Translations under genes and position numbers: made by a program | Shown: in pieces, positions 1 to 64,000 of the stretch | Layout of the letters: each line of letters starts with the position of its first letter | Position numbering within the stretch: position 1 is the first letter of the stretch | Source of the DNA: Balanoglossus misakiensis | Lineage: Eukaryota; Animalia; Hemichordata | Length of the DNA stretch: 64,000 nt | Direction of reading: 5' to 3' | Assembly: GCA_040954595.2 (NCBI GenBank) | Contig: CM082576.2 | Coordinates: 12,217,129 to 12,281,128 of the forward strand | Notes under the pieces: generated by a model | The model's database searches: none | What the model was told of the DNA's origin: nothing | What the model saw: the letters and a program-made list of their open reading frames with translations, nothing else

Positions 1-920
1 ATAGAGGGCGCTGTAGACCAATTTCACAGACATCAACGTTCAGTTGGGCGAATGACCGAAACAACTGAGTCATCGGCCAGCGATGGAAAATGCTCAGTGT
101 CTTTCCCATATAATTTGTCAATGGGTAAATAAACACTCCACCCAATGGAAAGTCATCCCACGGGGAAAAAACACTTCCTTCCTTTGAATGATGATATCCA
201 CTTCATCAAGATGCGTCATTTTTTACATTAGAAATTGCTTCAATAGCCGCGTCGGGTCTATGGTTACACTTCTTTTCCCGTGTATACCCGCTGGTGTAAT
301 CTAACAATATTACAAATGGACGTTTAGTATATTGACAGTCCCTCCCCACACAAGGCTCGTGATTGACTAGCCATGTAATGAACTCGTCCCTGCAGTCATT
401 TTAGAGCCCACGAGACGTTTTATCTTGCTACCTGCGTTATTCAAATAATCAGATCACTTTCCTCAAAAATGGCGGTTGCTGTTAACGACAATTTCGACAC
501 TAGCGTTGTGTGATTAATTTTGACAATATTAAGTGAATGAACGAACCGAAAAAAACATCGTTTCATTTTCCGTTGGCTTAGCAACGGAAGCACCGACGGA
601 AACAGTCAGCTAATGTAATATATTTGTTTACAAGAAATGTTCTGCGTTGGATCAATTAAGGAGAGATGTTCCTTTCTTGAACTAACGGAGGGTTTTGCCA
701 TTAGCCCTATGGCTGAAATCTGTTTTGATGGCATTCACATTTGATATTGATCCGTTGTTAAATGATTTTGGTGAATCGTCATTTTACAGTTTCATCATTC
801 ATGCAACGAAGCATGATAATTCATGTCAAACGGTGATTCTATAAAAACAATATAATAACCGGTGATTATCGTATATAGTATTCTCATTATGCTCTCTTTC
901 TCTATGTCTGTCTCTGCCTA

Positions 921-963
921 ATCATCATCATCATCATCACCATTACCGCCACCGCCACCACCA
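921..963. repeat. Short (CAT)n/(CAC/CGC)n microsatellite
   Basis: Direct reading. Confidence 0.85.
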
Positions 964-3125
964 AACTTCATACGGGGATTTTGCGTTGGCGTGTCACGAA
1001 AGGACACATCATCCATTTCCATGTTCCGTCCCATCAAACCCGTTATTTATGAATGTTCCGAAATGAAATCACGTCCCGCAGCGATCCTGGATTGTTGTAT
1101 CCAAGGCCTAAGTAATTACTCTAGTGGACGCTGAAACTTTCGCCATGACAACGTTATACTCGTAGCCAATCTACCCTCTCTTCCATCACCTTTTATTCAT
1201 CACACTTTATGAGAGGCGAATCGACGGAATATAAACCACAATTCCGCTAACTGTTTTTAATATCGATCTGCGATGTACAATCTGCCAGCATGGTTTAACG
1301 ACTTACACAGTTTCCTTCTTAGGGCGATATCGAATGATGCTAGGTAACGGTGTGGAGGAAGAATTGTTGACAATCAACTAAAAACAACTTTAATTGTTTT
1401 ATTTGAATAAGAAATAATATAGGACCAAATGAACCGAACAGACCCAGATTTTCATGACGATTTCGAAAGATATCACGCATATTAATGCGGACAATTAAAG
1501 CGACTAAGCTCCTATAAATACTCACCTAGTTATTTAAAATTTCTTACACGAGATACCTTTTCAGATTCCCTAGCATGGAAGATCAGTTATCTATACAGGC
1601 ATAGAAACGGTATTTGAAATAATGAATATTCGCTCTTGCATGTTACGAAATGTTTGAGCATGGTATGTCCTCGTTTCTACGCGATATCTGATATGAAAAT
1701 TGTAAATGCATCCTTCACAAACCGATTTAGAAAAAGAATCACGCCATGTTTGACGAGAGGCCCAATCACGAGGACGACTGTAAAATTCAAGCAGTATAGG
1801 TACACTAATGAGTGTGTTGACGGTCATCATAGCGCCTCTGTACGCAGTACCGTGACACACGACGACGTGAAAACAAAACGTCGCCTATTAGCGGAATGCT
1901 CGGGAGTCGTTTCACGAGAGGAAACCGCGGGTCGCCAGGGGAACCGGGCAGAAAAGAAGGGACCCCTTTCACTTCATTGTCTTCACTGCCGCCGTTGCCA
2001 AGGCGGATGTGTCGCCATGGCGATGGGAAATTGGAACGACGTCACGTAATGGAAGCGGCCTCGGTTTTGTTGACTCAAACATTATTTTTTTTCTGACGCA
2101 GGCAGTCGTCTGGTAAAGGAACTGTAACCACTTTCGCTTATTACTTCTGGCCGCTCATATAATGGACACATCTCAATACGGTCAATTTGACATTTGATGA
2201 AAATGTAAACGAATAAAATTGGCCTCTGTCTTAGTGTACCGTGGCATTGTTCCATTATATGTAGGCCTAGGCCAATATACTTGATAGAATCAGCCTAATA
2301 TTACCGACAGTAAAAAAACTCGTTTGAATAACTGAATAAAACCCGTTCCTATTGCAGTTATTATACTGGGGAATTGATGTAGCCGATGATAGTCTAATAA
2401 TTTTGCTTTTGCCCCAAGAATGTTGCAGCAAAGCTGTAAAATTGACTATATAGGCCTAAGAGATTCTGAACGCATATCCGAGGTACAGCAGACTGATGTT
2501 TGTCATAATCGCACGGTCAATTGACAGCATTCTGTTACTGCAGCATCGGATTTGATTTCCTCACAACGTGCATAGGTTGACACACCGTTTTTGAGGACTA
2601 ACTCTGATTGGCAGCTGACCTAGGCTCTGTGACGTGGTGGAATTATTCCTTGTTTTTTTCGAAAGTTCACAAAGGGCCATGTACGCTACACGGTTGACTG
2701 CCAAGGTAATTCAATTAATATGAGGTTCGGTGCATTCAAGCTTCGGTCATGGTTGAAACTGATACAACTGGGTGGAAACCTTGTGGACTGATCGTTCATT
2801 TCTTCTTTACTAGTAAGTCTGCGTGTTGCAATGGTTAGTGGTTTCGCGCCAATTAAGTTTGCACTTTTCGCATTTATGTTTTCTGTGTTAATGGTCACGA
2901 TCGAGTCCACTGAACTCGGTCGTCAGTTAAGTTACCCTGTATTTCAGGTAAACGTGAGGGTTAGGTGATGCTGTGTACTAAGCGTGGTGGTGAGACCACG
3001 GTGAACACCACTGACGATTCCACATGGATATGTCTGCCTATACTCCGTAAAGCGGTGTTGACTGTCCCTTCCCACACCATTCAATAAAAATATAATAGAA
3101 TTTTTCTCATTCACCCTTTTCATTA

Positions 3126-6100
3126 TTTTCAAGTTTTTGATGTGGACGGACATACAGACAGACATACAGACATACATCCATACATCCATTCATACATACA
3201 TACAGACGCAACCGATCGGATGATTTTCATGAGCTATAACCCATGATTTTTTTTCAAAAAATGAAGAAATTTTGAACTTTCGCAAAGTCGAAAAATTGTC
3301 ATTTTCGGATGATTTTCATGAGCTATAACCCATGATTTTTTCGAAAAATGAAGAAATTTTGAACTTTCGCAAAGTCGAAAAATTGTCATTTTCGGATGAT
3401 TTTCATGAGCTATAACCCATGATTTTTTTCAAAAAATGAAGAAATTTTGAAATTTCGCAAAGTCGAAAAATTATCATTTTCGGATGATTTTCATGAGCTA
3501 TAACCCATGATTTTTTTCAAAAAGTGAAGAAATTTTGAAATTTCGCAAAGTCGAATAATTGTCATTTTCGGATGATTTTCATGAGCTATAACCCATGATT
3601 TTTTTCGAAAAATGAAGAAATTTTGAACTTTCGCAAAGTCGAAAAATTGTCATTTTCGGATGATTTTCATGAGCTATAACCCATGATTTTTTTCGAAAAA
3701 TGAAGAAATTTTGAACTTTCGCAAAGTCGAAAAATTGTCATTTTCGGATGATTTTCATGAGCTATAACCCATGATTTTTTTCGAAAAATGAAGAAATTTT
3801 GAACTTTCGCAAAGTCGAAAAATTGTCATTTTCGGATGATTTTCATGAGCTATAACCCATGATTTTTTCGAAAAATGAAGAAATTTTGAACTTTCGCAAA
3901 GTCGAAAAATTGTCATTTTCGGATGATTTTCATGAGCTATAACCCATGATTTTTTTCAAAAAATGAAGAAATTTTGAAATTTCGCGAAGTCGAAAAATTG
4001 TCATTTTCGGATGATTTTCATGAGCTATAACCCATGATTTTTTTCAAAAAATGAAGAAATTTTGAACTTTCGCAAAGTCGAAAAATTGTCATTTTCGGAT
4101 GATTTTCATGAGCTATAACCCATGATTTTTTTCAAAAAATGAAGAAATTTTGAACTTTTGCAAAGATGATTTTCATGAGCTATAACCCATGATTTTTTTC
4201 AAAAAAGTGAAGAAATTTTGAACTTTCGCAAAGTCGAAAAATTGTCATTTTCGGATGATTTTCATGAGCTATAACCCATGATTTTTTTCAAAAAATGAAG
4301 AAATTTTGAACTTTCGCAAAGTCGAAAAATTGTCATTTTCGGATGATTTTCATGAGCTATAACCCATGATTTTTTTCAAAAAGTGAAGAAATTTTGAATT
4401 TTCGCAAAGTCGAAAAATTGTCATTTTCGGATGATTTTCATGAGCTATAACCCATGATTTTTTTCAAAAAATGAAGAAATTTTGAACTTTCGCAAAGTCG
4501 AAAAATTGTCATTTTCGGATGGTTTTCATGAGCTATAACCCATGATTTTTTTCAAAAAAGTGAAGAAATTTTGAACTTTCGCAAAGTCGAAAAATTGTCA
4601 TTTTCGGATAATTTTCATGAGCTATAACCCATGATTTATTTCGAAAAATGAAGAAATTTTGAACTTTCGCAAAGTCGAAAAATTGTCATTTTCGGATGAT
4701 TTTCATGAGCTATAACCCATGATTTTTTTCGAAAAATGAAGAAATTTTGAACTTTCGCAAAGTCCAAAAATTGTCATTTTCGGATGATTTTCATGAGCTA
4801 TAACCCATGATTTTTTTCAAAAAATGAAGAAATTTTGAAATTTCGCAAAGTCGAAAAATTGTCATTTTCGGATGATTTTCATGAGCTATAACCCATGATT
4901 TTTTTCAAAAAATGAAGATATTTAGAAATTTCGCAACGTCGAAAAATTGTCATTTTCGGATGATTTTCATGAGCTATAACCCATGATTTTTTTCAAAAAG
5001 TGAAGAAATTTTGAACTTTCGCAAAGTCGAAAAATTGTCATTTTCGGATGATTTTCATGAGCTATAACCCATGATTTATTTCGAAAAATGAAGAAATTTT
5101 GAACTTTCGCAAAGTCGAAAAATTGTCATTTTCGGATGATTTTCATGAGCTATAACCCATGATTTTCTTCGAAAAATGAAGAAATTTTGAACTTTCGCAA
5201 AGTCGAAAAATTGTCATTTTCGGATGATTTTCATGAGCTATAACCCATGATTTTCTTCGAAAAATGAAGAAATTTTGAACTTTCGCAAAGTCGAAAAATT
5301 GTCATTTTCGGATGATTTTCATGAGCTATAACCCATGATTTTTTTCAAAAAATGAAAAAATTTTGAAATTTCGCGAAGTCGAAAAATTGTCATTTTCGGA
5401 TGATTTTCATGAGCTATAACCCATGATTTTTTTCAAAAAATGAAGAAATTTTGAACTTTCGCAAAGTCGAAAAATTGTCATTTTCGGATGATTTTCATGA
5501 GCTATAACCCATGATTTTTTTCAAAAAATGAAGAAATTTTGAACTTTTGCAAAGATGATTTTCATGAGCTATAACCCATGATTTTTTTCAAAAAAGTGAA
5601 GAAATTTTGAACTTTCGCAAAGTCGAAAAATTGTCATTTTCGGATGATTTTCATGAGCTATAACCCATGATTTTTTTCAAAAAATGAAGAAATTTTGAAC
5701 TTTCGCAAAGTCGAAAAATTGTCATTTTCGGATGATTTTCATGAGCTATAACCCATGATTTTTTTCAAAAAGTGAAGAAATTTTGAATTTTCGCAAAGTC
5801 GAAAAATTGTCATTTTCGGATGATTTTCATGAGCTATAACCCATGATTTTTTTCAAAAAATGAAGAAATTTTGAACTTTCGCAAAGTCGAAAAATTGTCA
5901 TTTTCGGATGATTTTCATGAGCTATAACCCATGATTTTTTTCAAAAAGTGAAGAAATTTTGAACTTTCGCAAAGTCGAAAAATTGTCATTTTCGGATGAT
6001 TTTCATGAGCTATAACCCATGATTTTCTTCGAAAAATGAAGAAATTTTGAACTTTCGCAAAGTCGAAAAATTGTCATTTTCGGATGATTTTCATGAGCTA

Positions 6101-9100
6101 TAACCCATGATTTTCTTCGAAAAATGAAGAAATTTTGAACTTTCGCAAAGTCGAAAAATTGTCATTTTCGGATGATTTTCATGAGCTATAACCCATGATT
6201 TTTTTCAAAAAATGAAGAAATTTTGAAATTTCGCGAAGTCGAAAAATTGTCATTTTCGGATGATTTTCATGAGCTATAACCCATGATTTTTTTCAAAAAA
6301 TGAAGAAATTTTGAACTTTCGCAAAGTCGAAAAATTGTCATTTTCGGATGATTTTCATGAGCTATAACCCATGATTTTTTTCAAAAAATGAAGAAATTTT
6401 GAACTTTTGCAAAGATGATTTTCATGAGCTATAACCCATGATTTTTTTCAAAAAAGTGAAGAAATTTTGAACTTTCGCAAAGTCGAAAAATTGTCATTTT
6501 CGGATGATTTTCATGAGCTATAACCCATGATTTTTTTCAAAAAATGAAGAAATTTTGAACTTTCGCAAAGTCGAAAAATTGTCATTTTCGGATGATTTTC
6601 ATGAGCTATAACCCATGATTTTTTTCAAAAAGTGAAGAAATTTTGAATTTTCGCAAAGTCGAAAAATTGTCATTTTCGGATGATTTTCATGAGCTATAAC
6701 CCATGATTTTTTTCAAAAAATGAAGAAATTTTGAACTTTCGCAAAGTCGAAAAATTGTCATTTTCGGATGATTTTCATGAGCTATAACCCATGATTTATT
6801 TCGAAAAATGAAGAAATTTTGAACTTTCGCAAAGTCGAAAAATTGTCATTTTCGGATGATTTTCATGAGCTATAACCCATGATTTTTTTCAAAAAATGAA
6901 GAAATTTTGAAATTTCGCGAAGTCGAAAAATTGTCATTTTCGGATGATTTTCATGAGCTATAACCCATGATTTTTTTCAAAAAATGAAGAAATTTTGAAC
7001 TTTCGCAAAGTCGAAAAATTGTCATTTTCGGATGATTTTCATGAGCTATAACCCATGATTTTTTTCAAAAAATGAAGAAATTTTGAACTTTTGCAAAGAT
7101 GATTTTCATGAGCTATAACCCATGATTTTTTTCAAAAAAGTGAAGAAATTTTGAACTTTCGCAAAGTCGAAAAATTGTCATTTTCGGATGATTTTCATGA
7201 GCTATAACCCATGATTTTTTTCAAAAAATGAAGAAATTTTGAACTTTCGCAAAGTCGAAAAATTGTCATTTTCGGATGATTTTCATGAGCTATAACCCAT
7301 GATTTTTTTCAAAAAGTGAAGAAATTTTGAATTTTCGCAAAGTCGAAAAATTGTCATTTTCGGATGATTTTCATGAGCTATAACCCATGATTTTTTTCAA
7401 AAAATGAAGAAATTTTGAACTTTCGCAAAGTCGAAAAATTGTCATTTTCGGATGATTTTCATGAGCTATAACCCATGATTTTTTTCAAAAAGTGAAGAAA
7501 TTTTGAACTTTCGCAAAGTCGAAAAATTGTCATTTTCGGATGATTTTCATGAGCTATAACCCATGATTTTCTTCGAAAAATGAAGAAATTTTGAACTTTC
7601 GCAAAGTCGAAAAATTGTCATTTTCGGATGATTTTCATGAGCTATAACCCATGATTTTCTTCGAAAAATGAAGAAATTTTGAACTTTCGCAAAGTCGAAA
7701 AATTGTCATTTTCGGATGATTTTCATGAGCTATAACCCATGATTTTTTTCAAAAAATGAAGAAATTTTGAACTTTCGCAAAGTCGAAAAATTGTCATTTT
7801 CGGATGATTTTCATGAGCTATAACCCATGATTTTTTTCAAAAAATGAAGAAATTTTGAACTTTTGCAAAGATGATTTTCATGAGCTATAACCCATGATTT
7901 TTTTCAAAAAAGTGAAGAAATTTTGAACTTTCGCAAAGTCGAAAAATTGTCATTTTCGGATGATTTTCATGAGCTATAACCCATGATTTTTTTCAAAAAA
8001 TGAAGAAATTTTGAACTTTCGCAAAGTCGAAAAATTGTCATTTTCGGATGATTTTCATGAGCTATAACCCATGATTTTTTTCAAAAAGTGAAGAAATTTT
8101 GAATTTTCGCAAAGTCGAAAAATTGTCATTTTCGGATGATTTTCATGAGCTATAACCCATGATTTTTTTCAAAAAATGAAGAAATTTTGAACTTTCGCAA
8201 AGTCGAAAAATTGTCATTTTCGGATGATTTTCATGAGCTATAACCCATGATTTTTTTCAAAAAGTGAAGAAATTTTGAACTTTCGCAAAGTCGAAAAATT
8301 GTCATTTTCGGATGATTTTCATGAGCTATAACCCATGATTTTCTTCGAAAAATGAAGAAATTTTGAACTTTCGCAAAGTCGAAAAATTGTCATTTTCGGA
8401 TGATTTTCATGAGCTATAACCCATGATTTTCTTCGAAAAATGAAGAAATTTTGAACTTTCGCAAAGTCGAAAAATTGTCATTTTCGGATGATTTTCATGA
8501 GCTATAACCCATGATTTTTTTCAAAAAATGAAGAAATTTTGAAATTTCGCGAAGTCGAAAAATTGTCATTTTCGGATGATTTTCATGAGCTATAACCCAT
8601 GATTTTTTTCAAAAAATGAAGAAATTTTGAACTTTCGCAAAGTCGAAAAATTGTCATTTTCGGATGATTTTCATGAGCTATAACCCATGATTTTTTTCAA
8701 AAAATGAAGAAATTTTGAACTTTTGCAAAGATGATTTTCATGAGCTATAACCCATGATTTTTTTCAAAAAAGTGAAGAAATTTTGAACTTTCGCAAAGTC
8801 GAAAAATTGTCATTTTCGGATGATTTTCATGAGCTATAACCCATGATTTTTTTCAAAAAATGAAGAAATTTTGAACTTTCGCAAAGTCGAAAAATTGTCA
8901 TTTTCGGATGATTTTCATGAGCTATAACCCATGATTTTTTTCAAAAAGTGAAGAAATTTTGAATTTTCGCAAAGTCGAAAAATTGTCATTTTCGGATGAT
9001 TTTCATGAGCTATAACCCATGATTTTTTTCAAAAAATGAAGAAATTTTGAACTTTCGCAAAGTCGAAAAATTGTCATTTTCGGATGATTTTCATGAGCTA

Positions 9101-12100
9101 TAACCCATGATTTATTTCGAAAAATGAAGAAATTTTGAACTTTCGCAAAGTCGAAAAATTGTCATTTTCGGATGATTTTCATGAGCTATAACCCATGATT
9201 TTTTTTCGAAAAATGAAGAAATTTTGAACTTTTGCAAAGATGATTTTCATGAGCTATAACTCATGATTTTTTTTTAAAAAGTGAAGAAATTTTGAACTTT
9301 CGCAAAGTCGAAAAATTGTCATTTTCGGATGATTTTCATGAGCTATAACCCATGATTTTTTTCGAAAAATGAAGAAATTTTGAACTTTCGCAAAGTCCAA
9401 AAATTGTCATTTTCGGATGATTTTCATGAGCTATAACCCATGATTTTTTTCGAAAAATGAAGAAATTTTGAACTTTCGCAAAGTCGAAAAATTGTCATTT
9501 TCGGATGATTTTCATGAGCTATAACCCATTATTTTTTTCGAAAAATGAAGAAATTTTGAACTTTCGCAAAGTCCAAAAATTGTCATTTTCGGATGATTTT
9601 CATGAGCTATAACCCATGATTTTTTTCAAAAAATGAAGAAATTTTGAAATGTCGCAAAGTCGAAAAATTGTCATTTTCGGATGATTTTCATGAGCTATAA
9701 CCCATGATTTTTTTCAAAAAATGAAGATATTTAGAAATTTCGCAACGTCGAAAAATTGTCATTTTCGGATGATTTTCATGAGCTATAACCCATGATTTTT
9801 TTCAAAAAGTGAAGAAATTTTGAACTTTCGCAAAGTCGAAAAATTGTCATTTTCGGATGATTTTCATGAGCTATAACCCATGATTTATTTCGAAAAATGA
9901 AGAAATTTTGAACTTTCGCAAAGTCGAAAAATTGTCATTTTCGGATGATTTTCATGAGCTATAACCCATGATTTTCTTCGAAAAATGAAGAAATTTTGAA
10001 CTTTCGCAAAGTCGAAAAATTGTCATTTTCGGATGATTTTCATGAGCTATAACCCATGATTTTCTTCGAAAAATGAAGAAATTTTGAACTTTCGCAAAGT
10101 CAAAAAATTGTCATTTTCGGATGATTTTCATGAGCTATAACCCATGATTTTTTTCAAAAAATGAAGAAATTTTGAAATTTCGCGAAGTCGAAAAATTGTC
10201 ATTTTCGGATGATTTTCATGAGCTATAACCCATGATTTTTTTCAAAAAATGAAGAAATTTTGAACTTTCGCAAAGTCGAAAAACTGTCATTTTCGGATGA
10301 TTTTCATGAGCTATAACCCATGATTTTTTTCAAAAAGTGAAGAAATTTTGAATTTTCGCAAAGTCGAAAAATTGTCATTTTCGGATGATTTTCATGAGCT
10401 ATAACCCATGATTTTTTTCAAAAAATGAAGAAATTGTGAAATTTCGCAAAGTCGAAAAATTGTCATTTTCGGATGATTTTCATGAGCTATAACCCATGAT
10501 TTTTTTCAAAAAATGAAGAAATTTTGAACTTTCGCAAAGTCGAAAAATTGTCATTTTCGGATGATTTTCATGAGCTATAACCCATGATTTTTTTCATAAA
10601 GTGAAGAAATTTTGAACTTTCGCAAAGTCGAAAAATTGTCATTTTCGGATGATTTTCATGAGCTATAACCCATGATTTTTTTCAAAAAATGAAGAAATTT
10701 TGAACTTTCGCAAAGTCGAAAAATTGTCATTTTCGGATGATTTTCATGAGCTATAACCCATGATTTATTTCGAAAAATGAAGAAATTTTGAACTTTCGCA
10801 AAGTCGAAAAATTGTCATTTTCGGATGATTTTCATGAGCTATAACCCATGATTTTCTTCGAAAAATGAAGAAATTTTGAACTTTCGCAAAGTCGAAAAAT
10901 TGTCATTTTCGGATGATTTTCATGAGCTATAACCCATGATTTTCTTCGAAAAATGAAGAAATTTTGAACTTTCGCAAAGTCGAAAAATTGTCATTTTCGG
11001 ATGATTTTCATGAGCTATAACCCATGATTTTTTTCAAAAAATGAAGAAATTTTGAAATTTCGCGAAGTCGAAAAATTGTCATTTTCGGATGATTTTCATG
11101 AGCTATAACCCATGATTTTTTTCAAAAAATGAAGAAATATTTAACTTTCGCAAAGTCGAAAAATTGTCATTTTCGGATGATTTTCATGAGCTATAACCCA
11201 TGATTTTTTTCAAAAAATGAAGAAATTTTGAACTTTTGCAAAGATGATTTTCATGAGCTATAACCCATGATTTTTTTCAAAAAAGTGAAGAAATTTTGAA
11301 ATTTCGCAAAGTCGAAAAATTGTCATTTTCGGATGATTTTCATGAGCTATAACCCATGATTTTTTTCAAAAAATGAAGATATTTTGAAATTTCGCAAAGT
11401 CGAAAAATTGTCATTTTCGGATGATTTTCATGAGCTATAATCCATGATTTTTTTCAGAAAATGAAGAAATTTTGAAATTTCGCAAAGTCGAAAAATTGTC
11501 ATTTTCGGATGATTTTCATAAGCTATAACCCATGATTTTTTTCAAAAAATGAAGATATTTTGAAATTTCGCAAAGTCGAAAAATTGTCATTTTCGGATGA
11601 TTTTCATGAGCTCTAACCCATGATTTTTTTTCAAAAAATGAAGAAATTTTGAAATTTCGCAAAGTCGAAAAATTGTCATTTTCGGATGATTTTCATGAGC
11701 TATAACCACTGATTTTTTTCAAAAAATGAAGAAATTTTGAAATTTCGCAAAGTCGAAAAATTGTCATTTTCGGGTGATTTTCATGAGCTATAACCCATGA
11801 TTTTTTTCAAAAAATGAAGAAATTTTGAACTTTCGCAAAGTCGAAAAATTGTCATTTTTGGATGATTTTCATGAGCTATAACCCATGATTTTTTTTTAAA
11901 AATGAAGAAATTTTGAAATTTCGCAAAGTCGAAAAATTGTCATTTTCGGATGATTTTCATGAGCTATAACCCATGATTTCTTGAAATTTCGCAACAAATA
12001 TCAAGGTCGTACGCGCTGCGGTTTTCAAATTTTTGATGTGAACGGACATACAGACATACATCCATACATCCATCCATCCATACATCCATCCATACATACA

Positions 12101-12153
12101 GACGCAACCGATCCCATAAGGTCCCATGGTTTATACCAATGGGACCTAAAAAA
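3126..12153 (-). mobile_element. Helentron-associated non-autonomous (HINE/DINE-1-like) element carrying the satellite
   Basis: On the minus strand it reads: T-run, terminal hairpin (AGGTCCCAT 12119-12127 / ATGGGACCT 12139-12147), GTCT/GTAT/GGAT microsatellite, short unique core, then the tandem array. This order is typical of HINE/DINE-1/pearl-like elements. A second copy of the microsatellite-plus-core head lies at 3126-3217. No canonical 3' end was seen. Confidence 0.65.
3217..11994. repeat. 88-bp tandem satellite, ~100 monomers (consensus CGGATGATTTTCATGAGCTATAACCCATGATTTTTTTCAAAAAATGAAGAAATTTTGAACTTTCGCAAAGTCGAAAAATTGTCATTTT)
   Basis: Unit read directly (e.g. 5641-5728, next unit starts at 5729). 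Near-identical head-to-tail copies over ~8.8 kb, with a recurrent monomer missing ~21 bp. Confidence 0.98.
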
Positions 12154-14556
12154 CCTTAAAAATTACAATGGTCTAGATAAATTAATGCTGTATATCCAAC
12201 TTGTTGTATGTAGTATTCTATTAAGCGCAATATCCATTATTCGATACTGTGCCATATGCATATTGACATTTGCTTGCCATACTGACAAGGTGGGAGAGCA
12301 TACGTTTGTGTTTGGAAACTCCTCGTTTGGAGAAACTATTCCATTCTATCTGTATTTGCCGTTTCATATTAAAAACAAATATTCAACAACCACAAAATAT
12401 TTCCAACCGTGTTTCTTATGTAACTATGTAACCAAACCAGTATCAAACATTGTGCATGGTATCGGAGCTTCTTATGGATTCGAAACGTATTTTGTATTCA
12501 ATGTGATTGCTCGCCGCGCAAGCCTATACAAGGCAGCTTGTTTTTGAAGGGTATGAACATGACAATGCCATTTTTGATTCAGGCGAAGCCTTTAACCCCC
12601 AGTTTATAATTTGCTTGAAAAACTGAGTCAACAAACATCAACACGGCACGTTTGATTGCGGATAGGGGCACCGCTAAACACCAGAGACATTTTAGTGTTT
12701 ATTTACACACCAAGGTAACCACAATTCTCCGACTGCAGCAAATCACTGCAGCGGCTTCACGTCTTGACTATTAAACAATCACGCATTCTATTGCAACCAA
12801 TAAAACATCGATCATATGAACGGTAATAAAAGCACAGATTTCCTCTTATTACTCGGCCTAAGGGTTTTTATATTCCCTTTTGCCGTGAGTTGAACCGCGG
12901 AGAAAGGAATTTAAATCGTGTGGGTCACTTGACATCGCAAACTCTGCCCATCAAACGCGAGATTAACTTGTCCTTGTATGAGAGAGGTTGCCGTAAAGAA
13001 GTGCCGTCTGCAGTTAAATGCACACGGAAACAGAGTTGTGTCAATCTATCTGCGACTGGTGTTTTTTCGTTCCGTGAGTGCGGAATTTATTTTTACAAAA
13101 TGAACAAGAATGGCAATTTTTTTTTATCTGTAAGAAAGACGACTTTTTTCAACATATGCAAGTATTAGTATGCCAGACTTGGCTTATTTTCGACAATTAC
13201 AAGGTTTCTACATAAAATACAAAATGACCTACGTCAAACATCTAATCAAATGCAAAGTTAGTTATACCTACACTTTGATACCAATTCGCGTCAAAAATTA
13301 ATTTAATTGAGTGGGATCCCATTAATCAGTGAACATGTTAATATTTTCACGTGGTTTAAATTATGATAAATTAATGAACTGTTGCGGGGGGGGGGGGTAA
13401 TTTATACCAAGAAGTGCGTTTGCAGTACTTGACCCATGGACCCGGTATTTATCAGATTTAGATAAAAACTTGTCGTTACACGTTATTGAAAAATTAAGCA
13501 CACTTACATAATAAATCAACGTTGTTTCGCCGTTTCGCCTCAAGTTTGATACAGTATGTTTGCATTGCTGCGAATCTACCTATACTGAGATACATGGCCC
13601 GGAATTCTCTGCTTGTACTTAAATTAAGATGATACCATGTTTCCGCCAGACTTAGATTTGTATTTTAAAAAATCACAATTCACGTGGCTCGTGGATAGAG
13701 TGTACGAAATTATGTTGTCTCCCAAGCATTCGTTTCTTATCCCCTCCCCCAACCCCCATCCCCACTGTTAATAGACTGTCAACAATATTTCTAGTTTAGC
13801 ACGTCGCCGTAACTTGAAGCACACCCACTCCGCGGAATTGAACTTTCAGGGCGCGCTGCTTTGTGTGCGCAAATCATTCCCGCATTGATTTACTGATTGC
13901 GTTGGAAATTAAAGTTCATTCGGAGTCTGTTTGGCATTTGTGTGTAATAAATGCTCGGGTCTCCATTGTAGGTTTTAATCACACAGATGGAAAACACGTT
14001 CGCCTTAATATGAATACGGACGCTGTGCTGCGATAGCAACGGCGTCGGTTTTGATTTTGAGGACGTTACATTGTCTCTGTAGTACATGTAATTAACCCCT
14101 CCTCACATGCAATGAAAGGATAATATTTGAAAGTCTGATAAAATTTTAATATATCTACCGGAAATATCATTAACGGACCGTTCTGCATTCAATACACGTA
14201 CGATGAACCACGCGGCGTGTTGACCTGAATAATTACCATGGAAACATCGTTCTAAAGAATTTAATGTCTATGGACCTCAAAACGTCATTAGTCTTTGGAA
14301 CCCTTTTTTATTAGCCGCACGTATGAAATTAAATCGGTTTTTATCGGCATTTGTAATGCGATTTTTTTCCTGTTTTGTGGTTTTCGTTTGATTTTTACTT
14401 AAAAATAAGGTTGGCATATTCACACATAAAGCTTTGTCATTGAAACCGTAGAATATACCGCTGTCGATAGACTTTGTGTCTGAATAGATCTGTTCAGCAG
14501 GTGTAAAGTATATCACACACACGTTTCGATTGAAATGAAAGATAAGTTGTATTTAC

Positions 14557-15160
14557 CTGATCCCGGAATGATGAAGTTTAGCGTACAACACACGATGGCC
14601 ATGGGCATCGGCATAATTGGGATGGCGGCTCGGATACCCTTCTCGCTGATTTTGACGTGATTTTGGAATCCCTGCGATTGTCCGTTGCTCTGCGGCGTCA
14701 CGGCATTGATCTGCTGTATTTGCAGTTTGTTCGGATAGTCGACGGACACCACAGACACCCGCGACGGTCGCCTTGAGTGGTGAATATGTCCTCCGTCGAT
14801 CGACAGCTTTCTCGAGTCGACGGACAGTCTTTTCGGGTCGTCCGTCGCCGTTCCTGGTCTCGAGGACGTCGAGACCATCACAGACGGCCGCTTCGCGGCG
14901 CTTCCGGCCGCCCCTTTCCATTTGCTCGCCACGGTTACCGACGGCCTTGGCGACGGCGATGCCCCCGAAGCGGCGGTGGTGGTGGCTGCGGGGACAGCAG
15001 CGGTAGCAGCAGCAGCCGCCGGGTTGTTCTCACTCGTCGGGTTGATCTCCGCTGGTGCCGCCTGGTTTGGCAAAGGTGTCGCAGGTGCGTTCGCTGCCTG
15101 TTCCCCCGTTGAGCTTCCAGTAGTTCCCGCTGTCTTGCTTTTTGCTTTTTTGTCCGCCAT
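14557..15160 (-). CDS. STUM: Protein stum homolog / SPEC3 family, first coding exon (remaining exons not found, probably beyond the window start)
   Basis: The exon ends VKISEKGIRAAIPIMPMPMAIVCCTLNFIIPGSG, matching remembered vertebrate STUM/C1orf95 ([34 protein letters not shown]). Phase-1 donor CAG|GTAAAT at 14557/14556. A long Ala/Pro/Ser-rich N-terminus precedes the conserved part. Confidence 0.88.
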
Positions 15161-17912
15161 CCTTCACTGAGGTTATTATCAAAAGGTCCCTATAATCCCA
15201 CCTGATCAAGCGTGAAAAATCATCAAATTTGCAGGCTTCTCCATCGAGTGTTTCAGTCCAACAAATCGCTCCTGTCGTCTTCTCTGTCAGATTTAGAAAA
15301 CAACCCTGGTAGTCTCCATTTTCATTTCGTTCCGTACGCTCTGAATGCGTAAGACTTCATTACCGTCCTTCGATAAATTGTGGCTGTTCACTGATTACCT
15401 TGGTCTATGCCTTTATTCTACTAATGGATAACATCAGCAGAGAGTGTGCGTGAATAAATCTTGATAAATAGATCCTGGCACAATTTTACCAAGTGATGGC
15501 GCTATACACATTTACGCTCACTGATACATGTACATGTACGTGTCCCGTTTCACCTTCATGACATGCCACTCTAAGTTTACCTATAAACATTGCAATAACT
15601 CCTTGTCGTGTAGAAAACTGGCAATTCGAATCGACATGTTGGTATTTCATACAGGAGCTAATTTCTTCGTTTTCTCCCCGACTATGAGGTCCGAGAAGAG
15701 TTATGCTGTCGAACCGTGGTCCAGCTGCAGCAGTGGAACCCGGGGTTTACGTCTTGCGCCCTCTTGTACATGTGGCGTGACGTTACTTTGTTTTTACCAC
15801 CTGTTGCTGACCAAAGAGTTGGGGAGTTCAACACAGGTGAACAAGCCCAGCATCCCTAATTAGATCCCCGCAACTGTTCGCGCATTCTCATCACATCGCA
15901 TCGCGATGATACGCGCGCCAACGTCGGCGAAGGAGGAACGGCGGCCACATACCACAAACATCCAAATGAGTGGGCGTCTTGGGACAGATTTCAGTGGACG
16001 CCCAGACACCGAGCACCAGGGGTCAAGGCTATCATGCCAAGGACACTCGCTCTCTACCCCCCCCCCCCTCCCCCTGCATTTTAAGATGAATGTGTCTGTA
16101 CTAAACATCAGTATATCGGATTTGGGCCGGGGTAAATATAGAGTAGCGAAACATTAACTCGTAACGTAAATCGGAACTGCCGCCTCGCTGGCCCCTGCGG
16201 GTCAAAGGTGACGCTGATGACTAAACCAAATGTCGAATGCAGGCTGTACAGTTGAACACAGACTGCTTTAAGGGTCATTGTAAAAAAACAGTTAGTATCC
16301 CACGCCAGATATAACGTTAATCCAATTCATTCCATCCACCGGTTGTATTTTATGATGCCTTCCGACAATAAAATATTTATCACCCTTTTTACCCTTCAAA
16401 TTCTTATTTACTAAATAACAACCAGGAATTTCTTTCACGTAGCGTTCTTTTAAAATTGTTGGTTATTTTTTATGTGTAAAATTTTTCGTATTTCTCGAGT
16501 ATATTATGGACATGTAAGATGGGTGGACATTCAAACGCCATTTTACCCTTTCGATTTATCAAATACCTTCGTCACCCGATGCAAACGGACGAGCGCCTCA
16601 AACATCATCGATTGTGCTTAGCTTAGTGTCATTATCTCAAATCACAAACCGGGTCAAAAGTATGAAACACTGATTATTATTTATCGGTTGCTTTTAAATG
16701 AACATAAGATTGTACTCCTACTGCTGTAACTGGAAGTCGGGTTAAATAGGGCTTGAAGGTGGCTAGAGTTTAACCACAGACAACCGCTGAACACGATAAT
16801 ACTGTTTTAGGTACGTGAGTACTTTTGCTTGGTGAAATCTTTGCTCTTTACATATAAGAAATATGCAGTTCGGAAGTCAAATTCTGCTTTATATGCATCA
16901 TGTCGTTTATAGAAAAGGTCAAAGGAACAACTGCGCCCTTGCACTCGCGTTAAATGAGTAAATAATAAAAAAGACATAACAGACGACACACGTCACAAAA
17001 AGTGTAGGCTGAATTCCACGCACGTCGAAGCGCGCTATTTAATTACTGTCCCCAGTGCAATAATCTACAGCTACTGTCGAAAGTGTGACGTCATCGCAGT
17101 CGTATTCAACCAAAAGAATCGATTCAACTCTGTCCTGATGACATATGTAAATACGACATCATAAAGTGCACTAGTTCTGAAAAATAACATGGCTGACTCA
17201 GAAGGAATGTGACAGGGCACCCCACTCCAGTCTAAAATTCTAGCGACTCAACCTATCGTTCATTACAGTAAAAAAAGTATTAGTTTCTAAAAATAGAAAG
17301 GATTACTTATGTTCAAGCAATTGAAATTCTTCTTGGTAAAATATATAATAACCTCATATATTAAAGCTAAAAAAATCGCGGTTAAAACACATTTCTGGCA
17401 GAAAATATAAATATATAATAAACATTTTCCAATGATCGATCGTTAGCAGCCATTTCGATAAAATATTTCTGTAAACCCGTATTTATTTATTTTGGTGGTA
17501 TTCCAGTTAAGACCAAGTTTCTTACTGGATAAAAAAAAACTGGATAAAAACATCTGGAAGTATAAAAAAGATTTACCTAAGTAGTAACTACACGGTACAT
17601 CTTGGCATACCTAATATATTTTATCTGGCAAATAACAATTTCTGAATAATATTTTCAGTAATTAGTATAATTTTTTTCCCTATATTAATGGCAATTCGTT
17701 CAACTATCGACGCTAGGTTTGATTACACTGGTTCTAAAATCAACTGCAGATGTATTTCGGCGACAGAACATGTGGTCCCAGTCTTTATTGCGCATGTCTA
17801 GTCCGGTGTGATTGACAGGTGATGTCGACCCGTTTCTTTCCTGGGCAGAAAAGTTCAAGGCTAAACAGCTGAGTACGGACGACTCTCTTTTTTAATGGAC
17901 TCCACCTTCTAT

Positions 17913-20900
17913 TCAGGCCAGAGTGAGCTTGTTGTTGTTTTCCTTCTCGAAGTAGTATTCCTTGACTTTGGGATAGTTCGCCACCCGGTCCCGGAGAGCC
18001 CTCACCAACGGGATAGTCTTGTACGGGTCTTTCCCTTTGAGATGCGGCGCTACCATGGTGTCGAACATTCCCAAGTAGACCATCAGCATGAGATCGGCGT
18101 AGGTCAACTGGGGAGGAGACACGGGAGAGGAAGTTAAGAGAGAAAGAGAGGGGGGTGCATGATGATGGTTTCGGGCGATTTTCCGTTCGCGAGTGTGTTC
18201 ACTTCGGGTGCAAGACAAGAAATCCGACTCGCCGACAGGAAACAAACAGGCGAGCAGAGAAAAAAAAGCTAATACGGGCTGTTTACATCACTTTGGAAGA
18301 ATGCGACCGATACACTGCATCTTTTGTGGGACGTTGGCTCGTCGCCAACCCGGTATCTAGGTCTCGCCCCTATCAAATCAATAGCGAGACACACCAATCG
18401 CCCACTCTCCATCCATCACGGGCTTTTTCCCACGCATTTTACTAACCGGGTTTGAAAAGTCCCCGAGTGTCAACAATTCTTTGCGCTTCTGACATTTTTT
18501 TCTCTCTCTCCGAAAAACATCTTGTCAGCGCCCATCGGAGCATGTACATGCACGTGGGACGATTTTTGACATATTTGCGACCTTAAAATTCCTAACAGAA
18601 TCGTCGCTTTGAAAATGCGATTCTGAAAAGTTTCACAGGCGCACCTGGTATATCACTGGTTTAATAGTGATCAAAACACATTTAAGGTCTCGCAAAGTGA
18701 ACACAAAACTCTCATATGAAACGGTGGTTCGCCCTCTTGACTTTTTTTACAGGGCAACAGAACACGCACCAAATAATTTCCATTCAGTAGAAGATGTCAG
18801 CCTAACCTCTAGTTGTCGAAGTTAGCTGTTTGTCAACATTAGTTTTTTGTCAAGGGTCATTGGGGTGATTGATGATTGACATCCGGGTACCCCAAAATAT
18901 CTTACACTAATATCAAACATGCGGTACGTATCACGTGACGAATTCCGCGGTGGCGACAATCTCACTTACCGATTTTCCGACGAAAAAGCCCTTTCCGCCG
19001 TGGTTGCTTGCCAAGATCTTCTCCAGACATGCAAAATAGGACTTGAATTCTCCTTCGAAGAAATCATGCGCTACTTTGGGCTGCAAAGTAACATAGATAC
19101 AAATAGAAGTACTTAAGAATCGAATCGACTTTCTTTTTTGCCATCAGAAGTAAAATTCCAGAAAAATTTCATCAGAAGTGTTTTGTGTTGTTTTTCGCAT
19201 AAGAAGAAACAAATTGTTTTGCCTTGATTGGTAGGTACATATGGTCTCCAAAGAATAGTTATTTGGGAAAGATGCCATGGTCCTGTGACAACAAATTTTA
19301 ATGTCACAACAACCACAAAGTTGTACAACGAGGTATTCATAGAATTGGAACGATTATTATTTCGTACTGGTGGTAAAATCTGAACTTATGGAATTTAAAA
19401 TTCTTCAATCTTGTATCCCTAACGAAAAACATTATAAACATCGGTCCAAAGTGCATTGAAATATCATTTACATATATAGCTGATCACGCCAACAAACATA
19501 CATGGATCATGGATGGGAGAATACATCATTAATTGCAATTTTAAAGATCTGATAGAATAAGTGTAAATCGAAAGACCACCAACTACAATAATACTAGAGA
19601 GTTCATAAAAACGATCTGAAATGATATAATCACATGTGGTGTTTCCATATCGATAAATGTACAGAATTTTTTCTGATGAAAAAAAGGCAATTCTGGGGAT
19701 TTTGGAGCAAGTATTCAAGCGCCGTACTAACTGCCTGACGAGAGCGTGTTTTTGTCGCTGTGAAGCTTAAGGGAATAATATCCGACAATTTTGTTCCGTT
19801 TCGGGCGACGATAGATTGGCGAGGCCTTTTCCTACACTTCAATTCACCGGCTCCACTCTCTCGCACTATAGTCGGTATGCCACCATGATAATGCTAACTA
19901 CATCTTTACAGGAGCCAAGGCCAAGGCAGATGCCAACCATAGGTTTTGATGGGCAAAAAAGTTTCGGCGTCTCTTGAAACAGTTTTCGCCTGCATTACAG
20001 TACACATGAGCGCCACAGACACAAACGAATGCGGGGAATAAAAACAACCTACCTTGTCCTCCAACCTGGCTCTGTAGACTTTGCTCAGGCCGAGCGTGAT
20101 GAGATCATCTATGGTGTCATACACCATATCAACCTGCGCCGTTTCCCAAGTATTCGAGCCTCCGAGACCTGAAAGAGTCGACGGAGAGTAAACCTACACT
20201 GCAGAATTCAACTCCGTAGCACAGAAACATAGATTCCCATGCCCTGAAAACACGCTATACAAAATTGCAAATGGAAACGAAATGGTTTGAGCACGCACAG
20301 TGGTGCATCGAACCTGTCTTCGCTCGGTAGCCATGGTTTTGGCACGAAAAAAAGTTCAAGATTCTCCGCTAAAAGTCACCCCCAACAATAAAACGGGTAA
20401 ACTAACCAGTTTCACGTCCAATGTAGCGTATGATTGCGCCACTCTGGGACAAAAACACGCCGTCCAGTTCCAACCAGGGCAAAAATGGCAGTTTCCCAAC
20501 GCATTCATTGCCGCTTATGACGTCTGAAATGCAATAAAATGAAACAAAGTCAACGAAAAGGGATTGGTGTGAAATAAAAACAAAATCGAAGTTAGAGTAC
20601 AAGAAATGCTGGAGATGGGTCCGGTAAACTGGGACCGCACCGCGCACCAATCTGTATAGATATACTAAACAAAAGATGAATAGTTTACAGCATTAGATTA
20701 TCTCGCGCAGTAATTCTTTGGCGCGGCGCCTTTTCTTGCGGTTTTGCGGTTGCCGTGTTTGCGGTCGCACAGCTCGCTGTCACTGAGAAGATATTGATGT
20801 CAGAGGCGTTTGCAACGGAAAATGATATACGGCCTTGGCGCAACAGGTGGTAGGCGAGTGACGCCACCGTCTCTGCAGCCAAAAAAATGATATCCCGGAA

Positions 20901-21386
20901 AAAAGGTGTTCGCGGTGATGAGTTTCGCTTTAAATTTGTAATGCTCGTCGTGTTGGCGATCAAAAGGATGCAGCGATTTATCCCGACGATGTTGCTGTTG
21001 TCACTGCGACGTTGGTTTAGGACAATTAGATTAAAGGGGCGGCCATCATCGACTTGCCCCGGGCCGCCGGGGTGTCATTCTTGCGGCGAGAGCTGAAATG
21101 TTTATCGCATAGTTGGACACCGTGCAAAGGGCAGCCTGCCAACTATACAGAAGCGCCGGCTACTTTGGCAGCGCAGGCCGCAAAATCAATACGTTTACAA
21201 GAATGCATTCTAGAAATAGGGACTGCATCCAGGTGTATACATACTCTGTTTCATTGCTTTCCATTCTGTCAACTCGCTGAAGGATACAACGTGATCGTTA
21301 AACTCAATGCCGCCGATGTACATAGCCAGGCGTATGGCCTCCCCGCGTGCGGGAACGTCGAAGTAGTGCATAGTGTACTCGGACAT
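17913..21386 (-). CDS. Glutathione S-transferase, sigma class (HPGDS/S-crystallin-like), 226 aa, 5 exons
   Basis: Exons 21386-21245, 20523-20407, 20168-20053, 19080-18970, 18107-17913. All introns are GT-AG and phases (1,1,0,0) are consistent, giving 681 nt. Motifs: MSEYTMHYFDVPARGEAIRL (catalytic Tyr), LPWLELDG..LSQSGAIIRYIG, GFFVGKSLTYADL. AATAAA on minus strand at 17784-17789. Confidence 0.95.
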
Positions 21387-21455
21387 GATGTTCGGATGCA
21401 GTGCGTTCAGATGGTCGAGTGTAGGTCTTCTTTGCGTGCTAGTGAGCTTCGGTCT

Positions 21456-21528
21456 GAATGAAACATGGTTCTGGCTTTGCGTCTTATATAGTTTTTTTCT
21501 TCTTCTAAAGTTCACTTAAGTTGAGTCA
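21456..21528 (-). promoter_or_regulatory. GST core promoter: TATA box, Inr and upstream AP-1 site
   Basis: TATATAA at 21490-21484. Inr-like TCATTC at 21461-21456 with its A 31 nt from the first T of the TATA box. TGACTCA at 21528-21522. Confidence 0.7.
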
Positions 21529-24500
21529 TTTCGCAAGAATCTGGGGGGATTTCTCTGCGTTTGTCCACATCATCATTACCATATCTACGGACTTTGCATC
21601 TTATAAGATGTTAATTGGGATCGGGTAAACACAACATTGTTTCAGATTTGCACGTATTCTGGCCCCCGTGCATGAGAGCTGTCCCCCTCATCACCAGGTC
21701 CAAAATACATGCGTACTAGCGCCCCTATTATCACGTCCCTTCCCTATTATGTTCTCAGTGCATGCGTAGTGAAGTCTTTTACTCACGTTCTCGCAAATCG
21801 CGATGCAGTTGACCGAATGACCGCGTGATGCTGTGGACAAACTCACAAAAAATTGACACTCCGTGGCCTTGAAAAAGGAAAATGCGTTGAAACCATGGCG
21901 ATCAAGTGCGTGTAGGTTTGGCGGGGGCCACTTTTTTCCGCGAGCTTCAGACTTGCACGCAACTTCTGACGATGACGAACGGCCACAAGCCGTGGTTTAT
22001 AATGACAGTTTGATTAGTTTTAGGTGAAGTTTGATGATTGCGGTTAACCAGTTTATTACACACCTTCAAGCGTGATCGAGTCCCACAAAAGATCTAATGG
22101 CAACATTAAACTGACCCCTAACCCGCGCAGGCAAAGACACGATATGCACTTTTTTTTAATGTTCGCCGACAGTTGATGCGTCTTTTCTTCCCCATTTACC
22201 ACATGGGCTTGCTGCTCGAGTTGATGTAATCCCTCCACTTTCTCTCTGCATGGCTGGCGCCTCGTGTTTACAACTGGACATGCCCAGGGCAGCCATTCAG
22301 GTCAGCTCGGGCTACGCAACAGAAACCCCGCGCGCACGTCCACTTGATTTGAATACAGCGGCACCCGGATATGCAAATTTATTGCCAGAGAACGGACCAA
22401 ATCTCAGTCGGTGTTTTGCATGTTACGCAAGTGTTCTTAAAATAGAGTACTTTGCATGTATGTTGTCTTTAAGTACGCATGATTTGAAAGCGATGCAAGC
22501 GGTACGAATATTCAAGTAAGATAAAAAAAACATCAGTGTGGACTACATGTGATTTTTTTCATAATATCAAAATGAGAGGCGTATTTTTGCGGAATATGAT
22601 TTGACTGAAATTTCAATGACAAAATGAAAAGCGTTTCAGTTATATCCGTGGGCGCTACTGGCTTCGCTGAGATGCCGAAAGACTGACTGGAGCGACGTCG
22701 CCAAGAATAAAACAAACAAGATCTAAGTTTAGATCATCCATCGTTCACTCTCCGAAAGGTTTCCCAGCAACCTACCGTGAAGTTGGCGCGCGGTGGTAGT
22801 GGTGTCCGGCTTGGTCCTCGCGGGGAGAAACATGAATTTTTAGGAGGATTTGACTTTCAATGCCTGCATTGTTTTCATATTTTTCATCCTACGAAGATTT
22901 TCATGGCCGGGTCATATCCTAAAGCCCCCCCCCCCCCTTTCTTCACCCCCCCCCCTCCCATTGTCCTCTCCTGGCCAATTCCCGAATCAGCCGGTTCGGT
23001 TGATCCCATTTTCTGTACCCGCCCAAAATAAATTTAGCCTGTCCACAAACAACGCAACTTTTAGTTAACTTAAAGTAAAGTCAACGGAAATTCTCTGACA
23101 CGCTTTTCCTCGCATGACCCTTTTCTTCGAAAAAAGGAAGATATGTACTCGCTCACTGCCCACGAATGCGGCCAAACAAATAAATTGACTCGGACACCAT
23201 CCGCATTCCATCGTAACCGGCGCTGGCGATGTGTGTTCTCATTGAAATAAACCCGTTGTCATATTTTAAACTTTCACGGTGATATATTTTATTCCTGCGC
23301 AAGTAATATTAGCTCAATGGGGCTGTTGTACCACGAGGGTTCAACTTCTGGCGGTTCCGGCCGATCCCGGAGTCACCGTTCGGCCTAGATTCCTGTAGAC
23401 CGTGGTCCAAATGCAGAATTTAACGAAATGTCGGTCGAGCACGTTGCGTGCACGTTTTTATTTGCAATTAAAAGAAGTCATGTCTCTGTGAGTGGCTTAG
23501 TTACATAAGTCCTCTTTGGGAGCAAAATGGAAATAAAAGAAACGGCCAGGCACGAATCCGTGCATTTTGTCTTCACGAGAATATAAAACCTAAAAATAGA
23601 ACTTCTTATAACTGGCGCGCTTGTAAGTCAAGTGGGCGCTTCAAGAGGGTGTTGAGTGAACGGTGTTCCACAACGACAACGTGGCAATGTTGATGCAACA
23701 CAAACCAGACGTTTGCATTAATTGCGTACATTTACAACAAGATCAGTGGATTCTCAAACGGAAAAGAGACTGAGAAATCAAAGGGAATCGTTATTTTCCG
23801 GCTGCAGAGCTATCAAAAAAAAGTATTTTTTTTTAATGTGCGCATGTCAGACTTGCCCGGTTGAATCTGGGTCAACACCCAATCAATGCTGGAGATCGAT
23901 TTGCAAGAGTCATTGGCTGCTGAGATCGTCCATGAATTTAAAAAAAACCCTCGAGATTAGTTTGGTAGCCATCAATTTATTGACACCACAAACATTCACT
24001 GAGATACAAATCTTCTGTTGATCCGGACACTTCGACCATGACGTCATCGCCAAGTCGGAGTCACGTTTTCGGGAGTTCTTGTGACTTCAAAAGCCGGGGG
24101 ACTAACCCTATTCCCGGAAAAAAGTTACTAGTAATACATGACATCACCGTAGTCGCATGCGAAGGGACATCTCAACGTAGCACAAATTACTTTATGGCCC
24201 TTTTCCTAAAGTCTTGATTTATCACCGACATTTTGGTGCGTCCGGTACGAATTTCTCCATTGTGAGGCGTTCAATGACCGTAAGAATTATTCCGTCTCAG
24301 TATAGGTGCGCTCTTCCGATTTCTTCTGAAGCCGGTTTAATTTGTATTCGCCGCATTTAACTGGTGACCGCTTGGAACTTTCAGCGAAGAGACATGGCAA
24401 ACTATACCAACAAGACTTCAAGCCCAAAATAACTGACATCTTATGATTAAAAAACATTACAATAGCTCGACTCTGATGACAACTCAAATTTGTTATACGT

Positions 24501-25013
24501 ATTTCCGCGTTATTTTGCTACGTATTGAGTTTCCATGGCAAACATTTCTCATTATATTAAACAGCTAGCAAATAGACTTTTCTTCATTGTACGACTCGAC
24601 ATGATACGATAAAATTCCCTTATATATTTAAACAAACAAAACAATACTAGTTTTTTGAATATATGAATTTCTGTTTATCAGTTAAAATTTTTAAAAAAAC
24701 ACGAATTAGGACATCGTGCCCTATAACCCTAACTAGTGTCTTTGGTTTGATATGAATGCGGTCAGCATGTGAGCATCATCTTAATCTACGCTTTGATTGG
24801 AACTTTAATATCCCAGGCCGCCGGAATCCACTGATTAGGGCTTCACTTGCTGTAGCCTTTCGGGGTTTTCGTTCAGCGAGGCTACAGTTGTTTCCTGTTG
24901 GAATCATTTGAACCACGATGAAGTGGCTGGCTTATCAATTAACACTCACTGCTGTGTGGCAGGCTCTGGAGGTTTTGACAGTTGAATTCAAGCCAGGGCT
25001 GTAGAATTCATCT

Positions 25014-25046
25014 GTCAACACATAGACCCTGGGTCTATGGTCAACA
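25014..25046. mobile_element. 19-bp palindromic micro-insertion with 7-bp direct repeat (P-element-like footprint or minimal MITE)
   Basis: GTCAACA|CATAGACCC-T-GGGTCTATG|GTCAACA read directly. Confidence 0.5.
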
Positions 25047-28000
25047 GTAATAACGTGGATTTGCACATATAAGGGAGCCGTCATTATTTTCGGCCGGGGG
25101 GGGGGTCGGTGGAATCAGAGAGAAGTCTCTCAAATAATGAAAAGCTGGAAGGGGGGGTCCTCAAAAAGTGGAGACAAAGGAGAGGGTTCACTCTTTTTTT
25201 TTTGGAAATGTATCAAAGTATTCAACTGAAATATTTGGTCGTATAGGGGTGCAGCGGGACTCCGCGACCAAAGGCAGCATAATATTCATACAAATGAATT
25301 CATTTTTGTTATTCGACTTTGAAGAAATATTGTCTACAGGTTCTTCCTAATGTGATTGCGTTATTTTTGTCACTCTAACGCAGCCTATCCCATTGGTTCT
25401 CGTAAAATTGCTTGGATTAGCTGTTCGAATTGGCCGCAGATGTGGTGCATACGCCATATAGACAGTGGGGGCTCCTTATAATTAAGCTCAACGGCGGCCT
25501 GCGTTCAAGAGAATACTGTCTATTTTAGCATGCTTTGGGGAGTAGAACAAGAACCAGAAAACAATACAGGGCGAAAAGGACCACAGTTACCACGTATATC
25601 CCTTCCAAGGTAAACGAACTTCAAACATAGTGCATCGGAACAAGCTGTATGCATGAAGATTTTGTTGGATCTGTACACGGTCACTGACACAACATGATGG
25701 TGGCCCCTGGCTCAGGCGATCTGGGAGGTTTTCACGTGACAGATCCATCAATAGGGTCATCCAGGTTGTCCTGGTTCTAGTATACCAGGGTAAACTGTGG
25801 CAAACGCTAAAAGAATTCTGTCGAAAGGGTCAATAACCCTCCGGTCATTCGCTGCTACAGGTCATTCACCCTTTGCACTTGTTCCCCACATGTTCTCCCA
25901 TTCGCTTGTCGTTCACTCGCATTCTGTCAATCGTCAACTCAGTACGTCCTGTTACTATATAAGTCATTTTCTTGAAGATATTTGTTTTGCTTTGTTTGCC
26001 TAATATTTCACCGAGGTGGGCCAATGCTGGGCGCGACGACAGCTACAGCCAGAGGCCTGAATTCGGATGACGTAATTAAGGTATGCACGTTCGCCTGATT
26101 GCAAAAATCCTTGAAAAAATCGAAATCGGCCTCGACAACCCATTGTCCACACTGGTGCGTATTTGTATCTTAAAAACCAACTAGGAGATTTCTGATCTTT
26201 TATCCATGATGGTAAACACACACCTCGAATAGTGGATACAGACTCGATGTTTTGGCAGGGGAATTAAACGTGGGGTCCGAAATGAAATGGTCATTCATGT
26301 GAGTTATTAAAGGGATTTTATTATGAAAACTTTCCCCACACACTTCACTTCCATACCCCATCGTCAAGGAAACTCCTTTAGTATTATCCTCGAAAGTCTA
26401 GGTCAAGCTCTGGAGTCGAATTCGTCATCTGAATGATGTTATGGCGTCTTCTTCGAAAATCACAAAACTTTTCGTTCATAAGCAAGGGCATAGACTGACT
26501 TATGATTAAGACCAACGATGAGATCTCAAAAAATGGCAAAATAGCTGATGACAGCCAGTCTAAATTGTCTTGAAAGATTTGCTTGTCTCAACGTTATTCA
26601 GTTGACGTCGAACTGCAAATGACTTGAAATCATGCAGAATGTGAAGTCGGACACTTTGCTAAATAGGCGAAGGTGTGTAATATCTTCCAAAAAACACGTT
26701 ACACAACAACTACGCGCCAAGATTATAAGCTTTAGTGGAGTTGCACGTCCGACTACAATAGTTTTTAAAATATTCAACCACCAACGGAGAGTAGCAGTTT
26801 TGTCGGGGATGTGAAAACGCGGGTGTATTAACGTAACCGGTGAATGCAGTCCCATAACAACATCCCGGATTCCAGGAGTTCCCGTGCCCCTCCCACCGCC
26901 GCGATTATGTTCACGTTTTGAAAGACACTCGCCAAACTCGCTCCCAGGGAAGTACTCCGACAGCAGTGGTCAAAACGCTTTTTTTGGGGGGGGGGGGGAA
27001 CACCAATTGAAAGTCACAAACGCTAACATCACATATTAAGCCTTCACAGTAGCCTATAACCACGCTGTACAAACCAAAAATCATTTTCGAACTGCAGGTT
27101 ATCTCAGAGCCGGTTCTCAGTCGTGAAGAGTTCTGGCATTTTTGTAAGCACCTCAGGACAGATCTAAATTGGACATCTAGAGGCCTGGACAGAATTAACA
27201 GGACATAAAACTGGTACATGAATAATAATGACATTCCCTCGGTTGGTTGCAATAAAAACAACCCCTTCTCCTCACATAAGTAATGTTTGATGATGCTATT
27301 TATGTCACGTAGTGTGATTAATATAAAATATGGAAATAAAGGTATACATGTATCTATACTTTGTTAAAGTCGGATATTGGTTTTGAACAGTTAGATGGTA
27401 CAGAGGATGCATTTGATAGCAGGAGTCGTCAAAACACCATTTCCTCGTATGTACATCCTGGTATGTTAGACCTTGCTTTGTGTATTCAAATCCCATTGCA
27501 TTGTTTTCATAGACAGTAAATATGTTCCATCCTCGCACAAAAACAAGCGACCCTCCCCTTGGTTCGCGCACGAAACGAAATGGCTCTCTTCAAACTCTTG
27601 CATGAAACACGGTAGCCCTTACTTGCACATGGGGCGCGATTACGCGTACAGCGCCTGAGTTTTCAATGAGCAAAACAGTATTTAATATCACACGAAACAA
27701 AACTGAACAATATCAAACTATATTTTGTAGCCAAACACCAAGTTCAGTGGTCGTTTTTGAATTTCAAGATGACTATCCCGCTTCCCTGAAGCCGAACGTT
27801 TGCGCCACGAAGATGATTGGTGGCAGCGCGTTTGCAATGTCGAGCAAAGACGTGTGGATAAAGGAAAGAATGAATCTGCCAGTGTTCGGCCGCCACACCA
27901 ACAAGCGGCCACAGCCCTCCGCACTTAGATCATTGAATAAAATAAGGCATTGAAACGCATTGTGACGGGCTTATTCATACTCAGGTGGACGTGTCGATGC

Positions 28001-31000
28001 GATGAGTCAAGAATATGTGCGGTTAATTTGCTTTTCATGGTGTTTTCGTGGAGTGCGCGCGGTAGGCGAGATGCACACGTGGACCGCAATATTGGCGAGA
28101 TGTCAGATTGACCACAGTCCTTCTATCACAGAGGGGCTGTGGCTTGTCACGTTGTTCGCAGGCGATCGCTTCAAGCATTGAGATTGAAATTCTAAATTGA
28201 GATTGTAAAATACAGTATTTCTTTGCCATTTTTTCAAACAGGGCGAGTTCCCATGACATAAATTCGGAGCCAAAATTCTCGCAAGCTGTCGACATCAAAT
28301 ACACCATACAAATTTCATTTCATTTCATTTCATTTGAACATGGCCTGGCATGATTATTATGGGTTTTCCGGAGACTTACGCAATATTAGTAGTCGTACGC
28401 TGCATTCTGCATGATACATTAAATGAGGCTGCTTGTGATATCAATATCATATGGACATAGGAAATGATTGTTCAAGTACAGTGACTGATAGAGAGAAAAG
28501 CATGGCCGGTATTTTTTCCGGGTCTTTCGGGATCGCGCGCCCTTTTTCGTGTTCGTTGAACCCGCCATCGGCTGTTTCTATGCCGAAATTCTTCGGCCGG
28601 TGATCACAACATAAGTCTAGTAGTTTGTTTACCCGGGGTGAGTTTCCCAGGGAGGTATCGGATTGTACAGTACTTAGCAAAATAGCCTATAGAGGCATAC
28701 TGTACCAATTTAGGCCACGCCCACGTTGCTTCGAGACTCACTCGGCTGAACACTGGACGTCAGCCAAAATGTGTTAGAAGCGCGATACGCCCTACATTCT
28801 GGGTGTGGGCATCTTTTGACAAAAAAATTCGAGTAGTAGATCAGTACTCTACTTAGGTACAAAGCCGGGGGAAAAGCTCACAGACCGACTTGGCCGATAC
28901 AAGTGTTTTATGTTCGAATCATCGTTCTATGAATTTCGTTTATGGAATGAATTTCGGGTTTTCCTGACGTGGGAAGGGATGGACGCTCGCTCAGTGATTT
29001 GAAAAGTATATCTCAAATGCATCGCCTACTCATTCATTGCACGTTGTGTAGGCCGGTCCCATTCCAGTGTGACAGTCACCTGACTTTCCCCCAAGCTGAA
29101 TAAATGTCGTTCCGTCCTTGAGAATGACTTTGGCCTGAAAATTGGTCAGTGGGACAAGGTGACCTGTACTTAGTGTTTGTTTTGTTTTTACCTTTGAAAA
29201 CTTTTGCTGTGACGGACGATCAATTCTCCTCTTTCCGTGGGAACGTTTCTTTGGAGAGGGTTTTGTAAGACCAACCGCGAAAAGTGGAACGCGGTTTCCC
29301 ACAATCCCAACGCTCAAAACCGTTGTGAGTAGTTTAGACTGTTGTTGTGAAAGGGGGCCAGCCTAACCCGGTCTGGTCAGATATCTTTGTACAGAAAGCG
29401 TTCATATCTGTGGCCCACGGGGAACGTGCTTTTGACATGCGGTGGTAATGTTATGGAAACCTACCGCCACACCTATGCATTACGTACATACATGTGAATA
29501 CATTCGTAAGTTCTCCGTCAGTGCCTGGGGCGACTCTCTGTATACCACGTGGTGAGTTTACGCTTCGTAACTGTCTTGAGATTGAGTCGGGCGAGATAGT
29601 TTTTTACGTGAAATGCAATCTTTTCGCCAGACGTTTAAACCAAAAGTAACATAAGACGGACAAGTCACGTGACTGCTCCGGGGGAGCAACGAAATCTCGT
29701 CTTTGAGGTACATGTCAGTCACGTGTATGCAGTGCGGTGAGTCAAAGATTCCGAAAAAAATCATCAGGATTTCGACTTTTATGAATCACCAGTCAACTTT
29801 TTTATCCAGTCAATCAGATCATATGGGTACCATCTGGTAGTTCTTTTGCCACGTGCGGTCTCAACCGCTTTCCTTTACATCGCGATCTGGACATCGTTGT
29901 TCGGCTGAGCGATCATACTACTATTTTGCATTTTTCAGGGCGCACAGTATCCAGACCACGCGGTGTTTTCAGGTAAAAAAAAAAGTCGCGACTTAAGATC
30001 TGATGACACAATGAGAAGTTTCGTGGAAGTGTTACCTAACGTCCCTAAAATAGATCGATACAGCGCTGTCCATTGTCACGTTTTCTTTACAGTGAAAAAA
30101 GAAAATACATTAAAGGATTTATTAACAGGGTTTTAATGATGTCTCTTAAAGTTCAATGAACGCAGATACACTCACCTCTCGAGTGTCACAATTTACATAA
30201 GACAAAACAAGGGTTACCACCAGGTCTCGAGTCATAAACAATTTCCATTACAAGAGAGTGGGGAGAATAAAATGTTCCCACCACGATCAGACAGATAAAT
30301 GTTTTTCAAATATGTTTGTTTATTTATCACAGACTGCGAAATAAAGCCAGATACTGTAGGCTGTAATATTGAGGGACGATAGGTGGAAATGTGGTCGGTA
30401 TTCGTGTACCAGAAATTCTCATTAAACTTTGCACACTGGGGTGTGCTGTGAATTCTTTTAGCCAAAAGCCCTTTAGAAACCCTTGTGCAAGGGCAAGGTT
30501 ACATCATTGAATTTCCCGCTTTCTCCTATAGACTTGGATGAAATTTGTAAAATGTGTAAACAAAGCCACACACGGCATTTTGTCGTGGGTTTCTCTCATG
30601 ATGCTTGTTGTGCGTGAGACAAATTCGTTTACATGTACTACTATGCAATGGGTCACAAAACTCTGCGCTACTGCGCAGACTCAGACTCGGTTAAAGCATG
30701 GAAACTTTCTCGAGTATCTACGTGCTTATAGTTGGCGGGGAACAAGTCGTTTGCAACAACGTCCCACGTTCCTTTTATTTCATGCATAACTATTAGAATT
30801 TAGTGAGCGCGCAACTTCATATACTAGAAGTTCATGGAAAACTCGCCGGTCATGAGGCATGGGCCTGAAACTGAACGCTATGTAGTCAATCACTTCTGGT
30901 CTTTTGGGTACAGACAAAAAATTGTCTTTGTCTGTTATCCGGGGCGCATGCATCTGTATCGCGTTCACACCACGCCATTGAACTAACACAAATACTCGAT

Positions 31001-33835
31001 GAAACGTCTTAATTTTATCACAAGTTTAGCTCTGATGTTACTCATGTCCTGAGCTGTCGATTTTTTTTGATAAAAACTGCAAGAATTTGAGCGCAGTCTG
31101 CACTTGCATGGTCTTGCAATGAAAGGGGGGAAGTTGCCAGCTTCTCATCCAGATTGTATTTCATTCGTTGCAATGTAAAGTTAACGTGCACGACAAGTTC
31201 ACAAGTGTCCATTATGTTGCCAGGCTTTGCCAACTCCTTGTACATCTTCTCACGGCCATTGAAATTTCTTGCACGCAAAACAAGAAAAGGCGATTCAAGC
31301 CGAATCACTGGGGAGCCTTGGTGAGCATTCGCACGACCAGAGCCTAGCCCCGACGCAAGGTCGTTTGAAACACCTGAGAATCGTGCCTAAACCGAAGATC
31401 CCTCGTTTCTATTGACCTTGTGGTTATCATTGCATTGTGAATTCAACCGAAAGAGCGCGGCGGGGAAGCCGTGTTTACAAGGGTTGTGTGGTTGGAACGT
31501 GTAAATCGTGATGAGGCAAAGCCAGAATGATAATGACAGAACAGCGGGAAGACTATGTAACAAATCAACGTGCATGTACTTTTTTCTAGAATGGTAGCAT
31601 TTACATTGAAAGTTCCTTAAGCCTCTACAGGTGAACTTATATATTTGCAATATTGTAAAGATTGAAAAATTCCACGCTTGGAGGTGGGCTGCAATTGAAG
31701 CCCGCCGCCCATGTGTTGCCGTCTATTGTCGGGTCTAGAATTTGTAACATGTATCTGCATGGACACGCGAAGAAGAATAAATCTGATTCCAAAACGTCGA
31801 TCAAAACAGGATTAGAACGACATCCCCCACCAATTCTCAGACGTGACTTTGCATTCTGATTCTAACAAAACTTGTCGGGGAGGGTTATATACAATCATGC
31901 GAGATCACATATACATTATCATAGAACCTTGAGCAATACATTTCGAATGCGCTGAGAAATAGGAATGTGTTTACGTAAAGTAAAGTTTCCATGTCCACGA
32001 CTTTGCTGATGTCTACACATGTGTCGTGAGAGTTTCTTTTCGCCGGGGTCTGTCGGAGCACGCGGGGACGGCTGACCGCTTTCGTTTTTTTCATCCACAG
32101 CAGGGTAAGAGCGTTCGGCCGGAAAATGCAATTGTTTGAAGGGGGGTCATGACAAGCTTCACTAGATGATATTTTACTAAATACCAAAATAAATATTCTC
32201 TGAGAGGAAGAAATATCGTTCCAGTATATCTGTAACATTTTTTTCTTACTAAGCACAGGGTTTTAATTTAATGCATGCATATTCTCTTATTGGCATCTTT
32301 TGGAGTCGGTGGTCGAGTCGACCACGTGACGAACTGAGAAGATCATCGCGCTGTGATTATTGACTGCAGGTTGTCATTGCAAAGGAATTCAGTCGAAAGC
32401 GGCTTAATAACACAGCGCAATGCAGTAGTCGGTTTGTTTTTCTGCCTACCTAACCCCGTTGCGTGCATCACCGAGAGATTATAATCGTATTTTCACCGGC
32501 TGTTTACTCACGGTATCTGACGTGTCCTTGAAGACGCTCTACCCTGGATGCAGCTCTGGACAGGTGACTCGTACCGTGACCTTGCAGAATGGAGTGGGGT
32601 TTTTTTGTTCGTCGTCCCATGTATTCTCTTTCGAGAAAAAAAGAATCCTTGTTTTTTTTCTTTAAGACAAGGGACGCCATCCATTGCATCACGCGATGTG
32701 TTTTCTGTTTTTAAAAAAAGGCAAAACAACAAGAAAACAGGATTTCGGCAGTGTGGGAGAATTTTCGCACAATGCACAATGACAAGCGGTTTGCAGTTCA
32801 ACAAAGGGGGAAAACGTGACCATGAGTTGGTTCAAAGTCGGTGCGGCCCGTTCGACCACTTTCTCGGTGTAATTTTGTGACACGCAAGTTTGCAAAATTC
32901 CAGGGTTACATACAATTTCTGTTGCACAGGCGACACTCCCAACCTTTGCAAAATTATTCAAACCAGTTCAGTGTAAAATAAGCACTGATTTTGAATTATA
33001 TGACTGTCTTGGCCGTTTGCGTCACATTATAAATGGGGCTACATATGAGGAAGACTCGCACGTCTGGCCTGCATGCTTACCAACGCAACGGTGTACAAAG
33101 TACGTCTGTCGGAGCGTGCAGGAAAACGGGGTGATTGGTCATCGCTCTAGTTAATTAATAGCTGAACGAATCGTGCTACATCCCCGCTTCCAATCAAACA
33201 GCGGCAGCGGTTGCAGACAGCGCATGACGGGATTTACGACGACCGCGACCGGTCTTTAGTCTTGTTGCGCGCCTCCCGTAACCACATCTCGGTCACTAAT
33301 CTACTTTTGTAATCTGGCACATGCGTTAAGCTGTCTTATAATTTATGTTGATTTTAAGGTAATAAAATGACGCTAGACAATACCTTGACAGGGTTCCATA
33401 AACGCATATACAGTTAAAGCGAGTTGTCAACGATATAAGCAATCTTACTCGCGGAGGTACATAGTTTATCGTTTGATATTTATTCATGAAAACGTGGGGT
33501 TTGCGATACTCGTGTTTCTTACGAGTCCGTGCGCATGCGTGATTCTTTAGTATCATTTTTGAGTGACCATTCGGCAGATAATGTACACGCACAATTAAAT
33601 TTTATACTCGGTTAGGTTTCATATAGGAGAGATGCCCTCTCCTGATTTTATATAAGAACTTATTACCGAGATCCAGAATAAAGTCCGAATTCATACTTGA
33701 TATGTCGAGTTCTCGTCTTCATGTTCCAAAACGATGGACGCGCGTACGACCCGTGGTATTTCCCCATTAAAGGGGCAAGTACAGCGCCCAGAGCACATAC
33801 TTAGGCATTTATCTGTAACCAATAGATGTTCATTA

Positions 33836-34237
33836 TACTACCGTTGTCATTTAAGCACCCTGAAACACTGATAAGAACTCCAATATAATTAGCCAGAGTA
33901 AACTGAGATTTTTATGCTGAAGTCCGCATATGGTTACATTTGCAATGATCATTATAACTGATTACATAGCTCTGTATCAACATGTACCACAGGGGGCATC
34001 CTGCTTCAAAACTGACACTGTGTAAAATCTCTTTACAAATGTGTACACATGTGTTTTAGACATGTTCGAAGCAGGACACCCCCAGAGTGTGTTGATACAG
34101 AACTGCTCTAATCAGTTCTAATGATCAAAACGAACGTAACCAGATGCCGACTTCAGCGTAGCAATCTCAGTTTACTCTGGCTAATTATATTGGAGTTCTT
34201 ATCAGTGTTTCGGGGTGCTTAAATGACAACGGTAGTA
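33836..34237. mobile_element. ~400-bp foldback (long inverted repeat) MITE-like element
   Basis: Left arm TACTACCGTTGTCATTTAAGCACCC...AGCCAGAGTAAACTGAGATT... is the reverse complement of the right arm ...AATCTCAGTTTACTCTGGCT...GGGTGCTTAAATGACAACGGTAGTA. Pairing continues inward to about 34010/34065. Confidence 0.8.
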
Positions 34238-34357
34238 AAAAGATGATTGGGTGCACTGTCCGCTTCTACTTGTGGCGCAGAAATTACTCCGACCATTGAC
34301 ACAGTGGAGGGGAACTTTACCCCCGACAGCGCATGCTCGGACGGACAGTGGTATTAC

Positions 34358-34392
34358 CATCATCATCATCATCGTCGTCGTCGTCGTCGTCG

Positions 34393-34488
<96 letters not shown>

Positions 34489-34520
34489 ACATTCAACATT
34501 CAACATTCAACATTCAACAT
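34358..34520. repeat. Compound microsatellite (CAT)n/(CGT)n followed by (CAACATT)x5
   Basis: Direct reading. It is the source of the poly-M/H/I/D/S ORFs in the track. Confidence 0.97.
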
Positions 34521-37500
34521 AGAGTCTGTCATTCACAACCAGACAAAAACGTACAAGTATGCCTAATATAAATCAGGCTTACTAGTTTTAGAATCTTCTG
34601 AGGCGGACATTAAGCTGCAGGACAACTATAGGCCTACTCCCGCTCAAATTTACTAAATATTATTTTGCTATTTTGAAAAATCTGGATATTTTTCATTACT
34701 GGGGATAGAGAACGTGATAACTTTATCGCGATGACGTATTGCACACTCGTCACGGTCTAATTCCGGGAGCGCGAAGAAGTGCTTCGTCATCGGTCTGGTG
34801 AAGTGCCATACTATTGCGACGTTTGTCGCTTTGTCGTCTTGTTTACTCTCAAGGTTTTCGGCGGGAATGTTGTCACACCGTGCGATTTGTGGGAATGTGT
34901 TCTGTAATTGCGTGACGTCACCAAACGGGGTTGTATGCGTCTACAGCCTTGAGACTCTACGGAACCCTTCAAAATCACGCGGTTTCTCACGTCATTACTT
35001 CAGCACTTCCAAATAACATACAGTTATGACGTGCAAACAATGTGTGTCTAATTGAACATTTTGTGCTGTGATGCATTTTGTTTACACCACACGTGGACTT
35101 GAACATATTTTAATAAGCTTTAATTCTGCTATTATATAGGAAGGGAATTGTGGGCGCAGTGATTACTTGACCAAACGCCACGCTCCCCCGTAGGGTGTGT
35201 GGTTCCAGTATTCCCTAAATTTCAATGTCAGTCTGACCTCTGGGAGTCTGGGTATGACAGGCAAAAAAATTACACGTGGTGGAAATTACACGCACCTTCT
35301 GAAAATGATTTCTAAAAGGAAATATTTCTCTAAAACAGGGGCATGTAACCCTATGTCTCCAAGTTCAGTACAGGTCTTGCGTGAGTATTTTCAAATAATG
35401 TTCCTGATAATAAACCGCAAGAGCAAAAGTGTTAATTGAATTATTTGCCAGTGAGTGTGATTACATGACTTTCGGAATCATACTACGCGCAGGAATATGG
35501 TAAAATACCTGAGTGCAACGACCACAGCTATGCGTTATTTAGTCGTAAATCGGCCGCTAACCATTCTCGACAAATTATAAGTTCAAATGGTTATCCTCGT
35601 TCGCATTGAAAACGCTATTAGAGCACCGATTTTTACTTGTTTTCCATTTCATTCTATGCGTACTGCAGGCATGACGCCACCACGGTTATTTTTGGATTCT
35701 TTTGTCTTTATGCTCAATGCAAGTGTCGGCCCGCACAACCGTCTTGGACGCTTATTAGACATGCAACGTCACATTGTCGTTGTAATTGGTTATTGTCTGA
35801 CAGAGAACATTGTGCTTCTTTTCTGTCTTTCTCTATTTTTAACAAAAATTTTCTTGACAGCCCCAATAATTTACATAAAATTTGGCGATCTTGAGAATTG
35901 GCGAAGACTCCGAGACGCCGAGACCACTGAGTTGCCCTCACAATAAATTCGTGAAGTCGTTTTGTTGGAAATATGCGTCGCATATCGTCCTTCACTTTAC
36001 ATTGTACGCAACAAGTATTTAACTATATATTATCCTGCGAAATCGGTTGAAACTGGTTTGATTTACAGGGGGTTTGATAACCTGTCACATGCGCGTGACT
36101 CAGGAGGGCCTATAAATAACCACCCAGACAGACCAGTGAAAACCAGTGAGATTTGCACTTTTAGGTTCAAGCTCTGCCCAAATATGTCAATGAGCACGGT
36201 CACTCGGGGAGTGACCGTATTATGAGAATGCCAAGACGTTAGAAATAGGTTAGATGGAAAATGCTCAATACCGCGCTTGAACTACATGTACTTGGCAAGG
36301 TGGCACGGGAAAACCACTCAGCATAGTACAGGAGAACGTTCTACGGTGCTGTCTGTGTATTCCGGTAGCACAGACGCCGTGTACGCTGGAAGGTCTCGCC
36401 CTGGTCTCGCTTTACTAAAGGCTATATACTCAGTGTGATTTAGAGAGTTGGAGTAACACTGACTATATAGCCTACAGTGAGCGAGACTATCAAACACAGA
36501 TGTGCCTGTGTGTATGCGATAGCCTTTTGTTCGAAAATATGCACGTTTTTGGTGTCAAGTGGACCGGCCGCACCACGGTCGTCGACACCACATTTGAATA
36601 CCCATGGCGCCCCCATACAGCATACTCATGAATCAAGGGCATCGGAACTTGGCAATGACTTTTAGCTGCTCACATCTGGTTTACTATGCACTCTGACATA
36701 TCAATCAGCGACGGCGCGCTCGGTCTGCAATGAGAATACTTGCACCACAAATGTGTGCCCTCTATGGCCGTCTTTTGAAATTATATGCTGCGGTGCCCAT
36801 CCACCCGCTTATGATGTCTTGTTTGGTTATTTACTACGTTGACCACAAATTATGTAGTCGAACGCATAGTTCGGCAGTAATGTTGTAAATCATAGGATGA
36901 AAGCCGTTTCCCTACAGCCATCTTGGTCCAGTAGATTGTAAAAATCTTTAACCAGGGTGTATAGGCTAATGGAGGGCCGGTTTGTCACTATTGGTGGTAA
37001 TTTGACTTAAAACTTTCAATGAAAAGAATAAAATTTTCCATCACAAGATGACACACATAGACGATACAAACAGTTTGGACAGAGTTACAATAAAATTTGA
37101 CAGATAAATATTCCGGGGATCGAGATCTTATGAATAATGCATTTGTATACCCGCAGCTGAACCAGTCAAAGGTTTTCGGACAATTTGAAATGACAACAGT
37201 TTTCCAACACCGACATCACGGGGAAACTATGCGGGTGCATCATGAAATGCAGTCTTCGACAAGAGGAGGACAAATTGAGATACTACAACACAACCCGTTC
37301 CACGTTTGGGATACTCGCTGTTTCCGTGTAATCCTTCGACTTGAAAGGTGAAGTTCAGCGCTAGTCTGTGCTGTCATTTTAGAACAGAAGACTTTGCTGT
37401 ACACTTGAAGATACCTTTCAGGTTTGTATTGTCATCACATACTTTAGGGGGGGGGGAATATCAAGATGTCACTCCGCCGCCCATTAGCAACGGACCCTTT

Positions 37501-38985
37501 CGGCCTAATACTAATCGATCGCCACCCATGAAAAACTCCAATGTCGAAGTCAAAGTCGTTCGGTGCGATTTAGTTTTTATTTGTTCTTGCGTTAAGTTGA
37601 TTCAGTGTCGCTATGTTGCTCGAAAATGTTGGCTGAATTGGCCATCGGAGCTCTAAACCTACAAAGGATAGGACGACACTGAGTATCATAATTTTTGACA
37701 GCAGATACAACTGTTCGACAAAATTTCTCACAATTACATGTACTGTCAAAAATACAATATGTGTAGAAGCAAGGCCTCAGATTTTCACATCTTGCTAGGT
37801 ACCCATATGTTGGACTGAACTATAGGTCATTGACGATCAAATGTCTTGCTGGTTGACTCACCTTGAAACAAATGAAGTTATTTACTTATATAATGTTTCT
37901 ACATACGAAAATTTACTATATAAAGATAAAACCATGTAGTTTTAGGGCCATAAAACCTATGCCATCGTTATCACTGTGGGAAACTAGAGCAGCAAAAATA
38001 CAAAAATATTCGCCAAAAAGTCACAGTTAGAATCTCAATGTGCTAATTCGCATGGCATGAATCGACTTGAGATTTTGTAAATTATCTATAAGGTGCACAT
38101 CAGAATGTACCCGACGGACACAGCGCATTTGCGAGAGAGAGAGAGACAGAGAGAGAAAAAAACTTATCAAGAATTGATGAGTTAGTTATAGTCCCAGTGT
38201 TAAGAAATGTGCGGTCTAGCGTTCGTAAGTTATGCGTGTTATCAAATGGACATAAATTAAACAAGTGTTGAATAATGTAAGACGTTTACCCTAATTGGCG
38301 AGAGGCTCATATAATGTAGAAGGGAGTGATATACGTGTAATTTCATTATTTTGTAAACTCACTGAAATGTGTTGTCAACCGGGCTGATAACACATGTATC
38401 TTGGGAATCATGAAAAAGGGCAAACGACACGGAGAAATTCAATTCTGATCCCTAAGATATTATAAAGGTGGATTCCTAACCAGCCACGCCACGTGTGGAG
38501 ATAAATTTTAGATGGAACAACAACATCAGGTCATATTATCGAGGTTACGATTGTCCCTCGAGATTTACCTGTGGACGTGTAAAGATTTCGAACGCGCCGA
38601 GCTCTTCCCTGTCTTTCTGATATCACCCGGTAATTGAGTCCATTCTGGTGGGATGCGGGCACGATTGAACTAGCTGCACACCCAGGCTCACACGTTACGT
38701 ATAACGATGGCTAGCTGCATAATTAGTCTGACGTGTTTATAGCGCACATTCAAGTCGGCCACTATCGCTCGCGTGTGACAACTGACTACGCATCCTCGTG
38801 TGCTAATTACCATGCAAATTAACCCGTCTCTGTCTTTTTCATTACAACGTGCTAATTGTTGAATCATCGCTCTTCAATTGCGTCATGACAGGGATCTGTT
38901 AATAAGTTTATGCCGGTACTATAAGTGCGGGCAGCTCCAGTTTGAGAGGAAGAACACACGCGGAAGACACATAGCCGTCGGAGTA

Positions 38986-41900
38986 ATGGCGTATCCGGGA
39001 GCAAGGCAGAAGAGGACGACGAAAGTGGAATTCGAGCGATGTTTGCACGATTGGAAACCGGGTGTCGATGCATCCAAGGCGGCTAGAACAGCGGAGGAAA
39101 TAACAAGGAGGTAAGAGTTTCTGTAAAAAAAAAACCGCACTGAGTATATACAAAGATGACAATTGCGCTTTACTCGAATGATGGTCATCCAAAATTAGGG
39201 GGAGAATTCTCCTGTCTTTCACTGCGAACATCCATGCTGTCCCATACAACACATTTTATCGGTCACCACACTAAAATACGGGCGACGTGACATCGTGTAC
39301 ACGAAGCTTAAATTTTGAACCTTTTCGTTCTCCCCAAATCCCGACTATTCATTCGGAAGACACTACCAGTCATTCATTGCCACCGGAAGCATTGCGACGT
39401 ATTTCATTGGAGATACATAACGCTTGTTTGACCGAGTTTCAGAGGCCTTTCCGGGGGCCAAACCAGTAAAATGTACGGGTATGGTCACAAAACGCAATTG
39501 CTTCGCTCATGTTACAATCCCGAAGCCAAAATGGGTACTTAATTCTTTATTCCAAAAAGTTCGCGATGTTCGCATAGCTGAACAACTCTACGTGTTCCGG
39601 CGAAAAACACCGAGACAACATCTGTTGCTGCTAGTAGTCTTCGACTATTTGTCAGATCGTGTTACAAGAGGGCGAAGTCGGTCGCGTTCACAAATTTACG
39701 AGACATGATTGTAAAATGCACCGTCGATATATTAAAATTGGAACAGATCTTTACTACTGCAAATAATATATGTTGTAGCCTGTCTGTAATTGCACGGTAT
39801 GTAGTCACGGTTACAAAATATTTGCATGGCGATAAATCCACATTTTTTTTAATTTTTGGTTGCTTTTTGCGGTATCACTATCAAATGTGTTCACAGACCG
39901 ACCTTTCACCTGACCTTGCGCTAGAACAGTTAAATGTACTGGTAGGCACTCTTACACTCTGGTCCTCTGGATTAAATGTGGATTTTGACCTATTGACCTT
40001 TCGGGAAGACTTGGAGACTCGTGAAAAATACCATCGTTCTTTTTTCACATTATTTAGAGAAAAAATGTCATATAGTATAGTATACACTTAACATTTTATA
40101 ACTATCCACACCAAACAGTCCATATAGACGTCGTGAGATAAATTTAGATTTTAATGACAAATCTATTTATAAATACAGTAATATTGGTCGGTTGTACATT
40201 CCCGGCGGTAACAATTTGAACTCCGTGGGAAACACAGCCAAAATAGTGTTCATCTGGTAGTGTATGGTTGTGTAAGACGACATATTCCAGCAGTCTTGCG
40301 AAAAAAGTACATCTGTCAGACTTAACTGATTTTTTTTGGAAATGCCGCGGGAAAAGTATAAATGAATTTGCCGATTTGCCACAGTGCCGTCACCATTCTA
40401 GCTGCGGCGACCTTTAACACATAAGTCAAATGCAATAATGGCCACATGATATGCATGTTGGCAATTTTCCAGTATTTCTGTTCTGTGTATCGGCGCGGTT
40501 GCATTTTCTGGTTCGAGTCTCTTTCGCATGATACACTGCCTACTGTGCATATATTTATCAACTCCGAAGCGCCCATGTGTGCACGAATTGCATTGCTATT
40601 TGTCAAAAAAAAATCAAGATTTATATTCGGACTGAATTCATTTGTCAGCAGTAACAGTGGTCGTTACTCACGCTGACTCAGGCTGTGTTTAATAATCAGA
40701 ATTCTGGAACGTGTTGTCCAGCTGGCACGGGGAGTTGAATTGAAACCACAGACACCAAATTAAATAGCCAACTTCTGTCGCTTCACTACTCGTCACATTT
40801 TTAAAAAGCACCGCCGGTCTATACCAAACAACACCTTCTCAGATTAAATTTGTCAACTTTACTACATGGATTTCTTATCCATTTTCTTTTCACTTTCTAT
40901 TAAATCGCTTGATTTTTAGTGTGTTTTCCCTTTGATAACCACCGGTATCATCCGACAAGGGCGAACGACAGGGAATGAGAATTTTGCTTTGTCATTTTTC
41001 TTGAGTTGCATCCGCCCCATATAGTATATTTTTCGGTTCATGTTTAAATGTTCCTCGCGTTGTACCCACATGTTATTTCTATACGACTCTCCAGGCGTGA
41101 AAGATTGCTGGAAATTTTATCCGACCAAGATGCCTCCGCGATGGACGCCATTGAAGCTTTGCGACAATATCTTGAAATGCCTGTGAAACAGCTTATAAAC
41201 ATGGTAAGAATCCCAACAAGGGATAGGTGCTACTCCCCCGGGGCTCTCCCCTTAGAGGGGTATACACATACGTACCTTGGTTTTGACCCCCCCCCCTTCT
41301 CTGTCGCTTTGCTGTAAACATTTAACAAAAATACAAAAAAATAGAATTGTGCGATATTGACAACCATTGCAGGTTGGACGGTCGGTTTGGTTCTTGCGAG
41401 AAAAGAATAATCAGACCGACTACGAATCCAAAAACTGTGGTCATCACACGTCCAGAAAACGTGACACGGACAAAGCAATTCAAATCTAAGTGACATGCCT
41501 ATATTGATTGTTTATCACCTTTTCTCACCCTCAGGCGAACGGAACGGCAAATATCAGGTAAGTTCCTTTGAATGTTTCCGCAAACGCATGTTATAGATCA
41601 CGATAGTTAATGAAAACCTGACATTTCACTGTGTTACGGCACGCTGGCCGTTCAGTTCCGAAACAGGGCAGTGAGCAAATATAGTTACCACAACTAAACA
41701 TTGGTAAATCTAAAAAGATTGTACACGGGGAAGAAAACACACACAAAAAAAAATAAATGACTACCTTAAATGTGACCAGGTGTGGGAAATGAAAGAATAA
41801 AGTTCATGGTTCTGTAGCGCACGACGAACGCGACCAGCACCACGGCAGTCCCAACAGTGACGTTCAGTCCGAGTAGCGTTCTGGCACAATTCCCCGGTAG

Positions 41901-44900
41901 ACGGCACGGCTTTCAGACGAATTCCCCCATGAGGTAGCACGACTTCTGGGCGCGGTTTCCAGACCAGGTCAGCATGAAACAAGGCACAGCTTCCAAGCCG
42001 GCGAGGAACAGATTAACAGCTCACACGGGCAAGTCCAAATTAGTAGCAACGCCGCACACAACGTGCGGGCTTTTTATATGGGGAAAATAATGAATGCACC
42101 ACACCTGGTCACGCAAAATTCAAATTACGAAAGTAAGCGAAAACACACCTGGTCACAAAACAACAGCAAACTTCTCCTACGTAACAACTGTCTCTGACAG
42201 TTGTGGGCTCGACTCTGGGCCAACAATCCCAGCGCTAACTATTCCTCAAAAGTGTCCAGCATTCGTATCATGCCAGTTTCTAGAAGACGTTGGTTACAGG
42301 CTTCAAATAGGACACCTCTGCTTTAGACGTTACAGTTTATGTAATGAATGACTAACGTTATTCTGAAAATGCTGAACTGTCAATCGACAGGCCCTCACTT
42401 TTACGTAGTTCCTGGTTTGGACCTTACCACATACCCTGGGGCGATGCAGCACAGGCGTTGTATAGTATGCCGTAGTACCATAGACCATGGAGTGCATAGA
42501 CCCAGGGTATGGTGACCCGTAGTTGTCTCCCTCAGGAAAGGGCTTATATACGTTTTCCTATCTCAAACTGTTGTAGATTTTACTGGTTGAACACCGTCGG
42601 CAGTGAAGTCACAGTCCATTTCGATGATGCCATCTTCGACTTTTCCTCCATTATGATGAAGACGGCGCTGTGGATGAAGGAACAGGGTATCATCGTTCTG
42701 GCGGTAAGAGAGTTTCATAAGTGGCGATGAGCGCCAACAGCCTGTATTGAATTCAAGGGCTCCTGATATAGATTATGTCTGTCTGTCTGTCTGTCGGTCG
42801 GTCTGTCTGTCGCCAAAGTAAAACAGTACTGCCGTTACGCCCTTTTCACGAAATTGCTCCTTCTCTTCTTCCCAGGATCCTGAAAACTTGCTGTGGGCAG
42901 CTGCTATATTCGATTGTATGCTGGAATTGAATTTGAACGGATCATCGCCAGATTTACACAGTATGTGCCGGTTTATTCTATAATGATAATCATTATACGA
43001 GTTTTCTACATTCGCCCAATCAGTACACGACAGCTGAGTAACCCCGCTTCCTTCTTTTCGCAGGACAGAATGTCAGAGCGTTATCAGTGCAATGTTCGGG
43101 AGAAGCGTTGGTAAGTGTTAATATACCTTCATGAATTATTTTACACTGTGTATATAAAAGAAATTGCCCGAACACTGAGTGCCTTGCTCTGAGTGGTCAG
43201 ATACGAGCGTCCCTGCATGCAAATGAGAAATGACGAATTGATGACGTCAGGCTGTCATCGACTCGTGATGGCGGCGGCTAACAGTAGTCGACCAATGCTT
43301 ACGTATTTCTCCGACATAGCTCTTTCCTACGACACTAAAATTGTGATCACTGATATATATGTATTTACAAATCTACAAAGTTATGATAAAATGTGATAGT
43401 TCGAAAAAACTCATAATCACTTCCTCTCCTCGTCTCTACCCTCTTTACAGTTAATGAGATGTCGAGATAATCTAGAATTCTTGTCACCAAGTCAGTGTCG
43501 AGACATCGCTATTTTAGCGGCAGAGAGGTTTGAAGAAACGTTAAACATCATAGACGTAAGTAACATTTTGTCATTTATCCGTGAAATGGTATTTCATTCG
43601 CAAAGGCCTAACATATTGAAACCTTGTCCGTGTACTCAGTTGACCGGTTAGTTTTTGATGGTAGAGTGTCATACTATTGCTGCTTGTCTTTGCAGGGACA
43701 AACAGAAAGCGGCAAGAAATGGAAAGAGTTTGTGAAGTTTAAATGTAAGTATACTGAGATTTTACAACCACCGCATTTATCTTAAGTTATTGAAGACATA
43801 TGCCTATATACACATGCTGACCCACCAACTCCAAAGCTATGAGTGTGACCATCGACCATACAGGAGGGTTGATGGTGTGACTGTATGTATGCCATTCCCT
43901 CAATATCTTTGTGAATAGATCGCCAATAACAAGACACTATTGACGATTCTCATTTAATTTCGAACAGATAACTTGTGTTATGCACTAGCAAGGACATTTC
44001 AGTCGAAACTTCTCTCGGAAAAATTAAGGTAAGCATGCAGGTAGCAATATTCGGACCGTTTCATCTGTTTCAGCGTCTGTTAACTTCGACAAAAAGTTGA
44101 AAGTGATAAACCTAAATCCACGTGAAAGAGATGACGCCGGATTTCACTATTGCTCGCTGAAGCTATTTCCACACATGCGTGTTACAATTGTTGGAACTTT
44201 AACGTCAGGTACAGTGTTTTTTTGTCCTTGTCGAATTGTAGACATGAAGAAGCTATGTCTGCCGTAAAGCATGCCAAGTATCACATGAGACTGGCCAAAG
44301 AAAAGGCGGAGGTGAGTAGATACAGGGGGCGCAAAATCAGAACAGATAATCAGTGGTACGAGAGGGAGGGGAAAGAGAACGGAGAGCATAGAGGAAGAGA
44401 TAGGGACAGAGGGGGAGAGACAGAGGGTGAGAAGGGTGATTATATGAAATATGAGAGAGTGGGAAGTTGAAAGCAGTTTCTTGATCAGGCATCCTTATAT
44501 GACGTATATCGACTTGAATTTTTATCCTCAGGGCTTCGATGTATTTGATCCGGCGACAGTCATCACGCTATCACGAGGAGAAGAGTTTCGTAGGTCAGTC
44601 AAAGTAACATATTCACAGCATTTGTCCTCGTTTAAATGACGTGGCAATACAAACATTTATATTGACATTTATATTTATTATTAAAACCGCGAGTAAAAAA
44701 TGATAGTTAATGGGCCTAATGCTCAAAATGACATCACTATCTATATTTTTTTTTGTTTTTCTCGTTTTAAACTATTCAAGCGCAAGTTATAATTTGTTTT
44801 GCCTAACTTTCTTTGTAATTTGTCATGATTTTGTAATAAAAATATTTGTTTCAGAATCGATTTCTTGGTGGAGAAGAGAATACAGGAATGTGAGAAGATT

Positions 44901-45945
44901 TCAGGTCTCAAAGTTACAGACGATGTACGCATTGTAGGTTTTTGAATGTTTTTAATGTTGTGATTGCATTTTCCGTCCCCTTTTGTCTTTTACTCTAAAT
45001 CGAATAATAAAATATGGAAAACTTCCATATATGCACAAGCCACTATGGAAATATCCGAATTGTAGTTGAACGGGTATTATCTATGTTTATAACACGGTGA
45101 ATATTTCCCGTTGTTATTTTTAAAGGAAGCGAGTCCACTGCAACTCGGTCCAAACTGGGAAGAGCTGGTGGACCAGAGAGTGTTCCAGCTGCCGCCAAAG
45201 CAGTACAACACGTGAGTATACGTACGCGCATGCGTGTTCTTTCTGGCCCAGTCATTCTGAGGTGGTGTCGTTTGTTTCAATCCTAGCGGAAACTCATAGT
45301 ACATCACTTGTCACTTCATGTATTGTTTTTGCGGAGTTTTGCTGTTTTCTAGACACGCATTTCGAAGTTGAATGCCGTCACAAGATCATCTTACCAATTA
45401 TTGACCAATGCTCACAAATGTCAGACAAATTACTGCATTTGTATCTTTGTGATATTCTTTGTATTCATCTCCGCAAAAACGACATAGTCGTGAATATCTG
45501 AATGGTTTTTGCCGTTGATCACTTCTGGCAATCGATTAAATCATGTTTTTTGGTCAACCAATTCTTTTCTGGTTTGTCGTATAGATGGCTCGGGGATATT
45601 TCCAACGGAATTTCGAGTAAGTAGTGACGTCATCATTTCAAACGTTGAAATTTAACATCTCTTGATTTTCTTGTCAATACTGTGCTCCTATGAATAGTTG
45701 AAAGACATCCGTCTGCACGCTAAAGTTTAGTCATTTTCATTTCCCTTCCCTTGTCAGCTCCCGACGGAATACCCAGCGCTGACGAATCCGGTTTCGAAGA
45801 ACCATCGTGTTGTATAGTATGTTTGTCTGAGTGCATCGCATTGCCGCGGAGATTTGTCAGGTGGATGTTCGGCAAGTCAGACGACGAAGAAACGCAAATG
45901 ATCGCACTCGAGCAAAAACAGTACGGATCGAGCGCGGGCGAATAA
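38986..45945 (+). CDS. Divergent BRO1-domain protein, BROX-like paralog, 412 aa, 15 exons
   Basis: Exons 38986-39110, 41095-41203, 41535-41557, 42577-42703, 42876-42960, 43064-43110, 43451-43555, 43696-43744, 43968-44028, 44242-44311, 44532-44593, 44855-44924, 45126-45211, 45585-45616, 45758-45945. All introns are GT-AG with matching phases, giving 1239 nt. Colinear similarity to remembered human BROX: KRTTKVEF~KATAPVSF, RERLLEILSD~RARLLELFTD, FYWLNTV..DAIFDFSSIMMKTALW~FKWTDTL..DAVFELISMGFNVALW, LWAAAIF~KIAAGIF, VQCSGEA~IQCQAEA, KKWKEFVKFK~AKWRKYLHLK, LVEKRIQECEK~LVKNTLEKCQR, VFQLPP~PFEFPP. Confidence 0.85.
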
Positions 45946-48931
45946 AAACAAAAGAATCGATTCAAAGCCGACTCCAGGAGGTGTGAGGGCGCTCGAGAGC
46001 GCGAACTGCCATAGGATGACAAGGAAACCAAGTGTTTAATTCATAATTGGGGTAATTTACATATGTAAATATTTTTAAAAGCTGGAGATTTATAACTGTG
46101 GATCTTTTATTATTTTACTCGTTGGAAGTGTTTTAAAATGATCACTATTTATCGTGGCCACTGCTCAGCTAGGGGAGAGTCACTTAATATCAGATGCAAA
46201 CTTGAATGCAATTTATCTGAACTTCTATACACTATTTTTGTCAAGACAGCCCTACTGCATCAGACGAGTGGTCTGACGACAGTACGGTCTTGATCACTAC
46301 ACCGTATAAATATCACACACAATCACTCTCCTTTTTAATTGGTTAGTATACAATTTTCCACAGTCTTTACCTGTAGACCCCTTGTATTCGAATTGTATAG
46401 TACAGTAATTTAAATCTAAGCCAAGATTTCAATTTCTATATTAGTTGTGCAATATTAATTTTAACGTGTAAATATATCAATAAAGATTGTATAAAATACA
46501 GGTATCTTTGTCATTGTCTGTGTGATCTACCGTTGAATAAATGATTCTGTGTAGACAACTGCCTTGCCAGTAACAAATTGCTCATCTACTCTGACATGGT
46601 GACCGTCTCATGTGAAAGAATCTTACACACAAGAGATGTGTTAAGATCCCCTATCGTGAAAATGTTAGCCGGGCATCAAAGCCCGCTTTGCATAAATAAG
46701 CTCATGGGCGTGATCGGAATCTACGCATAAAACACGACCCACCTTAAATCAACAATTTCGGGCAAACACTTGAAACAAATTTCCTTTGTGAGACGAGAGT
46801 ACAGGTTACACAATAATATATAAAATTCAAAATATAATCTATAGACACGTTACAATATATTAACGAGAATGGAAATGCACGGTACTCCCAAGATATTAGA
46901 ACGTATCATCTTCGGCCCGGCCTACCTGTACATTATACCATACAATAGAATGGACACCAAAATATGATATTACAAATGTCATGTACAGAGAGATATAAAG
47001 AGTTTTTATCAGCTTTCTATAAACTTGCTAAAACATAATATCCCGTGGCATAAGACTCAAATTACAGTGCCAATCGTTTTCGTCTAACTGTTAGCTAAAC
47101 TTAAATAGCTTAGTATGGTAATTAAGATAAACCTAAGTCAAGATTTTTTTTATCGTGCGCATATATGCGCTGGCTGGATTCCATTGTAATGATACCTGTC
47201 GTCTGCGCGACACATTATCCAGTCTGACATCTGTGATTCATTTTTTTTCAACAACCAAATGCGAAACATAAACAAACCCCTCTTATATCTGTTAATTAGT
47301 AAAACGTTTTTGATTAACTATTGTCACGAATGTGAAACCTGTTCAGTTGAAGTCGCAGTTTCATTCTGGGGTGGTGCCTGGACATTCCGTGCCCAGGTGG
47401 ACGAGTCACTAATACTCGAGGTGTGCGTAGGAAGTGGACGATAGGCCTATAGTCAACGTTCAGCTATCTTTTCAACGTTACGTATACACCATCGATAAGG
47501 TTTTCTTACTACATTTGAATATAACATAAAAAGCCTGTGCATTGATGTGAACGGAAAAGTAAGGTATGTGACGTAATAACCCCTACAACGACTAATGACA
47601 GGTGTGTAGCCCACACGCAGTTGATCCAAGCAGCCAAACCCTTCGCGGAATTATACGTCCAGCTTTAGAAAATATGGTATAAACAATGTTATGAAGATAC
47701 ATCGAACTCTTGGCGGACTTGTATTAGTAATTTGAACGAGTTTTGGGACAAGTGTTTAAAAATTAATAGTTTTAATATATTGTTTATCTGTGGAGATACA
47801 TGTTTGATATTAACAGCCGACTGGCCTGATAACAATCAAACCTCTGACAAAACTTGATCGAGGTGAAATGTGAGTAATCACGTGATGGTGCCGAATGAGT
47901 CGACACGACAAACTATATTCATTCATTCACTTTTCCAGTCATTTGCTTCGCTCTCCAAGCTACTTATCCATACGATTTTGCACCGAAACACACACTCGGT
48001 GAAATATACCATAAGCGTGACTCCAAAATGAATACATTATTAATTGGGTTCAGAGGTCAGATTGAGAATTAAACAGCAACCGGGCAAGTGTTAACTGTTA
48101 TATTTTATCGACTAAAGTTTACAGTCTGAAAAAAACGGTTGCAAGGTTTTCTGGTCACACCGTGAGAAATACTGACCCAGATTGGTCCCAGCAAACCCAC
48201 TCAGCTGCTACAAACCACAGACTTGTGGACACTTAACACCGTGATGTCATGTTCAACATTGAAGGGTAAGAAGTGGTAACCATAGGGATACGACACCATT
48301 CCCATTTCAGGACCTACAGCTTAGGAACATCATACCCCCAGCACATATAATACCCGATTGCCCGGTTTAACTACGCGGTAATAGCAACCTTTGTACAGGT
48401 TATACGCGAGGAAAATCAGCCGAAGCACAGACAAGACTTGGCCACTCCAACAGGTGGGTGAAATAATCATCAGAAATCTCTATAATAGTACATGTCCGAT
48501 TCGAACGGTTCAAGGCTGGGATTTTCTTTATCAAATCTACCAGTGATAGTTAACTCATTAATTAATGTGATATTTAATTAAGCAAGGATAAGCACCGCGT
48601 AAAAATCTATGTCAATATTGGCAGACTTTGCGCGTCCAGCGTCACAGGTGCACTAATTAGATTTAGCATCTAAAATATGCATGTCTTTAATTGAATGTGC
48701 TGAAACAATACCCTAATAAATATCATCGAGAATATACTACGGAGTATACTCCTATGAGATTTTAAATTTTCTAATTGTTTAGGAAGGTATATTCACTAAA
48801 AGGGCGTTATGTGGTAATATTTTGAAAGGGGATACAACGTATATTATGCTGAAGATAAAAATTATGTTAAAAATATAACGATAAACATAATTTCTTGTCA
48901 CACTTTTGGTCTTTTACTTTTTTATCAAGCT

Positions 48932-49482
48932 ATGTCGGAAGAGGAACCATCGGGCTGTCAGAAATGCTGCACCATTTTTCTGAAGATTTTGGCGCTGATA
49001 GTTTGCATACCGGTCGCTGTCATACTCACAGTCTACGGTTTATTGATATGGTTGCTGCTACTTCTGAGTAAGTACATCTACAAATGTCAAGAACCATTTG
49101 TGTATCAAGAGCGTTGTGCTGTGACAGGCTGACCATTGTTGCATAAGTTTATCGGGGTGAACAGTCTCGACGTTGCATTCATTCTGTTTTTAGCGACTTT
49201 AAATAAACATTATATATACACACCTCATCATTTTTGCAAAAGTTATAGGCCTACATGTATCACTAGTGTATTAATCAAGAACACATTTTTGTTTCTTGCC
49301 CACAAGTTCGTTGCTGCTGTCCGTGTTGTTCGCCGTGCATCATGTGCTTGCAGGCGATGCTGGCGTGGTTGACGAAGCTACCTTGGCGCTTTTGCAGATG
49401 GGTTGTCGGGAAACCAGCGGACGACGACTACGACGAAGAAAAACAGGTGTTCTCCGACGAGAAAGCCCTCTACGGAGACTGA
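48932..49482 (+). CDS. Small Cys-rich membrane protein, 103 aa, TAXIMIN-like (2 coding exons)
   Basis: Exons 48932-49067 (donor A|GTAAGT) and 49307-49482 (acceptor after a pyrimidine tract, stop TGA). Protein: MSEEEPSGCQKCCTIFLKILALIVCIPVAVILTVYGLLIWLLLLLIRCCCPCCSPCIMCLQAMLAWLTKLPWRFCRWVVGKPADDDYDEEKQVFSDEKALYGD. An acceptor at 48928-48929 precedes the ATG, and a candidate upstream exon lies at 48399-48453. Confidence 0.8.
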
Positions 49483-50229
49483 CCGCAACAAATACAAACT
49501 TTCACCGAGAGAGGGCGCCCTGGTGTAAGCTCAGTCGCTGCCACAATAGTTGTCCGGACAACTGAACTCCTTACAACTAGAACAGTTTTGTGAACAGCAC
49601 TATTTTATTGTAAACACTTGACTGTACTTGTCCAGTAAAACTGAACACAGAAATGCATAATAGTATAACTTTTCACACCAAGGTGGCACTGCACATTACA
49701 TGGCGTATTTTGGCCAATTTGGTTTGTCTCATACTGACACTTATTATTGGTGCAAATGTGACCATCAAAAACCTCTGTTGATCTAACGTTCCAGATGTAA
49801 CTGTTATGCAGATGAGCATGATATTGTTATTAGTGAATTTTCCCCACAAAATTCAAATGAATTTATCTTGGCACAGCACGAGCTGAAACACCTCAAATTT
49901 TCACTTCATCAAATGAATGTTGCATAACAAGAAATATTTAGCCTGTCCATAAAGTACAGTACTCACAGCGGGAATAAATTATGTCAATTGAAACTGTTCG
50001 TGCGATTTTCATGAATTTTTGGTATCTTTTGGCGAACAGACCACTTCTCACTCACATTCCCTCTGGCAGACAGTTGTATGCTCTTGCCCTCAAGGCCAAT
50101 CAATGTGTGTATAACTGCACTAACCTGATCTAGAACAGGATGGAAATATCAAGACATCATCCATACTGATTAACTTTGATAGCCAAGCACAGATCTTTCT
50201 GAAGCACAAAACTATGAAGACACTCATGG

Positions 50230-52670
50230 TTATTTTGTATGTTTTTTTATTCACAGGAATATATTTCCAGGAGTATTGGTTATTGCGTATAAATGTTACA
50301 TATAAAGTGCAGTAAAACAGTACAGGTTACAATAACAATAGAATTATTAATATAATTAACAAAATTACCTCCATGGAAAATTTGGAAATAGCAATTCAAA
50401 ATCAATCCCTGAAACTCAAAAGCATTGTGTTGTTAACACATCCCCCTCCTCACAAATGGAATAATCTGATGACACCCAAGGTCAAAGTTCAGAACAAGAA
50501 TTCACCATTTCATTCAAATGGGTAAAATATAGTCAGGATAAATTCAAAAATATTCTGCAACAAATGTGTAACTCTTTATTTTAAACACCAACAAAATATG
50601 AATTCAGTTTTTCCCAGGTTTTAGTATAAAGGTCTAGGAATCCAAAATTGGTAGGTATGGCGACAGTTTCAAATCCTAGCTATACAACTGTCTGACCTAC
50701 ATTCAAAAAATACTAAACACCATAGCTTAGATGGGTCAATATTGTAACATATATATATAGACTGGTTTCTCCATCACCAAAAATATACATACACAGTATT
50801 ATGTAATGAAAGAAATTAAGCTGCATTTTCCTCTCTCTCTTTAGTCTTCTGAAGACGTCCATGATTAACTACTAATTCTCTACATCTACTATATAAACAT
50901 TCAGGGCTACAAAGCTGAAATATTAAAGGATTGTGCACGTAAGTCACAGTTGCTATGGAAACTGTGATGTATATTAGGCAGGTGTTGATGAGATATAACA
51001 AGCAAGACTATAAAAAATAGCAGGACAACTGAGGGAACTGGTATGATTTCAGGAAGGGAGGGCCCCTTAAGACTAAGATATACAGCACCATTGTAGGCTC
51101 CCTAAGACCATGATAACTTGCTGCAACCACAGTCTCTTTTAAAATGGGATTGGGATTGTTCAGACAAACGGGCGACTAAAATGAGTCTACTCTGAACTAT
51201 CTCTGGTTGAAGCGAATGGAATTAGGCTCTTCAACCGCACTGCCGTTATGCAATGGATCACATGACTCCCACACCTGATCACATGACTCCATGCAAATGC
51301 ATCAAACCCAAATCACTATCACTATCTCCCACAAAACCCATTTATACTGCAGCATGGGTTTCTAAGAATGATTTGCAGTTTGTCGAGTGCAACTCTTTCT
51401 ATTAAATGGAAATTTGTCTTTAAAAATAAAGACATATTTTTTTGTTTTCTACCGGCTCTGGAATAACGATCTAAATACGAACTTCAAATCACTGTAGTTC
51501 TCATAAATCTGACAGACTGCACCAACTAAAGTCTTGTCTACTTTAAAGGTTATTGCAAAAATACACAGATTCCTGGATACACAGCAGCACCAAATTCAAT
51601 AATAAATTCATCCAATCCAAATGAAAACATCACATATTTCATTATTTTTTTTTAGTGAAAGTATTAAAGAAATCCAATACAAAAAGCAATCCACACATAT
51701 TTATGGACTTTCCACCACAAAATCAATGACTCCACCTTTAAAACTCCTCTTCTCTTTTTACATTTTATGACCAAATGTTAATGCTGCAAAAAAAAACCTC
51801 TAATATTTTGATCACCACCGTAAAAATGATGGGAAAAATGCATATAGTTGTGAAAGTGACTTTCACCCACCAAAGAGTCCCGTTTAAGTAGATATTTGGT
51901 AAATTGTCACACGAGGTGGGTAAGTATAAATGTTCCTTCCAGACACAGTCACGCCGTCATTATTCGTGCCATGTCGACCGCCACAAAACACCACACATTG
52001 ATAATTCTTTGCCAATTATTTTTGATTTCAACATTTAAAAAAAATATCTAATACACTTTCCCTTCTAAGCTATGCACAAAGCATAGACGTTTACAGAAAA
52101 CAATAAAATTGTCCCCGCTTTCACGGACATAAAAAACAAAAACATCCACCTCTCAAGAGAAAGTAAAATTGAAACCAAGATAATAATACACACGAGGTAT
52201 CTAATACTGATCAAAACATCAAAAAGCAAAAAAGTGGATGAAAATTTCAGATCGACTACACCGGACACACCGCTAATGCTAAATACATGTATTAGATAAT
52301 TATACTGGTGTCAATTAGTGGTAGGCAAGGCTCATAAAGGATAAAATATAGCTCTAATCAAGAACAGGGTTACCCATGATGACTTCAGACTTCTACACGA
52401 CCATTGTCTTTATAGTAAAAATGTCCCTAACATTAAAATATGTCCAAGATAAAGAATAACTGAAATGATTGAAAATGTACAGAGCTACACCAGCACAATC
52501 TGAACAATTCATAGGTTGTAAATAATGATTACATTAACAAGAGCAGCAACAACACACCCACACCATAAATGATTAACAGCGTGCCTTTTTTCTTCTTCAA
52601 ATAAACATACTTCGGGTTCACAACCAGCGGAAAATGAAGATAAAAACAGAGAAAAAAAATATCTTGGCGT
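50230..52670 (-). other. Probable ~2.4 kb 3' UTR of the spectrin gene
   Basis: AT-rich, CpG-poor sequence below the stop codon. AATAAA on minus strand at about 50246-50251, though other AATAAA hexamers also occur in this interval. Confidence 0.5.
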
Positions 52671-55600
52671 TTATTTCTTCTTGTGATGAAACATCGATCC
52701 GAACACTCCCCTCTTCTTTTCTTTGTCTTTCTTCTTTTTCTTGTCTTTGTCCTTCTCCCCGTGTTTGCTCGTGCTGGCCGGCAATGTGGCCGCTTTCTTG
52801 CCGGATTCGGCCGCCGGCGGAATGTACTCGGCTACCAGGGGCTCCTGTTGTTGTTGTTGTTGTTGATCGTTTGTTGGCTGTGCTGCGTCAAGAGACGGTG
52901 GTGCCTGTGAAGGTGCGGGTGCTGGCCGCGGAGGCTCAGCTGGCGGTGCTTGGTGGGGTGCGCTAAAATTATCGTTAGATGAGAGACTAACTGCGATAGG
53001 CTGTGCGGAAGAATCTGCATGGTAAGGTATGGCCGTGGGCGCGCCATCTTCTGGACCTTCAGACCCAGGATGCTGTAAACAAAAACAAAACAGCAGACGG
53101 CAACAGACAGAGAAAGAATGAGAGAGAGAGAAAAAAATCAAGATATCAGTGAGAAAGACAATTTTTTTGCACAGCATTTGTAGATTTACAATAATAAAAA
53201 CAATATATTTGTTAAAAGGGTTAGTAAAATATTTATTGAACCTAAGGAAAGTTGTTCTCTATTAGTGTTTTTATTCACACAGTTTTTTATTCTTACCACC
53301 ACCAGACAGACATACAGGGACGTGGAGTGTGCTTACTTTTACTACATGGTGCAGATTTTATTTTGATGAGAATGTTACCACCACCGATGTTTTTAAGTTA
53401 GTGAATATCATTGTGGAAGGAAGATTTGGATTAATGGCAACCTGGAAAGAGTACCGAGAGAAAAGTTTAAAATGAAGATGGCAGAAGGGGAATCGATAGA
53501 AAAGGACAGAAAAAAAGGGGTGGTATTCGTGTCGGGTGTCTTGTTAATATCGTTGATATTTCACTTGGTTCGGATTAGTGTATGACCCCCTAGGTTGACG
53601 GGAATAACTTAGAGGTCTTCTGTGTATAGGCAATGGTACCTGAGCTGGTTGTCCGTTTTCGACAAACGCCTCAGCCTCGGAGCTAGGTTGGTCGTGAGCG
53701 GTGGGCTGAGGGGTTTCAGGAGGAAGGGGAGAGGGTTCTCGTGCTGCTTCTCCTGCAGAAGATGTTCACCAGGAAAAAAGAAAGGAATAAAAAAACAGAA
53801 ACACGCGTGAAGAGAAACACAAAACAGGCAAAGAAGTGAGGGAGGGAAAAAAAACCTGGAAAGATCCGCAATCCGATGAGAGTTTCCAAAAAAAAACCTG
53901 GGCATTCAGATGATGTGAAAGTGATGACACACAGAGCAAGGCGCTTGGCACCGAAAAAGTCCTAATACATGTACGCTGAAAGACAGGCTTCTTTTGCAGG
54001 CAAACAGAGGAAGAGACTTTGAATGCAGCGTTATTATATTTTTTTTGCAAATGCTTTTTTTTTTTTTGCAAATGCTTAAAGTGATGGCCATGACATTCTT
54101 CTTTACATTTACTCTCTCATACCGTTGTTCTCTGTACATTCATTTTCCATTTAATGGATTCTGTGCAATATTCCACGATTAAACTCTTGAAAAATTTTGA
54201 CAACATGGCAAAATGCAATCCGCGTTCACATTTCAAGGGAGGGGACCCGAGTACCTACCGGGCACGTCTTCTTCCTCGGGAATCTCACCAGCAATTATTT
54301 CAGTTTCCAATAAGTTTGTGGGATAGCCTGAATAGGAATGCCTGACTATGGCGTGCTCTACACTGTCACTATGCTCGGACCCAGTCAGGGATAAATTGTC
54401 ATGAGCTCCGGATCCGCCGCTAAAGTCGGACATGTCTGCCTCGTCGCGGTCGTCCAATTTCCTTTCAAAGCGCGGGCTGGAATTTTGTTTGACCGAGATC
54501 TCGACATCGACATGGGGCGGCGGCAACACCTGGTGGTCGAAGACGCTGCCGTTGCCAACGTCGACGTCATTAGCGGGAGGGAGCAACGGAGGGGGGATCT
54601 CGCCCATGAAGGTGGTCTCTGGTGGTGGGGTTACGGGTAACACGGGCGGTTGCTCCACGGGTAGCGTGGGTGGCGGTGGTAGTTGCGACAGTGGTGGTGG
54701 TGGTGAGGACTCGGCCCGACCATTCTCGTGGGGGGGAGGAGGGGTCTGAGTCGGAGGTGCAGCCACTACGAAGGCGTCGCCACTACCTTTGCCGACCGGC
54801 ACGGGCACGGCCGCAGAAGACTCCACAAACTCTCTCCTGGGAGAATGTCCCGGCGAGTGAGAAGACAGAGAGGAAGAGCCTGAAGTCGGCTGAGAGGATA
54901 TCGAAGCACTCTTGCCAGCGGAACCAATGTCAAGTCCCCGGCTCGGTTCAAAGTCGGTCAGTTGCTTAGAAGGAGGCAAAGCTGCAATGCAAAATAAACG
55001 ACAAAAAAAAAAAACATATACAAGTTCACAACACAAATAACGGGACATTTCACTCGACAAAGAAACGCGTCAAACCTCATCTGAACATTCGCAATCTTCT
55101 CAAGATACTGAACAGTTCAAAGATGTCTTTGTCAATGCAATTCAAGTGTACGGAAATATTGATCAGAATTGACCAAATTGACAAAAATGTCTACCGCAAT
55201 TTCATTTTGGAATTCAGATGAATCTCGATATTCTAAATGAGGTTTAACCGCATTGCAAACTCAGGACTGAACCACTGCACAGCACAGAAGCAAATACTGA
55301 AAATGCCGCATATATAATTACGCGAGGGCGGAAAGAAAATGCCAGACATCTAAAATAAATTATCATTACAAAATACATTAACTATTCTGGACAACGGCAC
55401 CAGATTTTTTCACAAAGACTCACAGGCATGGAAGTTGATCTTGGAAATCCAGTCATTCATGTCTTCTTGAGATTTACATACAAATAAGAACTCTGAACCA
55501 TCACTGGTTCTACAAAGGAAAAGAAGGAGACAATAGGGAGAGAAGAGTGAGTTTTTATATCCTGTAATGAAGTGTACAGTTGGTTTGGAACACATTTTTA

Positions 55601-56661
55601 TAAATTATCACATTAGCGAATTCAGATTTTTCCTGGTCATATAAAAATGCTTCTGCTGCAACTGCTGTCTTCAGTAAGTCATTTCATCACTTGACCAGAT
55701 GTCAAAGGTCATTCAGGGTTAAAGGTCAACCGAGGATCATTGAACTACTCTGGTATCAGGGTATTGTCACTTACATTTGACAACCCTTGGGCAATCCAGA
55801 TATTGCTAAGTTTGTCATTGTGGGTCAGTTCAAGATCAAAAGTCTATTAGGGAGGGAGAGGTCCAATGGCGATTTGGGGGGGGGGGGGGGGGGTGTTTAC
55901 TCACTTGAGCCTGAATACGTGTTTCCTCTTGGTGTAGTCAGTGGCAACAGAACAGTGGGCTTGGTGGAGATTCGCAGGGGGTGCTGCAGCATTGCTCTGT
56001 AACCATGGCAATCAAAGAAGACAAGAGTTTTAGGAACACAACAAGCATCATAGGCAAGACTTTGAAACATGATGGATGCTTGAAAAATCCCTTTAAAATT
56101 TACTTGAAATCTTATGAGATACTTATATAAAGCGAAGTGAACTAGTATGTATGCAACAAAAATCCACATAATGATAAATCTTACCATAGTAAATTCTTTC
56201 CTGTCTTTGAAGAAACATAGCATCTGCCCGACAAGAGCTGCATAAAAGGTTTTCCATGACCTGTGTGTCGACTACAGAAAAAGAGATGGAACTCAATACT
56301 GGGACCAAATGGTGAAATACACATCACTTGTGACTCAAAGGGGGGAAAGTACCAAAACAGTATTATTGTTCATATCACAAGTGCTTACCCGTTTTCCACC
56401 AGCAGCTAGATCCTGTTTCCTTTCCAAAAGTCCCTCCTTTTCCAAGGGTGTAGGTTCTCCAGGCTGAAATCAATGTGGATGATAAAATCAGTGTGGGATT
56501 AAAACTCTAGCCTAGTAAGTTCAGACTGATGTCTGAGTATGTGTATGTCTGTCTGTCTCTCTCCAAGTCTGTCTGTAATTGTGTGTCCGTCTGTCCATCT
56601 GTCCGTCTGTCTGTCTGTATGTATGTATGTATGTATGTATGTATGTATGTATGTATGTATG

Positions 56662-56694
<33 letters not shown>

Positions 56695-59600
56695 GTACCG
56701 TATGTGTCTTCATGTATCAACGTATCTGTCTGTCTGCACATTTATGTACAGGCATTTCAATTCCAGATTATGCTTAAATTAACAGTTTTCCCTGTCATTA
56801 TTTTAATTACTGTTGTGTGTGTGTGTGTGTGTGTGCACGTGCAAGTGAGTGTGTCATGGTGTTTGTGTCAGTGTATACATTGGGTCAATGCAGTTACGGC
56901 AACAAAACTTTGTATTTATTCACAGTTTTGTATTTTATATCAATTTGGTTGTACGGCAAGTAGTGGACTTTCATCCCCCTCTCTAACATGCACTTAGGCC
57001 AGGCACTGCTTTTGAGCACATAAATATAACAGGCTCCTTGTACCAAAACCTTTCACCGAAAATTAAAGCACTGAATGTGAGTATTCATGATGATTACTTC
57101 ATATACATGTTATACAAATGTAATCAGTGTAGGGCAACAAGTAGGAATAACCCACTCATTCAAAAATTGGAAAGGAAACACATGAAAGAGAGAAAGACAG
57201 TCCACACAGAATATACTTAGTACATCAACACTTTGTGTTTTATGATGGGGTGAGATCAGAACACACAGTTTACTACACGTAGTGCAGAATACATTCAGTA
57301 GAGATACCAGAAGAGAACAACAAAAGAGTTTCTCTTCTCCCCTCCCAACCCTAGAAACCCCTAAACTACATGTACGTCTTTGGTCATTGCGCATGGTCTG
57401 CAAAGCCTTACTTTTTGTGTGTGTCAAGGCCGCTTATGGCTTACGTGGTACATGTTCCTTTATAGGCGCGGGCTTTGGGGTGCACTTTGCAGGGCAGCTG
57501 ACGTTGTGAAGGCTAGGCTAGCACTACGTCTACATATGACGAGTTTTCTCGTTTTTTGTTTTTTTACCTGCGTGACGCTATGAGACTCACCATCTTGAAT
57601 TTTTGCGCCTTGGCAGCTTTTTTGCCACCGCCACCGCCACCACCAGCGACACCGACACCCCCGCCACCGGCAGCAGCACCGACAACGGCGAATCTACTGC
57701 CGCCGCTGCTGCCGAAGCGGGTTCGGGTGTTGTCCTCCTTTTTGTGAGCCTTAACCACATGCTTCAGTTTCTTCTGTCGAGAGAGACGTGTGCGATGAAC
57801 ACAGAAGGGCGGGTGTGGAGACGACAGCAGACACACAGAGAGAGAGGGAGAGAGAGATTAAAGAGAAAACAAATGAACAGTACCCGCTGAGAAATGCCAC
57901 CATCACATAACGAAACAGAGTCGTATACAGTCCCTTTTGTGACACATGATAGAACTTGAAACAACATGCAATATATTGTCTAGTAAAGGTGACGTTAAGT
58001 TGGCAAAGGGTAAGATCTGAGGTTTGGTTTGCATAGGTATGATCACAACAAATGATGATGATGATGATGTTAAAGATGAAGTTCACAGAAAAGAGCCGTT
58101 TCCATGCCAATGTCTGTTTTTAACCCTACAGAAAACTAAGCATCACCAGAATACAGGAACCCCTGGTGTTCTACGGGATCCCAGTGGGCACTGAATCTAC
58201 CCAGGCTTTAATCCAGCCAACTTGCAATTGGCAGGCGCAACATTCGATTATATTATTGCTTACCATTACTACCATGCTATGGGAAAGTTTACTGGAATGC
58301 CGTAGGAATGGGTTTTGTTTAACAGCGAGCAATGATAGCTGTAGTGGATGCAGTATGTAGTGGTAAGTCGCATGGGTATCGCTGATATCGACCAGACAGG
58401 GAGGTTTTTTTTAGTCAGGGAGGGCAGAGGTCAGGGGTTAAAACAACTCTAACTCTCTAGGGATGACCTTCCCTGGGTTAGTACCATAACAACTATCTTT
58501 ACATGTGAGGGGTAACCTTTTTAACATTCCATGCATGACTGACTCCTCTAATCCTACCTGCTCCAACTCTTCCTGCAGTTTCCGCTCCATCTCCGCCTGT
58601 CTCTCTTCCCGCTGCCTGGCTTCCTGCTCCTTCCGTTGCCTCTCCTCCTCGATCCGGGCGGCGATCTTCCGCTGCTCCTCTTCCCGCTGCTTCCGGGCCA
58701 TCTCTTCCAGGGCCTGTTTGCGCTCCTGCTCCCGCCGCCTCTCTTCCAGGATCCGGGTCTGTTCCCGCTTCTTGATCTCCGCCAGTCTCTCTTGCTCCTT
58801 CCTTTCTTTTTCCTCCTGTTTGTGCTGCACCTCCACGTCTCTCTGCTTCTGGAAATCCTCTTCCAGCTGAAATGCGCATCATAATACATTTCAGGCACAA
58901 TTGCAGATCCAAACGATGGCAAAATTCTGCCATATGATAACTCCAGAGCACTCAATACCTGCTAGAATTTTATTTCCCTTAATTTCCAAGGCAATCATTT
59001 GAAGTCTATAAAACTGCCTGATATTTTGTTGCAAACATTACACCACAGTGAAATGGTCACGTTCAGGATTATAAATATCATTTCAGTGAAAATTATCCAC
59101 TAACCATTGTCATTCTCTCCAACGCCTTAAACCTGTCTTCCTGGGCTTCGATGGTCTTCTGAAAGTCTTCATGGCTTTTGATCATTTCCTCAATATTGCT
59201 GCCCTCCACCTGAAACACAGAAGTTACTGCATCATGTCTTACATGTACCACACCTAACTAGTCCACACTGCTACTTACCACACCTAACTAGTCTACACTG
59301 CTACTTACCACACATAACTAGTCTAAACTGGTACTTACCTTGTATGATTCATCCCTAACCAATGGTTCTCTGGCTGTCAACCAGGCCTCGGCCATGTCCA
59401 CATCCCGTTTGAAAAGTTGCGTGTCCAGATTCATGTCGTACAGAAGCTTGCGTTGATTCCATGTTTCCAGCAGTGTCTTGAAAGCTGCGTTTAATTTTTG
59501 AACTTTCTCTTTGATCTACAAAAGTATATAAACAAACACCATGAAAGCCTTATTTTTATTGGCTGAACATTTTTGTATCCTGTATCACTGAAGGAACATA

Positions 59601-62600
59601 TTTTGCAATGAATAGTGAACACCAGTGTGAAGGGTCAAAATCTCGAAGTGACCACTTAATTCAATGAAGTCATTTTACCTCATCGGCCAAAAAGTGACCA
59701 TTGTCGATGAGCTGCTGTCCGTTGTGGGTGAATTCATTAATACTGCTTGTCCTGGCATCGATCTCTGCTCTGTGTTCCATGTGTCTGGCTATGAGTGCTT
59801 CAGCTCCGGCCACGTCCTTGGCCAACTCGTCTGCTGTGATCAGAGCCATCATCCCCGACACCCAGGCACTGTCAGTCAAGAAAATAAAAATACGCAACTG
59901 TGAGAAGAAAAGTACTGCAATGGAGAGTGTAAAAACCACTTCGTGTTATTTCATTTATTTTATTCTATCTGTGATCCAACATGTGAAAGCCCAGTTGCAG
60001 ATTGAGGAAGGCACCACTCATAACGAGAAGAGCAATGAGAAGTACAGTGCCTTGAAGAAGGGCACAGCATCGCAGCCGTATGTACATGTAGGTCTGTCTT
60101 GAACTCGCTATCATCTGGTAGTGAGTATGGCCATTGGACTGCAATTCCTTGTATTTTACATGTCCTAACACTGTACACAGTAAACATTACAGAGACAGTC
60201 GACATTTTAAAAAAGTCAACTTCAATATATCGTAAGTGTATCTGTGTTGTAGCTAAAATGTCACTGCAGGGCTTAAAACATTATTTTTTTAAATTTTTAG
60301 ATGAGTGCAACGCAGCACTAACAAGTTCGTATTTTACCTTAATTCTCTATAATTATCGAAGTACGACTGCAGTTGTTCCGATTGGAGCAGTTTATCTTTC
60401 CTCTGGTCTGCCTTCCCGAGAAGTAGATTCCAGGATTGTACAACTTCTTCCCTCTTTCCCATGATTCTGTCGCTGGCCTCCGGATGCACTTCCACAAGTT
60501 GTTCAGCCGTGTTGCAAATTGCTTCCACCTGTTCTCCTAGGGCAGCAAGATCTCTCTGTGAAAAAATGGACAAAAAATCATTCTCATTAAGGACATAGGT
60601 CTGATGTCTATTTCTATAAGAATGGGGATTTTCTGACTTGAACAGGATAAATATTAAAAGTATATCCATAATTAAAATAGATGATTTTGAAAGTTTTTTC
60701 ATCTCTCATTACAAGTTCACTATCTCAAACAACAATTTCTAATTTGGATTCTAAAACCCTTCACAAAAAAATCTAGATTACGATTTGGGGTATGTTGCAT
60801 TTTCCTTTCACCATTAGCAAACACGTGGCAATTTTTTCTCTATAAACTTGACTTCATCTTACCTCAATACCTTCATGTCTCCTCAGAAGAGCATGAACAC
60901 TGACCAGATCGTGGCCAAAGTCCTCACTGGACACTGATGAGCCCTTCTCTACGATCCATGCTCTGGTCTCGTCTGCATCATGGTCAAATTGATGTACCTG
61001 CTTAGCACTCGCAAGGGCCTGGAGGCAAAACACAAGTATGTACATTACAACACAGGTCAGCAATATGTCACTTTAAGATACTTTTTCTCCAGAGTAACAT
61101 TCTAACATTTCATTTGAAAGGGTACGATTAATTGCAGTAAAACCTGTCTAAATCGAACACTGTCCAGTCTGGAAACCCGTCTATACCAAACTCAGTTTTC
61201 ACTCCTTTTCACACAGAACCACATTGTTTAAAGAAACTCTATAAACTGGACACTTCCAGTAACCAAACAATTTTTTTTTCAGTCCCCTTAATGTTAAGTT
61301 TAGACAGGTTTTACTGTATACATGTATCAAGGTCTTAATAAAGAGAATGCAAACTTTTGTGAAAAAATATTGGAAAGTATAACACACCACTGCCCACTTA
61401 AACAGTGATATGGTTATTTTCTGGAGTCTAATCTGAATGGAAACTTGCCTCTATTCTTGTATTGGTCAGTTCTTGCAGCTGCGCCCACTCCTTGTTGACG
61501 TCATCGCACTTGGCGTGGATGTCATCGGCGTTGTTGTGGCCTTCCTGTATCATTGCACTCCCCATCTCGTTCACGGCCGTTATCCTGTCGGCGTTCGAAT
61601 TCAAGTCCTGCGCAAAGTCCTCGAATTTCTTCTGCAGTATCTCCACGTGTTCCAGGTCCTTTCCGTAGTCTTCCGACGACGCGATGCCTTCCTTTTCCTT
61701 CATCCAGCCCTCCACCTCGTCCACTTCCCGGTAGAACTGGTAGAGTTTCCGGTGCTCCATCAGCAGGGCTCGCCTCGTCGTGGACAGCGCGATCAGCTCG
61801 GCGTAGCTTGCTTCGACTTCATTCTGAAAGTTGTGCAAATATACAGGCCATCATGAAACCACTTGTTCAGAAAGATACCACATACTTTCTAAATACTACA
61901 TTTGGATCTGCACAATTGGTACCGAATGAGCCCATGAAATGAAAGTGTGCAAATCTCTGAGATACAAGTCTAATGCAGCAAATCACATCAGCTGTTGCAG
62001 CGCAGTCTGGTTTCGCATACCTGTTTCTGAATGATGTCTTCACTCTCAAAGTGCTCCCGTTCGACAAGGCCGCTGCTCAGTTTCTGGAGGTGGGCAACAG
62101 TGTCTTTGAAACCCTCAAGATCTAGATCTAGGGCTTCCAGTTTCTTCAGGAGTGCCTGGACCGAATCCTCGTCCTTGCCATAGTCGGAGCTCGTCAACAG
62201 AGGGCGCTTTTCTTTCATCCAGGACTGGGCCTCCTGCACTTCTGCGTAGAACTGTTGAGTGAGACAACATTGCACACTCAGACAAATTCAACAAAAATAT
62301 ATTCATTCCTAAGGTTTAAACAGTGAAACTTAGAAACTAAAGTCAACCACCTTCCTTGTGAAATGATTGCCACATTCTGCCATGCCTGACTTTCTTGTAT
62401 TTATTTATGAATTAAATCATCACCATCATCATCATCACCACCACCATCATCATTATTATCATCATCGCATCATCATCTTCATTGCCACCACTACCACTAA
62501 CACCACCATCATCATCACCACCACCACCACAATCATCATCACCGCCATCACCACCACCATCTTCTCCCCAATATACCACATACCATTTGAGATTCCAATG

Positions 62601-63890
62601 CATCCGTCAAGGTCTTCTTCCTGTCCGCGGCCACGTACTTCAACTCATCCAACATCTCCTGCAGTTCAATGCTTTTGCTTTCAATGTTATCACTGGCATA
62701 GTGTTTCTGACTGACCAGGTATTCTCCCCTCTTTGTCACTGATCCAACCAGAGGTTCGTGCGATTTGATCTCTGCCTCCAGTGCCTGTCAACAGCAAATG
62801 ATAAACCATCAGTATTTTGCTTTAAATAGCACACGTAAAATTATTTTAGGATAATGACAAAATGTCTTGATTTTGATCAAAAACAAAAATAATTTAAAAT
62901 AATTGAGAACTTCACTGAGAGCTGAACACTTTATGAAAATACTGGAAGTATTTATGTATACATCTCGGATATAAAATCTGGGAATGTTGGCTATTAAGTC
63001 ATATCCTAAATTTCCTGTACACAACAGACACAAGTCAGTAACAAATAGAAAGATCTAAACAAATCCAGACTGAAATTCACACAACAAAGAATTTAATTAA
63101 AAAAACCTGAAAACTCTGAAATTTCTCACTTGATGCTTCTTCATCAGGGACTGCACAGTATTCAGATTCTGTCCCAGTTCTTTGGAAGTCGCCAGGGGCT
63201 CTTTCTCCCGGATCCACGACACCTCATCTTCCACATCCCTGTAGAACTGATAGAGCGACCGCGCCTCCTCCAGACTGGCCCTCCTCACTTGCATGGGTTT
63301 CTTGAGAGCCAGGTATCGCTTGGTGACTGCGTTGGCCCTCTCCGTCAGCTGGTCGGCCAGGAAGTGGCCGTGCTGCTCGAATTCCTCCGCTTGGGCCTTC
63401 ACTTCGTCTATCCTCGGTTGATAGTTGACCACCTGGCTTTCAAGGTGCTGGTGTTTCTTCAACAGGTAGTTAATACTGGTCAAATCTTTACCCAGGTCCT
63501 CAGACGCTAGTTGTATCTCTACGTCAACCATCCAACTGTCTAAGTCATCAAGGTTACGCTGGAACATCAGAGCCTGCAAGGAAGATGCAACAATTTGTGT
63601 GAACATGACCCCCGTCACAGCAGGAATGGCAATTTTCACCAGGAATTTCATAACGCTTGCCCCACAAACACCAACTTCTGACCACCACAGAGCCCAGGAA
63701 TATCTCAGTGAAGGAAATGTGTCTAAGGAAATGTTGGAGAATTTCAACTCACATGATAAGATTCCTGTAGTCTTTCCTTCTTCTCCGTTGACTTGTCGAC
63801 CAACTGTTCCCACGAATGCTCAAGCTCCGTCAACTTGTGCTGGATTTCTTCCGATGCAAAGTGCTTGTTCGCGATGAGTTGGGATCCCTC
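52671..63890 (-). CDS. SPTBN5: Beta-heavy spectrin (SPTBN5/karst/sma-1-like), 3' portion: spectrin repeats, charged helix, PH domain, Pro-rich tail
   Basis: 19 phase-consistent exons: 63890-63753, 63573-63130, 62784-62584, 62251-62021, 61823-61449, 61018-60863, 60555-60338, 59868-59679, 59515-59339, 59209-59105, 58866-58558, 57773-57591, 56463-56389, 56271-56185, 55996-55905, 55509-55424, 54981-54259, 53752-53640, 53072-52671 (~1434 aa). Repeats such as DYGKDEDSVQALLKK and DELAKDVAGAEALIARH. PH domain EGLLERKQ..RSWKTFY..DYTKRKHVFRL..MNDWISKINFHASLPP. Basic C-terminus. The gene continues beyond the window end. Confidence 0.93.
56540..56690. repeat. Compound (GTCT/GTCC)n-(GTAT)n microsatellite in spectrin intron
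   Basis: Direct reading. Confidence 0.95.
59251..59340. repeat. 30-bp tandem repeat x3 containing the spectrin splice donor
   Basis: CACCTAACTAGTCCACACTGCTACTTACCA and two variants, at 59251, 59281 and 59311. Confidence 0.9.
61135..61316. mobile_element. 182-bp Tc1/mariner-pogo-type MITE in spectrin intron
   Basis: Perfect 18-bp TIRs CAGTAAAACCTGTCTAAA (61135-61152) and TTTAGACAGGTTTTACTG (61299-61316). Flanks are TG and TA, consistent with a TA target duplication carrying one change. CAGT termini. Confidence 0.8.
62418..62560. repeat. Degenerate (CAT/CAC)n microsatellite in spectrin intron
   Basis: Direct reading. Confidence 0.92.
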
Positions 63891-64000
63891 CTGTGTAAGA
63901 CAGACAACAATGAAACGAGGTCATGAATGATTAGCCTGGAGTGGACTCTTATTTTTAACCACAAAAAGGAAAGAGATTGAATGAAGTAAGCTACACTGTA

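Follow-up and report, generated by a model that had tools for sequence, protein, structure and literature searches.

A shortened Cys-rich module as the predicted last exon of a divergent BROX-like gene in Balanoglossus misakiensis

Results

Genes and modules at the locus

The window (the whole 64-kb stretch of DNA that was analysed) carries a BROX-like gene and, further along the same strand, a small gene for a Cys-rich protein, and the peptides of the last BROX-like exon and of the small gene both sit where a sequence-only reading had placed them (Table 1). Exons 1 to 14 of the BROX-like gene (38986..45616, +) encode a divergent Bro1 domain, residues 1-353, and end in phase 1. Exon 15 comprises 62 open codons and continues exon 14 in phase, 141 nt downstream, behind an acceptor with 11/12 pyrimidines that ranks 58th of 320 AG sites by a small acceptor matrix. 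It has neither a membrane-spanning helix (best KD19 1.17) nor a Met ahead of its amphipathic helix, and the tail extends five residues beyond the YG. The tail is Cys-rich, its helix is amphipathic (hydrophobic moment 0.54) and its end is acidic, which supports the earlier description. The first coding exon of the small gene reaches a best KD19 of 2.89, and the small protein presents an acidic N-terminus and a 19-residue hydrophobic core at 28-46; this N-terminal region looks like an uncleaved anchor.

Table 1 Features of the locus, in positions of the window
Feature	Position	Strand	Description
BROX-like gene model	38986-45945	+	15 exons, all introns GT-AG, frame open for 415 aa; splices predicted
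BROX-like exons 1-5	38986-39110, 41095-41203, 41535-41557, 42577-42703, 42876-42960	+	
BROX-like exons 6-10	43064-43110, 43451-43555, 43696-43744, 43968-44028, 44242-44311	+	
BROX-like exons 11-14	44532-44593, 44855-44933, 45126-45211, 45585-45616	+	
Exon 15	45758..45945	+	Shortened TAXIMIN-like module: linker, EEPS, Cys cluster, amphipathic helix, acidic tail, YG
AATAAA	45941..45946	+	Overlaps the exon 15 stop codon
Candidate alternative last exon (CaaX mini-exon)	46377..46408	+	In frame with exon 14; 10 codons ending CIVQ-stop (CaaX box)
AATAAA	46479, 46536	+	
Candidate splice donors 47564, 47870, 48266	47564..48271	+	Could close a non-coding first exon; weak
Small gene	48932-49067 + 49307-49482	+	Predicted GT-AG intron, 103 aa
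Intact module, first coding exon	48930..49067	+	EEPS, Cys cluster, membrane-spanning helix; ATG 48932
Intact module, second exon (phase 1)	49307..49482	+	CCCPCC turn, amphipathic helix, acidic tail, YG
AATAAA	49973	+	Downstream of the intact module

The BROX-like identity proposed for the upstream gene is borne out through its orthologue in Saccoglossus kowalevskii, XP_002732401.1 (P0001), with which the window protein shares 215 of 400 aligned residues (54%). Exons 1 to 14 are colinear with this protein, at identities of 27-73% per exon. The orthologue matches Pfam BRO1 (PF03097) at 35.1 bits, which is at the cut-off; in the PDB it finds human BROX at E 6e-7 and yeast Bro1 at 0.57; and its Atlas model (pTM 0.74), a fold of the orthologue and not of the window protein, has BROX as best structure match (TM 0.68/0.73). 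It is because of these matches that we call the window gene BROX-like; single window exons gave zero BRO1 matches in Pfam and zero matches in the PDB. With human BROX (PDB 3UM3, 3R9M, 3ZXP), matched through the Saccoglossus orthologue, the protein has in common a single Bro1 domain; a V domain is absent from the 415-residue window model, and one Pfam family was found on the orthologue. The window gene is predicted to be a divergent BROX paralogue.

Passages on BROX list as Surface 1 residues tested for CHMP4 and CHMP5 binding K141, H144, R145, H204, L208 and L212 (PMC3230590, PMC8657813) and give 98 uM for binding of the human protein to the CHMP4 tail (PMC3230590). In the 31-bit pairwise alignment to human BROX from which these residues were read, four of the six (K141, H144, R145 and H204) are opposite gaps. 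For L208 the window protein has Q and Saccoglossus S, and for L212 the window protein has I, a conservative change, and Saccoglossus T; R198 is possibly kept if a gap slides. Human A140-R145 and H204 are gapped in the HMMER alignment, and N327-Y331 and Y348/L350/I354 are not kept. On these residues CHMP4/CHMP5 binding, which the sequence-only reading had cited for canonical BROX, and with it ESCRT-III binding by the window protein, appears doubtful.

Kinship of exon 15 to the small Cys-rich protein

Exon 15 and the 103-residue small protein align locally at a score of 82 (BLOSUM62). In a check set beforehand, none of 10,000 shuffles of either side reached this score (maxima 59 and 56, hence 59 as the best of 20,000), nor did any of 10,000 shuffles of the whole 415 residues (maximum 62). 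A tblastn search of the 64-kb window with the small protein recovers exon 15 at E 7.5e-6. Taken with the helix comparison, the alignment supports the proposed duplication with internal deletion, the membrane helix having been lost from exon 15. Word-based protein searches with exon 15 and with small-gene exon 2 gave zero matches, and no relics of the module were found in the spacer. MAFFT misaligned the tail and small-gene exon 2.

At the DNA level, both words that had been quoted as persisting identity do occur twice, but overall identity is weak, and the best 47-nt match between the two copies equals the best of 1000 shuffles. In codon-comparison blocks picked as the alignable ones, a choice that lowers dN, the two copies are alike at 23/36 residues and 31/36 second codon positions, and their synonymous codons are at saturation (11/22 in common vs 10.7 expected). 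The indels between exon 15 and the small protein are whole codons. Because the synonymous sites are saturated, the tail is conserved as protein, and a recent duplication of the module was rejected. As a peptide the EEPS match alone is marginal (144/5000 shuffles reach it); as DNA it agrees at 11/12 nt between the two window copies, and EEPS is not in the Saccoglossus tail.

The module in Saccoglossus and the age of the fusion

Two RefSeq models of LOC100377511 in Saccoglossus, XP_002732401.1 and XP_077863372.1 (P0015), join exon 14 to the Cys-rich module, and the database names make no mention of this tail. The Saccoglossus BROX-like protein is an orthologue, colinear with the window protein and with the same module at its C-terminus. 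Its tail scores 87 against exon 15 and 161 against small-gene exon 2, whose top match among 1.84 billion proteins is this protein (E 9e-11). The Saccoglossus module is fuller than exon 15, with a CSPCC turn and a membrane helix in the locus, and no shortened copy was seen. The second model, P0015, contains the whole module including the membrane helix, but in a shifted frame. Its end is the DNA of the P0001 tail read in another frame over 42 codons (null maximum 9 in 200 shuffles), and in the stretch upstream a C and a W are forced 15 apart, the spacing that C25 and W40 have in the small protein; 28/29 positions of the stretch can be hydrophobic (background 271/349). The N-terminal part of the small protein scores 47 against P0015, which none of 5000 shuffles reached.

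Exon 15 has GKS, MIAL and YGS in common with the Saccoglossus tail and EEPS in common with the small protein; this mixed sharing is what one would expect had a single ancestral module undergone duplication later than the split. Since the Saccoglossus models, which are RefSeq predictions with P0015 frameshifted relative to the module, already join exon 14 to the module, in one of them whole, the fusion likely preceded the shortening and probably predates the divergence from Saccoglossus. These models do not support the newly recruited, local shortened copy of the sequence-only reading, which described two separate genes and the recent capture of that small-gene copy, as terminal exon, by a canonical CHMP4-binding BROX. 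Such a capture would suit the EEPS stretch, with its DNA in common between the window copies and not with Saccoglossus; a separate small gene would suit the Met of the small ORF itself, the candidate donors for a non-coding first exon and the free-standing relatives of the small protein in Dimorphilus, Owenia and Asterias. Against the join to a whole module in Saccoglossus, the synonymous saturation and the lost or changed binding-surface residues, however, we consider this account unlikely. The trees leave the order of duplication and fusion undecided (AU p 0.35-0.45 for four groupings), and one tree groups the small protein with the Saccoglossus tail at support 90/93. A word-limited protein search with P0001 returned itself only, among 5486 candidates, and the fusion is known from two species.

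The two Saccoglossus models differ at their 3' ends and one is frameshifted, as might be expected if they were prediction artefacts fusing neighbours and exon 15 were an unspliced relic left by duplication of the small gene. We regard a relic as very improbable, given an exon that stays open throughout, has indels of whole codons and is conserved as protein at synonymous saturation. It lacks a Met ahead of the helix with which to start alone and follows exon 14 in phase at a short distance, and the BROX-like frame needs some last exon.

Further candidate ends of the BROX-like gene

An acceptor 2 nt ahead of the small-gene ATG places the small ORF in frame with exon 14, and the far copy may be an alternative 3' end of the BROX-like gene rather than a second gene. 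The donor matrix for the candidates of a non-coding first exon was built from 14 donors of the BROX-like gene.

The window has 8 CaaX-stop sites over its two strands, and the CaaX mini-exon is the sole one with a good phase-1 acceptor; this acceptor, with 9/12 pyrimidines, is 13th of 320 AG sites. By a CaaX pattern and an acceptor cut-off of our own choice there is 1 such site in 128 kb (both strands), and about 0.03 would be expected in the 3.3-kb gap. Human BROX has a CAAX, and passages on BROX define it by this motif and make it dependent on it (PMC3230590, PMC8657813). Neither exon 15 nor the two Saccoglossus models contain the box. Because the mini-exon lies in frame downstream of exon 14, prenylation may not be lost. 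The mini-exon could even be the main last exon, with the protein farnesylated like BROX and exon 15, perhaps also the far module, as alternative ends; its rarity, its acceptor, the two AATAAA signals behind it and the reliance of BROX on the motif all favour this. We nevertheless hold it to be improbable, since the Saccoglossus models lack such an end, the mini-exon lies behind exon 15 and the polyA signal of exon 15, and its pattern and cut-off were set by us. DNA kinship of the mini-exon and exon 15 was rejected, their 13/15-nt likeness being no better than shuffles (154/300), and no homologue of the mini-exon was seen.

Likeness of the small protein to TAXIMIN

The small protein and its animal relatives form a family with a likeness to plant TAXIMIN (Pfam PF28483) that the sequence-only reading had missed, and the small protein is likely related to TAXIMIN. 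By eye, it has in common with two tomato TAX peptides the spacings W-x7-C-x-CPCC and C-x12-K-x-P-x5-W. The small protein and all 14 relatives that small-gene exon 2 finds at E<=0.001 among the same 1.84 billion proteins match a relaxed pattern for the second half. For one relative, P0003, TAXIMIN makes up the top three Atlas clusters (feature score 0.83-0.85, a lead only), and a helical hairpin (3-44, 46-74) is predicted. Plant TAXIMIN (TbTAX, Arabidopsis TAX1/TAX2) and the small gene both have two coding exons. A Pfam search gave no TAXIMIN match, in a version that may predate PF28483; a Foldseek comparison of the family model with PDB structures yielded zero matches; single-sequence AlphaFold of small-gene exon 2 was uninformative (pLDDT 52); and when metagenome contigs were scanned with a DNA pattern of TAXIMIN-like genes, 0 of at least 119 loci listed had the downstream motif. 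The exon 15 tail fails both spacing patterns, its hydrophobic helix and CPCC turn being deleted, and is by its sequence a derived fragment and not a TAXIMIN member. Plant TAXIMIN has been described as a peptide that is secreted and is conserved throughout plants; the forms in animals differ by an extra acidic tail with YG, and one copy here is fused to a Bro1 domain. Passages of PMC4526920 report tagged TAXIMIN as membrane-bound.

Discussion

With modest confidence we favour the following reading. Exon 15 would be a shortened copy of the neighbouring module and the predicted last exon of a divergent BROX paralogue; the fusion to this likely TAXIMIN-related module would likely be older than the Saccoglossus split; and through the tail a Bro1 domain that likely binds CHMP4 no more would be kept on the cytosolic face of a membrane. 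In the ancestral gene the BROX-like exons would have read into a whole module, which would have been duplicated in tandem in the Balanoglossus misakiensis lineage. The near copy would then have lost the segment that begins directly behind EEPS and reaches up to the amphipathic helix (membrane helix, intron and CPCC turn), and the far copy would have remained intact, serving as an independent gene, as an alternative 3' end or in both roles.

Such a tail would tether the protein to membranes instead of the usual lipid tag. S-acylation of its four cysteines, together with the basic amphipathic helix, would provide a reversible membrane anchor, and the acidic tail with ExxxMI and the YG motif might serve sorting to endosomes or lysosomes. 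A relaxed acidic-dileucine motif, selected after inspecting the tails, is followed by YG in 7/16 tails, and YG is present in 14/16; the strict dileucine motif occurs in 0/16, and the small protein is without the relaxed form as well. The worn Bro1 domain would be a scaffold or competitor like plant BRAF, not an ESCRT-III recruiter. BRAF/ROWY1 of Arabidopsis (AT5G14020) is likewise a Bro1-only protein; in passages of PMC6141507 and PMC11374797 it is targeted to membranes by S-acylation, does not bind SNF7/CHMP4 and competes at ESCRT-I. It is acylated at N-terminal Cys3 and has no captured module, and beyond the Bro1 domain it is likened to the window protein by analogy only.

A bolder proposal is that alternative last exons of the one gene equip its worn Bro1 domain with three interchangeable membrane anchors (an acylated amphipathic tail, a farnesyl CaaX and a whole membrane-spanning TAXIMIN-like module), and that the fusion marks the TAXIMIN family, plants included, as ESCRT-linked endomembrane anchors, not secreted signals; we offer this as speculation with little probability of being right. 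A search of titles and abstract openings of papers available without subscription found no literature on a hemichordate BROX fusion or an animal TAXIMIN protein. Literature passages treat TAXIMIN as a secreted plant peptide and name neither its receptor nor its mechanism. In predicted gene models, which show the domain fusion in two species, the fusion exists both with the membrane helix and without it, and duplication of exons in a single lineage seems to have fixed these two forms in the gene. That a relative of TAXIMIN in animals is naturally fused to a Bro1 domain offers an initial clue to a partner pathway, namely membrane sorting, and makes it directly testable whether the module is an acylated membrane anchor.

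BROX-like gene and its terminal module

Queried with small-gene exon 2, an HMMER search of 1.84 billion proteins (E≤0.001) matched 14 of them. The top match (E 9e-11) was P0001 (XP_002732401.1), a 412-aa protein of the acorn worm Saccoglossus kowalevskii with the database name BROX-like. The reconstructed gene model in the window is colinear with P0001 at 215 of 400 identical residues, which validates the exon model; by this match the window itself likely derives from a further acorn worm. Individual exons of the gene gave no match in Pfam or PDB, and its predicted BROX-like identity derives from the orthologue: P0001 matches Pfam BRO1 right at the cut-off, hits human BROX among PDB entries (E 6e-7), and matches BROX in structure comparison (Atlas; TM 0.68/0.73). 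As these BROX scores are weak, they point to a fast-evolving BROX paralogue.

The peptides of exon 15 and of the small gene were both found where the sequence-only reading had placed them. Their alignment scored 82, above all 10,000 shuffles made of each sequence (maxima 59 and 56). Over four codon blocks, whose selection for alignability biases towards conservation, 23/36 residues and 31/36 second codon positions are identical, while identical codons (11/22) sit at the saturation expectation of 10.7. This combination argues that the duplicate of the module is old and retained at the protein level; the persisting DNA identity claimed for the pair is slight. EEPS alone is marginal as a peptide (equalled in 144/5000 shuffles), and 11 of its 12 nucleotides are common to exon 15 and the small gene.

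Fusion in Saccoglossus and history of the module

The C-terminus of P0001 is a fuller copy of small-gene exon 2, scoring 161 against the small protein and 87 against exon 15. In P0015 (XP_077863372.1), a second RefSeq model of the same locus (LOC100377511), exon 14 is followed by a piece resembling the N-terminus of the small protein (score 47; 0/5000 shuffles as high), and the C-terminus is P0001-tail DNA read in a different frame for 42 codons in a row (200 shuffles reached at most 9). In the 29 codons upstream of this stretch, the P0001 frame forces a C followed 15 positions later by a W, matching C25/W40 of the small protein, and permits a hydrophobic residue at 28 of them; by our own reading, a split codon six codons past the W falls at the same place as the small-gene intron. 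The N-terminal piece, shared tail DNA, C/W spacing and split codon argue that in the predicted Saccoglossus models the BROX-like exons continue into the entire module with its membrane helix, and that the P0001 model jumps to the module's helix-less end. Residues 381-449 of P0015 are likely a frameshifted reading of the membrane-helix and tail exons, and the annotation may need correction. A free-standing Saccoglossus copy was absent among the 14 matches; small genes are often unannotated.

The exon 15 tail has GKS, MIAL and YGS in common with the Saccoglossus tail, and EEPS with the far copy (the small gene). A single fused ancestral module, duplicated in the window lineage, would account for both; membrane helix, intron and CPCC turn would then have been deleted from the near copy (exon 15), and the far copy would have remained whole. 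Trees on 37-57 columns do not discriminate the order of events: one groups the far copy with the Saccoglossus tail (support 90/93), and in another analysis AU p values are 0.35-0.45 for four groupings. The sequence-only reading was right about homology and internal deletion. Its order of events, a local capture of a shortened small-gene copy, is likely wrong, since the Saccoglossus models already join BROX-like exons to the whole module.

Possible 3' ends

Exon 14 terminates in phase 1, and four downstream acceptors are in phase with it. One opens a candidate CaaX last exon, the very case that the sequence-only reading had named against its proposal. Only this one among 8 CaaX-stop sites in 128 kb (both strands) has a good phase-1 acceptor, and the chance expectation of such an in-frame exon is about 0.03 under our chosen cut-offs. 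Neither Saccoglossus model has a counterpart of this exon. The proposed loss of prenylation was overstated. The far copy retains its own Met, and free-standing relatives occur in Dimorphilus, Owenia and Asterias (among the 14 matches); the far copy may be a separate gene.

Features of the window. Acceptor ranks (of 320 AG sites) come from a matrix of 13 acceptors, too small for much weight.
Feature	Position	Strand	Remarks
Tandem repeat	3216-11979		~8.8 kb; 88-bp unit, 95-98% alike, interrupted at intervals by 67-bp variant; GC 29%
Spec3 ORF	14516-15163	-	beginning of Pfam domain, E 3.9e-6; another small membrane-protein family
Glutathione S-transferase exons	17916-21515	-	GST_C_3 at 17916-18287 and 18934-19143; GST-like ORFs to 21515 recognised by eye
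CAT/ATC microsatellites	34358-34520; 62416-62561		long; spurious poly-His/Ser/Ile ORFs
BROX-like gene	38986-45945	+	15 exons, all introns GT-AG; open frame 415 aa
Exon 15 acceptor	45758	+	in phase; 11/12 pyrimidines; AATAAA on stop; rank 58th
Donor-like GTATGT	45817	+	within exon 15, directly after CCI; phase 0
Candidate phase-0 acceptors for 45817	46364; 48986	+	also ends CIVQ; far-copy membrane helix
Candidate CaaX mini-exon acceptor	46377	+	in phase; 10 codons ending CIVQ-stop; rank 13th
Candidate donors, free-standing small gene	47564; 47870; 48266	+	predicted
Small-ORF acceptor	48930	+	in phase; 2 nt upstream of ATG; rank 22nd
Small-gene ORF	48932-49482	+	two exons, 103 aa
Small-gene exon 2 acceptor	49307	+	in phase; rank 48th
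Spectrin gene, 3' portion	52500-64000	-	presumably beta-heavy; convergent with small gene, synteny marker; repeats at 61431-61850 and 63100-63819; long Pro-rich, charged tail

The tail as a proposed membrane anchor

A membrane-spanning stretch is present in the far module (KD19 2.89) and absent from the exon 15 tail (best KD19 1.17). The tail instead carries an 18-residue helix (hydrophobic moment 0.54, net +2) with four cysteines alongside. Cysteine clusters adjoining amphipathic helices are typical S-acylation sites, and the tail may be an S-acylated membrane anchor. Among 16 tails, which are kin, YG follows the helix in 14; a relaxed acidic-dileucine-like pattern, chosen post hoc, lies between helix and YG in 7, including both fused tails, and the strict motif occurs in 0/16. 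Acidic-dileucine-like motifs sort proteins to endosomes and lysosomes, and the tail could be sorted likewise.

The small protein resembles plant TAXIMIN. An Atlas feature search with a relative (P0003) placed three TAXIMIN clusters (PF28483) on top at 0.83-0.85, which is a lead only. Judged by eye and unscored, the small protein has G-x2-[IV]-W, W-x7-C-x-CPCC and C-x12-K-x-P-x5-W in common with two tomato TAX peptides (PMC10515272, supplement), if the spacing after CPCC may differ by one residue. According to PMC4526920, TAX is secreted and very hydrophobic, has two exons and localises to membranes once tagged. An AlphaFold model of the family (14-row alignment) is a helical hairpin (pLDDT 74, pTM 0.44) with no structure match in the PDB. 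The anchor module is likely TAXIMIN-related.

Bro1 domain and partner binding

Aligned to human BROX by HMMER, the protein has gaps at A140-R145 and H204, Q for L208 and I for L212; N327-Y331 and Y348/L350/I354 are not conserved, and retention of R198 hinges on gap placement. The BROX papers report that K141E and L212D abolish CHMP4B binding (PMC3230590, whose text and legend conflict on K141/K144), that CHMP5 requires H204, Nesprin-2G requires L350 and I354, and nuclear-envelope targeting needs C408 farnesylation (PMC8657813), and that Y348 shapes the CHMP5 pocket (PMC4751086). With these positions gapped or changed, canonical partner binding by the window Bro1 domain is doubtful, and the ESCRT-III binding proposed earlier was overstated.

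Plant BRAF serves as the closest working model: PMC6141507 portrays it as Bro1-only, S-acylated, without SNF7 binding and competing at Vps23, though PMC11374797 reports its acylation to be dispensable for root function. A description of a BROX/TAXIMIN-like fusion was not found in the literature searched. The observation stands, with conservation in a second species: a BROX paralogue carrying a likely TAXIMIN-related anchor, which may work like plant BRAF.

Follow-up and report, generated by a model that had tools for sequence, protein, structure and literature searches.

The window analysed here, 64,000 nucleotides of the Balanoglossus misakiensis genome, holds a short spliced open reading frame (ORF) that resembles TAXIMIN, which is cited as a plant-specific secreted signal and whose function is called unknown in the available text of PMC4526920. 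Is this frame a genuine member of the TAXIMIN family, how did it come to lie in an animal genome, and what would its product do there? We consider it probable, on balance, that the frame encodes a TAXIMIN-family anchor that is inserted in the membrane and likely S-acylated, is not secreted, and is likely tied to BROX-type ESCRT adaptors. BROX itself is an ESCRT-III adaptor.

The frame joins positions 48932-49067 and 49307-49482 and encodes 103 amino acids followed by a stop codon. Coding exon 1 (48932..49067, +) supplies an acidic start, a Cys cluster and most of a 28-residue hydrophobic run with a proline at run position 9, and coding exon 2 (49307..49482, +) supplies the R-CCCPCC block, a second, amphipathic helix with KLP-x4-RW, an acidic YG tail and the stop. 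The predicted intron between them (49068..49306, +) is 239 nt long and in phase 1, with donor GTAAGT and acceptor CAAG. When splice sites were scored with a matrix built from 14 introns of the neighbouring BROX-like gene, the donor ranked 7th among 201 GT sites in 45946-49300; the acceptor, which is the sole AG acceptor within 49290-49319, scored a weak 2.1, yet this was inside the range of that gene's own acceptors. We infer the 49067/49307 splice from these features. The ORF had a GC3 of 0.65, the intron 0.36 and the sequence upstream 0.31, and this coding-type value for the ORF supports a genuine coding frame. The first AATAAA 3' of the stop lies at 49973. At the sequence level, then, the spliced 103-aa ORF proposed in the initial annotation was borne out, with its canonical intron, open frame and coding-type GC3. 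A pyrimidine tract with an AG acceptor at 48928-48929 (48900..48931, +) lies two bases 5' of the ATG. This acceptor is in phase 1, matching the acceptor phase of the last exon of the BROX-like gene, and its score of 6.8 places it within the top 7 of 177 AG sites in 45946-49400. Neither this acceptor nor the BROX-like gene further upstream, with its last exon, had been noted in the earlier reading.

The setting of the ORF, placed earlier among animal genes, is animal-like. Upstream are a Spec3-family exon (PF15795, E 3.9e-6; 14513-15163, -), which encodes another Cys-containing membrane protein, glutathione S-transferase exons (GST_C_3, E 6.2e-6; 17913-21515, -), and exon-like frames of a further gene (29909-30789, +) that precedes the BROX-like gene. 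Downstream, and convergent with the ORF, lies the 3' part of a beta-spectrin-type gene (52671-63819, -) with spectrin repeats, a weak PH match and a long low-complexity tail. No Rfam match was found in 38000-53000 of the window.

Three kilobases upstream of the ORF, we found a predicted gene of 15 small exons (38986-45945, +) with an open 415-aa frame. Exons 1-14 (38986..45616, +), with all introns GT-AG, encode a divergent BROX-like protein with a single BRO1 domain and no V domain. This protein scored 35.0 bits against an algal-type BRO1 profile (best of 300 shuffles, 4.6) and is collinear along its length with algal-type BRO1 proteins at 17-22% identity; its exons taken singly gave no Pfam or PDB hit. 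Since a CAAX motif is absent from both possible C-termini, we class the gene only as BROX-like. By indirect mapping through the Bryopsis protein, human L212 of the CHMP4-binding Surface 1 corresponds to Ile191, at a position that is hydrophobic in Bryopsis as well. The residue matching human K141 is Ser in Bryopsis; in the window gene this position is lost to a 14-residue gap, which interrupts the helix that bears K141 in the human protein. The CHMP4-binding surface of BROX-like proteins thus appears not to be clearly kept.

The last exon of this gene (45758..45945, +), which we call tail A, reproduces the TAXIMIN-like ORF in truncated form (tblastn within the window, E 1.4e-6, 42% identity). 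It retains EEPS-C, the Cys cluster, LP-x4-RW and the acidic YG tail, and is without the hydrophobic run and CPCC. An AATAAA overlaps its stop (45941..45946, +), and further ones occur at 46479 and 46536. Fifteen of 27 aligned residues are identical to those of the ORF, seven of them via changed codons, with 64% identity at the DNA level; this retention of residues through changed codons suggests that tail A is an old duplicate under selection. Given its animal-type acidic YG tail, it is more likely a local duplicate that the BROX-like gene took over than a direct relic of an algal-type fusion.

Along the predicted 103-aa protein, a Cys cluster is followed by 28 uncharged residues, the ninth of which is a proline, bounded on either side by K/R; CxCPCC, a second helix and an acidic tail come next. 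The motif described earlier was matched exactly (G36-x2-I39-W40-x7-C48-x-C50-P-C-C-x2-C56 ... L67-x-K69-L-P-x4-R76-W77), and the hydrophobic segment, put at about 30 residues, proved to be the 28 uncharged residues 19-46. This run length is exact in 11 of 12 BRO1-linked proteins and in 8 of 10 animal-type proteins found in the searches described below; none of the 12 BRO1-linked proteins has a CAAX terminus. The run is preceded by 13-73 residues in the animal proteins and by 420-512 in six full-length BRO1 fusions. TAXIMIN has been described with three conserved prolines (PMC4526920), and P27, P51 and P71 of the ORF align to columns that do not vary in the plant alignment or in the animal one. 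Of the six conserved cysteines described for the C-terminal part of TAXIMIN, the ORF has those of the CxCPCC block and the next one, and lacks the terminal Cys. An AlphaFold model of the relative from Dimorphilus (pLDDT 77) has an unbroken helix at 5-44 and then a helix at 46-74; it gave no Foldseek match, and another fold search returned only generic helical hairpins (Z<=8.6). A YG motif (49468-49479 and 45919-45930, +) lies near the end of the acidic tail in the ORF, in tail A, in the Dimorphilus, Tubulanus and Owenia proteins and in P0070.

We then asked whether this likeness to TAXIMIN reflects homology. A degenerate DNA pattern made from the ORF motif matched 89 metagenome loci, among them seven plant TAXIMIN transcripts and one further locus, L066; the other 81 were judged by eye to be chance matches, and all 19 matches in a motif scan of viral contigs were chance-like. 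L066 (184-804, -) holds at least three exons of a non-plant-looking TAXIMIN relative, with introns at positions unlike those in the window and rich in CA/GA repeats, which we take to recall choanoflagellates. We next combined one plant protein with both exons of the ORF and the L066 exon in a search profile. At E<=0.001 it picked out 110 of 1.84 billion proteins; among these, P0135 is a false positive due to a repeat, and P0054 probably represents a plant gene model joined in error. By best local profile, the 110 hits were 62 plant-type, 10 animal-type and 38 algal-tail-type. The plant query proteins belong to clusters that bear the name 'signaling peptide TAXIMIN 1' and carry the Pfam family PF28483 (TAXIMIN) in the ESM Atlas, and PF28483 is also carried by 2 of 9 hits of another search, the Dimorphilus and Tubulanus proteins. 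The copy of Pfam that we scanned gave no hit even for plant TAXIMINs; PF28483 belongs to release 38.1.

With a profile of seven animal-type proteins from which the window was left out, the ORF scored 100.6 bits, as against 38.7 for the best of 1500 layout-preserving local shuffles; the same profile gave 44.8-82.6 bits for nine BRO1 fusion proteins and 19.8-48.0 bits for 18 plant-type proteins. The ORF scored 57.3 bits with a profile of nine fusion tails, compared to 21.5 with a plant-only profile of 18 diverse sequences. None of 1500 local shuffles reached the score of the ORF in the animal-type, fusion-tail or plant-only profile, and the significance linking plants to the ORF passes through intermediates chosen by a profile that held both plant and window sequence. 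A grass-heavy plant profile gave the ORF 12.8 bits, equalled by 5 of 2000 local shuffles. In the reverse direction, a profile of six named animals gave four plant TAXIMINs 36.6-41.3 bits, a score reached by none of 1000 local shuffles of each, and reversed plant TAXIMINs stayed below 4 bits. Alignment of the plant profile with the animal profile gave a probability of 97.8 and an E of 6.5e-13 over 63 columns. Among 51 members, no match to the CYSTM, PLAC8, zf-LITAF, CD225, Spec3 or Caveolin families of Pfam was found at E<=0.1, and these six names were absent from the first 25 of 47 families listed at E<=10; no other Pfam family recurred. Pfam searches with single exons of the ORF gave nothing useful, and word-based searches with only exon 2 as query gave no hit among proteins of 31-100 aa or of 101-2000 aa. 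A possible likeness of the hydrophobic start to caveolin found no support in PDB profile searches or Pfam and was dropped. The shuffle-tested profiles, the presence of PF28483 on animal relatives and the profile-profile match uphold the identity proposed in the initial annotation, and the 103-aa frame is almost certainly a homologous member of the TAXIMIN family (PF28483), as judged from sequence.

Land-plant TAXIMINs (TbTAX of Taxus; TAX1, At2g31090, and TAX2, At2g20562, of Arabidopsis) share with the ORF a hydrophobic run with a proline, G-x2-[IV]W-x7-C-x-CPCC, K-[LA]-P-x4/5-W and two coding exons. They are 73-75 aa long whereas the ORF is 103; the ORF has three fewer residues from the proline to G-x2-IW, and a basic residue before its Cys block limits the run to 28, compared to 45-49 uncharged residues in land plants. 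The ORF ends in the acidic YG tail and the land-plant proteins in a terminal IPC. The plant intron, placed by means of mis-predicted plant proteins (20 of 31 read-through proteins have an Arg before the exon-2 block), would lie in phase 2 and interrupt the Gly codon found three codons 3' of the Trp; the ORF intron differs in phase and is shifted about 8 nt in the 3' direction. The ORF thus falls outside the land-plant clade in length, terminal IPC, intron position and tree placement. Land-plant TAXIMINs (P0003, P0004, P0041) have an invariant Pro-Cys as their last two residues, which might be lipidated; the animal forms do not have this terminal site.

Ten animal-type and other non-plant hits were looked up, and six clusters were named animals of seven species: Dimorphilus (CAD5119121.1), Tubulanus (LOC141904217), Owenia (CAH1794451.1), two Acropora species (LOC114957937), Lytechinus (LOC121417967) and Apostichopus (XP_071833423.1). 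These corals, annelids, nemertean, sea urchin and sea cucumber span Cnidaria, Spiralia and Echinodermata, and all seven proteins are annotated as stand-alone, at 107-159 aa. They contain the same module, with the 28-residue run in most and an acidic tail, and differ by N-terminal extensions of up to 73 aa. TAXIMIN homologues, described as plant-specific, are thus found in animals as well. The unnamed clusters closest to plant TAXIMIN in the ESM Atlas (0.83-0.87) were three mostly arthropod ones of 72-82 aa, which we note as leads.

Another 10 hits were looked up, and three came from named green algae (Bryopsis, Acetabularia and Dunaliella). In 10 of 33 hits scanned, a Pfam BRO1 domain precedes the TAXIMIN module, eight of them above the curated cut-off. 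Two of these fusions, recorded as unnamed or hypothetical proteins, belong to named chlorophytes, Bryopsis (GMH32323.1) and Acetabularia (EP01023 P066942), one of them from a transcriptome assembly, and the module forms the C-terminal end of the BRO1 protein. A local BRO1 profile detected a BRO1 part in 12 of the 38 algal-tail-type hits, six of which had been used to build it, and in 0 of the 62 plant-type and 0 of the 10 animal-type hits; a weak search of 7999 scored candidates of 94-2000 aa found no animal fusion. The best PDB match of the Bryopsis fusion was human BROX (E 1e-20; ALIX, 1.5e-3), and its model has a BRO1 fold, a disordered linker at 388-427 and helices at 430-463 and 465-492. 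The order of BROX-like domain, flexible linker and module in the chlorophyte fusions is that of the two genes in the window; the fusions differ in being one continuous protein, in a tail without the YG motif and in a far less divergent BRO1 part. Green algae have both a stand-alone form (P0053, Dunaliella, 77 aa) and BRO1 fusions (P0126/P0139; Bryopsis, Acetabularia). The BROX link draws on chlorophytes, on records without a species name and on one animal locus.

Cys clusters that flank a hydrophobic run are a feature of S-acylated membrane proteins. In the fusions, a cytosolic BRO1 domain would precede the run, which could then not be a cleavable leader and would be expected to sit in the membrane with its N-terminus in the cytosol; the flanking cysteines would be palmitoylated. 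TAX1-Venus and TbTAX localise to the plasma membrane, and TAX1 requires its N-terminal part (PMC4526920). Proteins with a single BRO1 domain are also known with lipid anchors, human BROX (PDB 3R9M, 3ZXP, 3UM3) through its CAAX site (PMC3230590) and Arabidopsis BRAF through S-acylation at the N-terminus (PMC6141507), whereas the BROX-like gene of the window has a TAXIMIN-derived tail and no CAAX. The layout of the run, the flanking cysteines, the plasma-membrane location of TAX1 and TbTAX and these lipid-anchored proteins argue that the TAXIMIN module is probably a membrane anchor, likely acylated and not secreted. An ordinary single pass may also be possible, with 19 residues after the proline and CxCPCC then outside the cytosol. 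The module would supply BROX-like proteins with the attachment that CAAX farnesylation gives human BROX, and we tentatively propose that TAXIMIN has a function in common with BROX/ESCRT.

It is possible, though we lean away from it, that the module serves as an all-purpose lipid or membrane anchor, acquired by BROX-like genes on separate occasions in chlorophytes and in the present animal, and that stand-alone TAXIMINs have no ESCRT role. The animal-type character of tail A would fit such a history, as would the absence of a fusion from the plant hits and the other animals and the readiness of BRO1 proteins to swap anchors, with CAAX in human BROX (PMC3230590) and N-terminal S-acylation in BRAF (PMC6141507). 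The same rare module would, however, have been taken twice by one adaptor family, which seems unlikely without a shared location or function.

The relation between the two neighbouring genes allows a further reading, which we think unlikely: that there is no separate small gene, and that the two ORF exons are only alternative 3' exons of the BROX-like gene (415 versus 457 aa). Exon 14 of that gene ends in phase 1 and joins the strong acceptor at 48929 in frame without a stop, giving a 457-aa protein with the algal architecture; both terminal exons begin AG|CT and have EEPS-C in common, and chlorophyte proteins that combine BRO1 with the module exist. Alternation of such exons would give the BROX-like protein either a short Cys tail, at 415 aa, or the whole TAXIMIN anchor, at 457 aa. 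However, the named animal relatives are annotated without exception as stand-alone, the ORF has its own ATG, placed where the Dimorphilus and Lytechinus proteins start, and tail A comes with a stop and poly(A) signals of its own. Strong donors also occur between the BROX-like gene and the ORF, at 48266 and 48454, and duplication by itself would account for the shared phase. Should the ORF be a gene in its own right, a candidate donor of a 5'-UTR exon is at 48263..48271 (+), the second best of the 201 GT sites, with 48454 as the alternative. The ORF thus probably yields a separate 103-aa protein, with a 5'-UTR exon spliced ahead of it; in addition to this or in place of it, and with lower probability, splicing onto the BROX-like gene may produce the 457-aa protein. 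The stand-alone microprotein of the initial annotation is hence likely, but it is also in frame with the upstream gene and so unproven.

That the ORF encodes a secreted Cys-rich signalling peptide, as plant TAXIMIN has been described, we regard as improbable. The available text of PMC4526920 reports an in-silico signal peptide and Arabidopsis over-expression phenotypes that need the N-terminal part, and a single-pass topology would put the cysteines in the lumen. Deletion of the predicted 'signal' of TAX1 would, however, also delete part of the hydrophobic run. The layout of the ORF does not fit a cleavable N-terminal signal peptide, as the run begins at residue 19 and is 28 long, and a signalling role is made doubtful by the position of the run behind 13-73 polar residues in animals and behind the BRO1 domain in fusions. 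The same available text places the TAX1-Venus fusion at the plasma membrane, describes an Arabidopsis double mutant without phenotype and names no receptor for TAXIMIN (PMC4526920).

The initial annotation had left open whether the gene is a member of an ancient, patchily retained eukaryotic family or was acquired horizontally. We built a tree of 67 rows and 78 columns, rooted at the midpoint, from which fragments and mis-predicted plant proteins were left out. The ORF clustered with 9 of 10 animal-type rows (UFBoot 81), with Apostichopus outside at low support, and 18 land-plant-type rows formed one clade (UFBoot 100) that excluded the ORF; deeper nodes were weak. This grouping with animals and not land plants favours ancient patchy retention over transfer, as do the homology tests and the relatives from corals to echinoderms, and an old family with many losses fits the origin of the ORF better than a recent transfer from plants. 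Acquisition from a plant or alga is very improbable: the patchy distribution and a BROX neighbourhood that recalls the algal fusion speak for it, but the tree, the spread of relatives across three animal groups, an intron unlike the predicted plant position and the identity of only 17-22% between the window BRO1 part and algal-type proteins speak against it. A very old transfer may nevertheless have taken place, given the 78-column tree and its weak deep support. Convergence of Cys-rich hydrophobic sequences, to which the low direct plant score, the strong composition bias and the differing intron position might point, is largely refuted and very improbable, given PF28483 on the relatives with no other family recurring, order-dependent scores far over those of local shuffles and reversed sequences, the profile-profile match and three prolines invariant in plants and animals.

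The presence of TAXIMIN in animals was latent in databases, as Pfam 38 already marks some animal proteins, and its association with BROX is the new element here. In a literature search in which subscription journals were mostly not covered, we found no publication on animal TAXIMIN or on a BROX fusion, and the taximin papers found all had plant subjects by title. A bolder and doubtful reading would make TAXIMIN an ancient eukaryotic membrane-anchor module of BROX/ESCRT-III and not a plant hormone, fused in algae, free in plants and invertebrates, and re-joined here, where alternative last exons would equip the adaptor with either a short Cys tail or a full anchor. The animal members and the BROX fusions offer another testable mechanism for TAXIMIN, that of a lipidated membrane anchor working with ESCRT adaptors. 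They also point to an unstudied invertebrate protein family and an undescribed type of BROX, and the divergent BROX-like gene (38986-45945, +) is worth study on its own.
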